64,000 nucleotides of DNA from assembly GCA_035708565.1 (NCBI GenBank), contig DASSSF010000058.1:2704-66703 (forward strand). Reading direction: 5' to 3'. A program made the translations under genes and the position numbers. The DNA is from Candidatus Limnocylindria bacterium. GTDB taxonomy: Bacteria; Chloroflexota; Limnocylindria; P2-11E. The first letter of the stretch is position 1, and each line of letters starts with the position of its first letter. The notes below the pieces were generated by a model. It did no database searches and was not told the DNA's origin. It saw nothing but the letters and a program-made list of their open reading frames with translations. Below, piece after piece: positions 1-64,000 of the stretch.

Positions 1-1228
1 CGAGGAACTGCGCCTGCGCGACGAGCGTCGTGAGCGGCGTCTTGAGGTCGTGCGCCGCGGCGGAGAGGAAGTCCTCCTTGAGGCGCGTCGCCTCCTCCTG
101 CGCGCGGACGCGCGCGGCCTCGTCGATGAGAGCACGGCTCTCGAGGATCACCGCGGCCTGCTCCGCGAGGAGCCTCGTCAGCTCCATGTCGCTCTCCGCG
201 AAGATCGGGGACCGCTCCGCGTAGACGGTCAGCACGCCGAGGCGCTCCGTCCCCGCGACGATCGGCGTGGCGATGACCGCGCCGACTCCGGCCTCCGCGT
301 ACTCGCGCGCGTGCTCCCGGTCGTCCTCGGCGGGCTGCGCCGTGAAGACGGTGCGCTGCTCGGTGAAGGCGCGGCCGGCGATGTACGCGTCCGACGGCCG
401 CTCGATCGGCTCCGCCTCGCCGGGCCGCTGGTACCGGAGCGTGCCGTGGCCGCTGAAGAGCCCGATGCGCGCCGAGGCGCCCACCGTCTTCCCGGCGCCT
501 TCCTCGAGCGCCGCGACGATCTCGGCCGTCGTCGGGAGGCGCGGCAGCTCGGCCGCCCGCGCGAGGAACGCGCGGAGCTCCGGCTCCTGCCACGCGCGCC
601 GGAGGATCGCCGGCGGGGCGAAGCCGACGTAGAACGCGAGCCCGGACAGGAGCGCGAGCAGCTGCGTCAGACCGGACGTGATGCCGCGCAGGTCCGGAGG
701 GAGCGTGAGGCCGAGGCCGGCGGTGACGATGGCGGCGGCGAGGAGCCCGCCGCCCGCGGCGATCGCCTCCATCCGCCGCCGCGTGACGCCCTGCGCGAGG
801 CGCGCGCGCCGGAGGAAGAGGAGCGACGCGTACGACGACACGACCGCGAAGTACGCGACGAGGGTGAGCGATGCCCAGAGGGGAGCGGGATCGAAGGCCG
901 CGATGAGCAGGACCGACACGAGGAGGCCGAGCTGCGCCGCGCGGCGGAGCCGCTCGGGGACGTGCGAGAAGTCGTCGTAGAGGCGGAGGAGCAGGTACGG
1001 CATCGCGACGATCAGCGAGGTGACCACGATGCCGACGATCCGCAGGTCCGGGAGGCCGAACCAGCCGGTGAGGCGCGTGCGGACGAAGGCGACCGTGATC
1101 GCGCCGAGGAACAGCGCCATGTCGACATGCGCGACGGTCGGCCGCCGGATCACCTTCCGGACGACCAGGACGAAGATCGCGAGGTACACGGCCTGCGTCG
1201 CGGCGGCGATCAGCTCGAGCGCGGTCAC
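1..1228 (-). CDS. Sensor histidine kinase, N-terminal part (TM segments, GAF domain, start of HisKA H-box 'EDFLSAAAHDLKTPL'). Partial: the C-terminus lies beyond the window start.
   Basis: My manual reverse-complement translation gives a GTG start at 1228 immediately after an in-frame TAG. The sequence runs from hydrophobic TM helices into a GAF-like region and then the phospho-acceptor His motif. It is not in the ORF track because no stop falls inside the window. Confidence 0.7.
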   Translation of the reverse strand, partial: MTALELIAAATQAVYLAIFVLVVRKVIRRPTVAHVDMALFLGAITVAFVRTRLTGWFGLPDLRIVGIVVTSLIVAMPYLLLRLYDDFSHVPERLRRAAQLGLLVSVLLIAAFDPAPLWASLTLVAYFAVVSSYASLLFLRRARLAQGVTRRRMEAIAAGGGLLAAAIVTAGLGLTLPPDLRGITSGLTQLLALLSGLAFYVGFAPPAILRRAWQEPELRAFLARAAELPRLPTTAEIVAALEEGAGKTVGASARIGLFSGHGTLRYQRPGEAEPIERPSDAYIAGRAFTEQRTVFTAQPAEDDREHAREYAEAGVGAVIATPIVAGTERLGVLTVYAERSPIFAESDMELTRLLAEQAAVILESRALIDEAARVRAQEEATRLKEDFLSAAAHDLKTPLTTLVAQAQFL

Positions 1229-1272
1229 GCGTGGCGGAGGCTACCAAGGCCCGGCGCTGCTAGCGTGACCGC

Positions 1273-2433
1273 GTGGACACCGGATCGGCGGCGGCCCTCC
1301 TCTTCTACGGCGACTCGTACCGGTTCCCGGACATCTTCCACACGACGCGGTTCCTCGCGCCGGACGCGTTCATCACGCTCGAGCACGGCGAGGAGCGGAT
1401 CGTCGTGATCAGCTCGCTCGAGTTCTCCCGTGCACGGAAGGAGTCGCGCGCGACGGCCGTGCGCAACGTCGACGAGTTCGGCGCGCGCGAGCTCACCGCC
1501 GCCGGCGTGCTGGGCGACGAGGCGACGGCGACCGTCATCGACCGCTTCCTCGCGGAGCGGACGCTGCGCGAGATCGCGGTGCCGCGGTACTTCCCGTTCG
1601 GCCTCGCCGAGGCGCTCCGCGCGCGCGGCGTGAGCCTCGTGCTCGCGAAGGATCTCGACGCGCGCCGCCGGGCGAAGCGGCCCGACGAGCTTGCCGCGAT
1701 CGAGGCCGCGCAGCGCGCGACGGAGGAGGCGTGGGAGAAGGGCGTGGACGCCGTCCGCCGCTCGACCGTGGGGAAGGACCGCGTTCTGATGCTCGAGGGC
1801 GAGCCGCTCACCGCGGAGCGCGTGCGCGCGATCGTCGAGGGCGCGCTCCTCGAGCGCGGGTGCCTCGCGGAGTCGACGATCATCGCGCCGGGCGCCTACG
1901 CGGCCGATCCGCACTCGATCGGCTCGGGACCGATCCACGCCGGCGAGGCCGTGGTGATGGACATCTTCCCCCAGCACAAGACCACGCGGTACTGGGCCGA
2001 CATGACGCGCACGGTCTCGAAGGGCGAGCCGAGCGCCGAGATCGTCCGGATGTACGAGGTCACGAAGCGAGCGCAGGACGCCGGCATCGCCGCGCTCCGC
2101 CCGGGGGTCACGGGGCGGGAGGTGCACGAGCTGGTCGAGGACATCATCTTCGAGGCCGGCTACGACACCCTCCGGCCGGGGCAGCAGCGCCGCCCGGGCG
2201 GTCCGCCGCGCGGCTTCATCCACGGCACCGGCCACGGCGTGGGGCTCGAGATCCACGAGGCGCCGTCCGTCGGCCGGGCGGGGACGAAGCCGCTCGAGCG
2301 CGGCGACGTCGTCACGGTCGAGCCCGGGATCTACGACCCCGAGGTCGGCGGCGTCCGCCTCGAGGACATGCTCGTCATCACGGCCGATGGCAGCAGGAAC
2401 CTCACGCGCGCCCCGCGCCAGCTCGTCGTCTGA
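1273..2433 (+). CDS. M24 family metallopeptidase (Xaa-Pro aminopeptidase / creatinase-like fold)
   Basis: 386-aa ORF with a GTG start. The C-terminal 'HGTGHGVGLEIHEAPSVG...VEPGIYDPEVGGVRLEDMLVIT' carries the M24 metal-ligand motifs. Confidence 0.85.
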   Translation: MDTGSAAALLFYGDSYRFPDIFHTTRFLAPDAFITLEHGEERIVVISSLEFSRARKESRATAVRNVDEFGARELTAAGVLGDEATATVIDRFLAERTLREIAVPRYFPFGLAEALRARGVSLVLAKDLDARRRAKRPDELAAIEAAQRATEEAWEKGVDAVRRSTVGKDRVLMLEGEPLTAERVRAIVEGALLERGCLAESTIIAPGAYAADPHSIGSGPIHAGEAVVMDIFPQHKTTRYWADMTRTVSKGEPSAEIVRMYEVTKRAQDAGIAALRPGVTGREVHELVEDIIFEAGYDTLRPGQQRRPGGPPRGFIHGTGHGVGLEIHEAPSVGRAGTKPLERGDVVTVEPGIYDPEVGGVRLEDMLVITADGSRNLTRAPRQLVV

Positions 2434-3293
2434 GTCCGCTTGCCGCCGGCCTCGGCGCCGCGATCGCGTGGGGCATCGCCGACTACGCGGGCGGCATCGC
2501 CTCGCGCCGCATCCCCGCGGTCTGGACGTCCATCGGGATGCAGGGCGTCGGGACGGTCCTCTACGCGGCGGGCCTCGCGCTCCTCGGGCGCTGGCCCGCG
2601 GTGGACGCGACGGTCGCGTACTGGTCGCTCGCGCTCGGCGCGCTCGGCGGCGTCTCGCTCCTCCTCCTGTACCGCGGGCTCGCGCTCGGGCCCATCGCCG
2701 TCGTGAGCCCGATCACCGCCGGGTACTCCGCGGTGACGGTCGTGCTCGTCGTGCTCTTCCTCGGCGAGCGGCTCTCGACCGCGGAGGCGATCGCGATCGC
2801 GGTCACGTTCCTCGGCGTGCTGCTCGCGTCGGCCGACCTGCGCGCGATCCGCCGGCTCGCGGGCCGGCCGCTCCCGGGCGTGGGCATCGCCTTCCTCGCG
2901 ATGCTCGGGTTCGGGATGTGGGGCGGGCTCATGACCGCGGCGACGCGCGAGGTCGAGCCGCTCGCGTTGATCCTCGGCGGCCGGGTCGCGGGGTTCGGCG
3001 CGATGCTCGCTGCCGCGCTCCTCCTCCGGAGCGGCGTGCCCGCCGACCGGCGGCCGCGCACGCTCGGGCTCGTGCTCGCCGCGGCGGTGTTCGACACGCT
3101 CGCGAACGTCCTGTTCGTGCTCGGCGTCGCGGCCGGCGAGGCCGCGATCGTCGCGACGGCGAGCGGCCTCTACCCCGTGCTGCCCGCGGTCCTCGCGATC
3201 GCGGTGCTGAAGGAGCGCCTCGCGCCGAACCAGTACGCCGGCGTCGCGATCCTTGTCGCGGGCCTCGTGGCCCTCGGATACGCCCGGGGCTAG
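2430..3293 (+). CDS. EamA/DMT superfamily transporter (10-TM drug/metabolite exporter family). The start is uncertain.
   Basis: Continuous hydrophobic helices 'LAAGLGAAIAWGIADYAGG...' begin right after the pepP stop. There is no in-frame ATG/GTG/TTG before TM1. A CTG sits at 2430 and the first ATG is at 2538 inside TM1. Confidence 0.7.
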   Translation: MSPLAAGLGAAIAWGIADYAGGIASRRIPAVWTSIGMQGVGTVLYAAGLALLGRWPAVDATVAYWSLALGALGGVSLLLLYRGLALGPIAVVSPITAGYSAVTVVLVVLFLGERLSTAEAIAIAVTFLGVLLASADLRAIRRLAGRPLPGVGIAFLAMLGFGMWGGLMTAATREVEPLALILGGRVAGFGAMLAAALLLRSGVPADRRPRTLGLVLAAAVFDTLANVLFVLGVAAGEAAIVATASGLYPVLPAVLAIAVLKERLAPNQYAGVAILVAGLVALGYARG

Positions 3294-4638
3294 AGCCGCG
3301 AGCGGAGCGTCGCGATCGCTGCGTCGAGCTGCGCGTCGCCCGCGTTCGGGTCCTGCGCGACGACCACGTCGGGCGCGACGCCGAGGCCCTGGCCGTTCAG
3401 CTCCTCGCCGGTCTTGGCGTCGATCATGCGCGCGACCGTGACGAGGAGGAGGCTGTCGTCCGGCAGGGTCCGGGGCTGGCCGATCCCGACGCAGCCCGCG
3501 GTGCGCGTCCCCACCAGGGTGCCCGACCCGTTCGCGCGGACCCCGGCGGCGACGATCTCGGAGCCTGACGCGCTCCGCTCGTTGACGAGCACCACGAGCG
3601 GCTTGGCCTCCGGCCAGTACCACTTGTCGTTCGTGCGGAGGGGGCGCTTCTCGCCGTCGCGCCCGATCTGCTGCACGAGCGTGCCCTTCGTGAAGATGCT
3701 GCCGATGTCCTGCGCCGCGGAGAGGTCGCCGCCCGGGTTGTTGCGCAGGTCGAGCACGATCGCCTGCACGCCGCCCGCGATGAGCGCGCGCACGGCCTCC
3801 GACGTCTGGCGCGTCACGTCACCGTTGAACGCGCTGATCGAGACATACCCGATCTTCCCGCTCTCGTAGTCCCGCATGATCACGCGCGGCGGCACCAGGC
3901 GCGCGCGCACGATCGGCACCGTGCGCTCCGCGCCCGCGCGCACGAGCACGAGCGTGACGGTCGTCCCTTCGGTCCCGCGGATCCGCGTCGCGACCTCTTC
4001 CGGCGTGAAGCCGTCGACGGGCACCCCGTCGACGCTCTTGATGCGGTCGCCCGAGCGGAGCCCCGCCCGCTCGGCCGGCGAGTTCGGGAAGACGGTCGCG
4101 ATCTCTGGGAGCGTGTCGCCCGCCCGCGCGGGCGAGATCTGCGCGCCGATGCCCGAGTACTCCTGCGGCGGCTGGTTGAACGTCTTCGCGCGGTCGGGCG
4201 GCAGGAAATACGTGTGGCACTCCTTGAGCGACTTCGCCATGCCGTCCGTCGCGACGCGCTCGAGCCACTTCGCGCGGTCGAGCCCTGCCTTTGTCTGCGG
4301 GTCGCTCGCCTGCGGGTACTTCTGCGCGAGCAGGTCGATCGTCGCCGCGAGCTTCGCCATGTCGCTCTGCTGTGAGCCGGTGAGCACGGGCCGGTCGTAG
4401 GCGGGCTCGATGCCCTCGGCCTTGATCGCGGCGTCGATCGCGTCGAGCGCGCCCGCGACGAGCTGCTTCGACGTCGGGCGATCCACGTGGCGCTCGATGA
4501 GCTGCGAGAGCGCCGCGTCCGCCACGCGGTACTGCGTCGCGGTCTGCCCGGGCAGGAGCTCGCGCGCGACCTCGGCCGGCAGGATCTCGCAGGCGGAGAG
4601 GATGACGGCGGCGAGGAGGGCGGCGGCCGCGCGCTTCA
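3290..4638 (-). CDS. S41 family C-terminal processing peptidase (tail-specific protease) with PDZ domain; lipoprotein signal 'MKRAAAALLAAVILSAC'
   Basis: Internal ATG of ORF 3290..4891. Carries the PDZ 'GDRIKSVDGVPV' and S41 'LVNERSASGSEIVAAG' / 'RNNPGGDLS' motifs. Confidence 0.85.
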
Positions 4639-4685
4639 TCGACCGAGAGTACGGGACGGCGGCTAAGGGAACGCTAAGACCTGCC

Positions 4686-5273
4686 TTACGCGGAGAGGTG
4701 CTCCTCCAGGAGCTTGCGCAGGCGGCCGAGCGCTCGGAACTGGAGCGCGCGGATCGCGCCCTCGTTCTTGCCGAGGATCTGCGCGACCTCGCGGCTCGAG
4801 AGGTCCTCGATGAAGCGGAGCACGAGGACCTCGCGCTGCTCGCCCGTGAGGTGGCCGATCGCGCCGCGGAGGGCGATGAGCTGCTCGCCACGGACGGCGT
4901 TGTCGTGGGCGGTCGGGCCCTCCTCGTGGAGGCCGTACGCGTCCTCGAGGTCCACGGTCGGGCGCTCGCGGCGGCGGCGGTCCGTCACGGCATTGCGCGC
5001 GATCGTGTAGAGCCACGCGAGGAACGACTTGCCCTGCCACTTGTAGCGGTGGATGTTCGCGAACGCCCGCGTGAAGACCTCGCTCGTCAGGTCCTCGGCG
5101 TCGCTGGGCTCGCGCACGCGGTAGAGGAGGTAGCGGTACACGCTGTCGACGTGCGCGTCGTACAGCTCGGCGAACGCGGCCTTGTCGCCCTTGCGGGCGC
5201 GCTCGATGACGTCGGGGACGGGCGCCAGGACCTCGACCGGGAGTGCTTCCGCCCGCACGTTCGCGATGGTCAC
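4686..5273 (-). CDS. ECF (sigma-70 family, group 4) RNA polymerase sigma factor
   Basis: 195 aa. Region 2 'ELYDAHVDSVYRYLLYRV' and region 4 'LSSREVAQILGKNEGAIRALQFRALGRLR' are present. A 'ggaggaag' SD lies 9 nt upstream of the GTG. Confidence 0.9.
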   Translation of the reverse strand: MTIANVRAEALPVEVLAPVPDVIERARKGDKAAFAELYDAHVDSVYRYLLYRVREPSDAEDLTSEVFTRAFANIHRYKWQGKSFLAWLYTIARNAVTDRRRRERPTVDLEDAYGLHEEGPTAHDNAVRGEQLIALRGAIGHLTGEQREVLVLRFIEDLSSREVAQILGKNEGAIRALQFRALGRLRKLLEEHLSA

Positions 5274-5480
5274 GTTCCCAACTTCCTCCGTGTCCTCACC
5301 GGACGATGGTGAACGTTAGGTGGACCGCGCAGCGGCGTCCACGGCTCGGTCGTACCGATCCGGTGGCACCACGTGCGGCATGCGCGCGACCGCCGTACGG
5401 TCGGCGAGTGATACGGGTCACGCGCGACGGCTCAGAGCGAGCGACCGAGCCACACGGCCTCGGATCCGCGCGCGTGCGGT

Positions 5481-6596
5481 CTAGGGGTACAGCTTCCCCT
5501 TCGCGATGAGGTCCTTGAGGATCCCGCTCGCGACCGCGACCGCGCTCGCGTCATCGGCCGGGACGTCCGGCGGGATGCCGACGTTGTTGTAGCGCGTGCC
5601 GGTGACGGCGCCGACGAACTCCTGCGACGTCACGAAGATCTGGCTCTTGTCGGGGAGCGGCGTCGGTGACGTCGCCCCGAGGCAGCCGATGGTCTTGCTG
5701 CCGACGATGACGGCGCGCTTGTTCTCCTTGAGCCCGAGCGTGAAGACCTCGGGCGACGAGCCGCCGCGGTCGTTGACGACGACCGCGACGGGGAGCTGGT
5801 ACTCGTCCGGCAGGCGCAGCTCCTTCTTTGCCGTCTGCGTCCCCGCCTGGCCCGTGCGCACCTCGATGCGCATCGTGGGCTCGCCATTCAGGAACCACGA
5901 CGTCATGGCCTGTGGCGGGTCGCCGCCGGCGTTCGCGCGGAGGTCGAAGAGCCACGCCTTCGCGCCCTGCGCGAGGAGCGTGTCGAGTCCCTTCTTCACG
6001 GCGTTCGTGATGCTGTACGTCCCGTGGGCGGCGAACTCGCGCCAGGTGAGGTAGCCGATGCTCCCGTCGATGAGCGCGTAGCGGAGGCCCGCCTCGTCGG
6101 GCGCGGTCGCGTTCGCGGGCGCCATCGCGGGCGTGCCGCGCGTCTGCTCGGGGCGCGAGCGCACGACGCCGCTCGGCGTGACCCAGTACGTGTGGCAGTC
6201 CGGGGTCGCGCGCATCATCGCCGTGATCGCGACCTCCGCGATGTTCGCCGCCGAGAGCTGCGGGTTCTTCCGCGCAAGCTCCTTCGCGGCCTCGGCGAAC
6301 CTGTTGAAGTCGGGGAGGATGACGTCGGCCTCGTCCTTGAACTCGGGCGTGGCGACGTCGTCCTTGCCGCCGCTCGACCGGGCGCGCTCCTTGAGCGCGT
6401 CGAGCGCCGCGACGAGGAGCTTCTTGCTCGAGACCTTGTGCACGTCCTGGTCGGCGAGCGCGACGTACGCGATGTCCATGAGCGACTGCTTGATGTCGAC
6501 GCTCGCCGCGGGCGTCGCGGTGGGCGCGGTCCCGCCCGGCGCGCCCGTGCACGCCGTGAGGAGGAGCGCGAAGGCGAGCGCGAGCGGCCGTCTCAT
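5481..6596 (-). CDS. S41-family peptidase-like lipoprotein, paralog of 3290..4638 (signal 'MRRPLALAFALLLTAC')
   Basis: Internal ATG of ORF 5481..7037. Shares 'DCHTYWV' versus 'ECHTYFL' and the 'DLRANAGGD' S41 core with the downstream paralog. Confidence 0.8.
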   Translation of the reverse strand: MRRPLALAFALLLTACTGAPGGTAPTATPAASVDIKQSLMDIAYVALADQDVHKVSSKKLLVAALDALKERARSSGGKDDVATPEFKDEADVILPDFNRFAEAAKELARKNPQLSAANIAEVAITAMMRATPDCHTYWVTPSGVVRSRPEQTRGTPAMAPANATAPDEAGLRYALIDGSIGYLTWREFAAHGTYSITNAVKKGLDTLLAQGAKAWLFDLRANAGGDPPQAMTSWFLNGEPTMRIEVRTGQAGTQTAKKELRLPDEYQLPVAVVVNDRGGSSPEVFTLGLKENKRAVIVGSKTIGCLGATSPTPLPDKSQIFVTSQEFVGAVTGTRYNNVGIPPDVPADDASAVAVASGILKDLIAKGKLYP

Positions 6597-6634
6597 CCCG
6601 CTAGAGAGGATACGGATGCGGCCGCGCCGCGGGA

Positions 6635-7828
6635 TCAGGCGGTGGCGTGCTGCGCTTCCCACTCCGCCGGGGAGGCGCAGAAGCCCTCGTAGTCGATGTA
6701 CTCGGTGATCGTCGGGCGCTCGCCGCACGCGGGGCACGCGGGGTCGCGCCGCAGCCGCACCTCGCGGAACGCTCCCTCGAGCGCGTCGAAGAGGAGGTAG
6801 CGCCCGATGAGCGGCTCGCCGATGCCGAGGAGGAGCTTGAGCGCCTCGTTCGCCTGGATCGTGCCGATGACGCCGGGGAGCACGCCGAGGACGCCCGCCT
6901 CCGCGCACGATGGCGCGAGCTCGGGCGGCGGCGGCTGGTGGAAGAGGCAGCGGTAGCAGGGGCCCTCGAACGGCTGGAATACCGTGACCTGGCCCTCGAA
7001 GCGGTAGATGCTCCCGTGGACCACCGGCTTCCGCCACTTCACGGACGCGTCGTTCACGAGGTAGCGCGTGGGGAAGTTGTCCGCCCCGTCGACGATGACG
7101 TCGTACTCGGGAAGGATCCGGTCGATGTTCGCGCTCGTGAGGCGCTCCTGGTACGCGACGACGTTCACGTCGGGGTTGAGGGCCTCGAGCGTGCGCTTCG
7201 CCGACGCGACCTTCGGCGTCCCGAGCCGCTCGGTCGAGTGGAGGATCTGCCGCTGGAGGTTCGTCGCGTCGACGACGTCGCTGTCGACGATGCCGAGCGT
7301 GCCCACGCCGGCCGCCGCGAGGTAGTACGCCGACGGCGAGCCGAGCCCGCCCGCGCCGATGAGCAGCACCTTCGAGTCGAGGAGCCTCCGCTGCCCCGCC
7401 TCGCCGACCTCGGGGATGAGCAGGTGCCGGCTGTACCGCTGGGCCTGCTCGGGCGTGAACTGCGCGGCGGGCAGCTGCACGGGCAGCCCCGCCTGCTTCC
7501 AGCGGTTGAACCCGCCCGCGACGCTGACGACGTCCGTGTAGCCGAGCTGCGTGAGGGTCGCCGCGGCCATCGCGGAGCGCACGCCTCCGGCGCAGTAGAG
7601 GATCGTCGGCGCTTCCTTGTTCGGGAGGCGGTCCTCAGCCCACTGCTCGAGGTAGGACTTCGGCACGAACACGGCGCCCGGGACGTGGCCCTCGTCCCAC
7701 TCGTTCTTCTCGCGCACGTCGCCGACCTGGGCGCCCGGCTGCCTCGCGAGCTCGGCCGCCTGCTCGGGGGTGACCTCGCGGACGTCCTTCTTGAGCCGCG
7801 CGAACCAGTCCCGATACGTGCTCCCCAT
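6635..7828 (-). CDS. Rhodanese domain fused to ThiF/MoeB-type E1-like adenylyltransferase (sulfur-carrier protein activation), C-terminal CxxC...CxxC
   Basis: N-terminal rhodanese with active-site loop 'LYCAGGVRS'. The ThiF Rossmann 'VLLIGAGGLGSPSAYYLAAAGVGTLGIVDSDVVDATNLQRQ' follows. Zn motif 'CYRC...CPAC'. Confidence 0.85.
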   Translation of the reverse strand: MGSTYRDWFARLKKDVREVTPEQAAELARQPGAQVGDVREKNEWDEGHVPGAVFVPKSYLEQWAEDRLPNKEAPTILYCAGGVRSAMAAATLTQLGYTDVVSVAGGFNRWKQAGLPVQLPAAQFTPEQAQRYSRHLLIPEVGEAGQRRLLDSKVLLIGAGGLGSPSAYYLAAAGVGTLGIVDSDVVDATNLQRQILHSTERLGTPKVASAKRTLEALNPDVNVVAYQERLTSANIDRILPEYDVIVDGADNFPTRYLVNDASVKWRKPVVHGSIYRFEGQVTVFQPFEGPCYRCLFHQPPPPELAPSCAEAGVLGVLPGVIGTIQANEALKLLLGIGEPLIGRYLLFDALEGAFREVRLRRDPACPACGERPTITEYIDYEGFCASPAEWEAQHATA

Positions 7829-7889
7829 GCGTCGAGGATAACCGGGCGCGGAGGTCGGGAATTCCTCGGAACGGTTACGGTCATGGCTC

Positions 7890-8369
7890 GTGAACGCGGA
7901 GGTCGTGACCTTCCAGGCGCTCGTCTTCGCGTACCACCTCGCGCTGGCCGTGATCGTCGGCGGCGGCCTCGCCCTCGGCGCGTTCGCCGCGCCCGCCCTC
8001 TTCAAGGAGCTGCCGCGGCCCGACGCGGCGACGGCCTTCGGCGAGGCGCTCCGGCGGTACGACGGCGCGGCGCTCGTCGCCGCGATCGTCGCGATCCTCA
8101 CCGCCTGGATCCGCGCGGTGAACTACGAGACCGTGGACGAGCGCCACTGGCTCCGGTTCGCCGCGCTCGTCGTGATGGCCGGCGCGACCGTCTACGCGAG
8201 CGCGTACGCGAACCCGGTAGCGCGGCAGTTCCGCCGCGCGACAGCGGGCTTCGACGACCTCCCCGAAGGCCATCCCGCGCGCCGCGAGTTCGCGAAGTTG
8301 CACGCGGCGTCCCGCCGCGCGGGCGCGCTCGCCGTCCTCGCGGGCCTCGTCGCGCTCTTCCTCAGTTGA
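7890..8369 (+). CDS. Small 4-TM membrane protein (DUF4149-like), hypothetical
   Basis: 159 aa with a GTG start and four hydrophobic helices. GC3-rich frame. Confidence 0.55.
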   Translation: MNAEVVTFQALVFAYHLALAVIVGGGLALGAFAAPALFKELPRPDAATAFGEALRRYDGAALVAAIVAILTAWIRAVNYETVDERHWLRFAALVVMAGATVYASAYANPVARQFRRATAGFDDLPEGHPARREFAKLHAASRRAGALAVLAGLVALFLS

Positions 8370-8431
8370 GGAGGAGGTCCGCGTCGCTCGACGACGCGCT
8401 CGCGGCGCACCGGGAGCGGCTTGCGCGCGCG

Positions 8432-9214
8432 CACCGCGTGCGCAACAAGGCCGGCCTCCTCGCGATGATCGACGACCTCGGCTTCTGCTTCGCGTTCACG
8501 CTCCGGACGGGCGACGCGCCGCTCCCGGCGGGCTTCGACCATCTCGCGACGACGGACGAGGGGAAGAAGTGGGAGTGGATGTGGGGCTGGAAGGACGAGA
8601 TCGCGGAGGCGAAGGAGGCGTACTACGGCGCGCTGCTCGTCCGCAAGCCCACGTTCGTGTCGAAGCGCCTGCTCCCCGCGTTCTACGCGACGTTCGGCCG
8701 CGCGGGCGAGCCCGACGATCACCTGGAGGACGTCCGCGCGGGCCGCCTCTCGGATCTCGGCAGGCGCGTCGTCGAGTTCCTCACGCAGAACGGCGAGACG
8801 CAGACGAAGCGCATGCGCGCGACGCTCGGCATCGTCTCGAAGGAGGGGAAGCGCGAGTACGACAAGGCCGTCGACGAGGTGCAGCGCCTCATGTACGTCT
8901 CGCTCGTCCGCGCGGTCGGCGAGACGCACGAGGACTACAACTACACGTACGACCTGTTCACGCGGCGCTACCCGGAGGCGGTGCGCGCCGCGGAGCGGCT
9001 CGCGTCGGCGGAGGCGGCCGAGGTGGTGCTCGGGCGCGCCCTCGAGCTCGCGGGCGCGATGACCCCGAAGCAGGCCGAGCGGCTCTTCGACTGGGAGGCC
9101 GACCGCGTCGCGCGCACGGCGGCGCGGCTCGAGCGTGCCGGGAGGCTCGCGCGCACCGGGACGGGCAAGGAAGCGCTCTTCGTGCTCGCGTCGCTCCTCG
9201 CGCGGAAGCCCTAG
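8432..9214 (+). CDS. Hypothetical protein (conserved-looking globular sequence 'KWEWMWGWKDEIAEAKEAYYGALLVRKP'). The start is uncertain: GTG 8432 or ATG 8462.
   Basis: This is the 3' part of spurious long ORF 6647..9214. The frame is open far upstream, so the start is chosen only by position relative to the upstream gene's stop. Confidence 0.45.
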   Translation, partial: HRVRNKAGLLAMIDDLGFCFAFTLRTGDAPLPAGFDHLATTDEGKKWEWMWGWKDEIAEAKEAYYGALLVRKPTFVSKRLLPAFYATFGRAGEPDDHLEDVRAGRLSDLGRRVVEFLTQNGETQTKRMRATLGIVSKEGKREYDKAVDEVQRLMYVSLVRAVGETHEDYNYTYDLFTRRYPEAVRAAERLASAEAAEVVLGRALELAGAMTPKQAERLFDWEADRVARTAARLERAGRLARTGTGKEALFVLASLLARKP

Positions 9215-9229
9215 GATCGATCGCGCCCC

Positions 9230-9967
9230 ATGGACATCCACCAGCTCCGCTCGTGGATCTTCGAGCTGTTCGAGCCGCTCGAGGACGACCGGCAGTACGT
9301 CGTGTTCGACGCCGACGCGGGGAACGTGATGATCGACGCGCCGGCGTTCAGCCAGCGCGCGCTCCGCATGATCCGCGGCACGGGCGACGCGTCCCTGCTC
9401 GTGCTCACGAACCGCGAGCGCGCGGCGGACGCCGCGCGGTTCCGCGACGCGCTCGGGGTGCAGATCGCTGCGCACGCCGACGACGCCGGGGCCATCGCGG
9501 GCGGGCCGGACATCACGCTCGGCGACGACCAGCGGCTCCGGCCGGGGATCCGCGCGATCCGCGTCAAGAGCGGAGCGCAGGGCGCGACCGTGCTGCTGCT
9601 CGGGAAGGCGGGCGGCGTGCTCGTCGCGGGCGATCTCGACCTGTCCGACCCGGCGGCACGGCCGCTCCTCGGCCTCGAGTTCTCGGCGATCCTGTGGTCG
9701 TCGCGCGGGCCGCAGTGGAGCGCCGGCAAGGAGACGCTCGGGCAGTTGCAGAACGAGCTGCCGAGGCCGAAGAAGCGGTTCGGGATCTTCCTTCCGGCGC
9801 CGTGGGACAGGGCGTATCGTGGCCGCCTCGAGGACCTCCAGACGCCGAGTCCCCTGATACCGACCGAGGAGACCGCACCGGTCGAGGCCGCGATGGGCCC
9901 GACGACGCTCGTCGTGTCGCAGACGACGCCCGCGAAGCAGGCCCGCGCGCCGAGGCCGGAGCGATGA
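9230..9967 (+). CDS. Degenerate metallo-beta-lactamase-fold protein (HxHxDH replaced by 'TNRERAAD'), hypothetical
   Basis: 245 aa. Its MBL-like sequence pattern is 'VVFDADAGNVMIDAP...LLVLTN...AHADDAGAIAGG...VLVAGD' without the His ligands. It has a 4-nt ATGA overlap with the downstream S9 peptidase. Confidence 0.6.
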   Translation: MDIHQLRSWIFELFEPLEDDRQYVVFDADAGNVMIDAPAFSQRALRMIRGTGDASLLVLTNRERAADAARFRDALGVQIAAHADDAGAIAGGPDITLGDDQRLRPGIRAIRVKSGAQGATVLLLGKAGGVLVAGDLDLSDPAARPLLGLEFSAILWSSRGPQWSAGKETLGQLQNELPRPKKRFGIFLPAPWDRAYRGRLEDLQTPSPLIPTEETAPVEAAMGPTTLVVSQTTPAKQARAPRPER

Positions 9968-11940
9968 GCGTCGACACGCCGCGGCGCCGCCCCCGAAGCT
10001 TCGAGGACGACTGGGCGTTCCACGGCACCACGACGCCGCCGACGACGATCGCGAACCCGCCGGAGATGGTCCGCCCCGAGGACCTGCCGCTGCGGCCCGC
10101 CCCGCTCGGCGGCCGCTGGAGCGACGTCCCGATCGAGGATCTCGTGGGCTCGCCGTACGTCGATCACCTGTGGGGCGGCCCGGACCTCTCGCCCGACGGC
10201 CGCGAGGTCGCGTTCTCCTGGGACCGGAGCGGCAACTTCGAGGTCTTCGTCGCGCCCCTCGTCGGCGAGCGGATCTACCAGCTGACGGACTCGCCGCAGC
10301 GGAGCGCCTGGCCACGCTGGTCGCCGGACGGCGCCGGGATCGCGTTCCTCCGCGACGCGGGCGGCGACGAGCGGTACCAGATCTGGCTCATGCGCCGCGA
10401 CGGCCGGCGCCAGCGCGCGCTCACCGGGGAGCCCGAGGTGACGCACCGGGAGATCGAGTGGTCGCCGGACGGCTCGCGGATCGCGTGCGCGTCCGTCGCG
10501 GCGGGGCGCGCGTCCGCGATCAGCGTGATCGACGTCGCGACGGGCGAGCGGCGCGAGCTCACCGACGGATCGTTCGCCGACGAGAAGCCGCGGTGGTCGC
10601 CCGACGGCCGCTGGATCGCGTTCCAGTCGCGCCGCGAGGACGACCGCACGATCGCCGACATCTACCTCGTCCCCTCGGGTGGCGGCGCGGCGCGGCGCCT
10701 CGAGACGAGGAACGGCGTGGCGGGGCAGTCGCTCGAGGTCGCGTGGTCGCCGTTCGGCGACGCGATCGCGTTCAGCACGGACGTCCGCGGGCGCTTTGAG
10801 ATCGCCGTCGCGCGCCTGGACGAGCGCCACGAGGTCGCGGAGGTCGAGCGCCTCACGAACACGCCGTTCGACTCGACCGAGCCGTGCTGGCGCGCCGACG
10901 GGCGCGCGATCCGCTACCTGCACAGCCGCGATGGCGAGACGAGCGTCCGCGAGGTGTTCGTGGCCTCCCACGCCGACCACGCCGCGCTCGACCTCCCCGG
11001 TGTGCACAAGTGGCCGCGTACCGGACCCGACAGCGCGACGGCGGCCGTCGTGTTCTCGAGCGCGCGCCGTCCCTGGGACGTGTGGGTGCGCGAGCCGCGC
11101 GCGGTGCGCGCGCGTCCGATCACGGCGTCGCTCCCCGCGTCGATCGACCCCGAGGTGCTCGTGGAGCCGCGGCACATCCGCTACCGCTCGTCCGACGGGC
11201 GCGAGATCCCGGCGTTCCTCTATCTGCCGCACGCCGAGGCCGTGCGCGGCGACGTGACGCCCGCGATCGTCCACATCCACGGCGGGCCGACGAGCCAGCA
11301 CTTTCGCTGGTGGGACTACCACTCGCAGTGGTTCGCGCACCGCGGCTACGCCGTGCTGGCGCCGAACATCCGCGGCTCGACCGGCTACGGACGCGAGTTC
11401 CAGGAGGCGAATCGCGGCGACTGGGGCGGCATGGACCTCGCCGACGTCGTCGCCGGCGTGGACTGGCTCGAGCGCGAGGGCGTCGCGCCCAAGGGGAAGG
11501 TCGGCGCCTACGGCGGCTCGTACGGTGGCTTCATGACGCTCTACGCGCTCGCGAAGGCGCCCGACCGCTTCGCGGCGGGCGTCTCCGTGGTCGGCGTCGT
11601 CTCGTGGCGGACGCTGCACGAGACGACGCGCGGCGACCTCCGGCTCATGCTCGAACGCGAGCTCGGCGACCCGAAGAAGGACCCCGAGCTCTACCGCGAC
11701 CGCTCGCCGCTCACGCACGTCCGGAGCATCAAGGCGCCGCTCCTCATCCTCCAGGGCGCGAACGACCCGCGTGCCCCGCTCTCCGAGGCCGAGGCCGTCG
11801 CGAACGCGCTCAAGCAGGAGGGCCGCACCCACGACTACCACGTCTACCAGGACGAGGGCCACGGCTTCCGCCAGAAGGCGCACCGCGTCGACGCGCTCCG
11901 CCGCGCGACGGAGTGGTTCGACAAGCACCTCCGCCGCTAG
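9964..11940 (+). CDS. S9 family serine peptidase (prolyl oligopeptidase / acylaminoacyl peptidase type) with N-terminal TolB-like beta-propeller
   Basis: Internal ATG of ORF 8569..11940. Repeated 'WSPDG' propeller blades. The catalytic serine 'GGSYGG' and the 'DEGHGF' His region are present. Confidence 0.85.
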   Translation: MSVDTPRRRPRSFEDDWAFHGTTTPPTTIANPPEMVRPEDLPLRPAPLGGRWSDVPIEDLVGSPYVDHLWGGPDLSPDGREVAFSWDRSGNFEVFVAPLVGERIYQLTDSPQRSAWPRWSPDGAGIAFLRDAGGDERYQIWLMRRDGRRQRALTGEPEVTHREIEWSPDGSRIACASVAAGRASAISVIDVATGERRELTDGSFADEKPRWSPDGRWIAFQSRREDDRTIADIYLVPSGGGAARRLETRNGVAGQSLEVAWSPFGDAIAFSTDVRGRFEIAVARLDERHEVAEVERLTNTPFDSTEPCWRADGRAIRYLHSRDGETSVREVFVASHADHAALDLPGVHKWPRTGPDSATAAVVFSSARRPWDVWVREPRAVRARPITASLPASIDPEVLVEPRHIRYRSSDGREIPAFLYLPHAEAVRGDVTPAIVHIHGGPTSQHFRWWDYHSQWFAHRGYAVLAPNIRGSTGYGREFQEANRGDWGGMDLADVVAGVDWLEREGVAPKGKVGAYGGSYGGFMTLYALAKAPDRFAAGVSVVGVVSWRTLHETTRGDLRLMLERELGDPKKDPELYRDRSPLTHVRSIKAPLLILQGANDPRAPLSEAEAVANALKQEGRTHDYHVYQDEGHGFRQKAHRVDALRRATEWFDKHLRR

Positions 11941-11996
11941 CTGCGACACGGCTCCGCGTGGGTGCTCCGGGCGGTCTGCGCTGCGATGCTGAGGTC

Positions 11997-12608
11997 ATGG
12001 ACGACCCGAAGGAGACGGTGCGGCGCGGGTACGACCGCGTGTCTCGCGCGTACCGAGCCGACGATGCCGCCGAGGGCCAGTACGCACCATGGCTGGACCT
12101 TCTGGAGAACCGGCTCGCCCCCGGTGCGGACGTGCTCGACCTCGGATGTGGCTGCGGCATCCCGGTCGCCCGCCGGCTGTCTCGACGCTATGCCGTCACC
12201 GGCGTCGACCTTTCACCGGTCCAGATCGAGCGCGCCCATGAGCTCGTCCCCGGCGCGACCTTCCTCTGTGCGGACATGAGCGCCGTGGAGTTCCCCGCGC
12301 AGAGCTTCGACGCCGTCGTCTGCCTCTACGCGCTCATCCATGTGCCGCTGGCCGAGCAGCCGGCCATCCTGCGTGCCGTCGCGACGTGGCTCCGACCCGG
12401 CGGGACCTTCATGGCCACGGTCGGCCACCAGGCCTGGACCGGGCTCGAGAAGAACTGGCTGGGTGTCGACGGCGGTGACATGTGGTGGAGCCACGCCGAT
12501 GCCGGGACGTACCGCGGCTGGTCGGCGGCCGCCGGACTGACCGTGGAGCTCGAGACCTTCGTACCGGAAGGAGCGGGAGGGCACACCTTCATCCTCGCTA
12601 CCCGCTAG
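11997..12608 (+). CDS. Class I SAM-dependent methyltransferase
   Basis: Motif I 'VLDLGCGCG'. ATG with a 'gaggt' SD. It is the C-terminal part of ORF 10884..12608. Confidence 0.85.
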   Translation: MDDPKETVRRGYDRVSRAYRADDAAEGQYAPWLDLLENRLAPGADVLDLGCGCGIPVARRLSRRYAVTGVDLSPVQIERAHELVPGATFLCADMSAVEFPAQSFDAVVCLYALIHVPLAEQPAILRAVATWLRPGGTFMATVGHQAWTGLEKNWLGVDGGDMWWSHADAGTYRGWSAAAGLTVELETFVPEGAGGHTFILATR

Positions 12609-12737
12609 CGCTGCAGGATGCGCGTCACCCGCGCCAGGCGCCGCGGCGGATCAGGCTCGCGGCCGCCGTACTGGCCACATCGGACGACCCGCGCGCGGCC
12701 GTGCCGAGTGCCAACACAGCAGGCGGCGGGGTCCCAG

Positions 12738-13940
12738 CTACCGCCTCGTCGCGGTCACCGTCGCGGCCGCCGCCGGGCTCGTCGCCGTGATCGTGTAGCG
12801 CCCGCGAGGCAGGTCACCGGGAACGGCCTCGAAGGCCGCGCCGAACGGCGAGACGGTGAGCATCCACTCCATCGCGGCGCGCGTGCCCTCGATCCGCACC
12901 GTCACGGGTGACGACGGCGGGAACCCGTGCACGAGGAACGCGGCGCGTGGCGCGCCCGCCGAGGTGGTCGCGACGACGCTCGGCCCGGGCGCGGGCGCCG
13001 CGATCCGCGCGGGGAGCCCGGCGAGGAAGGCGTCGAAGGACCTGCCCGTGAGCGCGGCGTACGCCTGGGCGACGCTCTCGCCGCGCGCGATCCGCTCGTA
13101 GACGCGCGCGATCGGCGAGGATCCGCCGACGTCCTCGCGGAGGAGCTCGACCGTGCGCGCGGCCTGCTGGTACTTGTAGTAGCCGGCCCAGTCGGTGAGC
13201 GAGTTCCACGCGTGCTGCGACACGAGGTCGCGCAGGGGGATGAGCGTGTCCGTGACGGCCATCGACGCGGCCTCGTACCGCACGCGCGCGAGGCGCCACT
13301 CGGATCCCGCGATGAGCGCCTCCGCGAGGCGGGCCTGCCCTTCGTTGAGCCACGCCGGAACGAGGTGGCAGTACCGGCCGCAGGCGTCGAGCGTCATGTC
13401 GTGCACGAGCTCGTGGCGGATCGACGCCACGGGCCGGCGCTCGCCCACCGCCTCCCAGTTCACGCCGATGATCCGCAGCGGCGGCTCGAAGAACGACACC
13501 GAGCTCTCGGCGATGAAGGTCGCGGTCGCGGGCGGGTAGCCGAAGATGCCCGCCATGCCGCGCGCGTAGCTCGCTGTCGTCGCGAACACGTAGACGACCG
13601 GCCGGTGCGCGAACGGCCGCGCGAACTCCCGCTCCACGTCCGCGATGTCGGACGCGACCTGCGCCCCGATCACCGCGCCGTCGTCGCGGCCGATCGCGGC
13701 CTCGACGAAGAGATCGGCGGCCGAGTCCACGGCCTCGAACTCGACGCCGCCGATCGTGCGCAGGACGCGCGGCGGCTCCGGGACCGCCGCGACGGCCGCG
13801 GTCGGCGCCGGCGCGGCGGTCGCCGCGGGTGCGGCGGTCCGGACGGCCGTCGCCTCGGGCGACGGGTCCGCGGGCGCCGTCGCCGCCGGGACGGTGGTGC
13901 AGGCGACGGTCAGGGCGAGCGCGAGCGCGGCGATCCGCAT
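12738..13940 (-). CDS. Putative secreted zinc metallopeptidase lipoprotein (HEXXH 'HELVH' + downstream 'NEGQA', peptidase MA-like), signal 'MRIAALALALTVAC'
   Basis: Internal ATG at 13940 of ORF 12738..14759. The HEXXH...E spacing is typical of MA clan / Peptidase_MA_2. Confidence 0.65.
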   Translation of the reverse strand: MRIAALALALTVACTTVPAATAPADPSPEATAVRTAAPAATAAPAPTAAVAAVPEPPRVLRTIGGVEFEAVDSAADLFVEAAIGRDDGAVIGAQVASDIADVEREFARPFAHRPVVYVFATTASYARGMAGIFGYPPATATFIAESSVSFFEPPLRIIGVNWEAVGERRPVASIRHELVHDMTLDACGRYCHLVPAWLNEGQARLAEALIAGSEWRLARVRYEAASMAVTDTLIPLRDLVSQHAWNSLTDWAGYYKYQQAARTVELLREDVGGSSPIARVYERIARGESVAQAYAALTGRSFDAFLAGLPARIAAPAPGPSVVATTSAGAPRAAFLVHGFPPSSPVTVRIEGTRAAMEWMLTVSPFGAAFEAVPGDLPRGRYTITATSPAAAATVTATRR

Positions 13941-13998
13941 CGCTCGATCGTCCACCTTCCCGCGCCGCGGCGGGTGGCGGTCCGCGATCAGCGATAGC

Positions 13999-15411
13999 GT
14001 GGCCGCCGTGGACGCCGTCGTCGTGGGCGCGGGCCCGAACGGCCTCGCGGCCGCGGTCGCCATCGCGCGCGCGGGCCGCGCGGTACGGGTCATCGAGGCG
14101 AACGACACGATCGGCGGCGGCTCCCGCTCCGCGGCGCTCACGCTCCCGGGCTTCGTCCACGACGTCTGCTCGGCGATCCATCCCCTCGCGGCGTCGTCGC
14201 CGTTCTTTCGCGAGCTCGGCCTCGAGGTGGACTGGATCCATCCGGAGATACCGCTCGCGCACCCGCTCGACGACGGCACCGCCGCGGTGCTCGCGCGATC
14301 GGTCGACGAGACCGCGTCGCGCCTCGGCCCCGACGGGGCCGCGTGGCGCCGGACGGTGGGGCAGGTCGCGCGCGAGTGGGAGCGCACCGAGGCCCTCCGG
14401 ACGGGCCCGATCGTGCATCTCCCGCGGCACCCGCTCGCCGAGGCGCGCTTCGGGCTCATGGCGCTCCAGCCCGCGACGCTCCTCGCGCGCGGCTTCCGGG
14501 GGACGGCCGCGCGCGCGCTCTTCGCGGGTTGCGCCGCGCACTCCTTCCTGCCACTCACCGCGCCCACGAGCGGCGCGTTCGCGCTCACGATCGCGGCCTC
14601 GGCCCACACGGTCGGCTGGCCGGTCGCGCGCGGGGGCTCCCAGCGGATCGCCGAGGCGCTCGCCGAGCGGCTCAGGTCGCTCGGCGGGACGATCGAGACC
14701 GGCCACCGCGTGCGCGAGCTCGAGGCCCTCCCTCGCGCGCGCGCGTACCTCCTCGACACGTCCCCTCGAGACGCGGACCGGATCGCGGGCCGCCGCCTGC
14801 CAGAGGGCTACCGGCGCGCGCTCCGCCGCTACCGCTACGGGCCGGGCGTCTTCAAGGTCGACTACGCCCTCGCGGGCCCGGTGCCGTGGCGGGCGGCGGA
14901 CTGCGCGCGGGCCGGCACGGTGCACGTGGGCGGCACGCTCGAGGAGATCGCCGCGGCGGAAGCGGAGGTCGCGCGCGGCGGGCATCCCGAGCGCCCGTTC
15001 GTGCTCGTCGGCCAGCAGAGCCTGTTCGATCCGTCGCGCGCGCCGGCGGGGAAGCACACGCTCTGGGTGTACTGCCACGTCCCGAACGGCTCGACCGTGG
15101 ACATGACCTCGCGCGTCGAGGCGCAGCTCGAGCGGTTCGCGCCGGGCTTCCGCGACCTCGTGCTCGCGCGCCGCGTCTTTGGCACCGCCGACGTCGAGCG
15201 TGAGAACGCGAACTACGTGGGCGGGGACATCTCGAACGGCGCGCACTCGGGCATGCAGCTGCTCGCGCGGCCGGTGCTGCGGGCGGTCCCCTACGCGACG
15301 CCCGCGCGCGACGTGTACCTCTGTTCGGCGGCGACGCCGCCGGGCGGTGGCGTCCACGGGATGTGCGGGTACCGGGCGGCGCGCGTCGCGCTCCGGCGCG
15401 CGCTCTCCTAG
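13999..15411 (+). CDS. Phytoene-desaturase-family (CrtI-like) FAD/NAD(P)-dependent oxidoreductase
   Basis: GTG start. Dinucleotide-binding 'VVVGAGPNGLAAAVAIARAG'. C-terminal 'GGGVHG' typical of the CrtI family. Confidence 0.85.
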   Translation: MAAVDAVVVGAGPNGLAAAVAIARAGRAVRVIEANDTIGGGSRSAALTLPGFVHDVCSAIHPLAASSPFFRELGLEVDWIHPEIPLAHPLDDGTAAVLARSVDETASRLGPDGAAWRRTVGQVAREWERTEALRTGPIVHLPRHPLAEARFGLMALQPATLLARGFRGTAARALFAGCAAHSFLPLTAPTSGAFALTIAASAHTVGWPVARGGSQRIAEALAERLRSLGGTIETGHRVRELEALPRARAYLLDTSPRDADRIAGRRLPEGYRRALRRYRYGPGVFKVDYALAGPVPWRAADCARAGTVHVGGTLEEIAAAEAEVARGGHPERPFVLVGQQSLFDPSRAPAGKHTLWVYCHVPNGSTVDMTSRVEAQLERFAPGFRDLVLARRVFGTADVERENANYVGGDISNGAHSGMQLLARPVLRAVPYATPARDVYLCSAATPPGGGVHGMCGYRAARVALRRALS

Positions 15412-16838
15412 GGCGAGAAGCTGCGCAGCGACAGCGGCCGCACGTACTCGCCCGCGGGCGTGCGGGCCCACCACGCGCCCGTCGCGCGCCGCTCGGCCGG
15501 CGTCGTGTAGCGGTAGAGGTAGAGGCGCGCGCGCACGAAGCGCGGCGGCCGGCCGTCGAACGGGTCGTGTCGGAGGAGCCGGAGCGTGGGGCGGTCCGCC
15601 GCGAGCAGTCTCGCGAGGAGCGGGACGAACCACTCGTAGTAGATGGCCGGACCCATCGCGGCGAACCACATGAGCCAGTCGAGGCGCAGGTGGTACGGCG
15701 CGAACTGACGCGGGCGGTAGCGGACGTCGCCGGGCTTGCCCTTGAACTCGTACTCGCGCCACTCCGTCGCGCCCGTCAGCACCGCGTCCGCCGTCCCCTC
15801 GATCACGACCTCGTAGCGCTCCTTCGTGACGCTCCCGAACGCGCCGTACGTGTTCACGAGATGCAGCGGGTCGAACGACGCGTTCATGAGCTGCCGCCGT
15901 GCCACGAGGTTGCGCGCGGGCCGGTACGAGAGGAAGAGGACGAGCGCGGTGTAGAGGACGACGAGCACGTCGAAGGGGAACGCGTGCGGGCCCGCCGCCG
16001 CGTCGAGCGGGAGGACCCCGCCGAGCGTCGCGTCGTCGAACGCGAAGACGGTCACGACGATCGTCGTCCAGTTGAGCCACGCGAAGTTCCCGGAGAGGAG
16101 CAGCCACGACTGCGTGCCGGCGATCGCCGCGCCGCCGATGACCGGGAACGGCGGCGGGAGGAAGAGCAGGAAGGGCATGACGAGCTGCGCGACGTGGTTG
16201 CCGAGCACCTCGAGGCGGTGGACGCGCTTCGCTAGGTGATGGAACCGCCACGACAGTGGGTTCGGCATGGGCTGCGTCTCGTGGTGGTGGTCGAGGCAGG
16301 TGAGGTCGCGCCAGCAGCGGTCGCCGCGCATCTTGATCATCCCCGCGCCGAACTCCACGCGGAACACGAGCCAGCGCGCCAGGATCACGAGGGGCAGCGG
16401 CACCGGCACCGTCGCGTTGCCGAGGAAGATCGCGAGGAAGCCCGCCTCGCAGAGCAGCGACTCCCAGCCGAACGCGTAGAAGGTCTGGCCGACGTTGACG
16501 ATCGAGAGGTAGAGCGCCCATAGGACGAGCCAGACGAGAACCGCGACGGTGAGGGGCACGCGGTCCGTCAGGCCGGCGAGCGCGAAGAGCGAGAGCGCGA
16601 TGCCCGTCCACGCGACGGCCGCGAGCAGGCGGTCGGAGTAGCGCCAGTGGAAGAGGCTCGGCGCGGAGCGGAACGGCACGACCGCCACGTAGTGCGGGAC
16701 CGGCAGGAGGCCGCGCTCGCCGAGCAGCGGGCGGAACTGGCGCAGCGCGACCACGAACGCCACGAGGTAGATGGCGGCGAGCCCGCGCTGGAACAGGAGC
16801 CGCGCGATGTCGTACTCGGACGTCCCGAGCCATTCCAT
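15408..16838 (-). CDS. Lipase maturation factor (LMF1-like) family integral membrane protein
   Basis: 476 aa with a multi-TM N-half and a conserved C-terminal domain 'HLRLDWLMWFAA...'. It has a 4-nt overlap with 13999..15411. Confidence 0.8.
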   Translation of the reverse strand: MEWLGTSEYDIARLLFQRGLAAIYLVAFVVALRQFRPLLGERGLLPVPHYVAVVPFRSAPSLFHWRYSDRLLAAVAWTGIALSLFALAGLTDRVPLTVAVLVWLVLWALYLSIVNVGQTFYAFGWESLLCEAGFLAIFLGNATVPVPLPLVILARWLVFRVEFGAGMIKMRGDRCWRDLTCLDHHHETQPMPNPLSWRFHHLAKRVHRLEVLGNHVAQLVMPFLLFLPPPFPVIGGAAIAGTQSWLLLSGNFAWLNWTTIVVTVFAFDDATLGGVLPLDAAAGPHAFPFDVLVVLYTALVLFLSYRPARNLVARRQLMNASFDPLHLVNTYGAFGSVTKERYEVVIEGTADAVLTGATEWREYEFKGKPGDVRYRPRQFAPYHLRLDWLMWFAAMGPAIYYEWFVPLLARLLAADRPTLRLLRHDPFDGRPPRFVRARLYLYRYTTPAERRATGAWWARTPAGEYVRPLSLRSFSP

Positions 16839-16876
16839 CGCCGCCTATGGTGCGGTCCGTGTGCCCGGGGCCGGCG

Positions 16877-17242
16877 CTAGACGCGGTGGAGGTGCGTGTC
16901 CATGAAGCGCGTGAAGGCGTACTTGAGGCCGTAGCCGAGCATCCGGTCGGCGCCGATGTGCGCGGCCCACACGAGCGCGACCGAGACGAGGAGCGCGGTG
17001 TCGGTGAGCGTACCGGCCACGCCGAGGGCCGCCGGGACCGCGTAGGTGTGGAAGAAGTTGTACATGGCGCTCCCGAGCCGCGATCCGCGCAGGTATCCGA
17101 GGATGCCGATGTCGGGCGCGACGATGAGGAGGGCGTACAGCGTCCAGTTGCCGTCCGTGCGCCAGAACAGGTACGTCGCGATCCCGAGCGCGAACGCCCC
17201 CTCGATCCGCAGCAGGGCGCCGGGGCGGGTGAGCGCGTACAC
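16877..17242 (-). CDS. DUF4260-family small membrane protein
   Basis: 121 aa with 3-4 TM. It is immediately upstream of the LMF gene on the same strand, with a 38-nt gap. Confidence 0.7.
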   Translation of the reverse strand: MYALTRPGALLRIEGAFALGIATYLFWRTDGNWTLYALLIVAPDIGILGYLRGSRLGSAMYNFFHTYAVPAALGVAGTLTDTALLVSVALVWAAHIGADRMLGYGLKYAFTRFMDTHLHRV

Positions 17243-17244
17243 GG

Positions 17245-20200
17245 CTAGACGCGCACGGCGAGCGCGTCGATCCGCGTGCGGAGCGCGATCGCGCCGAGCC
17301 GTTCCGCGATCGCCCGCGCCTCGTCGCGCTCCTTCGTTGCCTCCGCGGCGCGGCCGAGACGCTCGAGCGCGTCGGCGTGGTCGACGAGCGCGCAGGCGCG
17401 CTCGTGGTCCGCGCGCAGCGTGGCGAAGGCCTGGGTCGCGTCAAGGAGGAGCGCCTCGGCGCGCGCGTGCTCGCCCGCGCGGAGCGCGCGCAGGCCCTGC
17501 GCCTGCACGAGGTAGGCACGCCCGCGCGCGTAGCCGGCCCGCTCGACCTCGGCGGCGACGCGCTCCTCGAACGACGTGTCGTCGATGCCCCAGCGGACGG
17601 ACGCGACGACGATCATCGGTCCGAACAGCACGCGGTCGAACCGGCGGAGGCCCGCGCTGCGGAGCGCGTGGTACGCGCTCTCGCTCTCGCGCTGGCCGTA
17701 GTACGCGGCGAGGAAGTCCGCGCCCGCGAGCATCGCCGGGAACGTCTCCGACTCGACGAGCTTGTCGCGGAGCGTCTTCTCCTCGGGCGACGCGAGCGCC
17801 GCCGCGGCAGCCATCGCGTTCGCGAGGATCGCGGCCATCTTGTTGGCCGGCCACCCGAGCTGCTCGGCGCGCCGGGTGACCTCGAGCGCGCCCGGGAAGT
17901 CCGACGCGAGGAGGTGCGCGAGCGCCTCGATGTGGAGCGCCGCGAGGCCGAGGCGCGGCTTCTCGGTGGTGATCGCGATCTCGCGCGCCGTCGCGGCGTG
18001 GTCGGTCGCGGTCGGCAGGTCGCCGAGCACGACCGCGGACATCGACAGCATCGTGTACGCGTCGATCAGCTCGTCGTTGTCCTGGAGCGACTTCGCGATC
18101 GGCACCCGCCGCTCGTTCGCGGCGTAGGCCTCGCGGTAGCGGCCGAGCTCGCGGTACGCGAACCCGACGGCGTCGAGGCAGATCGACACCTCGCGGAGCG
18201 ATCCGAGCTCCTCCGCGATCGCGAGGGCCTGCCGCGCCGTCTCGAGCGCGTCCTCCCAGTCTGCGTCGGTGGAGCGGGGGAGCGTGCGCGGGAGGAACGC
18301 GCGGGCGGCGAGCAGGAGGACGCGCTCGCGCGAGCGCTCGTTGCCCACGAGGCCGAGGCCCTCCGCGATGAGGCCGTCGAGGTCCGGGTGCTTCGCGCCC
18401 CAGCGGGTCGCGAGCTCGGCCATGTGCGCGTAGAGGTTCGCGATCTCCTGGCGGTGGTCGCCGGGCTGCGCGACGAGGAGGCCGAGCGCGCGCTCGTAGG
18501 CCGCGAGCGCGGCGTCGTACTCGCCGCGCAGGCGGCGGATCCGCGCCACGAGGTGGAGCGCCTCGACGCTCTTCGCCGTCTCGCCGGCCTTCTCCCAGAG
18601 CTCGAGCGCCGTCTCCGCGAAGCGGAGCGCCTCGCCGTGCGCGTGGATCGAGATCGCGCGCTGCGCCGCCTTCCACGCGTACTTCGCGGCCTTGTCCGGC
18701 ACCTCGCCCATCAGGTAGTGGTGGGAGAGCGCCGGGTAGAACTCCTTGATCCCGTCGCCGAGGGCCTCCTCGAAGGCCGCGGCGACGCGCCGGTGCAGCT
18801 CGACGCGGCGCCGGACGAGGAGCGTGTTGTAGGCGACCTCCTGCGTGACCGCGTGCTTGAAGCGGTAGCGGCCCTCGCGCCGCTCGCCCGGCGCGGCCTC
18901 GAGCACGAGGTCCGCCGCGATCAGCGCGTCGACCGCGTCGGCGATGCGGTCGCCGCCCGCCGCGCGGAGGACGCGGTCGCCGAAGCGCTGGCCGATCACG
19001 GACGCGAGCTGGATGCACTCCTTCGCGAGCGGTGTGAGCCGGTCGATGCGCGCGGCGATGACCGCGTGGAGCGTCGCCGGCACCTCGAGGGCGGCCGGGC
19101 GCTCGCGCACGACCCACTCGCCCTCCTCGTCGCGCGCGACCGCGCCGGACTCGACGAGCGAGCGGATCGACTCCTCGATGAAGAAGGGGTTGCCCCCCGC
19201 CCGCGCGACGATGCGGTCGCGCAGCTCGGCGGGGGCCCACTGCACGACGGACTCGACGATGCGCGCCGCCTCCTCGTCGGGCAGCGGCTCGAGGACGAGC
19301 TGCGTGAAGTTCGTGCGGGTCGGCCGCGGCTCCGGGCTGCCGGGCCCGAGGCGTTGCGCGAGCAGGTAGAGCATCGGCACGCGCGACGCGCGCGCCGCCA
19401 CGAACCAGAGGAGGTCGAGCGACGCGGTGTCCGCGTAGTGGAGATCCTCGAGCACGACGAGGAGCGGCCGGTCGCGCGCGAGCGACGCGAGCACGTCGTA
19501 CACGACGACGAACATCTCCCGCTTCCGCTCCTCCGACCCCTCCTCGGCGGTCTCGGCCCCGGGCAGGTGGAGGAACTGCGAGAGGACCGGTCCGGCGCGC
19601 TCCGGCTCGCTGAAGCGGAGCTTCGTGAGGCTGCGCTCGCACTCGCGCGCGGCGTCGGGCGCGGCGGGGTCGATCCCGAGCTCGATGAGGATCGGCTCGA
19701 TGAACCCCGCGTACGAGCGCTGGTTGACGCGCGAGAACGTCCAGCGCATGACCCGCGGCCGGTCGGCGTCCTGCGCGCTCTCCTCGCCGGCGGCGAGGCC
19801 GATGAACTCGGACACGAGGCGGCTCTTCCCGATGCCCGGCTCGCCTGAGATGAGCACGACCTCGGTGCGGCCCACGCGCGACGACTGGTAGGCGAGGTCG
19901 AGGCGCGAGAGCTCCATCCACCGCCCGACGAGAGGCGCGTTGAGCTCGATCGACGGCCGCTTCTCGCTGCGCTCGCCCGTGAGGGCGTACGCGAGCACCT
20001 GCTGCTCCTTGCCCTTCATCTCGATCGGGCCGACCTCGCGGAAGGTGAACTCGCGCTGCGTGAGGCGGAAGGTCGCCTGCGTGACGTAGATCTCGCCCGG
20101 GCCGGCGGCCGTCTGGAGCCGCGACGCGATGTTCACCGTGTCGCCCATGACGCCGTACTGCGTCGCGACGCGGACGCCGCCCGCCACGACGAGCCCGGTG

Positions 20201-20544
20201 TGGATGCCGATGCGCAGGCCGAGCTCGATGCCGCGCTCCTTCTTCACGCGCGCCGCGTGGTCGGCGAAGACGCGCTGCATCGAGAGCGCGGTGCGCAGAG
20301 CGCGCTGCGGGTCGTCCTCGTGGGCGACCGGCGCGCCGAAGATCACGAAGATCGCGTCGCCGATGAACTTCTCGATCGTGCCGTCGTACTTCACCGCGAC
20401 CTCTGCCAGATCCTCGAAGATCCCGGAGACGAGCTGCTGCAGCTCCTCCGGGTCGAGCGACTCGGCGAGCGTCGTGAACCCGACGAAGTCGGCGAAGAGC
20501 ACCGTGACGAGCCGGCGCTCCTGCGCGTACGGGGCCTGCTCCAT
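17245..20544 (-). CDS. Class III adenylate/guanylate cyclase domain + AAA/STAND-type ATPase + TPR/helical repeats (1099 aa)
   Basis: N-terminal CHD 'LVTVLFADFVGFT...FIGDAIFVIFGAP'. Walker A 'GEPGIGKSRL'. Long helical repeat C-terminus. No HTH seen. Confidence 0.85.
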   Translation of the reverse strand: MEQAPYAQERRLVTVLFADFVGFTTLAESLDPEELQQLVSGIFEDLAEVAVKYDGTIEKFIGDAIFVIFGAPVAHEDDPQRALRTALSMQRVFADHAARVKKERGIELGLRIGIHTGLVVAGGVRVATQYGVMGDTVNIASRLQTAAGPGEIYVTQATFRLTQREFTFREVGPIEMKGKEQQVLAYALTGERSEKRPSIELNAPLVGRWMELSRLDLAYQSSRVGRTEVVLISGEPGIGKSRLVSEFIGLAAGEESAQDADRPRVMRWTFSRVNQRSYAGFIEPILIELGIDPAAPDAARECERSLTKLRFSEPERAGPVLSQFLHLPGAETAEEGSEERKREMFVVVYDVLASLARDRPLLVVLEDLHYADTASLDLLWFVAARASRVPMLYLLAQRLGPGSPEPRPTRTNFTQLVLEPLPDEEAARIVESVVQWAPAELRDRIVARAGGNPFFIEESIRSLVESGAVARDEEGEWVVRERPAALEVPATLHAVIAARIDRLTPLAKECIQLASVIGQRFGDRVLRAAGGDRIADAVDALIAADLVLEAAPGERREGRYRFKHAVTQEVAYNTLLVRRRVELHRRVAAAFEEALGDGIKEFYPALSHHYLMGEVPDKAAKYAWKAAQRAISIHAHGEALRFAETALELWEKAGETAKSVEALHLVARIRRLRGEYDAALAAYERALGLLVAQPGDHRQEIANLYAHMAELATRWGAKHPDLDGLIAEGLGLVGNERSRERVLLLAARAFLPRTLPRSTDADWEDALETARQALAIAEELGSLREVSICLDAVGFAYRELGRYREAYAANERRVPIAKSLQDNDELIDAYTMLSMSAVVLGDLPTATDHAATAREIAITTEKPRLGLAALHIEALAHLLASDFPGALEVTRRAEQLGWPANKMAAILANAMAAAAALASPEEKTLRDKLVESETFPAMLAGADFLAAYYGQRESESAYHALRSAGLRRFDRVLFGPMIVVASVRWGIDDTSFEERVAAEVERAGYARGRAYLVQAQGLRALRAGEHARAEALLLDATQAFATLRADHERACALVDHADALERLGRAAEATKERDEARAIAERLGAIALRTRIDALAVRV

Positions 20545-20679
20545 CCCGCGCCTAGTCTGAACGGCCCCGGAACGGGCCGGAACGGTATCCCGCGCTACAG
20601 AGGCTCGCTAGGTGCCGGGCGTGTGAGCGCGCAAGCCCGCCGCGGCGCGACGCGCTCCTCGAGGCACTGCTCGCGCGGC

Positions 20680-21885
20680 TCAGGTCGAGGAGGTGCGCGC
20701 TCCCGCGTGCACCGTGAGGTCCGCCGCCCACTTCGCGATGCGGTCGAGCGCGAGGCGCAGATCGTCGAGCGACGCCGCGTAGGAGAGACGCAGGTGGCCC
20801 TGGCCCATCTTCCCGAACGCGGTGCCGGCGAGCGTGGCCACGCCGGCCTCGTTGAGGATGCGCTCGGCGACCGTCGCGCTGTCGCCCGCGCCGAGGCCGC
20901 GGATGTTCGGGAAGACGTAGAACGCGCCGTGCGGCTCGCGGCAGGAGATGCCGTCGATGGCGTTGAGCCCCGCGACGACCACGTCCCGCCGCTCGCGGAA
21001 CGCGGCGACCATCTTGTCCACCTCGGGCGGACGCGACCGGAGCGCGGCGACGCCGGCGCGCTGGACGAACGTTGCGGTGCAGGAGACGGAGTTCGTCACG
21101 AGCTTGGTGACGGGCTCGACGAGCGGCCACGGGAACACGCCGTAGCCGAGCCGCCAGCCGGTCATCGCGTACGTCTTGCTGAAGCCGTCGAGGAGCACCG
21201 TGCGCTCGGCCATGCCGTCCTCGAGGAGCATCGAGCGGTGCGCGCCGTCGTACGCCGTCTCGCCGTAGATCTCGTCCGACAGCACCCACAGGTCCCGCGC
21301 GCGGGCCAGCATCGCGATCTCCCGGATCGCGCTGGGCGAGATCACGCCGCCGGTCGGGTTGTGCGGTGAGTTGAGGATGATGAGCTTCGTGCGGTCGGTC
21401 ACGAGCGACCGCAGCTCATCGAGGTCGGGCGCGAAGTCGTTCGACTCGCGGAGCGGGAGCGGAACGCCGCGCGCGCCCGAGAACGCGATCATCGACGAGT
21501 AGATCGGGAATCCGGGATCTGGGTAGATCGCCTCGTCGCCCTCCTCAAGCAGCGCGAGGAGCGCGAAGAACATGATCGGCTTCGCGCCGGGGGTCACGAC
21601 GACCTGGCCGGGATCTACGTCCACGCCGCGGGACGCGCCGAGCCACGACGCGATCGCCGCCTTCAGCTCGGGGATGCCCGCCGACGGCGTGTAGTGCGTC
21701 TCGCCGCGCCGGAGCGACGCGATCCCCTCCTCGACGATCTGCGCCGGCGTGTCGAAGTCGGGCTCGCCGATCTCGAGGTGCACGATGTGGCGGCCCTGGG
21801 CCTCGAGCGCGCGTGCCTTCGCGAGCACCTCGAACGCGGTCTCGGTGCCGAGCCTTGCGAGACGTCCCGCGAGCGGCTTCGTCAT
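20680..21885 (-). CDS. Pyridoxal-phosphate-dependent aminotransferase, class I (aspartate aminotransferase family)
   Basis: Internal ATG at 21885. 'SFSKTYAMTGWRLGY' lysine motif and 'LNSPHNPTG'. Confidence 0.9.
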   Translation of the reverse strand: MTKPLAGRLARLGTETAFEVLAKARALEAQGRHIVHLEIGEPDFDTPAQIVEEGIASLRRGETHYTPSAGIPELKAAIASWLGASRGVDVDPGQVVVTPGAKPIMFFALLALLEEGDEAIYPDPGFPIYSSMIAFSGARGVPLPLRESNDFAPDLDELRSLVTDRTKLIILNSPHNPTGGVISPSAIREIAMLARARDLWVLSDEIYGETAYDGAHRSMLLEDGMAERTVLLDGFSKTYAMTGWRLGYGVFPWPLVEPVTKLVTNSVSCTATFVQRAGVAALRSRPPEVDKMVAAFRERRDVVVAGLNAIDGISCREPHGAFYVFPNIRGLGAGDSATVAERILNEAGVATLAGTAFGKMGQGHLRLSYAASLDDLRLALDRIAKWAADLTVHAGARTSST

Positions 21886-22160
21886 CTCTGTTCCCCTTCG
21901 ATGCACGCCACGCCTTCGGGTCCGACGACCGCCGAGTGGCGCGTGCCGGGCGGCAGCACCAGGCGATCGCCGGCGCGGAGGTGCACGGTCCGTCCGTCGG
22001 CGAGGCGGAACTCGATGGACCCGCGTACGCACACGAGCGCCTTCGTGTAGGAGTGCTCGTGCTCGGCGTACACGTCGTGCGGTCCGTTCGACCATCCGTG
22101 CACGTCGTGCGCCTCGCGGCGGAGCGCCGCCTCGGCGGCCGCGACGTCCATCCGCCACAT
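21882..22160 (-). CDS. Cupin-domain small protein
   Basis: 92 aa with 'HEHSYTKALVCVRGSIEF...PPGTRHS'. It has an ATGA overlap with the aminotransferase start. Confidence 0.7.
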   Translation of the reverse strand: MWRMDVAAAEAALRREAHDVHGWSNGPHDVYAEHEHSYTKALVCVRGSIEFRLADGRTVHLRAGDRLVLPPGTRHSAVVGPEGVACIEGEQR

Positions 22161-22169
22161 ACTGGCCGA

Positions 22170-23075
22170 ATGCGCGTCGGCGCGGTGTTCCCTCAGCTGG
22201 AGATCGGCACCGATCCCGACGATCTCGTCCGGTACGCGCGGACGCTCGAGGACCTCGGCTTCGACCACCTCGTCATCTTCGACCACGTGCTCGGTGCCAC
22301 GCGCGACCGTCCGGGCGGCGACCGTTTCACCTACGACGAGCGCTCCACCTTCCACGAGCCCCTCGTGCTGTTCGGTCACCTCGCCGCCGTCACGACCCGA
22401 CTCGGCCTCGCGACCGCGGTCATCGTGCTGCCGCAGCGCCAGGCCGCGCTCGTCGCGAAGCAGGCGGCGGAGGTCGACCTCCTGTCGCGCGGCCGGCTCG
22501 TGCTCGGGGTCGGCGTCGGGTGGAACTTCGTCGAGTACGAGGCGCTCGGGATGCGCTTCACCGACCGCGGCCGCCGCATCGAGGAGCAGGTCGCGCTCAT
22601 GCGCCGCCTCTGGACGGAGCCGGTCGTCGAGATGAGCGGGCGCTGGCACCGCGTGGACCGCGCGGGCCTCGCGCCGCTTCCCGTCCAGCGCCCGATCCCG
22701 GTGTGGATGGGTGGCGGGTGGGACGCGCGCGAGAAGCGGATCGTCGAGCCCGCGGCGCGGCGCATCGCGCGCATCGCCGACGGCTGGTTCACGCACGTCC
22801 CCGCGACCGACGAGGGGCGGGCGGCCATGGAGGCGTTCCGCTCCTATCTCTTGGAAGCCGGGCGCGATCCGGACGCGTTCCCGGTCGAGGGCCGCGTCTA
22901 CGCGGCGCGCGGCGGGGTCGACGAGTGGCTCCGCTCCGCGCGCGCTCTCCGCGCGATGGGCATGACGAGCGTCGAGCTCACGACGATGGGCGCGGGCTAT
23001 CGCTCCCTGGACGAGCATCTCGCGGCGCTCGGAGCCTTCCGCTCCGGCCTGCGCGCGGAGGGGCTCGTCTCCTAG
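22170..23075 (+). CDS. LLM-class (luciferase-like) flavin/F420-dependent oxidoreductase
   Basis: ATG 22170. 'MRVGAVFPQLE...' TIM-barrel LLM pattern. Confidence 0.8.
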   Translation: MRVGAVFPQLEIGTDPDDLVRYARTLEDLGFDHLVIFDHVLGATRDRPGGDRFTYDERSTFHEPLVLFGHLAAVTTRLGLATAVIVLPQRQAALVAKQAAEVDLLSRGRLVLGVGVGWNFVEYEALGMRFTDRGRRIEEQVALMRRLWTEPVVEMSGRWHRVDRAGLAPLPVQRPIPVWMGGGWDAREKRIVEPAARRIARIADGWFTHVPATDEGRAAMEAFRSYLLEAGRDPDAFPVEGRVYAARGGVDEWLRSARALRAMGMTSVELTTMGAGYRSLDEHLAALGAFRSGLRAEGLVS

Positions 23076-25216
23076 CGCAGCGCCGTCGCGCTCACCGGAA
23101 CGCCGATCGAGGAGACCCGGACGCTCTCGCCGTCCGCGAGCGGCTGCACGAAGAGGCCCGCGGGCATCGCGACGTACGCGGCGCGGCCGTCGGGCGTCCA
23201 GCCGGCGAACCGTCCCGGCCAGCGCCCCGCGACCCTGGACGCGTTCAGGTCGCGCGCCTCCGCCGTGGCGTTCGAGACCGTGTACCCGAGGAGGCCGCTC
23301 GCCGGCGACCACGAGATGTCGGCCACGCTCGAGCCCGGCAGGTACGTCATGACCGCGCCGTCGGCGACGCGGACGACCGCGATCGCGACGCGGCTCGCGC
23401 CGCTCCGCGGCGAGACGTTGAGCCGGAACGAGGCGAACGCGCCGTCCGGTGGCGCCGTGAGCTGGCCCACGATCACGGACTGCGGATCCGTCGGGAACTC
23501 GCCCGCGGGGTCGCGCAGCACGCGGTCGAGCTCGACCACGGTGCGCGTGGTCGTCGGCGTGATGAGCTCGATCGCGCGGTCCGTCAGCAGGACGACGCCC
23601 GCGCGGGTCCACACCGCGTCGCGCGCGGGCACGGCCGGCCGGACGGCGCCGCCGTCGAGGCGGAGGAAGCGCGCCTCCAGCTCCGCGGACGTGCTGAAGC
23701 CGTCGATGCCGCGGCGGTCGACGATGACGACGAAAGCGTCGCCCTCTGGGGACCACGACGGGACGCCGATGGCCGCGCGGGCCTGGACGTGCCGCGTCAC
23801 GTTCCCATTTCGGTCGATCGTGACCGCGACGGGCGTGGAGGCGCCGATCCCCGGAAGCGCCTGCCCCGCGAGCTCGACGGTGAGCAGGCGCGAGCCGTCC
23901 GGCGACCACTGCGGGAGCGGGATGGTGCGCCGCCCGGTCTGCGGGCTCTTCGCGCGGAGGAACGACGCGACGCCGTCCGCGGTCATCGACCAGAGGTGGC
24001 CGCCGAGCGGCAGGGCGTACGTCGCCTGCGGGACCGCCGCGGGCGCGCGCGCCGCGGCGACCGGTGTGACGGCGCGCGGGTACCAGGCGTCGCCGCCGCC
24101 GACCTGGTCGAGCACGACGGTCGGCTTCGTCCAGCCGCTGCCCTGCGCGGGCTCTCGCGCGACGTCGAAGCGGATCATGCGCGACGAGCTGAAGCCGATC
24201 GCGCTGCGGCCGTCGAGCGAGAGCACCGCCCGCTCGACCGCCCCCGCGTCGATCGGGGGCACGGCGACGCTCTCCGAAATGAGCACCTGCGTCGAGCTCG
24301 CGCCGCGATGGCCGAGGTAGCGCCCGGGGCCGTAGCGCGCGTCGAGGCGTACGTCGTCGACGGCGGTCCGCGTCTCCTGGCGGAGGTCGGCGCCGTCCGC
24401 GGCCACGCTCCAGACGGTCGCGCCCGACGCGGTCAGGTACGGGAGCGTGCTGTCCCGGGGCGACGGCGTGACCGAGCCCGCGAGGAAGTGGATCCGGCCG
24501 TCGTCCGCGAGGATCGGCGATGTCGCCGACATCCCGACGAGCGGCCGGAGCGCGTTCTCGGCGCCGTCCACGCGCAGGACCGCGACGACGCCTCCGCCCG
24601 TGTTGACGAGGACCCGCGCGTCGTCGAGCCAGTCTGTCGCGAAGACGTCCTCGATGGTCGTGAGCCTGCGCATCTCGCGGTCGTCGGCCCGCGCCACGAA
24701 CACGTCGCTGCGCAGGTCCGCCCGTACCACGGTCGCGACGACGCTCGACCCGTCGGTGGACCAGCGGTGGTCGACGATCCGCACGTACCCCGCGGCGCGC
24801 GCGTCCGCCGGGATGCGGATCGCCGTGATCCCTCCGTCCACGTCCACGCGGACGAGCTCGGCTCCGCCGTCGACGTACACGACCGCGTCCCCCGTCGGCG
24901 TCCAGCGCGTGAGCGACGCGCGCCGGACCGACGCGAGACGCGTGACGGAGCGGCGCAGGGAGCCGTCGAGGTTGGCGACGAAGAGCTCCGCGCTCGCACC
25001 CGCCGGGTCGGTCCGCCAGTACGCGAGCCGGCCGCTGCGCGAGAGCTCGGGGCCGCTGCGCGGCGCCGGGGTCGCGCTTGGAGCGGCCTCGCGCGCCTCC
25101 CGCGCGGCACGCAGGTCGCGCACGTCGACCACGGCGAACGACAGCGCCACGGCGCTCGACGCCACCACGATGAGCGACGCGATCGCGTAGGGGAGCAGCG
25201 CCCGCGCCCGCTGCAT
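23072..25216 (-). CDS. Membrane-anchored TolB-like beta-propeller repeat protein (714 aa)
   Basis: Internal ATG at 25216. N-terminal TM 'LLPYAIASLIVVASSAVALSFAVV', then repeated 'W(S/T)PDG' style propeller blades. Confidence 0.75.
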   Translation of the reverse strand: MQRARALLPYAIASLIVVASSAVALSFAVVDVRDLRAAREAREAAPSATPAPRSGPELSRSGRLAYWRTDPAGASAELFVANLDGSLRRSVTRLASVRRASLTRWTPTGDAVVYVDGGAELVRVDVDGGITAIRIPADARAAGYVRIVDHRWSTDGSSVVATVVRADLRSDVFVARADDREMRRLTTIEDVFATDWLDDARVLVNTGGGVVAVLRVDGAENALRPLVGMSATSPILADDGRIHFLAGSVTPSPRDSTLPYLTASGATVWSVAADGADLRQETRTAVDDVRLDARYGPGRYLGHRGASSTQVLISESVAVPPIDAGAVERAVLSLDGRSAIGFSSSRMIRFDVAREPAQGSGWTKPTVVLDQVGGGDAWYPRAVTPVAAARAPAAVPQATYALPLGGHLWSMTADGVASFLRAKSPQTGRRTIPLPQWSPDGSRLLTVELAGQALPGIGASTPVAVTIDRNGNVTRHVQARAAIGVPSWSPEGDAFVVIVDRRGIDGFSTSAELEARFLRLDGGAVRPAVPARDAVWTRAGVVLLTDRAIELITPTTTRTVVELDRVLRDPAGEFPTDPQSVIVGQLTAPPDGAFASFRLNVSPRSGASRVAIAVVRVADGAVMTYLPGSSVADISWSPASGLLGYTVSNATAEARDLNASRVAGRWPGRFAGWTPDGRAAYVAMPAGLFVQPLADGESVRVSSIGVPVSATALR

Positions 25217-25238
25217 CGCGTCATCATCGCATCGCCAC

Positions 25239-26048
25239 GTGGACGCTCCGCTCGTCCGGGCCTTCCTCGACGCGCTCGCGCCGGCCGCTCCCGATCCGGA
25301 GCGGGTGCGGCGCTGCCTCGCCGCGCTCCAGCGGCCCGACATCCGATACCTCGTCGCCACCGTCGCCGGCCCCGGCGCCGGACGGGTCGCGCGCGTGATC
25401 CGCGGGGTCGTCGAGGCGGCCGGCGCCCCGACAGGCACCGTCGACGGGAGCGCGCGCCTCGGCGGCGCTCCGCTGGACGATCCGCTCGTCGCGAGCGCCG
25501 GCACGCTCCTCGCGGACGCGGCGCTCCTGCTCTCGCAGGAGGGGACCGAGCTCGTGCGCCGCGAGGCCGACGTGCTGCTCGCCCTCGTGGCGTTCGCGCA
25601 GGCGTCGCGCCGCGTCGCGCTCCTCGTGGATGAGGACGTGCGGACAGACGACCCGCTCCACGTGCCCGTTCCGGATCTCGTCGTCCTCTGCGGGCTCGAC
25701 GGCGAGCGGGCCGACCGCGCCCTGTCGCTCCTTCCAGACGCGCGGCCGGTCGTGGCCTGCGGCGCGGACGACCCCGCGCGCGAGCGGATCCTCGCGGTGA
25801 CCGGCGAACGGGGCCTGCCGCTCCTCCTCGCGGGACGCGACTTCGCCGCGACGGGCGACGGACCCGCGCTCGACGTGGAGGTCGCGGGCGAGCGCTACGC
25901 CGCGCTGCCGCGCGCTCCCGAGGTCACGCCCGACGAGCTCGCGACCGGCATCGCCGGCGCGCTCGCGCTCGGCGCGCTCGGCATTCGCATGCGCGAGGAG
26001 TGGGTGCACACGGGTGCGGCCGCCGCCCGTGCCACCATGGATGCGTGA
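25239..26048 (+). CDS. Hypothetical Ala-rich protein
   Basis: 269 aa in a GC3-rich frame, divergent 22 nt from 23072..25216. I recognised no motif. Confidence 0.5.
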   Translation: MDAPLVRAFLDALAPAAPDPERVRRCLAALQRPDIRYLVATVAGPGAGRVARVIRGVVEAAGAPTGTVDGSARLGGAPLDDPLVASAGTLLADAALLLSQEGTELVRREADVLLALVAFAQASRRVALLVDEDVRTDDPLHVPVPDLVVLCGLDGERADRALSLLPDARPVVACGADDPARERILAVTGERGLPLLLAGRDFAATGDGPALDVEVAGERYAALPRAPEVTPDELATGIAGALALGALGIRMREEWVHTGAAAARATMDA

Positions 26049-26377
26049 GCTCTCCGCTCGAAGCCGCGCATACGTTCATGGCCGCGCTCGAGGCGAAGGA
26101 CGCCGAGCGCGCGGCGTCCGTGTGCGCCGAGGACGTGACGATCGTGCTCCCGGGCGGCGAGACCGAGATCGAGGGACGCGAAGGGGCGAAGCGCCTCATC
26201 CGCATGGCGCCGCCGTTCGTGCGCATCGTCCGCGACGAGCGCGTCGAGGGGAACACCGTCATCCTCCAGGGGCTCACGCGGGCGCCGGGCCACTTCGCGA
26301 ACTACACGACGTGGACCTTCGAGACGGACGGCTCGCTCATCACGCACCTCTCCTTCGCCTGGAAGCCGGCGAACTAG
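26045..26377 (+). CDS. SnoaL-like / NTF2-fold small protein
   Basis: GTG start overlapping the upstream stop (GTGA). 'HTFMAALEAKDAERAASVCAEDVTIVLPGGE...' is typical of SnoaL-like domains. Confidence 0.6.
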   Translation: MSSPLEAAHTFMAALEAKDAERAASVCAEDVTIVLPGGETEIEGREGAKRLIRMAPPFVRIVRDERVEGNTVILQGLTRAPGHFANYTTWTFETDGSLITHLSFAWKPAN

Positions 26378-26413
26378 TCATCGCAGGGGGCTCCGCCGGG
26401 GCCTCCGCCCCCG

Positions 26414-26701
26414 CTACCCGACGTACCTGAAGGAGCGCGGGGTCTTCGCGAGGCCGTACGTCGCGACCGGCCGCGGCCTCGCGTAGCGCTTGACGGCGCT
26501 CACCGGCATGCGCGCCCCCGCCGCGTCGCGTCCCGCGACCTCTCCGAGCACGACCTCGCCGACGATCCCCTCGCGGGGCACGGCGAGGTAGGCCCGCGCC
26601 GGGAGGCGCGCCGGCGGGCGCGTCCGCGTCTCGACGCGGCGCTCGCCGGAGAGGAGGGCATCCGCGTTCTCACGCGTGACCGCGAGGACGATCCGCCGCA
26701 C
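26414..26701 (-). CDS. ASCH (PUA-like) domain small protein
   Basis: 'RIVLAVTRENADALLSGERRVETRTRPP' matches the ASCH N-terminal beta-strand pattern. GTG start. GC3-rich. 3' end of ORF 26414..27673. Confidence 0.55.
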   Translation of the reverse strand: MRRIVLAVTRENADALLSGERRVETRTRPPARLPARAYLAVPREGIVGEVVLGEVAGRDAAGARMPVSAVKRYARPRPVATYGLAKTPRSFRYVG

Positions 26702-26727
26702 GAAGAGTGGTACGGCTCCGCCTTGCG

Positions 26728-27315
26728 CTACGTGTCGTCGAGCCTCGCCACGCTCCGGTACTCGGGCCACTGCCGGCGCAGCCGCTCCGCGAACGCCGCG
26801 AGGTCCCCGTCGCTGAGACCGGCGAGCGTCCGCTCGTTGTCCGCGAGGAACTCGGGCTCCGTCCCGTAGCGCGCCGCGTCGTCGGGCCCGACGGCGCACG
26901 GCGCGGGCTCGACGGTCCATCCGGGCGCCGCGCGCGAGAACGCCCAGGCCGCGCGCGACATGTGGAACGGCGAGGTGACGAGCAGGAGCGGTCGCGGCGT
27001 CGCCCCGGCGAGGTAGCGCAGCGCGACGAGCACCGCGTTCCCGAGCGTGTCGAGAGACTCGTCCTCGAGCAGGATCCTCCGCCGGTCGACGCCCCGTTCG
27101 CGGAGGAGCGCGGCGATCTGCTCGGCCTCGCTCTCGCCGCCGCCGCCCACGCGCCCGCCGGACGCGACGATCGCCGCCCGCGGCCGCTCGCGGGCGAGCG
27201 CGGCCGCATGCTCGGCGCGGCGCGCCGTCGACGGATGCGTGGAGCGGTCGGGCAGGCGGCCGCCGCCGAGCACCACGATGACCTCCGGCGCGCCGCCGAG
27301 CGCGTCTTGCGTCAC
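26728..27315 (-). CDS. DUF218 / YdcF-ElyC-SanA family protein
   Basis: 195 aa with 'VIVVLGGG' and 'DTLGNAVL' motifs. Confidence 0.75.
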   Translation of the reverse strand: MTQDALGGAPEVIVVLGGGRLPDRSTHPSTARRAEHAAALARERPRAAIVASGGRVGGGGESEAEQIAALLRERGVDRRRILLEDESLDTLGNAVLVALRYLAGATPRPLLLVTSPFHMSRAAWAFSRAAPGWTVEPAPCAVGPDDAARYGTEPEFLADNERTLAGLSDGDLAAFAERLRRQWPEYRSVARLDDT

Positions 27316-27350
27316 GGCGCGAAGATACGCGCGCGCGAAGGAGGTCCTTC

Positions 27351-27755
27351 ATGTTCGAGGGCATCAGCTGGCTCGGCGTGGTCGCGGCGGTCGTCGCGTC
27401 GTTCGTGCTCGGATGGATCTGGTACACGTACCTCTTCCGCGACGCGTGGATGCGCGGCATCGGCCTGGATCCGACGAGGACGCCGCCGGGCGATCCGGGG
27501 CTCGCGCTCCTCATCCAGCTCGTCGCGACGATCGTGACGGCGGTCGTGCTCGCGATCGTCATCGAGCGGTTCGGGAGCGGCCCGCTGAACGGGCTCGTCG
27601 TCGGGCTCCTCGTCTCCGCCGGCTTCGTCGCGACGGCGAAGCTCGCGGATCTCGTGTTCTCGCGCCGGCTCACGACCGGCGTCTACTACATCGAGACGGC
27701 GAACCAGCTCGCGTCGTACGCGCTCATGGGGCTCGTCTACGGCCTCTTCGCCTAG
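27351..27755 (+). CDS. DUF1761-family membrane protein
   Basis: 134 aa with 4 TM. A strong 'gaaggagg' SD lies 7 nt upstream. Confidence 0.7.
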   Translation: MFEGISWLGVVAAVVASFVLGWIWYTYLFRDAWMRGIGLDPTRTPPGDPGLALLIQLVATIVTAVVLAIVIERFGSGPLNGLVVGLLVSAGFVATAKLADLVFSRRLTTGVYYIETANQLASYALMGLVYGLFA

Positions 27756-27760
27756 GTAAG

Positions 27761-27790
27761 GGGAAGGGGCGCCCTCGCGGGCGCCCCTTC
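27761..27790. terminator. GC-rich hairpin (13-bp stem ggaaggggcgccc/gggcgccccttcc, 4-nt loop) between convergent genes. Likely a bidirectional terminator.
   Basis: Perfect inverted repeat read directly from the sequence. It has no T-tract, which is common in high-GC genomes. Confidence 0.5.
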
Positions 27791-27812
27791 CGTGACGTTC
27801 GCGGTCCGTCCG

Positions 27813-29600
27813 CTACTTGCCGTAGAGCCTGCCGTCGAGGATGAGCTTGACGGCGAAGTTGTCGCCGCCGCCCTGCTGGTAGATCTTGTCGCCGTCCGGC
27901 GGCCACCCCGCCACGCGCTTCTGCGTGTTGAGCGGGTTGTTGCCGAGCCGCTCCCACAGCGGGATCGCGGGCAGGAGCTCGTTGTACGCGAGCGTGAGCT
28001 TCGTGACGATCGGCTTCTGCTTCTCGATGTCGCTGCCCTCGGCGGACTGGTCGAGCATCGCCTGCCAGTCGATCTCGCCGGCCGTCGTCGTCGTCGCCTT
28101 GAGCGGGTACTTCATGCCGCCGCCCGCCGGCGTGACGCTGTACTCCCGGATCGGCCGCACGAGCGACTGCTGCGGGTGCGGGTTCGCGATCCCCCACGCG
28201 TTGAGGGCGATCTGGAAGTTGCCGTTGTTGAAGTCCGTGAGCTGCTGGGCCCGCTGGGCGCCGCGCAGCGTGATCTTGATGCCGAACTCGTTGAGCGACT
28301 TCGAGGCGTGCTCCGCCGCGCTCGACCAGTCGGCGAAGTCGCTCGGGAAGTAGAGCTCGAACTCGAGCTTCTTCCCTTCCTTCGCGTAGATCCCGTCCGA
28401 GCCCTTCGCGTAGCCGGCCTCCCTCAGGAGCGAGTCCGCCTTCGCGCGGTCGAACGAGTACGAGTTGAGCTTGCCGCGGTCGGCGGACGAGATCCAGTTC
28501 TCCACGATGCCGTCGCTGTAGCCGGCCATGTACTTCGGCGCGCGAGCCGACTGGCCGTAGGCGATCGTGCCGCTCTCCTGCCGGTTGATCGCGTGCGCGA
28601 CAGCCTGGCGGAGACGCTTGTCCTGGAACTGCGGCGCCTTCTCCCAGTGCAAGTAGAGCGCCGGTCCCGTGAAGAGCGGGCCGCGGACGATGCGAAGCCC
28701 TGCGTCCTGCATCGCCTTGTCCGTGGCGACGGGGAAGCCGTGCGTCGCGTAGTCGACGTCGCCGGCGAGCACGAGCGGCGTGACCTCCGCGGTCTCGCCC
28801 TGGTAGACGACCACCTTGTCGAAGTTCACCTTGTCGGCGAAGAGGCCGCCGGGGTTCCGGACGAGCGTGACCTGCGACGCCGTGAGCGTCGAGTGGTCCA
28901 TCTTGTACGGGCCGGACGCGACGTAGACGGTCGGGCGGAGCGCCTGGAGCTCGGTGCGGACGGCCTTGACCTCGTCGGAGGCCGTCGTCTTGCCCTGCGC
29001 GAAGAGGTCGCCGGCCTTCTTGGCGATGGCGCCGTAGATGGAGTCGGGGCGGATCGAGTTGCGCAGGATGAGCCGCTCGCCGAGCGTCGTGAGCGTCTTG
29101 TACGTGAAGCGGACCGTGAGGTCGTCGACCGCCTCCACCTTGTCGATGTACGACCAGATGCCGAAGCCCTCCATGCGGCCGATCGTGTACGTCGTGACGA
29201 CGTCCTTCGACGACACGGCGGCGCCGTCCGACCACTTGAGGCCCGAGCGGAGCTTGACCTCGTAGGCGTTCCCGCTCGTCTTCGTGGACTCGGCGAGCAG
29301 GTACTCCCACTTGGCGTCGCCCCAGTTGTAGATGCCGAGGTTCGGCTGCATGAGGTCGACGTAGATGCTCGACGGCCCGAGGATCGCGGTCGCGCTGACG
29401 AAGCTGTTGAAGTGGTGCGCCGGCGGCAGCTGGTAGGGCCACGCGCCGTGGAACGCGCCGCCCTTCTTGACGGTGCCGCCCTGCGTCGCGGTGGGCGTGC
29501 TCGTGCCCGGCGCGCAGGACGCCGCGATCATGCCGACCGACACAAGGGTCGAGTCCCGGAGGAATCTGCGGCGGGAAACGCGGTACGCGGGTGCCTTCAT
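27813..29600 (-). CDS. ABC transporter substrate-binding protein, family 5 (oligopeptide/dipeptide/nickel type), Tat signal 'RRRFLRDS'
   Basis: 595 aa. It has an ATGA overlap with the upstream small ORF, whose 'caggagggga' acts as the SD. Confidence 0.9.
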   Translation of the reverse strand: MKAPAYRVSRRRFLRDSTLVSVGMIAASCAPGTSTPTATQGGTVKKGGAFHGAWPYQLPPAHHFNSFVSATAILGPSSIYVDLMQPNLGIYNWGDAKWEYLLAESTKTSGNAYEVKLRSGLKWSDGAAVSSKDVVTTYTIGRMEGFGIWSYIDKVEAVDDLTVRFTYKTLTTLGERLILRNSIRPDSIYGAIAKKAGDLFAQGKTTASDEVKAVRTELQALRPTVYVASGPYKMDHSTLTASQVTLVRNPGGLFADKVNFDKVVVYQGETAEVTPLVLAGDVDYATHGFPVATDKAMQDAGLRIVRGPLFTGPALYLHWEKAPQFQDKRLRQAVAHAINRQESGTIAYGQSARAPKYMAGYSDGIVENWISSADRGKLNSYSFDRAKADSLLREAGYAKGSDGIYAKEGKKLEFELYFPSDFADWSSAAEHASKSLNEFGIKITLRGAQRAQQLTDFNNGNFQIALNAWGIANPHPQQSLVRPIREYSVTPAGGGMKYPLKATTTTAGEIDWQAMLDQSAEGSDIEKQKPIVTKLTLAYNELLPAIPLWERLGNNPLNTQKRVAGWPPDGDKIYQQGGGDNFAVKLILDGRLYGK

Positions 29601-29863
29601 GTCTTCCCCTCCTGATGGTCCGTGCTGTTGTACCGTCCGCTCTCCGCCTTGTCACTCTGCGGAACGCGGTCGGCCGGTATCCGTGGCGTGCCGAGTCGGG
29701 CGAGCGCGGCGATGACCGCGATGAACAGCGCCCCGACGACGAGGCCCATGGCCGTTACGACGAACTCGGCCGACGCGCGGTCCTGCATCGGCAGGGTGAT
29801 GAGCGAGACGACGAAGATCAGCACGGCGACGCGGAATCCGCCCTGGAGGACCCGCGGGTCCAT
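29597..29863 (-). CDS. Small membrane protein (88 aa, 2 TM) embedded in the peptide ABC operon
   Basis: GC3-rich frame. Precisely coupled: its start overlaps the ATPase stop and its stop overlaps the SBP start. Confidence 0.55.
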   Translation of the reverse strand: MDPRVLQGGFRVAVLIFVVSLITLPMQDRASAEFVVTAMGLVVGALFIAVIAALARLGTPRIPADRVPQSDKAESGRYNSTDHQEGKT

Positions 29864-30868
29864 CTAGCGGGCGCCGAGCAGCTCGGCGGCGGGTGTCCGC
29901 TCGCGGACCGCCACGTGGCACGCCACGTCCCGCGTGCCCGGAAGCGGCAGGAGCTCGGGTACCTGGACGTCGCAGAGGCCCGGCTCCATCAGCGGGCAGC
30001 GCGGATGGAAGGAGCAACCGCTCGGCAGCGCGCTGAGGCTCGGCGCCTCCGCCGAGCGCAGCTTGACGCGGGTCTTCCCCCTCGTGATCTCGGGATCCGC
30101 CTCCGGCACGGCGCCGACGAGGGCGGCCGTGTACGGATGAGCGGGGTCCTCGACGAGCGCCTCGGTCGCCGCGAGCTCGACGACACGGCCGAGATACATG
30201 ACGGCCACGCGTCCCTCTCGGCCGAAGTAGCGCGCGACGGCGAGGTCGTGGGTGATGAGCACCGTCGCGACGCCGAACTCCGTCGCGAGCCCGTGCAGCA
30301 GGTCGAGGAGGCTGATGCGGATCGACACGTCGACCATCGACACGGCCTCGTCCGCGACGATCGCGCGCGGCTCCACGGTGAGCGCCCGCGCGATCGCGAC
30401 GCGCTGGCGCTGCCCGCCCGAGAGCTGGTGCGGGTACTTCGCCGCCATGTCCGGCGCGGGCGTCAGGCCGACCATCTCGAGCAGCTCGAGCGCGGTCGCG
30501 CGCGCGACGCGGCGGTCGCGCGTGCGATGGCGGAGGATCGGCGTCTCGAGCGTCTGCAGCACGGTGCGCGTCGGATTGAGCGAGGCGTACGGGTCCTGGT
30601 GGACGAGCTGGACGGAGCGGCGGAAGCGGGCGAAGAGCTCCCTCGGACCGCCCCAGACGTCCTGGCCCTCGAAGAGGAGCCGCCCGGCCGACGGACGCAG
30701 GAGCCCGGCGAGCATCTTCCCCGTCGTCGTCTTGCCGCAGCCGCTCTCGCCCACGATGCAGAGTGCCTCGCCCCTGTCCACGGCGAGCGACACGTCGTCG
30801 ACGGCGGTGATCGCGGCCGCGCCGGTGCCGAAGCGCCGCGTCGCGCGCTCGAGCGCGAGGAGGGTCAC
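29864..30868 (-). CDS. Peptide ABC transporter ATP-binding protein (OppF/DppF-like)
   Basis: GTG start. Walker A 'GESGCGKTT', signature 'LSGGQRQR', and the C-terminal oligopeptide-type extension 'CSFHPRCP'. Confidence 0.9.
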   Translation of the reverse strand: MTLLALERATRRFGTGAAAITAVDDVSLAVDRGEALCIVGESGCGKTTTGKMLAGLLRPSAGRLLFEGQDVWGGPRELFARFRRSVQLVHQDPYASLNPTRTVLQTLETPILRHRTRDRRVARATALELLEMVGLTPAPDMAAKYPHQLSGGQRQRVAIARALTVEPRAIVADEAVSMVDVSIRISLLDLLHGLATEFGVATVLITHDLAVARYFGREGRVAVMYLGRVVELAATEALVEDPAHPYTAALVGAVPEADPEITRGKTRVKLRSAEAPSLSALPSGCSFHPRCPLMEPGLCDVQVPELLPLPGTRDVACHVAVRERTPAAELLGAR

Positions 30869-31896
30869 GCGAGCTTCTCCGCCACGGCGCGCCGCTCGGT
30901 GCCGACGAGCTCGGCCACGGCCTTCCAGCGGATGCACCGCGCGTCGTGCTCGGGCGTGTCGACCGGAATGAGCGCGGGCTCCTCGCGCTTGCAGGCGTCG
31001 ATGACGAGCGGGCAGCGCGGGTGGTACGTGCAGCCGTGCGGGAGCCGGACGAGGTCGGGCGGCGAGCCCGGGATCGAGGCGACCGAGCCGAGCGCGCCGG
31101 AGACCCGCGGCACCGCGCGCAGGAGGCCCACGGAGTAGGGGTGCCGCGGCCGGTAGAAGAGATCGCTCACGCTCGCACGCTCCACGGCGCGGCCGGCGTA
31201 CATCGTGAGGACGCGGTCGGCGAGCTCCGCCGCGAGCGACAGGTCGTGGGAGATGAAGATCGTCGCGAAGCCGAGCTTCGCGCGGAGGTCCCGCAGGAGG
31301 TCGATGATCGCGCGCTGCGTGAGGATGTCGAGCGCCGTCGTCGGCTCGTCGAAGATGACGAGCTGTGGCCGGAGGAGCAGCGCCACGGCGATGCAGACGC
31401 GCTGGCGCATGCCGCCCGAGAGCTCGTGCGGGTACGCGCGCAGGACCCGGCCCGCGTCGAGATGCACGAGGTCGAGGAGCTCGCGGGCGCGGTCGCGGAC
31501 CTGGCGCGCGTCGCGCATGCCGTGCGCCCGCGCCGTGTCGAGGAACTGGTCCCAGATGGTGAGCACCGGGTTGAAGGAGTTGAGCGCCGCCTGGAACACC
31601 ATCGCGCACTCGCGCCAGCGCCAGCGGCGCAGCTCGTCCGGCTCCATCGTCCGCACGTCCTCGGTGCTCCCGTCCGCCGCCGTGTACAGGATCCGCCCGC
31701 TCGTGACGTGCGCGGCGCGCGAGAGCCCGATGAGCGCGACGGCCAGCGTCGTCTTCCCGGATCCGCTCTCGCCGATGATCGCGAGCGTCTCGCCGCGCGA
31801 GACCGTGAAGGAGACCTCGCGCACCGCGCGGGCCGGTCCGCGCCGCGTCGGGTACTCGACGGAGAGGTCGTCGACGGCGAGGACGGGCGCGGTCAC
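30865..31896 (-). CDS. Peptide ABC transporter ATP-binding protein (OppD/DppD-like)
   Basis: Walker A 'GESGSGKTT', 'LSGGMRQR', C-terminal 'CTYHPRCP'. Confidence 0.9.
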   Translation of the reverse strand: MTAPVLAVDDLSVEYPTRRGPARAVREVSFTVSRGETLAIIGESGSGKTTLAVALIGLSRAAHVTSGRILYTAADGSTEDVRTMEPDELRRWRWRECAMVFQAALNSFNPVLTIWDQFLDTARAHGMRDARQVRDRARELLDLVHLDAGRVLRAYPHELSGGMRQRVCIAVALLLRPQLVIFDEPTTALDILTQRAIIDLLRDLRAKLGFATIFISHDLSLAAELADRVLTMYAGRAVERASVSDLFYRPRHPYSVGLLRAVPRVSGALGSVASIPGSPPDLVRLPHGCTYHPRCPLVIDACKREEPALIPVDTPEHDARCIRWKAVAELVGTERRAVAEKLA

Positions 31897-32795
31897 GAGC
31901 GGCGCAGGCGCGGGTCGAAGATGTCCTCGAGCGCGGACACGAAGAACACGAGCGACAGCTGGAAGAGGACGATCATCGCGATCGGGCTCGCGATCGACAA
32001 GAACGAGTCGCGGAAGTACAGGGCTCCCTGGTTCACCGCGAAGTAGATCGTGATCGCCCAGTTCTTCCCGGAGAGCGGCACGAGGCCGAGCACGACGAGC
32101 CCGACGATCAGGTAGATCGCCGCGGTCACGCCGAGGATGAAGTGGATGACGATGTACGAGCGCATGTTCGGGAGGATCTCGCGGAAGACGATGTGCGGGA
32201 GGCCGAGGTCGAGCGCGCGCGCCGCCTCGATGTAGTCGCGCTCCCGGAGCGAGAGGACCTGCGCGCGGATCTGCCGCAGGAGCGCCGACCACGTGAGCGC
32301 CGCGAGGAGCAGCGCGAGGACGACCACGCCGTCCGGGCGCAGCAGCGCGGCCGCGACCACGAGCACGGGGAAGTGGGGGATCGTGAGGACGACGTCGTTG
32401 ACCGCGACGATCACGGCGTCGACCTTGCCGCCGACGGTCGCGGCGATCGCGCCGAGCGCGACGGCGGTGAGCGTGGAGAGGAAGCCCGTGAGCGCCGCGG
32501 TGACGAGGATCTCCCTCCCGCCGTGCACGAGCTGGTTGAGCACGTCGCGTCCCGCGTAGTCGGTGCCGAGCGGGTGCGCCGCGGACGGCCCCTGGTACAC
32601 GGCGGTCACGTCCGTCGCGTCGAGGACCGGGACGAAGACCGGCACGACGAGCGCGAACAGGATGAAGAAGACGATCCCGGCGAGGCCGAGGAGCCCGACC
32701 GGGCGGCGGGAGAGGAGCCGGAGGAAGTCGACGGTCGACTCGACCCAGCCGGGGAGCGCGCGAGCGGCGCCGATGCCGGCGGCCGCCGCGGTCAT
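31893..32795 (-). CDS. Peptide ABC transporter permease (OppC/DppC-like)
   Basis: Internal ATG. EAA-like loop 'YIEAARALDLG'. Confidence 0.9.
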   Translation of the reverse strand: MTAAAAGIGAARALPGWVESTVDFLRLLSRRPVGLLGLAGIVFFILFALVVPVFVPVLDATDVTAVYQGPSAAHPLGTDYAGRDVLNQLVHGGREILVTAALTGFLSTLTAVALGAIAATVGGKVDAVIVAVNDVVLTIPHFPVLVVAAALLRPDGVVVLALLLAALTWSALLRQIRAQVLSLRERDYIEAARALDLGLPHIVFREILPNMRSYIVIHFILGVTAAIYLIVGLVVLGLVPLSGKNWAITIYFAVNQGALYFRDSFLSIASPIAMIVLFQLSLVFFVSALEDIFDPRLRRS

Positions 32796-33901
32796 CCGGA
32801 CGCACCCCCCGGCCGGCCGATCCGCGGGTCGATCTTGCTGTAGACGAGGTCCGCCACGAGGTTCGCGACCACGACGGAGGCCGTGATGACGAGGAGGATG
32901 CCCTGCATCACCGGGTAGTCGCGCTGGGCGATCGCGCGGTCGAGGCGGTAGCCGACGCCCGGATAGACGAGCAGCGTCTCGATGAGGATCGAGCCGCCCA
33001 CGATGAACCCGGCCGCGATGGCGAGCTGCTGGACGAGGGGGAGGATCGCGTTGCGGCCGACGTAGGCCGTGGTGATCCGCGCGTCGGACAGCCCGCGGGC
33101 GCGCGCGGCGGCGACGTAGTCCTCCTCGAGCGAGCCGAGGGTCGCGCTCTTCATCGAGAGGACCCAGTGTCCGATGTGGACGAGGAAGAACATCAGGATC
33201 GGCAGCGAGGCGTGGTACAGGACGTCGCCGATGAACTCGAGCGTGAAGCCCGGCGCGATCCCGGGCGTGGTCGCGCCCCGCATCTGCGCGACCGGCAGCC
33301 AGCGCAGCTGCACGCCGAAGACGACGATGATCATGACCGCGAGCAGGTACGGCTGGATCGACGAGACGATCGACGAGCCGGTCACGAAGAGGTTGTCGAA
33401 CCAGCCGCCGCGGCGGTACGCCGCGACGAGCCCGATGAGCACGCCGACGATGAACGAGAGGAACGTCCCCACGCCCACCGCGAGGATGGTCCACGGGAGG
33501 ACGGCGAGGATGATCGAGGACACCGACGTGCCCGACGAGAGGAACGAGGCGCCGAGGTCGCCGCGCGCGAGGTGCTCGAGGAACGAGAGGTACTGCTCGT
33601 GGACGGGCGCGTCGAGGTCGATCGCGATGAGCGCGCCGACCATGCCGCGCGCCTCCTCGTAGGTCATCGCGCCGTCGCGGGTGAGCTCCTCGATCTTGAT
33701 GTCCACGGGGCTTCCCGGCATGAGACGGATCAGGCCGAACGTGAGCGTCGTCGTGATCCAGATCGTGAGCACGGCCTTCGTGAGCGCCCGCATCGCCGGC
33801 GACCGCCAGGTGCGGCCCAGCCAGCGGCCCGCGGTGCGATAGCGACCGTACGGGAACGTCTGGGCATCGAGCCTCGCACCGGCGGGGCCCGCGGTCGTCA
33901 C
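32792..33901 (-). CDS. Peptide ABC transporter permease (OppB/DppB-like). An alternative start is at 33793.
   Basis: BPD_transp_1 core 'EDYVAAARARGLS'. GTG at 33901 gives a 4-nt overlap with the HAD gene. Confidence 0.85.
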   Translation of the reverse strand: MTTAGPAGARLDAQTFPYGRYRTAGRWLGRTWRSPAMRALTKAVLTIWITTTLTFGLIRLMPGSPVDIKIEELTRDGAMTYEEARGMVGALIAIDLDAPVHEQYLSFLEHLARGDLGASFLSSGTSVSSIILAVLPWTILAVGVGTFLSFIVGVLIGLVAAYRRGGWFDNLFVTGSSIVSSIQPYLLAVMIIVVFGVQLRWLPVAQMRGATTPGIAPGFTLEFIGDVLYHASLPILMFFLVHIGHWVLSMKSATLGSLEEDYVAAARARGLSDARITTAYVGRNAILPLVQQLAIAAGFIVGGSILIETLLVYPGVGYRLDRAIAQRDYPVMQGILLVITASVVVANLVADLVYSKIDPRIGRPGGASG

Positions 33902-34563
33902 GCCCCGGAGGTTAGCGCCACGAGGTCCTCGATCCGGAGGTCGGCAAGCGAGGACACGCGCAGGTCCGCCGGCGAGAGGTCGAGGCGTGCGGTGAGCGCG
34001 TTCGGCACGGCGACCACGCGCATCCCCGCCGCCTTCGCGGCGAGGACGCCGTTACGGGAGTCCTCGAGCGCGACGGCTTCGTGGGCCGCGACGCCGAGCG
34101 CGGCGAGCGCGGCGAGGTAGAGGTCGGGGGCGGGCTTCGCCCGCATCCCCTCCTCCCGGCAGACGATCGCGTCCCAGTGCTCGCGGAAGCCGAACCGGTC
34201 GAGGTGGCCGCACACCCACGCGTCCGACGAGCTCGACGCGACCCCGAGCCGAAGGCCGCGGCCGCGCGCGGCGTCCACGAGCTCGCGCACGCCGGGCATG
34301 AGGTCGAGGCGCAGGATCATCTCGGTCCGCCGCGCGTTCCGGCGCGCGCGGATCGCCTCCCAGTCGTGGTCGCCGGCGACGCGCTCGCGCAGGTAGGCGA
34401 GCGCGTCGAACCAGCCGCCCTCGCGTCCCAGGTAGTCGAACCACTTGTCGAGCGGGAGCTCCTCGCCGTGCTCCCGGTAGATCTCGGCCCAGGCCGTGTA
34501 GGACGGCGTCTCCGTCTCGAGGAGGAGCCCGTCGAAGTCGAAGACGAGCGCGCGCAGGCTCAC
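33898..34563 (-). CDS. HAD-IA family hydrolase (beta-phosphoglucomutase / phosphatase-like)
   Basis: GTG start. Motif I 'LVFDFDGLL', motif III/IV 'ALEDSRNGVLAAKAAGM'. Confidence 0.8.
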   Translation of the reverse strand: MSLRALVFDFDGLLLETETPSYTAWAEIYREHGEELPLDKWFDYLGREGGWFDALAYLRERVAGDHDWEAIRARRNARRTEMILRLDLMPGVRELVDAARGRGLRLGVASSSSDAWVCGHLDRFGFREHWDAIVCREEGMRAKPAPDLYLAALAALGVAAHEAVALEDSRNGVLAAKAAGMRVVAVPNALTARLDLSPADLRVSSLADLRIEDLVALTSGA

Positions 34564-35910
34564 CGCTGCGTCGCGTACCCCCGGTAGAGGCGCGCCGTCG
34601 CGCGCAGCGCCTTCCGGTAGTTCGCGAGGACGATGTGCTCGTTCGGCGCGTGCGCGCCCGCGCCGGGGTGGGCCATGCCGAGCGTCACGTTCGCGAGCCC
34701 GCCGCGGTGGCAGACCTCCCACATCGGGCTCGTCCCGCCGCTCGTGGGCACGAGCATCGCCTCCTTCCCGTACGCCTCCTCGGCGGCCGCCTTCGCCGCG
34801 CGCACGAGCGGGTCGTCCCGGCGCCCGCGGTACGGGCGCGTGCCTTCCTTGCCCTCCACCTCGACGTCGCCGAAGCCGCGCCGGTCGAGGTGCGCGCGGA
34901 GGAGCGCCTTCACGCGGGCCGGGTCCTGGTCGGGCACGAGGCGGAAGTCGATCTTGCACGACGCGACCGACGGGAGGACCGTCTTCGTGCCGTCGCCCGT
35001 GAAGCCGCTCACGATCCCGTCGATGTTGCACGTTGGCTCGAACTGCGCGCGGATCCGCGCCTCGCCGTCCGCGATCCCGAAGGCGAACCGCTCGATGCCG
35101 AAGATGCGCTTGATCTCCTCGGCCTCGAACGGGAGCGACGCGACGTGCGCGCGCTCCTCGGCCGTCGGCTCGCGCACGTCGTCGTAGAAGCCGTCGATGA
35201 GGATCCGCCCGCGCTCGTCCATGAGCGTCGAGAGGGCGTTCACGAGGCGCCAGGCCGCGTTCGGGAGGTACGTCGCGCCGCCGGAGTGCGCGTCGACCGC
35301 GAGCGTCCGCACGCGCAGCTCGACGTAGCAGATCCCCTTTCCGCCGAGGAGGAGCTGGGGCCGGCCGGTGCTGTCGATGCCGCCGCCCTCTTTCAGAGCG
35401 GCTGTCCCATCCGTCAGCCGAGGATCGCTCTGGAGCATGCGTGCGAGGTTCGGGCTCCCCGACTCCTCCTCGCCCTCGATGAGGAACCGCACGCGTATGC
35501 CGAGGTCGCCGAACGCGGCGCGGTGGGCCTCGAGCGCCTGGATGCGCAGGAGCAGGTGCCCCTTGTTGTCGTCCGCGCCGCGCGCGTAGAGCGCGCCGTC
35601 GCGGACGGCCGGCTCGTACGGCGGCGTGCGCCAGAGCTCGAGCGGGACGGCGGGCTGCACGTCGTAGTGCTGCACGCAGATGAGCGTCCGCTGCCCGGCG
35701 CCGATCTCGCCGACGACGAGCGGTGGGACGCCGTCCACGCGGATGAGGCGCGCCTCCGCGCCCGCTGCGCGCAGCCGCTCCGCGCACCAGGCCGCCGCGG
35801 ACTCGAGCGCGGCGGGAGCGTCCGCCTCGGACGGGATCGCGCAGAGATCGCGCAGCTCGTCCGTGTAGCGCTCTCTCCGCTCGTCGATGAAGCGCGCCAG
35901 GGCATCCGTC
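34560..35910 (-). CDS. M20 family metallopeptidase (dipeptidase / carboxypeptidase type)
   Basis: GTG at 35910 with a 'gggagggg' SD. Metal site 'ADDNKGHLL' and 'EGEEESGSPN'. Confidence 0.85.
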
Positions 35911-35939
35911 ACGTACCCACCCCTCCCTAGACTGCCGCC

Positions 35940-38900
35940 ATGCCGGAGGAGCGCAAGTTGGCGACCATCCTCTTCGCCGACATCGTCGGCTCGACCGAGA
36001 CCGGCGCGGCCCACGATCCCGAGGTCGTCCGCCGCGAGCTGTCGCGCGCGTTCGCGGAGATGAGACAGATCCTCGAGCGGCACGGCGGGACGGTGGAGAA
36101 GTTCATCGGCGACGCCGTCATGGCGGTGTTCGGCGTCCCCGTGGCGCACGACGACGACGCCGACCGCGCCGTCCGTGCCGCCTTCGCGCTCCGTGACCGG
36201 ATCGCGGCGCTCAGCGCCGGCGGCCGGATCCCCCTCGAGCTGCGGCTCGGCCTGAACACGGGGCAGGTCGTCGCGGGCACTGGTGGCGAGACGCTCGTCA
36301 CCGGTCCCGCGGTGAACGAGGCCGCGCGCCTGCAGCAGGCCGCGGCGTCGGGTGAGATCCTCGCGGGTGCGCTCACGCGCCGGCTGACCTCCGGCGGCGT
36401 CGAGTACGGACCGGTGCGCCGCGTCGAGGCGAAGGGTGTCGGCGAGCTGGAGGTCGCGCCGGCGGAGCGGCTCGCCTCGGCGGTCCCCGAGCAGCATCGC
36501 GGCATCGCGGGCCTCCAGGCGCCGCTGATCGGTCGCGACGAGGAGCTGCGCCTGCTGGTCGACGCGTACCGGAAGGTCGAGCGGGAGGAACGCGCGAGCC
36601 TTGTGACGATCTACGGCGACGCCGGTGTCGGCAAGTCGCGCCTCGTGCGGGAGCTCGTGGAGGCGCTCGGCGACGCCCGCGTGCGAAGAGGCCGCTGCCT
36701 GCCGTACGGCGAGGGCATCACCTTCTGGCCCGTCGTCGAGATCCTCCGCGCTGACGCCGGTATCACCGCGCAGGACACGTACGAGCAGGCGACGCTCAAG
36801 CTCCGCGCGGCGGTGCTCGCGGCGTTCGGCGAGGCGACCGACGACGCCGACGCCGTCGCGCGGCGGCTCGCCGTCCTCGCCGGCATCGCGCGGGCCGAGG
36901 ACGCCCTGCCCGAGGTCGCGGCCGACGGCGTACCGAACGAGCTTCGCTGGGGCCTCCGGCGCTACGTCGAGCTCCGGGCCGCCGACGAGCCGCTGACGCT
37001 CGTGTTCGACGACATCCAGTGGGCCGAGCCCGCGCTCTACGGGCTCATCGAGCACCTGGCCGAATGGACGCGCGCGCCCGCGTTCCTTGTCTGCCTCGCG
37101 CGTCCCGAGATGCGTGAGCGGCGGCCGGGATGGGGAGGCGGCCTCCTCAACGCGGCGGCGATCCGGCTCGATCCGCTGTCCGAGGACGAGTCGCGCCGGC
37201 TCATCGCCCGGCTGCTCGACATCGACGACCTTCCCGAGGGCGTTCGCGCGGAGGTCGTGCGGCGAGCGGAGGGCAACCCGCTCTACGTCGAGGAGTTCCT
37301 GCGCATGCTCATCGACGCCGGAGGCGTGGCCCGGCGCGGGGGCCGGTTCGTCGCCACGGCGTCCCTCGCGGAGCTCGAGGTCCCGCCGACGCTCCGTGGC
37401 CTCATCGCCGCGCGTCTCGACGCCGCACCGGCGGCGGTGAAGCACGCGCTGCAGCGGGCCTCGGTCGTGGGCAAGGTCTTCTGGCCGGAGGCCGTGGCCG
37501 CGCTCGGCGGGGTCGAGGGCCGGGCCGACGACGTCCTCCTCGAAGCCGCGCGCCGCGAGCTCGTCGCCGAGCTGGACGAGCGTGGCCCCGGCGGCGGCCG
37601 CGCCTGGACGTTCAGGCACATCCTCGTCCGCGACGTCGCCTATGTGTCCCTACCGAAGGAGGAGCGTTCGCGCGCGCACGACTTGTTCGGCCGCTGGCTC
37701 GAGGCCGCAGCCGGGGCGCGCCTGGATGAGTACGCGGACATCGTGGCCTACCACGCGGAGCAGGCGTTCCTCCTCGCCCACGAGCTCGGCGACCCCGCCG
37801 CCGCCGACCTCGGACGCCGCGCGCTCGAGGGGCTCATGGCGGCCGGACGAAAGGCGCGGCAGCGCGCCGACGCGCATGCGTCGCTCGCGTTCCACCGCCG
37901 CGCCCAGGCGATCGCGCAGGCGACCGCCGCGCCGGCGGCCGAGCGCGTGGCGGCGGCCGGCCTCGCCGCGTCGGCGCGTCTCCAGATCGAGAGCAGCGAC
38001 GAGGCGCTCGCGGAAGTGCGGGCGCTGCTCCCCGAGGCGCGGGCCGCGGGTCCGAGCGAGGCGCTCGTGGCCCTGCTCGTCGACACGAGCTTCCGCACGT
38101 TCGACGACAAGGAGCAGGCGTTCGCGCTCGATCGCGAGGCCGTGGAGGTCGCGCGTGCGCTCCGTGACCCGGAGACGATCGCGTTCGCCCTGTTCCAGTC
38201 GTCTTGGACGCCATGGGGCGTGGGCGATCTCGACATGCAGCGGCGCTGTCTGCTCGACGCCCTCGAGCACATGCGCGCGAGCGGGGCACGCCGCATGGAG
38301 TTCGGGTGCCTCGCCTGGCTCGCGAACAACGGGTACATGCGTGGCGACTTCGCGGCCGCGCACGCGTACCACGAGGAGGCGGCGCGGCGTGTCGCCGAGG
38401 GCAGCTCGCCGCTGCAGCGGATGTTCCTCACGCGGCAGCGCGGGGGATGGGCGTTGTCGAGGGGCGATCTCGCGACGGCCGCTTCGCTCGAGCGCGACCA
38501 GCTCCGCCAGGCGCAGGACCTCGGGCTACGGAGCCAGATCGGCGTCGCCCACATGTGGCTCGCGAGGGTGCTCCGGGACTCCGGCGACCTCGCCGCCGCC
38601 CGCGCCGCGCTCGAGAGCGCGGTGGCGATGCTCGCTCCTGCCGCGGAAGTGGCGTTCCGCGCCGAGGCCCGCGCGCAGCTCGCCCGGGTGTGCGTCGCGA
38701 TGGGCGACCTCGAGGAGGCGCGCGCGCAGGCGGATACGGCGCGTGCCGAGGTCGAGGCGGATGACGCGTTCACGCAGTGCACGAGCCGGAGCGCGCTCGC
38801 ACAGGTACGCGCGTTCGAAGGTCGGGCCGTCGAGGCCGAGGGTCTGTTCCGGGAGGCGCTCGAAGGCATCGCGCGGACGGGCTACCGCGCGCTCCACGCG

Positions 38901-39077
38901 GAGTACCGGCGCGACTACGGCGCCTTCCTTCTCGACCAGGGACGCGTCGCGGAAGCGCGCCGGGAGCTCGAGGCCGTGCGCGCGTTCTTCGGCTCGGACC
39001 TCGTCGCGCTCGAGCGGGACAAGACCGACGCGCTCCTCCGTCGTGCGGCGGAGGCCGAGAAGGCGGCTCGTCGCTAG
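35940..39077 (+). CDS. Class III adenylate/guanylate cyclase domain + AAA/STAND ATPase + TPR/helical repeats (1045 aa). Paralog of 17245..20544.
   Basis: 'LATILFADIVGST...FIGDAVMAVFGVP' CHD. Walker A 'GDAGVGKSRL'. Confidence 0.85.
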   Translation: MPEERKLATILFADIVGSTETGAAHDPEVVRRELSRAFAEMRQILERHGGTVEKFIGDAVMAVFGVPVAHDDDADRAVRAAFALRDRIAALSAGGRIPLELRLGLNTGQVVAGTGGETLVTGPAVNEAARLQQAAASGEILAGALTRRLTSGGVEYGPVRRVEAKGVGELEVAPAERLASAVPEQHRGIAGLQAPLIGRDEELRLLVDAYRKVEREERASLVTIYGDAGVGKSRLVRELVEALGDARVRRGRCLPYGEGITFWPVVEILRADAGITAQDTYEQATLKLRAAVLAAFGEATDDADAVARRLAVLAGIARAEDALPEVAADGVPNELRWGLRRYVELRAADEPLTLVFDDIQWAEPALYGLIEHLAEWTRAPAFLVCLARPEMRERRPGWGGGLLNAAAIRLDPLSEDESRRLIARLLDIDDLPEGVRAEVVRRAEGNPLYVEEFLRMLIDAGGVARRGGRFVATASLAELEVPPTLRGLIAARLDAAPAAVKHALQRASVVGKVFWPEAVAALGGVEGRADDVLLEAARRELVAELDERGPGGGRAWTFRHILVRDVAYVSLPKEERSRAHDLFGRWLEAAAGARLDEYADIVAYHAEQAFLLAHELGDPAAADLGRRALEGLMAAGRKARQRADAHASLAFHRRAQAIAQATAAPAAERVAAAGLAASARLQIESSDEALAEVRALLPEARAAGPSEALVALLVDTSFRTFDDKEQAFALDREAVEVARALRDPETIAFALFQSSWTPWGVGDLDMQRRCLLDALEHMRASGARRMEFGCLAWLANNGYMRGDFAAAHAYHEEAARRVAEGSSPLQRMFLTRQRGGWALSRGDLATAASLERDQLRQAQDLGLRSQIGVAHMWLARVLRDSGDLAAARAALESAVAMLAPAAEVAFRAEARAQLARVCVAMGDLEEARAQADTARAEVEADDAFTQCTSRSALAQVRAFEGRAVEAEGLFREALEGIARTGYRALHAEYRRDYGAFLLDQGRVAEARRELEAVRAFFGSDLVALERDKTDALLRRAAEAEKAARR

Positions 39078-39080
39078 GAC

Positions 39081-40505
39081 CTAGAGCTTCTTCACTTCCG
39101 CGACGAGCTGGGTGAGCACCTCTTTCGCGTCGCCGAAGACCATCTGCGTCTTCGGGTCGAGGTAGAGCTCGTTGTCGATGCCGGCGAAGCCCGGCCGCAT
39201 GCTGCGCTTGACGACGAGGACGTTCTCGGCCTTGTCGACGTCGAGGATCGGCATCCCGTAGATCGGGCTGCTCTTGTCGGCGCGCGCCGCGGGGTTCGTC
39301 ACGTCGTTCGCCCCGATGACGAGCGCGACGTCGGTCCGCGGGAACTCGGGGTTGATGTCGTCCATCTCGACGAGCTGCTCGTACGGCACGTTCGCCTCCG
39401 CGAGGAGCACGTTCATGTGGCCCGGCATGCGGCCCGCGACCGGATGGATCGCGTACTTCACCGTGGCGCCCTTCTCCTGGAGGAGGTCCGCGAGCTCGCG
39501 CACGCCGTGCTGCGCCTGCGCGACCGCGAGCCCGTAGCCCGGGACGATGACCACCTGCCGCGCGTACGCGAGGAGCGCGGCCGCGTCCTCGGGCGTCGCG
39601 GTGCGCGACGTCCTGCCGTCGTCCGCCCGGCCGGCCGAGCCCGCGGCGGCCGCCGCGCCGAACGCGCCGAAGAGCACGTTCCCGAGCGACCGGTTCATCG
39701 CCTTCGACATGAGGCGCGTGAGGATCGTGCCGGACGCGCCGACGAGCGTCCCCGCGATGATCAGGAGCTGGTTCCCGAGGACGAACCCGGCCGCCGCGAC
39801 CGCGAGGCCGGTGTACGCGTTGAGGAGCGAGATGACGACGGGCATGTCCGCGCCGCCGATCGGCAGCACGAGCGTGACGCCGAAGATGAGCGCGAGCACG
39901 AGCGCGGCCCAGAGGAGCGTCTGGCCCGGCAGCACCTCGGTGCCGAACGCGACGCCCCAGAGGATGAGGATCGCGGCGAGGAGCATGCCGCCGAACACGA
40001 TGGCCGTGAGGGCGCGCTGGAACGGGTAGCGGTACGCGCGCGGGTCGATGACGCCCTGGAGCTTCGAGAACGCGACGAGCGATCCCGAGAACGAGACGGC
40101 GCCGATCATCAGCGCCAGCAGGATGCTGATCGGCACCCCGATGCCCTCGAAGCCGTGCCCGGTCGACGGGTCGGTGTCGTGGAGGAACTCGAGGATCGAG
40201 ACGACGGCCGCGGACCCGCCGCCCGCGCCGTTGAAGAGGGCGACCATCTGCGGCATCGCGGTCATCGGGACGGCCCGCGCGCCGTAGACGCCGATCGCCG
40301 TGCCCACGGCCATCCCCGCGACCACGACGGCCCAGTTCACGTTCTCGAGGACGAAGAACGTCGCGGCGAGCGCGAGGAGCATGCCCGCGGCCGCGATGCG
40401 GTTGCCGAGCACGGCCGTCTTCGGCCCGGAGAGGCCCTTGAGGCCGAGGATGAACGTCACCGCGGCGACGAAGTACGCGATCGCGACGAGCGTCTCCCGG
40501 TCCAT
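39081..40505 (-). CDS. pntB: NAD(P) transhydrogenase subunit beta
   Basis: 474 aa with a multi-TM N-terminus and the NADP(H)-binding domain III 'GYGLAVAQAQH...GANDVTNP'. Confidence 0.9.
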   Translation of the reverse strand: MDRETLVAIAYFVAAVTFILGLKGLSGPKTAVLGNRIAAAGMLLALAATFFVLENVNWAVVVAGMAVGTAIGVYGARAVPMTAMPQMVALFNGAGGGSAAVVSILEFLHDTDPSTGHGFEGIGVPISILLALMIGAVSFSGSLVAFSKLQGVIDPRAYRYPFQRALTAIVFGGMLLAAILILWGVAFGTEVLPGQTLLWAALVLALIFGVTLVLPIGGADMPVVISLLNAYTGLAVAAAGFVLGNQLLIIAGTLVGASGTILTRLMSKAMNRSLGNVLFGAFGAAAAAGSAGRADDGRTSRTATPEDAAALLAYARQVVIVPGYGLAVAQAQHGVRELADLLQEKGATVKYAIHPVAGRMPGHMNVLLAEANVPYEQLVEMDDINPEFPRTDVALVIGANDVTNPAARADKSSPIYGMPILDVDKAENVLVVKRSMRPGFAGIDNELYLDPKTQMVFGDAKEVLTQLVAEVKKL

Positions 40506-40795
40506 CAGCGCTTCGGCCTCCGGCCGAACATCTGGAGCATCCGGTCGGTCACGACGAAGCCGCCGACGACGTTCACCGTGCCGAGGACGACGCCGAGGAA
40601 TCCGAGGAGCGTCCCGAGCGGGCCCGGCACGGCCGACGCGACGAGGAGCGCGCCGATGACGATGATCCCGTGGATCGCGTTCGCTCCGGACATGAGCGGC
40701 GTGTGGAGCGTCGACGGCACCTTCGAGATCACCTCGAAGCCCACGAAGACCGCGAGGACGAAGATGTACGCGCCGAGGAGCGCCGTCTCGCTCAT
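40505..40795 (-). CDS. pntAB: NAD(P) transhydrogenase subunit alpha part 2 (membrane domain)
   Basis: 96 aa with 3 TM and 'HTPLMSGANAI' conserved. TGATG coupling to pntB. Confidence 0.85.
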   Translation of the reverse strand: MSETALLGAYIFVLAVFVGFEVISKVPSTLHTPLMSGANAIHGIIVIGALLVASAVPGPLGTLLGFLGVVLGTVNVVGGFVVTDRMLQMFGRRPKR

Positions 40796-41904
40796 GCCTT
40801 CTCCACGACGCCGCGGACCTGCTCGTTGACGATCTTCCCCTCGTGCGTGACGAAGGCGCCCTTCGCGATCTCGTCCGCGAGGTCCACCTTCAGCGCCCCG
40901 TCCTTCATGAGGTACTGGAGGAGCGACGTCACGTTGCGCGAGTAGAGCTGGCTCGCGTGGTAGGGGACCGTGCTCGGGAGGTTGGTCTCTCCGACGAGCG
41001 TGACCCCGTCCTTCACCACGACCTTGCCCGCCTCCGTGCCCTCGACGTTCCCGCCGGCCTCGGCGGCCATGTCGACGATCACGCTGCCCGGCCTCATCGC
41101 GCGGACGGTGTCCGCGGTGACGAGGACGGGAGCCTTCCGTCCGGGCACGAGCGCCGTCGTGATCACGACGTCCGCGGCGCGCACGCGCTCGGCCATGAGC
41201 TCGCGCTGCTTCTGCTGCTCCTCCGGCGTGAGCTCGCGCGCGTAGCCGCCGCTGCCCTCGGCCTTGATGTCGATCTCGATGAACTTCGCGCCGAGGCTCT
41301 GGACCTGCTCCTTCACGACGGGGCGCGTGTCGAACGCCTCGACGACCGCGCCGAGGCGCCGCGCGGTCGCGATCGCCTGGAGCCCCGCGACGCCCGCGCC
41401 GATGACGAACACGCGGGCCGGCGTCACGGTGCCGGCGGCCGTGGTGAGCATCGGGAAGAAGCGCGGCAGGTGCTCGGCCGCGAGGAGCACCGCTTTGTAG
41501 CCGCCGATGTTGCTCTGCGACGACAGCGCGTCCATCGGCTGGGCGCGGGTCGTGCGCGGGATCGTCTCCATCGCGATCGCCGTCACGCCCTTCTGCGCGA
41601 GCGTTCGCACGAGCGCGTGCTGCGTGAGGGGCTGGAGGAGGCCGATGAGCGTGACGCCCGAGCCGAGGCGTTCCATCTCGGCGTCGGTCGGCCGCTGGAC
41701 CTTCGCGACGATCTCAGCCGCGTACGGATCGCCGATCGTCGCGCCCGCCTGCTCGTACTCCGCGTCGGTGAAGCCCGCCGAGGTCCCGGCAGCGCGCTCG
41801 ACGACCAGGTCGAGCCCCGCGCGCTTCAGGTCGCGGATCGATCCGGGCACGACGGCGACACGCCGTTCGCCGGGCATGGTCTCTCGGGGGACGCCGATCC
41901 TCAT
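40792..41904 (-). CDS. pntAA: NAD(P) transhydrogenase subunit alpha part 1 (NAD(H)-binding, AlaDH-like)
   Basis: 'MRIGVPRE...' and Rossmann 'VFVIGAGVAGLQA'. Confidence 0.9.
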   Translation of the reverse strand: MRIGVPRETMPGERRVAVVPGSIRDLKRAGLDLVVERAAGTSAGFTDAEYEQAGATIGDPYAAEIVAKVQRPTDAEMERLGSGVTLIGLLQPLTQHALVRTLAQKGVTAIAMETIPRTTRAQPMDALSSQSNIGGYKAVLLAAEHLPRFFPMLTTAAGTVTPARVFVIGAGVAGLQAIATARRLGAVVEAFDTRPVVKEQVQSLGAKFIEIDIKAEGSGGYARELTPEEQQKQRELMAERVRAADVVITTALVPGRKAPVLVTADTVRAMRPGSVIVDMAAEAGGNVEGTEAGKVVVKDGVTLVGETNLPSTVPYHASQLYSRNVTSLLQYLMKDGALKVDLADEIAKGAFVTHEGKIVNEQVRGVVEKA

Positions 41905-41965
41905 TGGGTGCGACGAACGCTAGCAGGGATGCGCCGCGCGCGTTCGGTCGCGCCCGCGCGCTCTC

Positions 41966-43840
41966 TTAGCCGACGAGCCCGAGCGCGCGCCAGAAGGGGA
42001 TCGCCACGACGATCGCGGCGAGCCGGATCGCGAGGAGCGCCGCGCCCATGACCGTGCCCTGCCGGTCGTCGAACGCCTCGCGCCCCGTCGCCTCCCGGTA
42101 CATCAGGTACTCGAGGCCCTGGTAGGGGAGGATCCACATGTTCGCCATGAGGAGCACGACGATCCCCGCGACCCACCCGCTGATCCCGAGCGCCGGCGCG
42201 GCCGGAACGAACGCGAGGATGAGGAGGAACATCGTCGGCCTGCTCGGGAGCACGATGCGGCTCACGGCGGTGACGAGCGCGATCGCGATGACCGACACCT
42301 CCGGGCCAAGGGCCGCGACCGGCGCGATGCCGCCGGCGACCCACTTGTCGACGCCGCTCCGGCCGAGGACCTCGCCGGAGCCGAGGAGCACGCCGAAGAG
42401 GATGAGGAAGCCCCAGTCGATCCCGGTGCGGAACTGCGTCCGGTCGAGGACCGTGCCGGTGACGACGACGAGCGCGGCGAGCGCGACCCACGCGGGCTCG
42501 ATGCCGAGCGCGCGCTGCGCGGCGAGCCCCGCGATGAGCACGGCGACGGCCGCCGCCGTGACGACCTCGCCGCGGGTGATCGGACCGAGCACGGCGCGCT
42601 GGCGCGCGAGCGCGTCTCCGCGGATGGTGCCCTCGCGCTCCGGGCGGAACAGGAAGAGGAGCACGACGAGGCTGCCCGCGAAGCACGCGACGCCGACGGG
42701 TGCCGCCGCGACGAGCCACGTCGTCCAGTCGAACCGGGCGCGCTCCGCCGGCGTGAGCAGGTCGAGCAGGTAGAAGTTCGTCGCGAAGCCGGTCAGGAAG
42801 ATGTTGCTGAAGTACCAGTAGCCGATGAGGCCGGCGAAGGCGAGGCCGGCGCTGCCGCGCGAGCGCGCCTCGTAGCCGAAGGCCTGTCCGAGCTCGCGCG
42901 TCACGCGCGCGATCGCCGCCACGCGCGCGACGGAGACCGGCACGAGGGGCGTGATGACCGCTCCGCCCGCGAGGAGCGCGAGCACCTGGCCGCGGTAGGT
43001 CGCCGGGAACGCGCGGAGCGATGTGAGCGCCGCGCGGAAGAGCAGACCCGTACCGGCCATCGCCGCGGCGACGGCGAGGACGCCGAGCACGAGGAGCCAC
43101 GAGGTGCTCGTGAACCCGGCGAAGACCACGGCGGCCGGAGCGAGGCCGAGCACGCCCCACGCGGTCGCGAGCGCGACCGCGACGGCGAAGTCGGGGATCA
43201 CGTCCACGGTCCACGCGATCGACGCGCCGCCCAGGACCAGGAGCGCGTGCCAGCCCTCCGTCGAGAGGCCCGCCGGCGCCGGGAGCGCCCAGAGGAGCGC
43301 CGGCACCGCGAAGGACAGCGCGGCCGCGGCCGCGCGCCGGCGCGAGCCGCCGCGCCCCCGGGATGACGCAGTGACGACGGGCCTGCTCTCCGTGGTCGGG
43401 AGCGGCGCGCCGATGAGCCCGCGCTGCCGGCGGTCGAGGAGCTCGGCGAGGGAGCGCGCGACGACGAGCCCGACGTCGGGGCGCTCGCGCACCAGGTCCT
43501 CGAAGCGCGCGCGCGGGAGACGCCAGAGGAGCGCGTCGGTCGACGTGCGCGCGGTCGCCGTGCGGCGGTCGAGGAGCATGCCGAGCTCGCCGAACTGCGC
43601 CGGCGCTTCGACCTCGGCGACCTGGACGTCGCCGTCCTCCGACGCGATCGTGAGCGTCACGCAGCCCTGCGCGAGGAGGTAGAGCGCGTCGGCGGCCTCG
43701 CCCTCCTTCATCACGAGCGCGCCGCCCGGCACGTGCCGCTCCTCGAGCGCGCCGGCGAGCCGCGCGAGCGTCACGCGGTCGAGCCCGCTGAAGAAGGGGA
43801 CGGTGCGGAGGAGGTCCTCGGGCGCGACGGCGGAGGCTAT
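41966..43840 (-). CDS. Cyclic-nucleotide-binding domain fused to a multi-TM anion/ion-transporter-superfamily (DASS/ArsB/CitMHS-like) permease. The start is uncertain.
   Basis: In-frame reading of ORF 41966..45502. CNB 'LLRTVPFFSGLD...FGELGML...RTATARTSTDALLWRL', then about 12 TM. There is no ATG/GTG/TTG before the CNB. ATA at 43840 overlaps the upstream TAG stop (ATAG). Confidence 0.7.
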   Translation of the reverse strand: MASAVAPEDLLRTVPFFSGLDRVTLARLAGALEERHVPGGALVMKEGEAADALYLLAQGCVTLTIASEDGDVQVAEVEAPAQFGELGMLLDRRTATARTSTDALLWRLPRARFEDLVRERPDVGLVVARSLAELLDRRQRGLIGAPLPTTESRPVVTASSRGRGGSRRRAAAAALSFAVPALLWALPAPAGLSTEGWHALLVLGGASIAWTVDVIPDFAVAVALATAWGVLGLAPAAVVFAGFTSTSWLLVLGVLAVAAAMAGTGLLFRAALTSLRAFPATYRGQVLALLAGGAVITPLVPVSVARVAAIARVTRELGQAFGYEARSRGSAGLAFAGLIGYWYFSNIFLTGFATNFYLLDLLTPAERARFDWTTWLVAAAPVGVACFAGSLVVLLFLFRPEREGTIRGDALARQRAVLGPITRGEVVTAAAVAVLIAGLAAQRALGIEPAWVALAALVVVTGTVLDRTQFRTGIDWGFLILFGVLLGSGEVLGRSGVDKWVAGGIAPVAALGPEVSVIAIALVTAVSRIVLPSRPTMFLLILAFVPAAPALGISGWVAGIVVLLMANMWILPYQGLEYLMYREATGREAFDDRQGTVMGAALLAIRLAAIVVAIPFWRALGLVG

Positions 43841-44748
43841 GCGCCCTCGCGGCGCTGGACATGGCGCGGATCCAGCGCGTCCCGAAGGCCGTCGCCGATG
43901 AAGTTGATCGAGACGACCGCGAGGAAGATCGCGAGCCCTGGGAAGACGGCGAGCCAGGGGGCCTTGTCCATGTCGCTCGTCGCGTCGCGCAGCATGTTCC
44001 CCCACGACGGCGTCGGCGGCTGGATGCCGAGGCCGAGGAACGACAGCGTGCTCTCGCTGATGATCGCGCTCGCGACGCCGAGCGTCGCCGCCACGATGAT
44101 CGGGGCGAGCGAGTTCGGCAGCAGGTGGCGCAGGATGATGCGCCGGTCGCCCGCGCCGATCATCCGCGCCGCGACGACGAACTCGCGCTCCTTGAGGGAC
44201 AGGAACTGCGCCCGCACGAGGCGCGACGTCGTCATCCAGGAGAGCAGCCCGAGGACGATCACGACCACGGTCACCGTCATGCCCTTGAAGAAGACGCCGA
44301 AGAGGATGAGCAGGAACAGGCGCGGGAAGGAATACATCATGTCGACGAGCCGCATGAGGACGGAGTCGATCCAGCGCCCGTAGTACCCCGCGACCATCCC
44401 GACGAACGTCCCGAACGAGATCGCGACCGTGACCGCGAGGAACCCGACCGCGAGCGAGACGCGGCCTCCGTAGAGGATGCGCGTCGCGAGGTCGCGCCCG
44501 AGGCTGTCCGTGCCGAACGGGTGCACCGGCGACGGCGGCTCGTAGATGTCGAGGAGCCGCGTGCGCTCGGGGTCGTACGGCGAGACGAGCGGCGCGGCGG
44601 CGGCGAGCAGCGCGAGCGCGACGAGCACGAAGATGCTGACGAGCGCGAGGCGGTGCGCCATGAACCGCTCCGCAGCCAGCCGCCACTGGCTTCGCGGCTT
44701 CGCGACCGGTGCCGCGAGGGCTCCTGGCTTGAGAGCGATGTCCGCCAT
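43837..44748 (-). CDS. Peptide ABC transporter permease (DppC/OppC-like)
   Basis: 303 aa with the 'EFVVAARMIGAG' EAA loop. Confidence 0.9.
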   Translation of the reverse strand: MADIALKPGALAAPVAKPRSQWRLAAERFMAHRLALVSIFVLVALALLAAAAPLVSPYDPERTRLLDIYEPPSPVHPFGTDSLGRDLATRILYGGRVSLAVGFLAVTVAISFGTFVGMVAGYYGRWIDSVLMRLVDMMYSFPRLFLLILFGVFFKGMTVTVVVIVLGLLSWMTTSRLVRAQFLSLKEREFVVAARMIGAGDRRIILRHLLPNSLAPIIVAATLGVASAIISESTLSFLGLGIQPPTPSWGNMLRDATSDMDKAPWLAVFPGLAIFLAVVSINFIGDGLRDALDPRHVQRREGA

Positions 44749-44751
44749 GGC

Positions 44752-45705
44752 TCAGCTGAACCTGATCCGCGGGTCGAGGTAGCCGTAGAGGACGTCCGCC
44801 ACGAGGTTCGACAGCACGATGAGCGTGCTCGAGACCGCGAGGATCCCCTGGAGCACCGGGTAGTCGGAGCGCGTCGCCGCGTCCCAGAACAGCCGGCCCA
44901 TGCCGGGCCAGCCGAAGATCTGCTCGGTCACGAGCGCGCCGACGAAGAGCTCGGGCAGGTCCAGGGCGACGATCGTCACGAGCGGGATCGCCGCGTTCTT
45001 GAGCGCGTGCCGCAGCACGAGGACGCGCTCCGAGAGCCCCTTCGCCCGCGCGGTGCGCATGAAGTCCTGGCCGATCGTCTCGAGCATCGACGCGCGCAGG
45101 TAGCGCACGTGGCCGCCGACCTGGACGAGCGAGAGCGTCATCACCGGGAGGATCAGATGCCGCACGCGGTCCCCGATGTCCTGCTCGAGCCCCGGAGTGC
45201 TCATGCCGCCGAGCGGCAGCCAGCGGAGCTGCAGGCCGAACACGATGATCAGCAGCAGCCCGAGCCAGAACGTGGGCGTGGACAGGAACGCGAACGTCGC
45301 GCCCGTGACCGCGTGATCGAAGACCGAGTACTGCTTCACGGCGGTCATCACGCCGATCGGGATCGCGAGCAGCAGCACGACGACGAACACCGTGCCCATG
45401 AGGTAGATCGTGTTCGGCAGGCGCTCGCCGATGAGCTGGAGCACCGGCTGGTGGCTCGCGAACGAGTAGCCCCAGTCGAGCCGCAGGAAGTTGCCGATCC
45501 ACGCGAGGTACTGGACCGGGAGCGGCTGGTCGAGGCCGAACGCCTTCTCGAGCCGGAGGCGGTCCGCCTCGGTGAAGTCGGGGTTGCCCTCGTACGCGGC
45601 GAGGGGCCCTCCCGGGGTGAACTTGAGGATCGCGAACGAGACGACGCTGATCGCGAAGAGCAGCGGCAGCGCCTGGATCAGCCGCCTGACCACGTACCGA
45701 CCCAT
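44752..45705 (-). CDS. Peptide ABC transporter permease (DppB/OppB-like)
   Basis: 317 aa with 'FMRTARAKGLSER'. Confidence 0.9.
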   Translation of the reverse strand: MGRYVVRRLIQALPLLFAISVVSFAILKFTPGGPLAAYEGNPDFTEADRLRLEKAFGLDQPLPVQYLAWIGNFLRLDWGYSFASHQPVLQLIGERLPNTIYLMGTVFVVVLLLAIPIGVMTAVKQYSVFDHAVTGATFAFLSTPTFWLGLLLIIVFGLQLRWLPLGGMSTPGLEQDIGDRVRHLILPVMTLSLVQVGGHVRYLRASMLETIGQDFMRTARAKGLSERVLVLRHALKNAAIPLVTIVALDLPELFVGALVTEQIFGWPGMGRLFWDAATRSDYPVLQGILAVSSTLIVLSNLVADVLYGYLDPRIRFS

Positions 45706-45736
45706 GGCGCTGCCGCTCCCTGCTACTTCTTCTTCG

Positions 45737-47440
45737 CTATTTCTTGAGGTACCAGTCCTCGGTGTTCCAGGTGAATCGCTGCCACGTATTGGCCTTCCAG
45801 CCGCGGAGCTCGACGCTGCGCGCGTCGAGGTCCTGCCGGTCGTACAGCCACACGATCACGTACGCCGCGTTGAGCTGCTTCATTGCCGTCGCGTACGCCT
45901 GCTTCCGCTTGTCCTGGTCGAGCGTCGCGCCGGCCTCCTCGATCGCCTTGTCGGCGACCGGGTCCTTGAACCGCGTGTAGTTCTGGCCGGAGCAGTCCGC
46001 GCGCGTCGGGATGTTCTTCGAGTGGTAGCGCGGGAAGATCGTCGAGTGCGGGTCGATGCCCGGCGACGAGGCGTAGATGAGCATGTCGAACGTCCCGAGC
46101 TTGCGCGGGTCCTTGCCGGTGCACGAGCCCGACAGGATCACGCTCGACGGCTGGTTCTGGATCTTCACCTCGATGCCGATGGCCTTGTACTCGTCCACGA
46201 GCACCTGCTGCACGCGCTCGCGCAGCTGGTTGCCCGAAGTGGTCGCGAGCGTGAGGGACGCGCGGACCCCGCCCTTCGAGCGGATGCCGTCCCCGCCCTT
46301 CGCCCAGCCCGCCTTGTCGAGCGTCTCGTTCGCCTTCTTCTGGTCGTAGGCCTCCTGCGGCTCGCGGTACGCCGCCCAGCCCTGCGAGACCGGGGACGTG
46401 CCCGGCTTGCCCTTGCCGAAGAGGAGCTTGTCGATGAGCTGCTGCTTCGGCGTCGCGTAGAGGATCGCCTTGCGGACCTCGATGTCACCGAGGACCGGGT
46501 GGACGCTGTTCGGGTCGGTGAACTCCTCGTTCTTCGCGGTGTTCAGCTCCATGCGCTCGACGCTCGGGCCGGGGACGGCCTGGAGCGCGAGCTTGGGCTC
46601 CTTCTCGACCTCGGGCGTCTGGGACTCGGTGAGGTTCCACATCGCGTGGACCTCGCCGGCCTTGAGCTGCGCGATCGCGACCTCGCTCGACGGCACGCTC
46701 TTGAACACGATCTTGTCGAGGTATGGCTTGTCGGGCGCGCCGCGGTAGTTCGGGTTCTTCTCGAGCGTGATCGAGTCGCCGGCCTTGAAGTCGGCGACCT
46801 TGAACGGGCCGGTGCCGATCGGCTTGCGGACGTACTCGGTCTTCGAGATGTCCGCTTCCTTCTCGAGGAGGTGCTTCGGCATGAGCGCGGGGCTCGTGCC
46901 CCCGAAGTTCAGCGGGTACGGGGCGTAGATCGACTTGTAGTGGACGACCGCCGTCAGCTCGTTCGGCGTGTCGATCGACTCGATCTCCGAGAAGCCCGTC
47001 CGGTTGTTCACCTTGGGGTCCTTCATCGTGATCTCCCAGGTGAACTTGATGTCGGCGCTCGTCACCGGGGCGCCGTCCGACCACTTGAGGCCGGGCTTGA
47101 GCTCCCACGTGACGTCGAGCTTCGTTCCCTTCACGACCGCGCCGCCGTTCCCGACCGTCGGGATCCGCGTCGCGAGCGTCGGCACGTACTCGCCCTCGTT
47201 CGTGGTCTCGGCCAGGCCCTCGAGGACGCCGTAGTTCACGATGTCGGTGACCGTCTGGTTCGCGTAGTGCGGGGCGAGCGTGGATGGCTCCTGCCAGATC
47301 GCGACGATCGCGGTGCCTCCCCTGACCGGCGCTTCCGCCGGGCCGGTCGGCGCGCCGGTGGCGCCCCCACCGGTCGGCGCCGGCGCGCATGCGGACGCGG
47401 CGAACGCCAATGCCGAGATAAGAGCGAGCGCCCTCTTCAT
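45737..47440 (-). CDS. ABC transporter substrate-binding protein, family 5, lipoprotein ('MKRALALISALAFAASAC')
   Basis: ATG 47440 with 'ggaggg' 4 nt upstream. SBP_bac_5 fold pattern. Confidence 0.9.
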   Translation of the reverse strand: MKRALALISALAFAASACAPAPTGGGATGAPTGPAEAPVRGGTAIVAIWQEPSTLAPHYANQTVTDIVNYGVLEGLAETTNEGEYVPTLATRIPTVGNGGAVVKGTKLDVTWELKPGLKWSDGAPVTSADIKFTWEITMKDPKVNNRTGFSEIESIDTPNELTAVVHYKSIYAPYPLNFGGTSPALMPKHLLEKEADISKTEYVRKPIGTGPFKVADFKAGDSITLEKNPNYRGAPDKPYLDKIVFKSVPSSEVAIAQLKAGEVHAMWNLTESQTPEVEKEPKLALQAVPGPSVERMELNTAKNEEFTDPNSVHPVLGDIEVRKAILYATPKQQLIDKLLFGKGKPGTSPVSQGWAAYREPQEAYDQKKANETLDKAGWAKGGDGIRSKGGVRASLTLATTSGNQLRERVQQVLVDEYKAIGIEVKIQNQPSSVILSGSCTGKDPRKLGTFDMLIYASSPGIDPHSTIFPRYHSKNIPTRADCSGQNYTRFKDPVADKAIEEAGATLDQDKRKQAYATAMKQLNAAYVIVWLYDRQDLDARSVELRGWKANTWQRFTWNTEDWYLKK

Positions 47441-47483
47441 CTGTCCCTCCACAGCCCTCGTGGCAGGCGGCCATTATTGACCG

Positions 47484-48035
47484 GTGATCCGCGACCTAGA
47501 AGGGGCGGAGACGAGCGGCCGGAACCCCCCGAGGTGGCTGCTTCCGGCCGGTAGCGCCGCGTGCGTGGGCGCGTTCATCGTCGCGCTCCTTACATTTCGC
47601 CCTGCGCCGCCCCCGGAAGTCGCCTCTCCCGGTGAGTTGATGCTTGGTCCCTCGGTCATCGCGCAGGTCACGCCCGCGCCCGCGCGCCCCGTGGGCCCGT
47701 CGCTCGAGCTCCCGCAGGGAGCGTTCACGGCGGTAACGCGTCTCAACCTGTCCGGGATCACGGGGCTCGTGCCAGCGAGCGCCGCGGAGGCGGGCGTGCA
47801 GCTGCGCTACCGCCTTTCCGACGGACGCTCGCTCCTGCTCACGCGATCGCGCGACGCGCTCGCGGCGCCCGGCCTGCCGACGCCGGTCCAGGTGCGGGGA
47901 CGATCCGGTCACCTCGTCGCGACCCCGGGTCAGCCGCTCAGCCTCATCTGGAACGAGGCGCCGTTCCACTACGCGCTCGCGTCGAGCGCGCACTCGGGAT
48001 CCGAGCTCGTCGCGATCGCGGAGCGCCTCCGCTGA
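47484..48035 (+). CDS. Hypothetical single-TM protein
   Basis: 183 aa with moderately GC3-rich codons. The antisense ORF 47496..48158 is R-rich junk. Confidence 0.4.
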   Translation: MIRDLEGAETSGRNPPRWLLPAGSAACVGAFIVALLTFRPAPPPEVASPGELMLGPSVIAQVTPAPARPVGPSLELPQGAFTAVTRLNLSGITGLVPASAAEAGVQLRYRLSDGRSLLLTRSRDALAAPGLPTPVQVRGRSGHLVATPGQPLSLIWNEAPFHYALASSAHSGSELVAIAERLR

Positions 48036-48139
48036 GGCCGCGGCCGCCGCGCGCGGTCGTTCGCGCGTACTCGCGCTTCCACGCGTGGCTCCTCGGCGCG
48101 ACCCGCGGCCGGATCGGCGGGCGGCTCGGACGGACACGC

Positions 48140-48466
48140 GTGCTCCTGCTCGAGACACGCGGCAGGAAGAGCGGCGAGGCGCGCCGCACGCCGGTGTACT
48201 TCGTGCGCGACGGCGCCGACGTGATCGTCGTCGCGTCGAACTGGGGCCGCGACGACGATCCGGCCTGGTACCGCAACCTCATGGCGCGGCCGGACGACGC
48301 CGCGATGGTCGTCGACGGGCGGCGCACGGCGGTGCGGCCCGAGGCCGTCGCGCACGCGGACCGCGAACGCGTCTGGAAGGCCGCGGACGCCGCGTACCCG
48401 CAGTACGCGGACTACCGCAAGTGGACGCGGCGCGAGATCCCGCTCGTGCGCCTCATGCCGCGCTAG
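48140..48466 (+). CDS. Deazaflavin (F420H2)-dependent nitroreductase-family (DDN-like, PPOX-class split barrel)
   Basis: 'LLLETRGRKSGEARRTPVYFVRDGADVIVVASNWG...PAWYRNL...YPQYADYRKWTRREIPLVRL' is the DDN family pattern. The homologous N-terminus continues in-frame upstream to about 48040 with no canonical start. Confidence 0.75.
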   Translation: MLLLETRGRKSGEARRTPVYFVRDGADVIVVASNWGRDDDPAWYRNLMARPDDAAMVVDGRRTAVRPEAVAHADRERVWKAADAAYPQYADYRKWTRREIPLVRLMPR

Positions 48467-49587
48467 GCGGGTGCCCGCTCCTTCAGCGCGATCACGTTGA
48501 ATGCCGGGATCGGACGCGTGAGGCCCTTGAGCTCGAGATCCGGCAGGCGCTCACACTCGACCTGATCCTCGACCGCGGCGTGCACGCGCTGGCTGATCAC
48601 GATCTGGCCGTCCTTCGCCTGCCCCGCGAGCCGCGCGCCGAGGTTCGTGACCGCGCCGACCGCTCCGTAGTCGAAGCGGCCCTCGAAGCCGATCCGCCCG
48701 AGCGTCGCGTACCCGAGCGAGATCCCGACGCCGAAGCCGAGCGTGTAGCCCTTCTTCTTCCACGGCCGCGAGATCTCGCCGAAGCGCTCGCGCATCGCGA
48801 CGGCCATCCGAACGGCCCGGAGCGGCGCGTCCTCCTGCGTGATCGGGTCGTTGAAGAACGTCATGAACCCGTCGCCGGCGAAATGCTCGAGCGTGCCCTC
48901 GTGCCGGAACACGAGCTCGCCCATCGCCGCGTGGTACGTGCGGAGGACGGCGAGCGCCTCCTCGGGCTCGGAGGTGTCGGTGAAGGCGGTGTACCCGCGC
49001 AGGTCGCAGAACGCGACCGTGATCTCGCGCCGGTGCGGCTCGAGCGCCGACTCCGCGCCCTGCGACGTCACCATCTCCGCGATCTGCGGCGACAGGAAGT
49101 GGCGGAGCCGGCCGAGGCGCGCGAGCTCGTCGACCTGGTCGCGCACGCGTGCCTCGAGCGTCTGGTTCCAGTGCTCGAGCTCGCCGCGCTGGCGCTCGAC
49201 CGTGTCGTGGTACCGCTTCACGCGCAGGAGCGAGCGCACGCGAGTGAGGAGCTCGGTCTGGTCCCACGGCTTCGGGAGGAAGTCGTCCGCGCCGGCCTCG
49301 ACCGCCTTCTTCTTCTCCGGCAGGTCGCTCGCCGTGACCATGACGATCGGCAGGAACTGCGTCGCGGGGTCCGCGCGGACGCGGCGGCAGACCTCATAGC
49401 CGTCGATGCCGGGCAGCATGATGTCGAGGAGGACGAGGTCCGGCTTCTCGGTCAGCACCTTGAGGAGCGCGTCCTCGCCCGTCGCCGCCGTGACGACCGT
49501 GTAGCCCTGCGGCGCGAGGACGGCCTCGAGGAGCCGCAGGTTCTGCGGCACGTCGTCGACGGCGAGGATCTTCGCGGGCTCGGTCAC
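48463..49587 (-). CDS. Response regulator (receiver domain) fused to class III adenylate/guanylate cyclase
   Basis: REC 'ILAVDDVPQNLRL...LVLLDIMLPGIDG'. CHD 'ITVAFCDLRGYTAF...FAGDGFMTFF'. Confidence 0.9.
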   Translation of the reverse strand: MTEPAKILAVDDVPQNLRLLEAVLAPQGYTVVTAATGEDALLKVLTEKPDLVLLDIMLPGIDGYEVCRRVRADPATQFLPIVMVTASDLPEKKKAVEAGADDFLPKPWDQTELLTRVRSLLRVKRYHDTVERQRGELEHWNQTLEARVRDQVDELARLGRLRHFLSPQIAEMVTSQGAESALEPHRREITVAFCDLRGYTAFTDTSEPEEALAVLRTYHAAMGELVFRHEGTLEHFAGDGFMTFFNDPITQEDAPLRAVRMAVAMRERFGEISRPWKKKGYTLGFGVGISLGYATLGRIGFEGRFDYGAVGAVTNLGARLAGQAKDGQIVISQRVHAAVEDQVECERLPDLELKGLTRPIPAFNVIALKERAPA

Positions 49588-49955
49588 GCCCGCAGGTAGC
49601 CTCGCACCTGGTCGGGGAACACCTTGATGTCGATCGGCTTCGCGATGAAGCCGTCGAAGCCCGCCTTGTCGAAGCGCTCGCGGTCGTTCGCCATGACGGA
49701 GGCGGTGAGCGCGACGACGGGGATCTTCGACGTCGCGGCGTCCTTGCGGATCCGCTCGAACGCGGTGATCCCGTCGATCCCCGGCATCTGGATGTCCATG
49801 AGCACGAGGTCGGGCTGGTGCTCGCTCGCCATGCGGATCCCGGTCTCGCCGTCCGTCGCCTCGACGGTGCGGAAGCCCGCGAACCGGAGCACGTCGCGCG
49901 CGAGCTTCATGTTCTTCTCGTTGTCCTCGACGATGAGGATCAGCTCGTTCGCCAT
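49584..49955 (-). CDS. Single-domain CheY-like response regulator
   Basis: 123 aa with 'LILIVEDNEKN...LVLMDIQMPGIDG...KPI'. Confidence 0.9.
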   Translation of the reverse strand: MANELILIVEDNEKNMKLARDVLRFAGFRTVEATDGETGIRMASEHQPDLVLMDIQMPGIDGITAFERIRKDAATSKIPVVALTASVMANDRERFDKAGFDGFIAKPIDIKVFPDQVRGYLRA

Positions 49956-52900
49956 CTACCTCTTCGCGTCCCCCTTCAAGAGCGGCAGCGCGAACGTGAA
50001 GGTACTGCCCTTGCCGACCTCGCTGTCGACCCAGATACGCCCGCCGTGGAGCTCGACGAACTTCTTCGAGAGCGTGAGCCCGAGGCCGGTGCCCTCGCGC
50101 GCACGGCCCTCGCTCGTCGCGGCCTGGTGGAACTCCTCGAAGATCTTCTCGCGCTCGGCCTCCGGGATCCCGATGCCCGTGTCGTGCACGGCGACGCGGA
50201 CCTCGCCGTCGTCGCGATGTGCCTCGACCGCTACGTGGCCGCCGTCCGGCGTGAATTTCACGGCGTTCGAGAGGAGGTTGTAGACGATCTGTTTTACCTT
50301 CCGCTCGTCCGCGCGCACGCGGTCGACCTTCCCTCTGACCCTGAGGTCGACCTTGATGCCGTGCCGCGCGGCGCGCTCGCGCACCATCGTGACGCCGTTC
50401 TCGAGCGCCTCCTTGAGCGAGAACTCGCCGACTTCGAGCTCCATGCGGCCGGCCTCGACCTTCGAGAGGTCAAGGATGTCGTTGATGAGCGAGAGGAGGT
50501 GCCGACCCGACGAGAGGATGTCCTCGAGGTACTCCTTCTGCCGCGCGTTGGGCTCGCCGAACATGCCCTGCGCGAGGACCTCGCTGAAGCCGATGATCGC
50601 GTTGAGCGGCGTGCGCAGCTCATGGCTCATGTTCGCGAGGAACTCGCTCTTGTGCTGGTTCGCGAGCTCGAGCTGGCGCGACTTCTCCTGCGTCTCGCTG
50701 AAGAGGCGCGCGTTCTCGATTGCGATGACCGCCTGGTCCGCGAAGGTCTCGACGAGCCCGATCTGCTCACGGCTGAACGGCCGCGGCTCCGTCCGCCACA
50801 TCGCGATGACGCCGAGCGCCTTGCCCTCGTGCAGCAACGGCACGGAGAGGAGCGTCCGGAAGCCCCCCAGCTTCTGCGCGTCCAGGTACGTGTAGGTCTC
50901 GTCGGTGAGGACGTCGTGGATGTGGACCGTGCGACGCCCGATGAACGCGCGGCCGGTGGACGACCCCGCGTCGTCCGCCGCGATCGGATGCGCTCGCTGC
51001 CACTCGTGCATCACCTCGGCCTTCGTGCCGATGGCGGCGACCATCCGCAGGACCGGCCCCTCGGCGCGGTAGATGAAGCCGTTCTCCGCGCCGGCCAGGC
51101 GCGTCGCGTGCGCCACGACCGTGTTGAGCACGCCCGCGAGGTCTAGGCCCGAGCTCGTGATCTGGTTCAGGACCTCGGCGGTCGCGGTCTGCCGCGCGAG
51201 GGCGTCCTTCGTCTCGTTGAAGAGGCGTACGTTCTCCATCGCGATGGCGGCCTGATCCGCGAACGTCTCGACCAGGCGCATCTCCCGCTCCGTGAACGGA
51301 CGCACGTCGGTGTGGAAGACCATGAGCGTGCCGATCGCGCGGCCCTCGCGCATGAGTGGCACTGCGAGCCGTGTCAGCGGACCGTCCTGGGGCAGCTCCG
51401 GCCGCGTGCGCACATCCGCCACGTACTGCCGTCGCCCTGTGCGGATGCTGAGCGCGGCCAGCGTGGTGCCGCCGAGGCGCGCGTAGCCGGGGCGCGGGCT
51501 CCCGTCGGGCAACGCGGGGGCGAAGAGCGGGCCGTTGCCGGCGAGCCAGCGGATCTCATCCCCGTCGACCCGTCCGAGCTGCGCCGAGTCCGCGCCGCTG
51601 AGCGCTACCGCACGCTCGACGATCGTCTTGAGGACCGTGTCGAGGTCGAATGCCGAGCGGCTGATCGATGCGAGCACATCGGCGACCGCCGTCTGCTGCT
51701 CCAGCGCCTCTCTCGTCTCATTGAACAGGCGCACGTTCTCCATCGCGATCGCGGCCTGGTCGGCGAAGGTCGTCACGATGGCGACGTCGGCGTCCGTGAA
51801 CGGCTGCACGTGCGTTCGCCAGAGCGACAGCACGCCGACGACGCGGCCATCTCTCAGCAGCGGCACGCCGAGCATCGACCGCAGGTTGCCGACGCGCTGG
51901 TGCTCGCGCAGCGCGTAATCGGGATCGGCGCTCGCGTCGTCGATGCGGACCGCGCGACCCTCGGCCGTGACGCGTCCGGTCAGGCTGCCGCGGTCGTTCG
52001 GGGCGATCGGATGCTCCTCGTTCAGCCGGCGCAGCTCCTCCGGGATCTCGTACCCCGCGGCGATGCGCAGGAAGCCGTCGTCGTCCACGCGGTAGATCAC
52101 GCCATGCGCGGCGCGGCACAGCCGCGCCGCGCGCTCGATCACCGTGTTGAGGAGCGTCGGGAGATCGAAGGCGGAGCGTCCGATGGCGGCGAGCACCTCG
52201 CTGACGGCGGTCTGCTGCTCCAGCGCGTCCCTCGTCTCGTTGAAGAGGCGCACGTTCTCGATCGCGATGACCGCTTGATCGGCGAACGTCCGCAGGAGGT
52301 CGAGCTGCCGGTCGGCGAAGGGACCTGGTACGGAGCGCCGGAGCAGGATCGCGCCGATCGCCTTCCCCTCACGCATGAGCGGCATCGCGGCGGCGGCGCG
52401 ATGACCCGTTCGCCTCGCGAACTCGAGGGTGATCGGATAGTCGGCCGCGGCTGACGGTTCCTGGATGTCGGGGACGTGGACGAGCGCTCCGTCGACGATG
52501 GCGCGTCCCGTCATCGACGTGCGGTCCACGGGCCAGACCGCCTCGCGCTCCGCGTAGACGGGCCCCTCGTGTGCGACGGCGCGGAAGTGCCGGCCTTCGA
52601 CGAGGAGGACCGCCGCGTCCTCGGCGCCACAGAAGCGCACCGCGTTCCGGGCGATCGCGTCGAGCACGGGCTGGTCGCTCGTGGGCGAGCCCGCGATGGC
52701 GCGGAGGACCTCACCGGTCGCGGTCTGTCGCTCGAGCGCCTCTCTCGTCTCGTTGAAGAGCCGCACGTTCTCGATCGCGATCGCGGCCTGGTCCGCGAAC
52801 GTGCGGAGCAGCCCGATCTGCTTCTCGGTGAACGGGCGTACCTCCGTCCGGCGGAGCGTGATCGCGCCGAGCGGAACGCCTTCCCGGAGGAGCGGCGCGG

Positions 52901-55865
52901 CGAGGACCGTCCGCAGGCCGAGCTCTCGCGCGCCGCGCACGCCGGTCGGCCACTCCTCCTCGCTCTCGGCGGCCATGTCGTGCACGTGGATGACCTCCCG
53001 GTCGACGATCGCCCGGCCACGGACGGAGCCGCGGTCGATCTTCCACGGCGGGAGCGACCGCGCGATCGGGCCGTGCCGGGCGACCTGCTCGAAGAGGCCG
53101 TCGGCCCGGATGAGCCCGACGCCACAGTCCTCTGCCGCGCAGTAGCGGGCCGCGCTCCGCGCGATCGCGTCGAGCACGGGCTGGATGTCGCCGGGGGAGC
53201 TCGAGATGACCTGGAGGATCTCGCTGATCGCGGTCTGCTGCTCAAGCGACTCCTTCGTCTCGTTGAACAGCCGTACGTTCTCGATCGCGATCACCGCCTG
53301 GTCGGCGAACGTCCGGGCGAGGTCGATCTGCCGCTCGGTGAAGGGGCGCACCTCGGCCCGCCGCATGACGATCGCACCGACGGCCGTGCCCTGGCGGAGC
53401 AGCGGCGCGGCGAGCGTCGTGCGATGCCCGAACTTCGTCGCGAGCTCCTGGGTGCGCGGGTACGTGTCGTCCGCGAGCGGATCCTCGACCTGGAGCACGC
53501 GTGACTCGAGGATCGCCCGCCCGGCGATCGCTCCGGGCTCGATCGCGACGACCGTCGGGCGGGCGCTGTCGTGGCCGGAGACGATGGTCCCCGCGTGCGC
53601 TCGGGACACGAGCCGATCACCCTCGCGCAGCAGCACGATCACGTCCTCCGCGGCGCAGAACCGCTGCGCGCTCTCCGCGATCGCGTCGAGGACCGGCTGG
53701 AGCTCCGTCGGCGACGTGGACATGACGCGGAGGATCTCGGCGGTCGCGGTCTGCCGCTCGAGCGCCTCCTTCGTCTCGTTGAAGAGCCGGACGTTCTCGA
53801 TCGCGATCGCGGCCTGGGCCGCGAGCTGCTCGACGAGCCCCACCTCGCTCTCCCTGAACCCGCCGGGGCGAGCTCGGCCGAGGCGGATGGCGCCGATCGG
53901 CTGGCCGTCCTGGAAGACAGGCACCGAGAGCCGACTGCGGCTCCACGTCTCGTGCTCGGGCTGCGCCCCTTCCATGAGCGACGCGTCCGTGGCGAAGTCC
54001 GGGGTCTGGTGCGATCGGCCGTCGAGGATCGCCCGCCCGGGCAGCGTGCCGAAGTCCAGGCCGAACCTCCAGCCGAGCGGGACCCCTTCCGGCGGCGGCG
54101 GCCAGTTGCCGGCGCGCGCCTCGCTCAGGATCTCTTGACCGGCCCTGCGGTAGAACGCCGCCTGCTCCGCGCCGCACAGCCGCATCGCCGCTTCGAGGAT
54201 CACGGTGAGGACGGGCGCGACATCGCCCCGGGCCGCGGCGATCGCACTGTGGATCTCCGCCGTGGCAGTCTGCCGCTCGAGGGCGGCCTTGGTCTCGTTG
54301 AACAGACGCACGTTCTCGATCGCGATCACCGCCTGGTCGGCGAACGTCCGGGCCAGGTCGATCTGCCGCTCGGTGAAGTGGCGCACCTCGGCCCGCCGCA
54401 TGACGATCGCGCCGACCGCGACACCTTGGCGCAGCAAGGGGGCCGCGAGCGTGGTGCGGTGGCCGTACCGCTCCGCGAGCTCGCGGGAGCGCGGGTACGA
54501 GTCGTCGGCGAGCGGGTCCTCCACCTGAAGGACCTGCGACTCGAGGATGGCGCGTCCGGCGATGGCTCCGGGCTCGATCGTGACGACAGTGGGGCGGGCG
54601 CTGTCGAGGCTTGTGACGATGGTCCCCGCGTGCGCTCGGGACACGAGCTGATCGCCCTCGCGCAGCAGCACGACCACGTCCTCCGCGGCGCAGAACCGCT
54701 GCGCGCTCTGGGCGATCGCGTCGAGGACCGGCTGGAGCTCCGTCGGCGACGTGGACATGACGCGGAGGATCTCCGCGGTCGCGGTCTGCCGATCGAGCGC
54801 TTCGGCCAGCTCACGCCGGCGACGCACGGTCCGCTCGCCGAGCCTACCCAGCGCGACGCTGCCGGCGAGCAGCGCGGCGAGCAGCGCGACGCGCAGTGCG
54901 CGATCGACGGCGAGGGTGCGTTGGAGCTCCGCTCGTTCCGCCGCGGGATCGATCGCGGCGATCACGCGCCATCCCGTATCGCCGACCGGTGCGGCGGCGG
55001 CGATGCGAGGCGAGCGTGCGATCGGGTCGTCGCGCTCGACGGCGCCGGCAGCGGTGAGCGCTGGATCGGCCGTCAGATCCGCGCCGCTGATCGGTGGCTC
55101 GAGCGCTCTCGCGGCGAGGATCCCAGCGCCGTCCGTTAGGTACAGGTCGTCGGGCGCGGATGCGTGGGGGCGAAGCAGCTCGGCGAGCGGTGCGTTGGTC
55201 ACTTCGACGACGAACGCGCCGGCGAACGGCGTGAGCCCACCCGGGATCGGCGCGACCATCTGGATCGCGGGTCCGGCGCTCGGGCCGACCGATCGTTCTA
55301 CGTACCCGTACTCAGGCCTGCCAGACGATGGCCCGCCTGCCGTCGCCAGGCGTTTCGCGCGGAGGAATGTGGGCAGGTCCGTCACGGCGGGCCCCGGGAT
55401 CCGGCCTGCGCCCGTACCTCCTGCACCCTGTCCCCCAGGGCCAGATCCAACGCCTGCGCCGACGCCGACCGGCCGACCGTCGGCGTCCACGAACCACATG
55501 CTCGAGCCGCCAGCGTCCAGTCGCGCCCCGCCGACCGGACGGAGCGCGCGCAGTGTTGTCTCGAACGCGCGCTCGAGAGTCGCCGTGTCGCGCGCGGTCA
55601 CCGCCGCCCGGACCACGGGATCGTTCGCGGTAACGAGCGCGATGTTTCCGATCTCGCGGAGCCAGGCGTTCGCGACACCCGCGCCGCGGCGTGCCGACTG
55701 CTCCGCTCGCTCCCGCAGCGACGCCTCGAGACGCTCCTTCGCGTCGGCAGCCGCCACCTCGTCCAGTACGGCGATCGGCAGCGCGATGACGAGCGCGGTG
55801 AGCAGTGGCACGTACCACCACCGCGCGAACAGGCGCTCGACGACAGGCGCGAGCTCCCGGCGCAA
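49956..55865 (-). CDS. Giant sensor histidine kinase (1969 aa): TM, extracytoplasmic sensor domain, TM, eight tandem GAF domains, HisKA, HATPase_c
   Basis: Eight 'ENVRLFNET(K/R)...LE(R/Q)QTA(T/V)...' linker-GAF units. H-box 'FLANMSHELRTPLNAI'. G-boxes 'HDTGIGI', 'GTGLGLTL'. Confidence 0.9.
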   Translation of the reverse strand: MRRELAPVVERLFARWWYVPLLTALVIALPIAVLDEVAAADAKERLEASLRERAEQSARRGAGVANAWLREIGNIALVTANDPVVRAAVTARDTATLERAFETTLRALRPVGGARLDAGGSSMWFVDADGRPVGVGAGVGSGPGGQGAGGTGAGRIPGPAVTDLPTFLRAKRLATAGGPSSGRPEYGYVERSVGPSAGPAIQMVAPIPGGLTPFAGAFVVEVTNAPLAELLRPHASAPDDLYLTDGAGILAARALEPPISGADLTADPALTAAGAVERDDPIARSPRIAAAAPVGDTGWRVIAAIDPAAERAELQRTLAVDRALRVALLAALLAGSVALGRLGERTVRRRRELAEALDRQTATAEILRVMSTSPTELQPVLDAIAQSAQRFCAAEDVVVLLREGDQLVSRAHAGTIVTSLDSARPTVVTIEPGAIAGRAILESQVLQVEDPLADDSYPRSRELAERYGHRTTLAAPLLRQGVAVGAIVMRRAEVRHFTERQIDLARTFADQAVIAIENVRLFNETKAALERQTATAEIHSAIAAARGDVAPVLTVILEAAMRLCGAEQAAFYRRAGQEILSEARAGNWPPPPEGVPLGWRFGLDFGTLPGRAILDGRSHQTPDFATDASLMEGAQPEHETWSRSRLSVPVFQDGQPIGAIRLGRARPGGFRESEVGLVEQLAAQAAIAIENVRLFNETKEALERQTATAEILRVMSTSPTELQPVLDAIAESAQRFCAAEDVIVLLREGDRLVSRAHAGTIVSGHDSARPTVVAIEPGAIAGRAILESRVLQVEDPLADDTYPRTQELATKFGHRTTLAAPLLRQGTAVGAIVMRRAEVRPFTERQIDLARTFADQAVIAIENVRLFNETKESLEQQTAISEILQVISSSPGDIQPVLDAIARSAARYCAAEDCGVGLIRADGLFEQVARHGPIARSLPPWKIDRGSVRGRAIVDREVIHVHDMAAESEEEWPTGVRGARELGLRTVLAAPLLREGVPLGAITLRRTEVRPFTEKQIGLLRTFADQAAIAIENVRLFNETREALERQTATGEVLRAIAGSPTSDQPVLDAIARNAVRFCGAEDAAVLLVEGRHFRAVAHEGPVYAEREAVWPVDRTSMTGRAIVDGALVHVPDIQEPSAAADYPITLEFARRTGHRAAAAMPLMREGKAIGAILLRRSVPGPFADRQLDLLRTFADQAVIAIENVRLFNETRDALEQQTAVSEVLAAIGRSAFDLPTLLNTVIERAARLCRAAHGVIYRVDDDGFLRIAAGYEIPEELRRLNEEHPIAPNDRGSLTGRVTAEGRAVRIDDASADPDYALREHQRVGNLRSMLGVPLLRDGRVVGVLSLWRTHVQPFTDADVAIVTTFADQAAIAMENVRLFNETREALEQQTAVADVLASISRSAFDLDTVLKTIVERAVALSGADSAQLGRVDGDEIRWLAGNGPLFAPALPDGSPRPGYARLGGTTLAALSIRTGRRQYVADVRTRPELPQDGPLTRLAVPLMREGRAIGTLMVFHTDVRPFTEREMRLVETFADQAAIAMENVRLFNETKDALARQTATAEVLNQITSSGLDLAGVLNTVVAHATRLAGAENGFIYRAEGPVLRMVAAIGTKAEVMHEWQRAHPIAADDAGSSTGRAFIGRRTVHIHDVLTDETYTYLDAQKLGGFRTLLSVPLLHEGKALGVIAMWRTEPRPFSREQIGLVETFADQAVIAIENARLFSETQEKSRQLELANQHKSEFLANMSHELRTPLNAIIGFSEVLAQGMFGEPNARQKEYLEDILSSGRHLLSLINDILDLSKVEAGRMELEVGEFSLKEALENGVTMVRERAARHGIKVDLRVRGKVDRVRADERKVKQIVYNLLSNAVKFTPDGGHVAVEAHRDDGEVRVAVHDTGIGIPEAEREKIFEEFHQAATSEGRAREGTGLGLTLSKKFVELHGGRIWVDSEVGKGSTFTFALPLLKGDAKR
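53290..53830. repeat. Direct repeat copy B (GAF3-coding) of an internal duplication within the kinase gene. About 90% nt identity to 54320..54830.
   Basis: Compared by eye: for example, 53641..53800 is nearly identical to 54670..54830. Confidence 0.7.
54320..54830. repeat. Direct repeat copy A (GAF1-coding), partner of 53290..53830
   Basis: The protein segments 'ERQTATAEILRVMSTSPTELQPVLDAIA(Q/E)SAQRFCAAEDV...' are about 90% identical between GAF1 and GAF3. Confidence 0.7.
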
Positions 55866-55985
55866 GGCCGCCCTCCTCTACCTCAGGCGGCGAGTATCCG
55901 CGCGCACGCTTCGTAACGGAAGCGTCGGGCGCACAACGCCCCCGACGTTGCGGCGGCGACGCGCCCGTCCTTACCCTTCGGCGCC

Positions 55986-58127
55986 ATGGCCGAGCCGGAG
56001 GGGATCTGGGAGACGCTGCGGCAGCGGCTCGACTACGCCTCGTTCGTCCCGCGCCTCGTCCCCGATCTCGTGCGCTCCGACCTGCGCACGCGTGCGGGCG
56101 AGCCCTACGTCGTCATCAAGAACCCCCACGGCGACAAGGGCGCGGGCACGTACCTCCGCCTCGAGGCCGCGGACGCGGCGCTCCTCGAGCTGATGGACGG
56201 GAAGCGCACGATGCAGGAGATCCTCGTCGAGCACCTCGAGCGGACCGGCTCGTTCGCGCTCGACCGCCTCGCGCGGCTGACGAGCGCCCTGCGCATGAAC
56301 GGCTTCTTCGGCGAGGAGCCGCCGCTCGTCTACGAGAAGCTCCGCGCGCGCCGCCGTCCGCTCCTCGACCGGCTCTCTCTGCTCATGCGCCGGCTGATCC
56401 TCTGGGACGTCGCGCGGTGGGAGAACGCCGAGGCCGTGGTCGACGTCGTGTACCGCCTCGGCGGCCGGCTCTTCTTCACGCGGCTCGGCGCCCTCGTCGC
56501 GGTCGCCTTCAGCGCGTACGGCCTGTGGCTCTGGGCGCAGGAGGTCCGCGCGCCGCGGCACGACCTCGTGAGCCAGGACGGCTCGTACACGCTCGGGATC
56601 CTCATCCTCGTCGTGCTCCAGGTGATCTCGATCTCCGTGCACGAGGCGGGGCACGCGCTCGCGATCCGCCACTACGGCCGGCGCGTGCGTCGGCTCGGCT
56701 TCGCGATCTACTACCTCTTCCCGTGCTTCTACGTGGACGCGACGGACATGACGCTCGCGTCGCGCCGCGAGCGCGTGGTCGTGTCGCTCGCCGGTCCCGT
56801 CGGGGGGCTGCTCACGGCGGCGGTCTGCGCGGTCGTGACCGCCACCGCCGGCGACTCGCTCGCGGCCTCCCTCGCGTTCAAGGCGGCGAGCCTGTTCGTC
56901 TTCCAGTTCTTCCTGAACCTGCTGCCGATCCTCGACCTCGACGGCTACAACATCCTCGTCGACGCGCTCGACATCCCGCTGCTGCGCCAGCGGGCGGTCG
57001 GCTTCGTCCGCGGGCGCGCGATCCGCAAGATCCGCCGCCGCGAGAAGTGGACGCGCGGGGAGGTCGGCCTCGCGGCGTTCGGCGGCTCGGCGATCCTCAT
57101 CTCCTTCCTCATGCTCTTCATCGCGCTCTGGCTGTGGCAGACGCGAGTGCAGGCCGCGACCAGCGAGCTCGTCGCGATCGGGCCCGTGGGACTCCTCGGC
57201 CTCGCCCTCATCGTCCTCGTCTTCGTCGGTCCGCTGCTCGTGGCGCTCGCGGGCCGCGTGCTCGGGCTCGGCCGCGTCGCGACGAGGTCGTTCACGTCGC
57301 GCCGCCGGAAGGCGAAGCAGCTCGAGATGGAGGAGCGGATCACGACGCTCGGCCGCATCCGCTTCCTCAACGGCCTCCCGCGCACCGCGCTCGCCGCCAT
57401 CGCGTCGCACCTCGAGGTGCACGACGTGGAGGCCGGCGAGGCGGTCTTCAGCGCGGGCGACGTCGGCGACCGCTTCTACATCGTCCGCTCGGGACGCGTC
57501 GAGGCGGTCTCGCCGGAGGGGCAGGTGCTCAACGTGATCATCCCGGGCGAAGGCTTCGGCGAGCTCGCGCTCCTCGACCGCGCGACGCGGAGCGCGACCG
57601 TGCGCGCGACGGAGCCGACGGTGCTGTGGTCGCTCGACCGCGGCCACTTCGAGCGCTGGGTCGCGGAGCGCTACGAGATCGCCGCGCGGATCCGCGCGTC
57701 GCGCGAGGAGCGCGACCGGCTCGTGCGCCTGCCCTTCTTCAGCGGGCTCTCGCGGCAGCAGCTCGAGCGGATCCTCCCGCGCATGCGCACCGTCCGAGCG
57801 AGCGCGGGCGAGGAGGTCGTGCGCGCCGGCGAGCCCGGCGACAGGTACTTCGTCATCCATACGGGGACGGCGCGCGTGACGCTCCCCGACGGCACGCACG
57901 TGCGCGACCTCGGACCGGGCGACGGCTTCGGCGAGCTCGCGCTCCTCTTCGGCGGCCCGCGGACGGCGACCGTGACCGCCACGAGCGACATGACCCTCGG
58001 CGCCCTCGGCCGTCGCGACTTCGCCGAGCTCGTGAAGCAGTCGGGCGAGACCGCCGGCACGTTCCGCCGGCGCACCGCGCACTATGTCGGCGCCGGCATC
58101 GGTGCCACGGTGGCGAGGGGGTCGTAG
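55986..58127 (+). CDS. Multi-domain membrane protease: N-terminal PqqD/RRE-like domain, site-2-protease (M50) domain with HEXXH 'HEAGH', and two cyclic-nucleotide-binding domains (713 aa)
   Basis: 'YLRLEAADAALLELMDGKRTMQEILVEHL' matches the PqqD pattern (xLNxTAxxIWxLLDGxRTxxEI). TM helices surround 'VHEAGHALAIRHYG' and a later 'DLDGYN' (LDG). Two CNB domains 'FGELALL...RSATVRA' and 'FGELALLFGGPRTATVTA'. Confidence 0.85.
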   Translation: MAEPEGIWETLRQRLDYASFVPRLVPDLVRSDLRTRAGEPYVVIKNPHGDKGAGTYLRLEAADAALLELMDGKRTMQEILVEHLERTGSFALDRLARLTSALRMNGFFGEEPPLVYEKLRARRRPLLDRLSLLMRRLILWDVARWENAEAVVDVVYRLGGRLFFTRLGALVAVAFSAYGLWLWAQEVRAPRHDLVSQDGSYTLGILILVVLQVISISVHEAGHALAIRHYGRRVRRLGFAIYYLFPCFYVDATDMTLASRRERVVVSLAGPVGGLLTAAVCAVVTATAGDSLAASLAFKAASLFVFQFFLNLLPILDLDGYNILVDALDIPLLRQRAVGFVRGRAIRKIRRREKWTRGEVGLAAFGGSAILISFLMLFIALWLWQTRVQAATSELVAIGPVGLLGLALIVLVFVGPLLVALAGRVLGLGRVATRSFTSRRRKAKQLEMEERITTLGRIRFLNGLPRTALAAIASHLEVHDVEAGEAVFSAGDVGDRFYIVRSGRVEAVSPEGQVLNVIIPGEGFGELALLDRATRSATVRATEPTVLWSLDRGHFERWVAERYEIAARIRASREERDRLVRLPFFSGLSRQQLERILPRMRTVRASAGEEVVRAGEPGDRYFVIHTGTARVTLPDGTHVRDLGPGDGFGELALLFGGPRTATVTATSDMTLGALGRRDFAELVKQSGETAGTFRRRTAHYVGAGIGATVARGS

Positions 58128-58131
58128 GTAG

Positions 58132-58347
58132 ATGGACTGTTTCATCTGCGAGAAGACGGCGGTCGGCGCGTGCCGCTTCTGCGGCCGCGGCGCCTGCCGC
58201 GAGCACGCCCGGACGCACCCGTTCCTCCTGGACGTCTTCCGGGGAGACCGGCACAAGGTCCTGCGGGCGCTCGTCGTCGAGGACGCGATCCACTGTGGCG
58301 TCTGCAAGCCGAGGGGCGAGCCCGTGGAGCTTCCTGAGCTCGAGTAG
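58132..58347 (+). CDS. DUF2180-like Cys-rich zinc-ribbon small protein (71 aa)
   Basis: 'CFICEKT...CRFCGRGACREH...HCGVCKP' gives 8 Cys. It lies 4 nt after the protease stop, so it is translationally coupled. Confidence 0.65.
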   Translation: MDCFICEKTAVGACRFCGRGACREHARTHPFLLDVFRGDRHKVLRALVVEDAIHCGVCKPRGEPVELPELE

Positions 58348-58472
58348 GCCGTCTCTGTAACGCCGGCTTCCCTCGGAGGTCGGCGCGATGACGCTCGGGC
58401 GTGCCCGATCCCATCGACCGCCGCCGCGGACGCGCGCAGGGTCCGCCCTAAGACGAGCATGGAGGTAGGGCG

Positions 58473-58832
58473 ATGAGCGACAAGATGGACGTGAGCGGGA
58501 GCGTGGCGACGGGCAAGGCGCTCGACGACGTCCGGCTCGGGGCGGCCATCCCCGCCGGGGACCCCACCGCCGTGTCGGCGGCGGAGGCGTGGCCGGAGCA
58601 CGCGCTGGCTCGGCTGAACGAGGCGCAGGGGGCGGCGGAGCTCGATGCCTCTGCGGCGGCCCAGTGGCCGGAGCACGCGATCACGCGCGTCTCGGCGGCG
58701 GAGGCCGGGTCCCGCGAGGGCGACGCGTACCTGACGGCGGACGAGGCCGGCCGCGACGCGGGCACGGAGTCCCTGGCCGACGACCTCGTGATCGTCGACG
58801 TGCCGGTGTGCGAGCAGTCACTCGAGCTCTAG
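58473..58832 (+). CDS. Small acidic hypothetical protein (119 aa) with an internal 'WPEHA' duplication and a C-terminal 'GDAYLTADEAGRD' motif
   Basis: GGAGG SD 8 nt upstream. Followed by an intrinsic terminator. Confidence 0.55.
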   Translation: MSDKMDVSGSVATGKALDDVRLGAAIPAGDPTAVSAAEAWPEHALARLNEAQGAAELDASAAAQWPEHAITRVSAAEAGSREGDAYLTADEAGRDAGTESLADDLVIVDVPVCEQSLEL

Positions 58833-58844
58833 GAACGGGCCCGA

Positions 58845-58883
58845 GGGAGCGGTCGAGCGGAAGACGCGGACCGCTCCCTTTTT
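58845..58883 (+). terminator. Rho-independent terminator (stem gggagcggtc/gaccgctccc, 14-nt loop, TTTTT)
   Basis: Perfect 10-bp GC-rich inverted repeat plus a T5 run 12 nt after the stop of 58473..58832. Confidence 0.75.
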
Positions 58884-59043
58884 CGTCGCCGGCGGCGTAC
58901 AGTTCGCGCTTCGCAAGGGCAGGGGAGGGAAACGTTCGAAGGATCACAGTCCAGGCGTTCGCCGGCCGAACGTTGCCGCGCGCGTCCGGGAGGACGCTTC
59001 CCCCCAACAGCCCGGTAGGGCGAAAGGAACGGTTCAGGGAGAT

Positions 59044-60249
59044 ATGAGCAAGCAGGCACTAGGGCAGGTCGTGCAGCGCGCGATCAGTGACGCCGCCTTC
59101 CGGCGTCAGCTCCAGAGCGACCCGACGGGCGCGCTCAAGGGCTTCGACCTCACGGCGGACGAGCGCGCGGCGCTCCGCGCCGGCGACGCGTCCAAGCTCT
59201 CCTCGCTCGGCGTCGACCAGCGCATGAGCAAGGCGTTCGCGCTCGGCGAGGCGAGCCAGGTCTCGCGGGCCCCGAGCGCCGACACGCGTCTCGCCTCGGC
59301 GACCGACGGGGGCGGATCCGACAACGCGGAGGCAGGGATCTGGGGCGACCAGTCCGGCGCGCGCGCGGCCTCGGCCTCGGACGCGACGAGCGACTCCCAG
59401 GCGCGCCTCGCGGACATCGACGCGAAGATCAGCGGCATCCCGAGCGGCACCGAGAACTGGCGCGCGGCCGACGTCGAGGGCTCGCCGGAAGCGGCGCGCT
59501 CCGCGATGGACGCCGCGGCGGGCAGCGACTCCCAGGCGCGCCTCGCGGACATCGACGCGAAGATCAGCGGCACCCCGAGCGGCACCGAGAACTGGCGCGC
59601 GGCCGACGTCGAGGGCTCGCCGGAAGCGGCGCGCTCCGCGATGGACGCCGCGGGCGGCAGCGACTCGCAGGCGCGTCTCGCGGACATCGACGCGCGCTTC
59701 AACACGGCCGACGCCGCGGACGGCAGCGACTCGAGCGCCGGCACGGCGTACGTGACGGCGGACGAGGCCGGCCGCGACGCGACCGGCATCGCGGGCGGGC
59801 GTCCGCTCTTCGCGACCTCGAGCGCCGAGGCCCAGGACGGCTCCGGCGGCAGCTTCTCGATCTCGGCCGACGAGCAGGGCCGCGGCGACGCGACGGCGGT
59901 CGCGGGCAGCGACTCGAACGCGACCTCGGCGCAGATCACGGCGGACGAGTTCGGCCGCAGGGCCGCGGCTTCCGCCGGCGACAGCGACGCCGCGGGCGGC
60001 ACGGCGTACATCACGGCCGACGAGGCCGGTCGCGACTCCAGCGCGCTCCGCTCGAGCGACGTGGCTGCCCGCGAGGGCGACGCGTTCCTCACGGCGGACG
60101 AGGCCGGCCGCGACTACGTCCCCGAGGGCGGTTCCCTCTCGCGCAACATGGCGACGGACTCGGCGGACATCCAGCGCGAGATGCTCGAGGGCGGCAGCGG
60201 TGGCGGCTCGCCCGAGCACTCGAGCGACGGACCCGAGATCCAGCCCTAG
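59044..60249 (+). CDS. Acidic repeat protein (401 aa) with an NHLP/Nif11-type leader-like N-terminal domain, 45-aa tandem repeats and recurring 'A[YF][LVI]TADEAGRD' motifs
   Basis: N-terminal 'ALGQVVQRAISDAAFRRQLQSDPTGALKGFDLTADE' matches the nitrile-hydratase-leader-peptide pattern (A..D..F(K/R)..L..DP..AL). 'aggga' SD. No signal peptide. Confidence 0.7.
   Translation: MSKQALGQVVQRAISDAAFRRQLQSDPTGALKGFDLTADERAALRAGDASKLSSLGVDQRMSKAFALGEASQVSRAPSADTRLASATDGGGSDNAEAGIWGDQSGARAASASDATSDSQARLADIDAKISGIPSGTENWRAADVEGSPEAARSAMDAAAGSDSQARLADIDAKISGTPSGTENWRAADVEGSPEAARSAMDAAGGSDSQARLADIDARFNTADAADGSDSSAGTAYVTADEAGRDATGIAGGRPLFATSSAEAQDGSGGSFSISADEQGRGDATAVAGSDSNATSAQITADEFGRRAAASAGDSDAAGGTAYITADEAGRDSSALRSSDVAAREGDAFLTADEAGRDYVPEGGSLSRNMATDSADIQREMLEGGSGGGSPEHSSDGPEIQP
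59392..59700 (+). repeat. 135-bp tandem repeat x about 2.3 (copies 59392..59526 and 59527..59661 differ at about 3 nt; a diverged partial third copy follows) inside CDS 59044..60249
   Basis: Read directly from the sequence. It encodes '..DSQARLADIDAKISG(I/T)PSGTENWRAADVEGSPEAARSAMDAA(A/G)GS'. Confidence 0.85.
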
Positions 60250-60271
60250 ACGCGGCATCCTCTCTGTCCCG

Positions 60272-60305
60272 GAAGCGCGGCCCCCACCCCCGGGGGCCGC
60301 GCTTC
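60272..60305. terminator. Bidirectional terminator hairpin (14-bp stem gaagcgcggccccc/gggggccgcgcttc) between convergent genes, followed by a T-rich tract
   Basis: Perfect inverted repeat 22 nt after the stop of 59044..60249 and immediately after the Crp stop. Confidence 0.7.
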
Positions 60306-60310
60306 TTCCT

Positions 60311-60985
60311 TTAGTAGCGGATGTCCTTCTGGAGGGCCGCCGGGTCGAGGATCTCGATGTGGCGGCGGCCGATGCGGATCGCGTTCCGTTTTTCGAGGTC
60401 GGCGAGCGCCCGGTTCACGGACACGCGCGTCGCGCCGACGAACGCGGCGAGGTCCTCCTGCGTCATGTCGAGCTGGCGCTTCCCGCCCGAGAGCTCCGAG
60501 ATGTCGAGGAGGCACTTCGCGACGCGGCCGCCCAGGTCGAGGAAGACGAGGTCCTCGACGCGGCCGCTGGACCGGCGAACCGTGCGCGCGAGGTGGGCGA
60601 GCATCTCGCGCATCGCGGCCGGGTAGCGCTCGAGCGCGGCGAGGAAGTCCTGCCGGCCGAGCGTCAGCACCTCGGTCTCGGTGATGGCCGTGACGGTCGC
60701 CGACCGCGGCGCGTCGTCGAACAGCGCGAGGTCGCCGAAGATGTCGCCGCCGCGCTGGATGCCGACGACGACCTCGCGACCGTTCTCATCGGGGAGCGAG
60801 ATCTTCACCGTGCCGGCGACGATCACGAAGAGGTGCGCCGCGGGGTCGTCGCGGTGGAAGATGACCTCGTCGCGAGCGAAGCGCCGCGGCCGCATGCGTC
60901 CGGCGAGCGCGACGCGCTCGTGCGGAGGCAGGGCGGCGAAGAGCGGCGTGATCGAGAGGTGCTCGGCGAGCGCGTTCGTGTCCAT
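60311..60985 (-). CDS. Crp/Fnr family transcriptional regulator (cNMP-binding + C-terminal HTH)
   Basis: 224 aa with 'GDIFGDLALF...RSATVTA' and HTH 'MTQEDLAAFVGATRVSVNRAL'. Confidence 0.9.
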   Translation of the reverse strand: MDTNALAEHLSITPLFAALPPHERVALAGRMRPRRFARDEVIFHRDDPAAHLFVIVAGTVKISLPDENGREVVVGIQRGGDIFGDLALFDDAPRSATVTAITETEVLTLGRQDFLAALERYPAAMREMLAHLARTVRRSSGRVEDLVFLDLGGRVAKCLLDISELSGGKRQLDMTQEDLAAFVGATRVSVNRALADLEKRNAIRIGRRHIEILDPAALQKDIRY

Positions 60986-61030
60986 GGCCGGTGAGCCTCC
61001 CTGTGTCCCGGCGGGAGACTAGCCCTCGCG

Positions 61031-61980
61031 CTACGCCTTGACGAGCGCCTCGAGGCGGGGCTTCACCTCGCGCATCAGGCGCTCGGCGCTCTCGCGGTCG
61101 AAGGGCGCGCCCATGCCGAAGATGAAGCCGCGGGCGCCGGCCTCCCACTGCTGCCGAAGCCGCTCGACCCACGCGTCGACGTTCGGGACGCCGGGAAGCG
61201 GCGAGGCGGGCGCGTTCCCGGCGGGATGGCGGTGGCGGCCCTGGAGCTGCCGCAGGCGCTCGCGCAGGTCGCCCTCGCTCTCGCGGATGAGGATCGTGCC
61301 GCCCGTCGTCGGGAGGATCTCGCCCGGGTCGCGCCCGACGTCGGCGCAGTGCCGCTTCAGCGCGCCGATCTTCCGCGCGATCACCTCGGGCGTCCCGAAC
61401 CCGTGCCACATGTCCGCGTAGCGCGCGGTGATCCGCAGCGTCACCTGCTCGCCGCCACCGCCGATGAGGATCGGGAGCGCCTTCTGCACGGGCCGCACGC
61501 CGAGGCGCGCGTCGCTGAGCTCGTAGTGCTTGCCCGCGAACGAGGTCCGCTCGCGGCGGAGCAGCGACCGCGCGACGCGCGCCGCTTCGCGGAGCTTCGC
61601 GAGGCGGATCGGTGCCGTGTCGAACGGGATCCCGTACATGCGGTGCTCGCCCTCGTGCCAGGCCGCGCCGAGCCCGAGGATCGCGCGGCCGCCGCTGATG
61701 TTGTCGAGCGTCGCCGCCATGTTCACCAGCACGGCGGGGTGGCGGTACGTGTTCCCCGTGACGAGCATCCCGATCCTCACCCGCTTCGTCACCGCGCCCC
61801 ACGCCGCGAGGACCTGCCAGCCTTCGAGGTTCGGGCCGCCGACGTCGCCGTACAGCGGGACGAAGTGGTCCCAGGTCATGAGGGAGTCGTAGCCGAGCGA
61901 GTCGACGACGAGGCCGAAGTCGCGGAGCTCGTCCCAGGTGCAGTGCTGCGGGTGGAGCTGGATCCCGAAGTGGATGGGTA
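61031..61980 (-). CDS. LLM-class F420/flavin-dependent oxidoreductase. Its N-terminus lacks a canonical start.
   Basis: The ORF-track ATG at 61879 ('MTWDHF') truncates the conserved N-terminus. In-frame 'RIPIHFGIQLHPQH...LVVDSLGYDSL' continues up to the upstream gene's TAG with no ATG/GTG/TTG. ATA is at 61980 and ATC at 61974. Confidence 0.65.
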
Positions 61981-62005
61981 TGCGGCCGAGGGTAAGCGAA
62001 GCCGC

Positions 62006-63009
62006 CTACGTCGTGGCGGCGGCGACCTCCTTCAGCGCGGGGATGACCTCGCGTCCGTAGACCTCGAGGATCCGGTCCTCGTCGCCGCTCATCAGGTAGA
62101 GGTTGAACTGGCTCACCCCGGCCCTCGCGAGCTCGCGGAGCTTCGCGACGTGCGCGTCCACCTCTCCCACGACCCCGAAGCGGTCGACGGACTCGTCGTC
62201 CACGAACGCGGCGTTCGACGAGCCCGACTCCGCGTGGTGGCGGTAGTCGTAGCCGGGCCGGCCGCGCACGTAGGCCGTCAGGTCCTCCGGCAGGCCCTTC
62301 TCGCCGTACCGCGCGACGAGGTCGACGACGTGGTTGCTGACGAGCGCGGGGAACCAGCGGACCCGCTCGCGCACGGCCTCGGGCTTGCCGATGTGGGCCG
62401 GCGCCGCGCACATGACCCGCACCGCCTTCGGGTCGCGGCCCGCGGCGACCGCTCCGTCGCGGAGGAGCCCGACGCACCAGCGGACGAGGCTCGGGTCGGC
62501 GATCTGGATGACGGCGCCGTCGGCGATGCGCCCGGTGAGCGCGAGCGCCCTCGGGCCGTACCCCGCGATCCACACGGGCAGGCGGTACGGCTCCGCCCAG
62601 GTGAGCTGGAGCGGCACGCCGTCGCGTTCGGTGCGGCGGCCCTCGCACAGGTCGCGGATGAGCGTGGTCGCGGCCTCGAGGTCCTCGAGCGTCGTCGGAC
62701 GCTGGCCGATCACGCGGCGCGCCGAGTCGCCGCGCCCGATGCCGAGGTCCATGCGTCCTTTGGAGAGGATCTGGAGCACCGCGAGCGAGCTCGCGGTCAC
62801 CGTCGGGTCGCGCGTCGCGGGATTCGTGACGCACGTGCCGAGGCGCATGCGCTCGGTGCTCTGCGCCATGAGCGTGAGGAGGGGGTACGGCTCCTTCCAC
62901 AGGACGTGGCTGTCGAAGATCCAGCCGTACGTGAACCCGTGCTTCTCGGCGAAGCGCGTGAGCGCGACGAGGCGGTCGAGCGGCCAGTCGGGCTTGAGCG
63001 TGAAGCCGA
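62006..63009 (-). CDS. LLM-class F420/flavin-dependent oxidoreductase. The probable start is CTG ('MEFGFTLKPDWP...').
   Basis: The ORF-track ATG at 62869 truncates the N-terminus. The in-frame 'LEFGFTLKPDWPLDRLVALTRFAEKHGFTYGWIFDSHVLW' is a typical LLM N-terminus. It follows a TAG at 63035-63037 with no canonical start. Confidence 0.65.
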
Positions 63010-63071
63010 ATTCCAGGCGGCGGAGCGTAGCAGCGCGGTGCTAGCGTGCGGGCACGAGGGAGGTGCCCGGG

Positions 63072-63911
63072 ATGACGAAGGTGAAGGCGGCGCTCGCGCA
63101 GGTCGCCTGGACCGGTGACAAGCGCTCGATGGTCGAGAAGCACGTGAAGTACATCGAGCAGGCCGCGAAGGACGGCGCGCAGGTGATGTGCCTGCAGGAG
63201 CTCTTCTACGGCCCGTACTTCTGCCAGGTGCAGGACACGAAGCACTACTCGTACACGGAGCGCATCCCGGACGGCCCCACGACCACGCTCATGCGGGAGC
63301 TCGCGAGGAAGCACCGCATCGTGCTCGTCGTCCCGATGTACGAGGAGGACCAGACGGGCATCTACTACAACACCGCCGCCGTCATCGACGCCGACGGGAA
63401 GTACCTCGGCAAGTACCGGAAGACGCACATCCCGCACGTGAGCGGCTTCTGGGAGAAGTTCTACTTCCGCCCCGGGAACCTGGGCTACCCGGTCTTCGAC
63501 ACCGCGGTCGGGAAGGTCGGCGTGTACATCTGCTACGACCGCCACTTCCCCGAGGGCGCGCGCATGCTCGGGCTCAACGGCGCGGAGATCGTCTTCATCC
63601 CGTCCGCGACCTCACGCGGGCTCTCGATGCACCTCTGGAAGATCGAGCAGACCGCGCACGCGATCGCGAACGGCTACTGGGTCGGCACGATCAACCGCGT
63701 CGGCAAGGAGGCCGAGTTCGGGCCGAACGACTACTACGGCACGTCCTACTTCGCCGATCCGCGCGGGAAGATCGTCGCCGAGGCCTCGGACAAGGACGAG
63801 CAACTCCTCTGTGCGGAGCTCGACCTCGACCTCATCCGCGAGGTCCGCAACACCTGGCAGTTCTACCGGGACCGCCGTCCCGACATGTACGAGGACCTCG
63901 TCAGGCCCTAG
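63072..63911 (+). CDS. Carbon-nitrogen hydrolase (nitrilase superfamily; N-carbamoylputrescine amidase / beta-ureidopropionase-like)
   Basis: ATG 63072, 9 nt after a 'gggagg' SD (the ORF-track GTG 63063 has no spacing). Catalytic E-K-C pattern: 'CLQELF', 'YRKTHIP', 'VGVYICYDRHFPE'. Confidence 0.85.
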   Translation: MTKVKAALAQVAWTGDKRSMVEKHVKYIEQAAKDGAQVMCLQELFYGPYFCQVQDTKHYSYTERIPDGPTTTLMRELARKHRIVLVVPMYEEDQTGIYYNTAAVIDADGKYLGKYRKTHIPHVSGFWEKFYFRPGNLGYPVFDTAVGKVGVYICYDRHFPEGARMLGLNGAEIVFIPSATSRGLSMHLWKIEQTAHAIANGYWVGTINRVGKEAEFGPNDYYGTSYFADPRGKIVAEASDKDEQLLCAELDLDLIREVRNTWQFYRDRRPDMYEDLVRP

Positions 63912-63923
63912 GGAGGTACCGCG

Positions 63924-64000
63924 ATGAGCACCGTGATCGACCGGCCCGCTACGGCGTCGTCCACGCGGGCGAAGATGCTGATCGGCGGCGAGTGGGTCGA
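63924..64000 (+). CDS. Probable aldehyde dehydrogenase family protein, N-terminal fragment (continues beyond the window)
   Basis: 'gggaggtaccgcg' SD then ATG. 'KMLIGGEWV' is the typical ALDH N-terminal motif. Confidence 0.5.
   Translation, partial: MSTVIDRPATASSTRAKMLIGGEWV

Follow-up and report, generated by a model that had tools for sequence, protein, structure and literature searches.

Multi-core RiPP precursors, such as the cyanobactin precursor PatE and the repeat-core graspetides (e.g., plesiocin), carry repeated units with a recognition-like sequence. In the NHLP/Nif11 RiPP precursors, a long folded helical leader-type domain is conserved and the C-terminal part varies between tandem paralogues; according to Haft et al. 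in 2010, their processing and export systems are reportedly tied to cyclic-nucleotide (cNMP)-binding domains (TIGR03793, TIGR03896). The M50 protease SpoIVFB, which cleaves the non-transmembrane protein Pro-sigma-K, senses nucleotides through a cytoplasmic CBS domain. In daptide systems the MpaP family (NF041824), which joins a RiPP recognition element (RRE) to an intramembrane site-2 protease, removes the leader in an RRE-dependent manner (PMC10028931) from substrates that are short, hydrophobic and Thr-ending, with an ELExMEAP leader motif. Os1348 from Pseudomonas sp. Os17 (PDB 6LK7, NF038399) is an 85-aa protein with no tail that forms a stably folded dimer, and an HExxH-type metalloprotease gene adjoins its own (PMC7726476). 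The neighbours of Os1348 comprise a GNAT protein, the soluble HExxH peptidase and a SagB-type dehydrogenase, under Gac/Rsm control.

The window analysed here, a 64-kb stretch of DNA from a Candidatus Limnocylindria genome, encodes a 401-aa protein of the same family, protein B (59044..60249, plus strand), in which a helical head is followed by a long acidic, mostly disordered repeat tail. The head (residues 1-68; 59044..59247, plus strand) is the most conserved part of the family. Residues 4-62 score 62.3 bits against NF038399 (cutoff 40), residues 3-60 match the sequence of Os1348 in PDB 6LK7 with E = 7e-4, TIGR03896 gives a domain-level match at E = 5e-9, and an identical protein from a Candidatus Limnocylindria MAG is named 'Os1348 family NHLP clan protein' at NCBI. 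The leader-like head proposed in the first-pass annotation is therefore an NHLP-clan domain, and the new repeat family proposed alongside it falls away, B belonging to a family that already has a name. PF14407 (Frankia_peptide) is matched with 30.2 bits (E = 5e-7), under the Pfam gathering threshold of 48 bits, and is a weak match for all homologues in precomputed annotations. This type of head has been grouped as LigA-like/NHLP (PMC12353581). In the AF2 model of B the head is all-helical (pLDDT 78-90); Foldseek with the full model returned only non-significant matches (SonA, LigA; E > 1), 6LK7 not being among them. Head identity across loci is 56-88%, with 23 invariant columns in the alignment, which is more conserved than the protease described below. 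Together with the stable dimer formed by Os1348, this suggests that the head has a function of its own and is not a disposable leader.

Relative to Os1348, B adds a tail of ~340 aa. Part of it is encoded by a 135-bp tandem repeat (59389..59694, plus strand; 2.3 copies, 97% identical, Tandem Repeats Finder), which specifies 45-aa 'SDSQARLADIDAKISG...' modules predicted to be helical; AF2 places helices at residues 148-174 and 193-221 (pLDDT ~60-84), and residues 226-370 have pLDDT < 50. Tails across the family are 130-470 aa long, Cys-free and acidic (pI ~4), and their aromatic islands are sparse and subclade-specific; the tail of B is fast-evolving and acidic and is predicted to be disordered. 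B ends in ...GPEIQP, and family members end in S, P, A or G. Its GC3 of 0.96 is like that of neighbouring genes, as expected of a genuine coding sequence. Both B (pI 4.23) and the smaller protein A upstream of it (pI 4.06) are acidic and contain no hydrophobic 19-mer (maximum Kyte-Doolittle window means of 0.34 and 0.92, respectively), in agreement with the initial description of them as strongly acidic proteins with no TM segment. The hydrophobic or amphipathic segment typical of site-2 protease and MpaP substrates is likewise absent from B.

A recurring unit had been noted in A and B, and both regular-expression and BLASTP searches recover it, with every string originally quoted present. The pattern [ST]ADE.GR matches B five times (at residues 238, 274, 299, 324 and 350) and A once (at residue 88), with zero further matches in six frames of the window. 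The array in B (residues 226-362; 59719..60129, plus strand) comprises three strong units (AYVTADEAGRD, AYITADEAGRD and AFLTADEAGRD) and two weak ones (ISADEQGRG and ITADEFGRR). From 79 distinct instances, the full 18-residue unit reads R-x-G-x-A-[FY]-Φ-T-A-D-E-x-G-[RN]-D-x-x-A, an example being AAREGDAFLTADEAGRDYV. The unit is a family-specific short linear motif of the acidic tail that has been multiplied in B by recent internal duplication. Copy number across the family ranges from 0 to 5, and most members have just one anchor. The only general anchor is C-proximal: it is the ancestral copy, with A-[FY]-Φ-x-x-[D/S]-E as its general form. The relaxed anchor is absent from 21 of 150 family proteins. 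The unit also resembles two segments of B's own head, GFDLTADE and the KAFALGE of its C-terminal end (SKAFALGE), although the similarity, seen in sequence, is short.

Ala, Asp, Gly and Ser abound in both A and B, and the genome, with 73% GC, has extreme GC3, so that the shared unit could in principle be a coincidence of low complexity and composition. The statistics leave this reading with almost no credit. The strict pattern [FY][ILVM][TS][AS]DE.G occurs 104 times in 58 of 150 family proteins and ~0 times in composition-preserving shuffles, which refutes it; in addition, the flanks outside the search pattern (-5 to -1 and +8 to +12) carry 1.4-2.7 bits each, the position is conserved at a median of ~50 aa before the C-terminus, and the six-frame scan found no match beyond A and B. 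The motif is confined to B's family: a phmmer search with the tail against 1.84 billion representatives returned family members and two spurious matches, both dropped as unrelated repeat proteins. A motif widespread in unrelated abundant families, which would have refuted the first-pass interpretation, is thus not what the search shows. Three Pseudohongiella loci considered as distant relatives proved to be spurious pattern matches within an unrelated secreted protein.

Protein A (119 aa; 58473..58832, plus strand) is an acidic, headless orphan with one unit, REGDAYLTADEAGRD (58713..58757, plus strand). It shares REGDA[YF]LTADEAGRD with B at 14 of 15 residues (BLASTP E = 9e-7), and its unit agrees with the last one in B in 46 of 48 nucleotides; the similarity is well above chance, yet very local. 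The motif, at residues 81-101, does not end the protein as first described, since 18 further residues follow (ADDLVIVDVPVCEQSLEL), whereas the duplicated WPEHA(L/I)(A/T)R is present in both copies. Among 5.8 billion proteins, a word-indexed search retrieved nothing but A, tblastn found no homologue in 70 loci, and NF038399 has no match in A. Against the family tail HMM A scores 28.6 bits, only ~20 residues being family-like. An apparent tblastn alignment of residues 1-80 with family-tail modules (WPEHAxxR with GDQHDxARS), obtained with composition correction off, was rejected: Smith-Waterman shuffles give z ~1, and residues 1-78 score no better against the family HMM than 377 of 500 shuffles. 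No homology is therefore claimed outside the unit. Of the two-protein pairing originally proposed, one common unit stands, but A is not a second member of the family.

Related loci have, at the position of A, the first copy of a tandem pair of Os1348 paralogues, a pair present in five loci, and the spacing of A after the preceding 71-aa gene (~125 nt) equals that of copy 1 in relatives. A is a lineage-specific headless ORF, probably left over from a first tandem paralogue. It is conceivable, though short of an even chance, that A is functionless, either a decaying remnant or a by-product of assembly or annotation, and its unit a relic. The copy 1 position, the restriction of A to one MAG, a degenerate operator upstream and the small extent of family-like sequence favour this; against it stand an intact frame, a GC3 of 0.97 (0.93-1.00 across all three thirds) matching that of neighbouring genes, a GGAGG ribosome-binding site ahead of the ATG, the near-identity in DNA to the last unit of B and a terminator-like hairpin of its own. 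Scanned in all frames, the DNA from the 71-aa gene to B shows no trace of a frameshifted head remnant. Even so, A might act as a competitor for the binding site that the unit in B would use.

Upstream of both proteins lies the gene for a 713-aa membrane protease (55986..58127, plus strand) that combines an N-terminal RRE (residues ~20-110), an M50 site-2-protease core and two cNMP-binding (CNB) domains. The RRE is revealed by fold comparison alone, a profile search of the N-domain against PDB sequences having found nothing. The core (PF02163, 34.4 bits, threshold 27.2) contains HEAGH at 219 and NLLPILDLDG at 311 in TM-like segments, ~6 TM segments lying between residues 162 and 429, and the CNB domains (PF00027, 146 bits over the two) have phosphate-binding cassettes at 525 (FGELALLDRATRSA) and 649 (FGELALLFGGPRTA). 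The catalytic HExxH and NxxPxxxxDG motifs and both FGELAL...R[ST]A cassettes are intact. Along its length the protease is homologous to MpaP, but at 139 bits it scores far under the NF041824 equivalog cutoff of 300, has two extra C-terminal cNMP-binding domains and is not accompanied by conserved MpaB, MpaC, MpaD or MpaM homologues near B; the B family also lacks the hallmarks of daptide substrates. As expected of RiPP precursors in general, B has a leader-type recognition domain and an RRE-bearing partner encoded nearby.

The protease stop codon is followed after 4 nt by the gene for a 71-aa Cys/His-rich, presumably zinc-binding protein (58132..58347, plus strand). It is among the best-conserved proteins of the cassette (68-92% identity across loci), with C3, C6, C14, C17, C22, C55 and C58 invariant and the His residues nearly so, and has only weak Pfam matches, to DUF2180 and B-box-like domains. 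Convergent with B is a Crp/Fnr-family regulator with a cNMP-binding domain and an HTH (60311..60985, minus strand; Pfam), found at the equivalent position in nearly all loci. B shares with Os1348 the position next to an HExxH-type metalloprotease gene; the RRE-M50-CNB2 membrane type of the protease and these partners set the two apart. On the other side of the protease gene, a divergent operon (48463..55865, minus strand; Pfam) encodes a multi-GAF histidine kinase (49956-55865), a REC protein (49584-49955) and a REC-adenylate/guanylate cyclase (48463-49587). This trio is adjacent in four other loci and, in four more, co-directional with and abutting the protease gene.

In ~55 of 62 related loci the M50-CNB gene has an Os1348-type gene directly downstream, and two M50-CNB orthologues picked independently of the head show the identical arrangement, so that the association with M50/CNB proteases, which had been put forward as a check, is real. 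The order M50-CNB, 71-aa protein, one or two Os1348-type genes and convergent Crp is kept in ~55 loci in which protease identity is 53-70%. Apart from the Os1348-type genes, the constant members are limited to the protease, the 71-aa protein and Crp; three solo paralogues stand in unrelated contexts. The cassette looks vertically inherited, with fixed synteny to housekeeping genes across the class Limnocylindria.

The intergenic DNA carries signals of its own. An operator-like site of the Crp/Fnr type, CGTTCGAAGGATCACA (58933..58948, plus strand), is centred ~103 nt upstream of the B start. A sequence of the form nGTnA-N6-TCACA occurs at -85 to -100 in most of 41 regions upstream of Os1348-type genes, which by sequence marks it as a conserved operator, and in two loci it is a perfect TGTGA-N6-TCACA; no such site is conserved upstream of the protease gene, used as a control. 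Between A and B, directly after A, a GC-rich hairpin followed by TTTTT (58843..58884, plus strand) resembles an intrinsic terminator (-34.3 kcal/mol, z = -2.0). It escaped a simple terminator scan, presumably because its long stem and internal loop misfit the scan pattern. No riboswitch or other known RNA matches Rfam at E ≤ 1 between 55700 and 61100.

The family of B and its pairing with a protease that has an RRE and two cyclic-nucleotide sensors make the locus look like natural-product machinery wired into cAMP signalling. The preferred reading, to which we give a probability of roughly 0.45, is that B is a dedicated, 'precursor-like' substrate of the adjacent protease within a cNMP-wired, Limnocylindria-specific cassette. 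Tandem precursor-like paralogues with conserved heads and hypervariable tails fit this leader/substrate logic. In outline, the GAF kinase, REC and REC-cyclase proteins would produce cNMP; the neighbouring Crp-family regulator would control transcription of each Os1348-type gene by binding the operator ahead of it; and the same cNMP would occupy both CNB domains and gate the protease. The RRE would dock the Os1348/NHLP-type protein, which the M50 core may then cut, so that the tail, acidic and disordered, would be split off the folded head or be fragmented. The analysis establishes the motif, the family of B, the synteny, the RRE fold, the intact catalytic and cNMP-binding motifs and the operator; cleavage of B, its gating by cNMP and the function of the motif are what we infer. 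The most plausible role of the unit is as a determinant of docking to, or cleavage by, the protease; since the strict unit is found in only 58 of 150 members, the conserved RRE cannot depend on the strict motif. The logic would be analogous to that of SpoIVFB, a ligand-binding domain gating M50 cleavage of a dedicated protein, except that the sensor here is a tandem CNB instead of a CBS domain, recruitment would be through the RRE and the substrate is not a sigma factor. Several points weigh against the preferred reading: the missing hydrophobic segment, a head that is better conserved than the protease and that in Os1348 folds stably as a dimer, the MpaP score far under its cutoff, and a fold match of the B model to helical RiPP precursor domains (SonA) that is not significant.

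The absence of a hydrophobic segment also speaks for B not being a substrate at all, and to this the Crp operator, the predicted disorder and the subclade-specific aromatic islands typical of short-linear-motif regions can be added. B would then be a cAMP/Crp-regulated disordered acidic protein (such as a cation buffer, a stress hydrophilin or a hub for interactions) whose head binds a partner and whose units are multivalent sites, as the stable Os1348 dimer and the fact that both the head and the 71-aa protein are more conserved than the enzyme would suggest. This is rather unlikely, as an RRE on a catalytically intact protease beside a leader-type domain is most simply an enzyme-substrate pair. 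Candidate partners, to which the head would bind as a regulator or adaptor, include the protease, Crp and the 71-aa zinc protein.

An NHLP-clan head, an RRE-fused leader-peptidase homologue and tandem precursor genes are also what a classical RiPP cluster would contain, and the repeated Thr/Asp/Glu-containing units recall multi-core graspetide precursors. On this reading B, and perhaps A, would be a multi-core precursor whose units are modified, cut out by the M50 protease and set free as bioactive peptides. PF14407 was originally predicted to be an ATP-grasp-linked peptide family (PMC8939145), and luciferase-like oxidoreductase genes are frequent nearby, but these are missing from many loci. 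No ATP-grasp gene, however, lies within 7-8 kb on each side in five loci or among the scanned ORFs of the window, and neither the conserved core nor those ORFs include a YcaO, radical-SAM, lanthipeptide or other modifying enzyme, or an exporter. In contrast to multi-core precursors, there is thus no cognate macrocyclase or ATP-grasp enzyme and unit number is not conserved (a single anchor being general); in contrast to NHLP/Nif11 systems, whose helical leader-type domain, tandem paralogues, variable C-terminal part and link to cyclic-nucleotide-binding domains recur here, there is no double-glycine C39-peptidase ABC exporter or clear GG site, and their short core is replaced by hundreds of residues of Cys-free acidic disorder. 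Apparent vertical inheritance with fixed synteny is also unlike patchy biosynthetic clusters. The multi-core RiPP precursor of the first-pass annotation is accordingly improbable. A more far-reaching version of the preferred reading, which is itself unlikely, is that RiPP recognition machinery has been co-opted in Limnocylindria as an intracellular second-messenger device: cAMP from a phosphorelay-controlled cyclase would induce B through Crp and license its cleavage through the CNB domains, the TADE units would be multivalent sites of RRE docking or cleavage, and headless proteins such as A would be decoys.

Limnocylindria are abundant uncultured Chloroflexota of soil and freshwater, almost without experimentally characterised biology. 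Of the ~55 species-representative genomes to which the head domain led, nearly all have the cassette at the locus fetched, and the NHLP-clan partners of its protease have a long acidic disordered repeat region as their 'core'. The combination of an RRE, an M50 intramembrane protease and tandem cyclic-nucleotide sensors is not described in the literature searched. If the pairing is enzymatic, it would offer a testable case of ligand-gated intramembrane proteolysis and would extend RRE-guided recognition to protein-sized substrates, and the 18-residue unit could serve as a defined peptide in assays of binding and cleavage. If it is instead an unusual RiPP pathway, it would represent a class with no obvious tailoring enzyme. 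Should the co-option be true, the protease would be the first intramembrane protease gated by cyclic nucleotides, and its RRE the first to serve signalling instead of natural-product biosynthesis.

Protein B (401 aa, 59044-60249, forward strand) belongs to a family that is already named, which sets aside the new repeat family entertained in the first-pass annotation. The leader-like head proposed there holds up, since residues 4-62 score 62 bits with the NCBIfam model NF038399 ('Os1348 family NHLP clan protein'), whose cutoff is 40; the PF14407 match is below the Pfam threshold. The head also aligns to PDB 6LK7, the 85-aa Os1348 of Pseudomonas sp. Os17. Os1348 is a six-helix dimer implicated in antibiotic activity, and its gene adjoins those for a GNAT, a HExxH peptidase and a SagB-type dehydrogenase (PMC7726476). 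PF14407 has been grouped by ECOD curators with the LigA, NHase-alpha, Nif11 and ComX leader-type domains (PMC12353581). B has more than 440 homologues (190-540 aa), essentially all in Limnocylindria or Chloroflexota metagenomes. The family head has 23 invariant columns and is 56-88% identical across loci. The tails are hypervariable, rich in A, G, D, S and T, devoid of Cys and acidic (median pI about 4.06), with sparse aromatic 'islands' that differ between subclades. B and its small neighbour, protein A (119 aa, 58473-58832, forward strand), are acidic (pI 4.23 and 4.06, respectively) and free of hydrophobic segments, as first described, and both ORFs have a GC3 of 0.96-0.97, the coding signature of this genome; the GC content of the window is 73%. 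AF2 predicts for B a helical head (pLDDT 78-90), helices of moderate confidence in the 45-aa repeats, and coil with pLDDT below 50 throughout the motif array (residues 226-370). The 45-aa modules (ARLADIDAKISG...), helical by prediction, are encoded by a 135-bp tandem repeat (59389-59694, 2.3 copies, 97% identity), so the tail of B is evolving by very recent internal duplication.

The strings quoted from A and B in the first-pass annotation are all present. A six-frame search of the 64 kb for the pattern [ST]ADE.GR gives five hits in B, one in A and none elsewhere. A does not end with the motif, as had been stated, and runs 18 residues further. The likeness between the two proteins is limited to REGDA[YF]LTADEAGRD, with 14 of 15 residues (E = 9e-7) and 46 of 48 nucleotides in common. 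Chance origin of the shared unit is effectively excluded, and near-identity at both the residue and the DNA level argues for common descent or gene conversion and against convergence. Within 150 non-identical family proteins the strict pattern [FY][ILVM][TS][AS]DE.G is found 104 times in 58 members, with about zero in shuffles. In a logo built from 79 distinct motif instances, conservation reaches beyond this pattern to an 18-residue unit, R-x-G-x-A-[FY]-Φ-T-A-D-E-x-G-[RN]-D-x-x-A, and the positions on either side are at background. Of the 150 proteins, 129 contain a relaxed anchor, A-[FY]-Φ-x-x-[DSEG]-[EDS] (for example AFIDESESYLT and AFIPSDSADVQRE), whose median distance from the C-terminus is about 57 residues. 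This makes the C-proximal copy ancestral and the additional copies in the subclade of the window secondary. A phmmer search with B residues 226-401 against 1.84 billion representatives returned family members and two unrelated repeat proteins, nothing else. Thus the motif is family-specific and not the widespread ordinary repeat that, by the first-pass annotation, would have spoken against its reading.

A and B follow genes for an M50 peptidase with two cNMP-binding (CNB) domains (713 aa, 55986-58127) and a Cys-rich 71-aa protein (58132-58347) that starts 4 nt past the protease stop codon, all on the forward strand; a Crp/Fnr regulator (60311-60985) lies on the reverse strand. These assignments come from ORFs, with Pfam matches for the peptidase, the 71-aa protein and the regulator and a family match for B. 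Related loci from other genomes are numbered with an L below; the set gathered with the head alignment took one genome per species. Database entries identical to the window's proteins come from a Candidatus Limnocylindria MAG, and Limnocylindria is a class of Chloroflexota. Of the 62 Chloroflexota loci whose flanks were long enough, about 55 share one gene order: M50-CNB protease, 71-aa protein, one or two Os1348-type genes and a convergent Crp. The same cassette is found at two protease orthologues picked independently (contigs of about 250 kb); three solo Os1348 paralogues sit elsewhere in their genomes, outside the cassette. Identity across loci is 53-70% for the protease, 68-92% for the 71-aa protein and 56-74% for Crp. 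The 71-aa protein, among the best conserved of the cassette, has invariant C3, C6, C14, C17, C22, C55 and C58 and nearly invariant His residues, and matches DUF2180 and B-box-like domains only weakly. Luciferase-like oxidoreductase genes are frequent near the cassette, not constant. Six contigs with this Limnocylindria-type cassette (L020, L034, L066, L011, L032 and L062) have been assigned to MAGs of Saccharimonadales, Thermoanaerobaculia, Acidiferrales or Mycobacteriales, probably through binning errors.

Upstream of the protease in the window, a divergent operon encodes a multi-GAF histidine kinase (1969 aa, 49956-55865, reverse strand, ORF and Pfam), a REC protein and a REC-adenylate/guanylate cyclase. 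This trio adjoins the cassette in many loci. It is also divergent in L004, L071 and L072, and is co-directional with the protease gene in L013, L037, L047 and L050, where the end of the cyclase gene abuts the protease start. The kinase contains many near-identical GAF repeats and a recurring 34-residue linker; its orthologues are about 790 to 1600 aa long, so the GAF array grows and shrinks. Three class III adenylate/guanylate cyclase genes (17245-20544, reverse; 35940-39077, forward; 48463-49587, reverse), two for cyclase-AAA_16-TPR giants and one for the REC-cyclase, lie in the 64 kb, which suggests heavy investment of the organism in cyclic-nucleotide signalling. The window also holds an 810-aa ORF (23072-25504, reverse) with a strong coding signature (GC3 0.96) and no Pfam match at 1e-5, and a clear homologue (LMF1 and LMF1_C; 15408-16838, reverse) of the lipase-maturation-factor family, best known from eukaryotes.

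The protease carries HEAGH (219) and NLLPILDLDG (311) within about six TM-like segments. Its tandem CNB domains, with two canonical phosphate-binding cassettes, resemble PKG/PKA regulatory subunits. The best NCBIfam match (residues 51-414) is the daptide intramembrane metalloprotease NF041824, at 139 bits short of the cutoff of 300; the second is the YydH/LiaK epipeptide protease. By fold comparison the N-domain matches the RiPP recognition element (RRE) domains of TigE, ThcOx, TglI, MibB, LynD, PbtF, TbtB, MccB, NisB and SuiB, and Pfam PqqD matches weakly in 6 of 18 orthologues. Fusions of this type between an RRE and a site-2 protease (S2P) have been described for daptides (PMC10028931). The daptide MpaP is such a fusion. 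The protease here is an RRE-S2P of the MpaP-like kind that has gained two cNMP sensors. The family of B and RRE-S2P fusions are already known; no description of the CNB-gated variant, a zinc-ribbon partner, long acidic repeat tails with the 18-residue unit or the Crp and cyclase wiring was found in the searchable literature.

A 16-bp Crp/Fnr-type site, nGTnA-N6-TCACA, is centred 85-100 nt before the start of Os1348-type genes (L001-L060). It is a perfect TGTGA-N6-TCACA in L009 and L050, and the window copy is CGTTCGAAGGATCACA (58933-58948). At most three mismatches occur in 36 of the 41 upstream regions, most at the fixed position, and about 24% of shuffles do likewise. Upstream of the protease gene no such site is found, the mismatch distribution being shuffle-like. 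The Crp next to B carries RVSVNR where E. coli CRP has RETVGR, a difference that may relate to the variable fourth base of the operator.

The GC3 of protein A holds in all of its thirds, and a GGAGG ribosome-binding site precedes the ORF. No homologue was found in the database search or in the loci compared. Its score with an HMM of family tails is 28.6 bits, which none of 500 shuffles reaches; residues 1-78 do no better than shuffles, and a head remnant is missing from all frames of the stretch from the 71-aa gene to B. A starts about 125 nt after the 71-aa gene, the position of the first of two tandem Os1348 paralogues in L005, L008, L010, L047 and L060. The DNA upstream of A aligns with that of these relatives, its operator being degenerate. 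A can be read as a headless form derived in this lineage from the first paralogue, with one unit kept. Directly past A, a 12-bp GC-rich hairpin of strong fold precedes TTTTT (U5) (58843-58884), undetected by a simple terminator scan. This terminator-like element implies that A is transcribed separately from B.

A catalytically intact RRE-bearing protease in fixed synteny with a protein carrying a leader-type head is most simply read as an enzyme-substrate pair. We assign a probability of about 0.45 to B being a substrate of the RRE-M50-CNB protease, its cleavage being a prediction. The 18-residue unit would serve in docking or cleavage as a short linear motif, and the segments GFDLTADE and KAFALGE of the head, which resemble it, offer no more than a lead. 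The strict motif is missing from most of the family, which speaks against a substrate, as do a head more conserved than the protease and a B protein without a hydrophobic segment. The latter two observations favour a non-substrate role as a disordered protein or adaptor, which we consider less likely.

A classical multi-core RiPP precursor, as the recurring unit had first suggested, is quite improbable. ATP-grasp, YcaO, radical-SAM and lanthipeptide enzymes and exporters are absent from the conserved core and from the window ORFs scanned, the synteny is class-wide and vertically conserved, and the tails are protein-sized and acidic. For B as a substrate, the same features suggest a module of intracellular regulated proteolysis and not a conventional secreted natural product. 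The protease and B are linked to cyclic-nucleotide signalling by the cyclase operon, the CNB domains and the Crp operator.

Follow-up and report, generated by a model that had tools for sequence, protein, structure and literature searches.

The window analysed here, a stretch of 64,000 nucleotides from a Candidatus Limnocylindria contig, carries a tandem repeat with a period of 135 nt inside the gene of a 401-residue protein. The genes and features at the locus are given below with strand and supporting evidence.

55986..58127, + strand: 713-residue intramembrane M50-family metalloprotease with two cytoplasmic cyclic-nucleotide-binding domains (domain search, motifs)
58132..58347, + strand: 71-residue zinc-finger protein, Zn71, with cross-brace B-box-like spacing (eight invariant or near-invariant Cys/His ligands)
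58473..58832, + strand: orf119, a 119-residue acidic tail-like ORF (GC3 0.97)
58845..58885, + strand: terminator-like hairpin, GGGAGCGGTC ... GACCGCTCCC followed by TTTTT, directly 3' of orf119
58933..58948, + strand: candidate Crp/Fnr-type site, CGTTCGAAGGATCACA (nGTnA-N6-TCACA; spacer alignment)
59044..60249, + strand: gene of the 401-residue long-tailed Os1348-family (NHLP-clan) protein (NF038399, GC3, database match)
59044..59256, + strand: N-terminal helical Os1348/NHLP-like (LigA-like) domain, residues 1-71 (NF038399, 6LK7, AlphaFold)
59257..60246, + strand: acidic, Cys-free, low-complexity tail of 330 residues that holds the 135-nt repeat (composition, pLDDT)
59389..59694, + strand: tandem repeat array, period 135 nt (45 residues), 2.27 copies (Tandem Repeats Finder, copy alignment)
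59714..60121, + strand: older diverged repeats with A-[FY]-[ILV]-T-A-D-E-A-G-R-D, three good and two degenerate copies (repeat families D1, D3, D4)
60311..60985, - strand: Crp/Fnr-family regulator (cyclic-nucleotide-binding domain and HTH), convergent with the Os1348-type gene (domain search)

In NCBI, the 401-residue protein has an identical entry, from a Candidatus Limnocylindria MAG, under the name "Os1348 family NHLP clan protein". The G+C content of the window is 72.5% and the GC3 of the ORF 0.96, which identifies the plus frame as the coding frame, and a GGGAG Shine-Dalgarno-like sequence lies upstream of the ATG. The long minus-strand ORFs 59059-60258 and 59106-60092, which overlap the repeat, were dismissed as high-GC shadow frames, since GC3 supports the plus frame. 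The protein is a member of the Os1348 family of the NHLP clan. Its score with model NF038399 is 62.3 bits, above the cut-off of 40 (E = 3.4e-17), with residues 4-62 covering positions 1-63 of the 63-position model, and a sequence search matches PDB 6LK7 (Os1348) to residues 3-60 (E = 7e-4). AlphaFold predicts five helices in this N-domain (residues 3-25, 27-30, 38-46, 49-54 and 57-71, pLDDT 73-89), whose C-terminal border is an invariant D-Q-R-x-S-K motif in the family alignment. The length of 401 residues exceeds the small size of about 65-85 residues, the founder Os1348 having 85, and since NF038399 is of the model type 'domain' this is no bar to membership. The NHLP leader model TIGR03793 scores 12.8 bits, below its cut-off of 50.9, and TIGR04509 gives a weak match. 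PF14407 (Frankia_peptide) reaches 30.2 bits (E = 5.4e-7), below its gathering threshold of 48 bits; the precomputed database annotation nonetheless assigns PF14407 to the protein. This Pfam entry reportedly originates from Iyer et al. 2009. A literature search on Franean1_4349 found no paper. The earlier note had placed the repeat inside an NHLP-leader-like gene. The NF038399 score supports this description of the gene, but the repeat lies outside the leader-like domain (residues 1-71), in the tail (residues 116-217).

Two near-identical 135-bp copies with about three substitutions (atc/acc and gcggcgggc/gcgggcggc) and a diverged partial copy had been read from the letters, and both readings were borne out. 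Tandem Repeats Finder (TRF) reports one array of period 135, from 59389 to 59694, with 2.3 copies, 97% matches, 0% indels and a score of 577. TRF places the unit starts at 59389, 59524 and 59659; in the register of the earlier note copy 1 spans 59392-59526, copy 2 spans 59527-59661 and the partial copy 3 begins at 59662. Direct alignment of these two full copies shows exactly 3 differences in 135 positions (97.8% identity), namely T/C at 59438 (ATC to ACC, Ile to Thr) and CG/GC at 59519-59520 (GCG to GGC, Ala to Gly). All three substitutions are non-synonymous, a number too small for any inference on selection. The array sits in frame 0 of the ORF, as had also been claimed, with a unit of 45 codons. 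For this base composition our binomial estimate gives about 1e-57 expected matches of 132 out of 135 positions over the whole window, so that chance can be dismissed. The partial third copy (59659-59694, repeat family D5) consists of 36 nt, SDSQARLADIDA, with two mismatches that are both synonymous (TCC/TCG and CGC/CGT). Beyond it the similarity ends: in the register starting at 59392, 67 of the following 135 nt are mismatched. The same 36-nt block is found at each end of the array and in its middle, a footprint to be expected if direct repeats have recombined unequally or slipped. The most likely origin of the array, and the route by which it can change, is thus unequal recombination between these 36-nt repeats or their slippage during replication. 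A phase-variation switch was rejected, since with an in-frame unit of 135 bp a change of copy number cannot turn the gene off.

The contig is a short-read MAG contig, in which the assembled copy number is a prediction of the assembly, and the 135-bp unit is near read length. The copy number or the repeat itself could then have come from collapse, expansion or the tandem stitching of strain variants, and the family sequences used for comparison are often metagenome-derived too. However, the three differences leave identical runs of at most about 80 bases, so that assemblers working with large k-mers can place the copies. The array is also exactly in frame and has unique sequence on both flanks, and similar repeats and clean unit-sized indels occur in many independent assemblies from different sources. 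We therefore regard an assembly artefact as highly unlikely, although the copy number of near-perfect 135-bp repeats in MAG contigs is to be trusted only with spanning reads. We conclude that the 135-bp unit has truly been duplicated in tandem and in frame, very recently, within a hypervariable, acidic tail that is predicted to be disordered.

Residues 76-401 of this tail carry a net charge of -35 and consist of A, S, G and D to about 60%, with no hydrophobic segments and no Cys, and the AlphaFold pLDDT is below 50 over most of the tail. The tail is built of degenerate modules that usually begin with G-S-D-S, and TRF finds a second array in it, of period 39, at 59936-60113. The 45-residue unit contains motifs that recur in the family, namely an RLAxhDxx[FI] helix, (E/D)(N/D)W(R/K) and EGSPEA. 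Since the unit carries such short family motifs, its duplication alters the number of motifs and the length of the tail, and not a folded domain.

We performed a search with the N-domain, which gave 533 clusters at 50% identity (E up to 0.001); almost all of the best-scoring 150 are long-tailed. The nearest relatives in genome, metagenome and protein collections have at most 68% identity in the protease and about 40-45% in the Os1348-type protein. The repeat region alone, used as a protein query, gave no matches and missed even its source protein, which makes that search uninformative. Near-perfect internal repeats occur in nearly all of the best 120 homologues, with periods from 11 to 74 residues and differing sequences that are wholly different between sub-clades. 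At least seven pairs of homologues, many of them from metagenome assemblies, are 98.5-100% identical save for one clean indel of their own repeat period: 60 residues in P0002/P0003 (99.7% identity), 46 in both P0044/P0075 and P0051/P0062 and 22 in P0060/P0112 (100% in all three), 25 in P0060/P0086, 20 in P0043/P0116 and 23 in P0009/P0014. These seven pairs establish change in copy number for the family, and it is at this level that the earlier proposal of copy-number-variable modules finds its support. The tails, about 80 residues long at the shortest and over 450 at the longest, are nearly devoid of Cys. EGSPEA is present in 29 of 117 tails, and an A[FY][ILV][TD][AE][DS]E motif lies a median of 55 residues ahead of the C-terminus, with short C-terminal endings after it.

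Comparison of orthologues gives the relative rates. With proteases 90-92% identical, the N-domain is 97% identical and the tail 72-80%, with length changes. With proteases 75% identical, the N-domain is 83% identical, and tail identity has fallen to the compositional baseline. The pattern of conserved leader and hypervariable core is therefore present, with N-domains 57-97% identical versus tails 13-80%, and the tails diverge faster by far than both the N-domain and the neighbouring genes. That the two full copies are 97.8% identical, when orthologous tails cannot be aligned at 75% protease identity, supports the recent expansion suggested before. In this family the tails change largely through the gain and loss of repeat units, while the N-domain of about 70 residues is conserved.

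The same variability might reflect neutral drift. The tail would then be an unconstrained disordered spacer between the N-domain and a semi-conserved stretch of 60-70 C-terminal residues, in which unit changes driven by slippage pile up unopposed by selection, and the repeat would be real but functionally meaningless. The low complexity and predicted disorder of the tail, the completely different repeat sequences of the sub-clades, the wide range of tail lengths and the restriction of widely shared tail features to the vicinity of the C-terminus are all as expected of such a spacer. Against this, the motifs of the 45-residue unit (EGSPEA, the W motif and the RLAxhD helix) recur in distant members, the exclusively synonymous changes of the older partial copy hint at constraint on the 36-nt block, and the high GC3 indicates that the tail is maintained as an open, normally coded frame. 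We consider drift rather unlikely. If the tail is a mere linker, the 135-bp repeat amounts to a young duplication of an ordinary kind within low-complexity sequence.

The neighbouring genes form a conserved cassette. The order protease, 71-residue zinc finger, Os1348-type gene is the same in 12 Limnocylindria-type loci (L001-L006 and L008-L013), and the Crp gene is present in these wherever the contig reaches that far. Two more loci, L017 and L018, each show the cassette in part; genes beyond the cassette vary among these 14. In none of the 14 loci does the cassette contain a modifying enzyme (radical-SAM, YcaO, lanthipeptide, ATP-grasp or other) or a C39/ABC exporter. Beside the Crp gene, luciferase-like monooxygenases occur in L001, L003/L004 and L017 and are missing from L008, L011 and L012, so that they were treated as synteny. 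An upstream histidine kinase with eight GAF domains and a response-regulator adenylate cyclase were likewise set aside, as they are not conserved beside the cassette. In other lineages the pair of protease and zinc finger adjoins short Os1348-family genes (65-78 residues in L015 and L016), and such short members carry 4-15 residues past the domain.

The protease has the motifs HEAGH at residue 219 and NLLPILDLD(G) at residue 311, about six transmembrane segments and a PF02163 score of 34.4 bits against a cut-off of 27.2, which together assign it to M50. Its best named relatives are intramembrane proteases of RiPP maturation. It scores 139.3 bits with the daptide model NF041824, below the equivalog cut-off of 300, which makes it a relative and not a member, and 76 bits with the YydH/LiaK model NF058609, below the cut-off of 225. 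PADLOC matches to the protease stem only from the cyclic-nucleotide-binding domains, as in Pycsar effectors, and a defence system was rejected. A literature search found nothing that links M50 proteases with cyclic-nucleotide-binding domains or with NHLP. AlphaFold models Zn71 with a pLDDT of 88.8; a PDB structure search with it gave no significant match, the best being a cross-brace zinc finger (E = 1.4).

Between the zinc-finger gene and the Os1348-type gene, orf119 contains one AYLTADEAGRD motif and an internal 39-residue repeat and has no Os1348 domain; in the closest syntenic relatives its slot is occupied by a complete first Os1348 paralogue. The hairpin that follows has a folding energy of -37.2 kcal/mol (z = -2.2). 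Rfam gave no match in 58300-60400 at E up to 1, and an RNA element was not retained. The candidate Crp site lies 92-111 nt upstream of the Os1348-type start codon, a conserved position, and was found in 10 of 11 loci with 7-9 of 10 consensus positions. Transcription of the Os1348-type gene may thus be governed by the neighbouring Crp regulator through this site.

The founder of NF038399 is Os1348 of Pseudomonas sp. Os17 (PDB 6LK7; Takeuchi et al. 2020, PMC7726476). The Limnocylindria protein shares with it a homologous helical N-terminal domain of about 60-70 residues (62 bits with NF038399; E = 7e-4 with 6LK7) and an adjoining gene for an HExxH metalloprotease. Os1348 is almost tailless, whereas the 401-residue protein bears its 330-residue repeat-rich acidic tail. 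The Pseudomonas cluster encodes a GNAT acetyltransferase, a gluzincin-type HExxH protein and a SagB-type dehydrogenase, in contrast to the M50 protease with cyclic-nucleotide-binding domains, the zinc finger and Crp of the Limnocylindria cassette. The small Os1348 protein forms a stable dimer in the crystal (PMC7726476), and the N-domain may therefore be a functional domain instead of a disposable leader.

With the daptide and YydH/LiaK proteases the Limnocylindria protease shares a polytopic membrane domain that carries HExxH and NxxPxxxLDG, and a gene position beside a leader-like, putative substrate gene. Unlike these, it bears two cyclic-nucleotide-binding domains at its C-terminus and is accompanied by a conserved zinc-finger protein. 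Multi-core RiPP precursors include cyanobactins and microviridins. Haft 2009 (Biol Direct 4:15), as cited in PMC2887384, is said to describe a Bacillus bacteriocin with strain-variable Cys-Xaa-Xaa repeats. Precursors with variable repeat number resemble the Os1348-type proteins in having in-frame tandem repeats after a leader-like region and a copy number that varies among close relatives, on the Os1348 side at the level of the family. Their units are short, defined and modified by a dedicated neighbouring enzyme, whereas the Os1348-type tails have units of 11-74 residues with sub-clade-specific sequences and no modifying enzyme. Our literature search found nothing specific on tandem repeats in NHLP-type precursors. 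With the NHLP/Nif11-type leaders (Haft et al. 2010, PMC2887384) and the LigA-like group (PMC12353581) the N-domain shares fold class and clan, and with NHLP/Nif11-type precursors the protein shares a conserved N-terminus and a variable C-terminus. It differs from those precursors in its TIGR03793 score below the cut-off, in having neither a Gly-Gly/C39 transporter system nor a modifying enzyme, and in a variable part that is Cys-free and ten times the usual core length.

These comparisons bear on whether the protein could be a classical multi-core RiPP precursor, whose N-domain would be a true leader and whose repeats would be cores that are modified by enzymes encoded elsewhere, then released and exported. 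Such a precursor would account for the NHLP-clan N-domain, for a hypervariable C-terminal part behind a conserved leader and for the affinity of the co-encoded M50 protease to daptide and epipeptide maturation proteases, and variable repeat number already has precedents. We nevertheless find it quite improbable, given the 14 loci whose cassettes encode neither modifying enzyme nor exporter, tails that are almost free of Cys, repeat units that share no common core-like sequence across the family, and the short members beside the same protease that have next to nothing past the domain. A Cys-free tail of 330 residues in a cassette of this composition is unlike any characterised RiPP core.

The explanation that we favour, with moderate confidence, combines a young duplication, an N-domain that docks and a tail that serves as variable substrate to a protease gated by cyclic nucleotides. 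From gene neighbourhood and domain content we infer that the protease may cut the 401-residue protein and release its tail under cyclic-nucleotide control. The N-domain would serve as a leader-like docking domain and the tail as variable substrate or cargo, cut by the M50 protease upon binding of the cyclic nucleotide. The stable dimer formed by Os1348 and the dissimilarity between this tail and characterised RiPP cores weigh against such a role. A modular or variable product of the repeat, as put forward in the earlier note, is plausible; cleavage of the tail into peptides is hypothetical. Going further, the cassette might constitute an undescribed, modification-free system for peptide release or signalling in soil Chloroflexota, in which the gated M50 protease, aided by Zn71, recognises the NHLP-like domain and cuts the tail into several unmodified peptides. 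We consider this reading improbable. If it were true, the number and sequence of the peptides would evolve fast by gain and loss of repeats, the 135-bp duplication would be a newly added copy, and the family would represent a class of leader-dependent multi-copy peptide precursors without tailoring enzymes.

Limnocylindria are abundant, mostly uncultured soil Chloroflexota, and the cassette occurs in many of their MAGs. Our search of the accessible literature brought up no account of its architecture, an Os1348 domain with a long repeat tail alongside an intramembrane protease that senses cyclic nucleotides. From the family name one would expect a small protein of the RiPP leader type, and here the domain is fused to a tail of 150-450 residues that is predicted to be disordered and expands by repeats. 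If this tail is processed, the locus would offer a tractable case of repeat slippage that diversifies secreted or signalling peptides, and a new mode of cAMP gating for leader-dependent proteolysis.

The tandem repeat lies within the gene of a 401-residue Os1348-type protein (59044-60249, +).

Repeat features (position, strand, description)
59392-59526 and 59527-59661, +, full repeat copies of 135 nt each, from direct copy comparison
59389-59694, +, tandem array; Tandem Repeats Finder: period 135, 2.3 copies, 97% matches, 0 indels, score 577

The full copies differ at three positions: T/C at 59438, which exchanges Ile for Thr, and CG/GC at 59519-59520, which exchanges Ala for Gly. The third copy comprises only 36 nt (59659-59694), which encode SDSQARLADIDA as in the full copies with two synonymous changes, and no further similarity is found beyond 59694. 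A 36-nt block of this type opens each repeat unit and stands behind the last one, which is the layout expected from unequal recombination or slippage. We infer that the 135-nt segment was duplicated by such an event between two 36-nt direct repeats located 135 nt apart. So close a match is not due to chance, with an expectation of about 1e-57 in the window (binomial estimate). The array keeps the reading frame of ORF 59044-60249, whose GC3 of 0.96 (window 72.5% G+C) identifies it as the coding frame. The earlier note had described a near-perfect 135-bp repeat of about 2.3 copies, about three substitutions, an in-frame 45-residue unit and a recent expansion. All of this holds, with exactly 3 substitutions in 135 nt: this is a genuine and recent in-frame duplication.

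At NCBI, the very same 401-residue sequence is listed under the name "Os1348 family NHLP clan protein", from a Candidatus Limnocylindria MAG (71-kb contig). Residues 4-62 match NCBIfam NF038399 with 62.3 bits (cut-off 40); scores with Pfam PF14407 and with the NHLP models in the strict sense fall under their cut-offs. The sole solved relative is Os1348 of Pseudomonas sp. Os17 (6LK7, E 7e-4), an 85-residue helical dimer tied to antibiotic activity (PMC7726476). AlphaFold, using a 30-sequence alignment, predicts with confidence that residues 1-71 form a helical domain (the N-domain, pLDDT 73-89), followed by a tail that is mostly below pLDDT 50, with weak helices at SQARLADIDAKI and SPEAARSAMDAA. 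The tail is free of Cys and of hydrophobic segments. Its residues 76-401 carry a net charge of -35, with Ala, Ser, Gly and Asp making up about 60%. It is composed of modules that mostly open with G-S-D-S, including three of the RLADIDA type and several with A[FY][ILV]TADEAGRD. Since the young repeat corresponds to the RLADIDA-type modules, it belongs to the tail; the earlier note assigned it to the right gene, and it lies outside the leader-like domain.

We compared this protein with its best 120 homologues (222-420 residues), nearly all from soil metagenomes and Chloroflexota MAGs. The N-domain is conserved in all 120, and nearly all harbor near-perfect internal tandem repeats of their own, with periods of 11-74 residues and unrelated sequences. 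Seven homologue pairs are 98.5-100% identical apart from a single clean indel equal to their repeat period.

Homologue pairs and size of the indel
P0002/P0003, 60 residues
P0044/P0075, 46 residues
P0051/P0062, 46 residues
P0060/P0112, 22 residues
P0060/P0086, 25 residues
P0043/P0116, 20 residues
P0009/P0014, 23 residues

Three loci with 90-92% identical proteases have tails of 335, 358 and 332 residues, one of them with an additional 26-residue unit. At this protease identity the N-domains are 97% and the tails 72-80% identical; at 75% protease identity the N-domains are still 83% identical and the tails are at the compositional baseline. Tails diverge far faster than the surrounding sequence, and they evolve by repeat gain and loss. 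Copy-number variation of the 135-nt repeat itself, which the earlier note had suggested and whose copy number is read here from a short-read MAG assembly, is supported by analogy with these family cases. That the repeat is an assembly artefact is unlikely, as its copies can be told apart and the pattern returns in many independent assemblies.

The family tails are not random. The motif A[FY][ILV][TD][AE][DS]E is present in 82 of 117 tails, its last copy 21-72 residues before the C-terminus; GPNISS, DGQLTP, GPEIQP and other short sequences recur as tail ends; and about one quarter of the tails contain EGSPEA and (D/E)(D/N)W(K/R), both located within the 45-residue unit. It is nevertheless quite possible that the tail is a neutral spacer. 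A search with the N-domain against 1.84 billion representatives returned 533 clusters at E <=1e-3. Members of the best 150 clusters span 83-539 residues (all but four at least 114), with the N-domain at the N-terminus in almost all. The query matched two separate stretches in each of P0271, P0273, P0274 and P0348, and proteins with two Os1348-type domains may thus exist.

Twelve related loci (L001-L006, L008-L013) were fetched via homologues of the 401-residue protein or via the protease. Gene order is constant in all twelve: an M50 protease (700-730 residues, two cNMP-binding domains), a 71-residue zinc-finger protein, the Os1348-type gene and a convergent Crp/Fnr regulator, the latter seen wherever the contig reaches far enough. 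The protease of the window displays HEAGH and NLLPILDLD(G) motifs and about six membrane segments; among named families, it comes nearest to the daptide and YydH/LiaK maturation proteases, with scores far under cut-offs. An imperfect tandem repeat in its second cNMP-binding region (57579-57624, +; period 21, 2 copies, 84% matches) is probably insignificant. The Cys/His-rich zinc-finger protein is 75-82% identical among loci, better conserved than the protease, and has eight conserved zinc ligands with cross-brace spacing and a confident predicted fold, with no significant structural neighbour in the PDB. Its exact sequence (58132-58347, +) is absent from the protein collection that holds the neighbouring 401-residue protein, the best match being 89% identical; the annotation deposited with the source MAG may have missed this gene. 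Divergent from the cassette, 48463-55865 (-) encodes a sensor histidine kinase of 1969 residues that contains eight GAF domains, along with a single-domain response regulator and a response-regulator adenylate/guanylate cyclase. These genes, not conserved at other loci, could locally supply the cyclic nucleotide that protease and Crp sense.

No modifying enzyme or exporter is found in the cassette, and the genes outside it vary from locus to locus. This argues against a classical RiPP, as do the very long tail without Cys and the short family members, which end 4-15 residues past the domain. The cassette is an uncharacterised, conserved, cAMP-linked protease cassette.

Features upstream of the 401-residue gene (position, strand, description)
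58473-58832, +, orf119, acidic ORF of 119 residues, GC3 0.97, in the slot of the first paralogue of L017/L018
58845-58885, +, terminator-like hairpin directly after orf119, G+C-rich stem of 10 perfectly paired bp, then TTTTT
58933-58948, +, conserved nGTnA-N6-TCACA element, CGTTCGAAGGATCACA

The nearest syntenic relatives of the window, L017 and L018 (identities: Crp 73%, nitrilase-family gene 88%, protease 68%), possess two complete tandem Os1348-type paralogues of 261-275 and 397-420 residues. Orf119 is tail-like, contains one AYLTADEAGRD motif and a 39-residue internal repeat (AEAWPEHALARL / AAQWPEHAITRV), and lacks the Os1348 N-domain. It may represent what is left of a truncated first paralogue, or else a tail protein that has no leader. 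The hairpin, missed by a consensus terminator scan because of its long loop, could separate orf119 transcriptionally from the 401-residue gene. In 10 of 11 loci (the window, L001, L003, L005, L006 and L008-L012), the nGTnA-N6-TCACA element precedes the start codon of the Os1348-type gene by 92-111 nt. Judged by its sequence, it is a candidate Crp-family-like site, which would be consistent with regulation by the neighbouring Crp gene.

With the zinc-finger protein as query, further lineages came into view. On metagenome contig L016 (3430-8994), the protease and zinc-finger genes lie together with genes for an M16 peptidase, an ECF sigma factor and two short Os1348-family proteins of 69 and 78 residues (63-68 bits). 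This locus also encodes a protein of 142 residues whose C-terminal domain is Os1348-like (34.8 bits). Genes for 65-residue Os1348-like proteins lie close to the pair in a Dehalococcoidia MAG. The association of protease and zinc finger with Os1348-type proteins is thus wider than the Limnocylindria-type branch. In a Frankiales MAG (L014, 4066-4767, -), three small genes that are paralogues of one another (66, 76 and 80 residues) and carry repeated NHNETTR/TTRGW motifs adjoin a homologous M50-cNMP protease, zinc-finger protein and ECF sigma factor. Their products, with no Os1348 domain and no NCBIfam match, may represent a different substrate class for the pair. Sigma factors in L014 and L016 hold the slot of Crp in the Limnocylindria cassette. 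Because Os1348-type genes near the pair are short or missing in these other lineages, the long repeat-rich tail is a speciality of the Limnocylindria-type branch.

N-domain and cassette alike are conserved. In the favoured reading, the N-domain would dock the 401-residue protein to the cyclic-nucleotide-gated protease, possibly via the zinc-finger protein, and the tail would be a variable substrate of this protease. Duplication would then alter the number of short motifs, not a fold. While the Os1348 family is known, a long-tailed, repeat-expanding form of it, encoded in a conserved protease cassette, is new.
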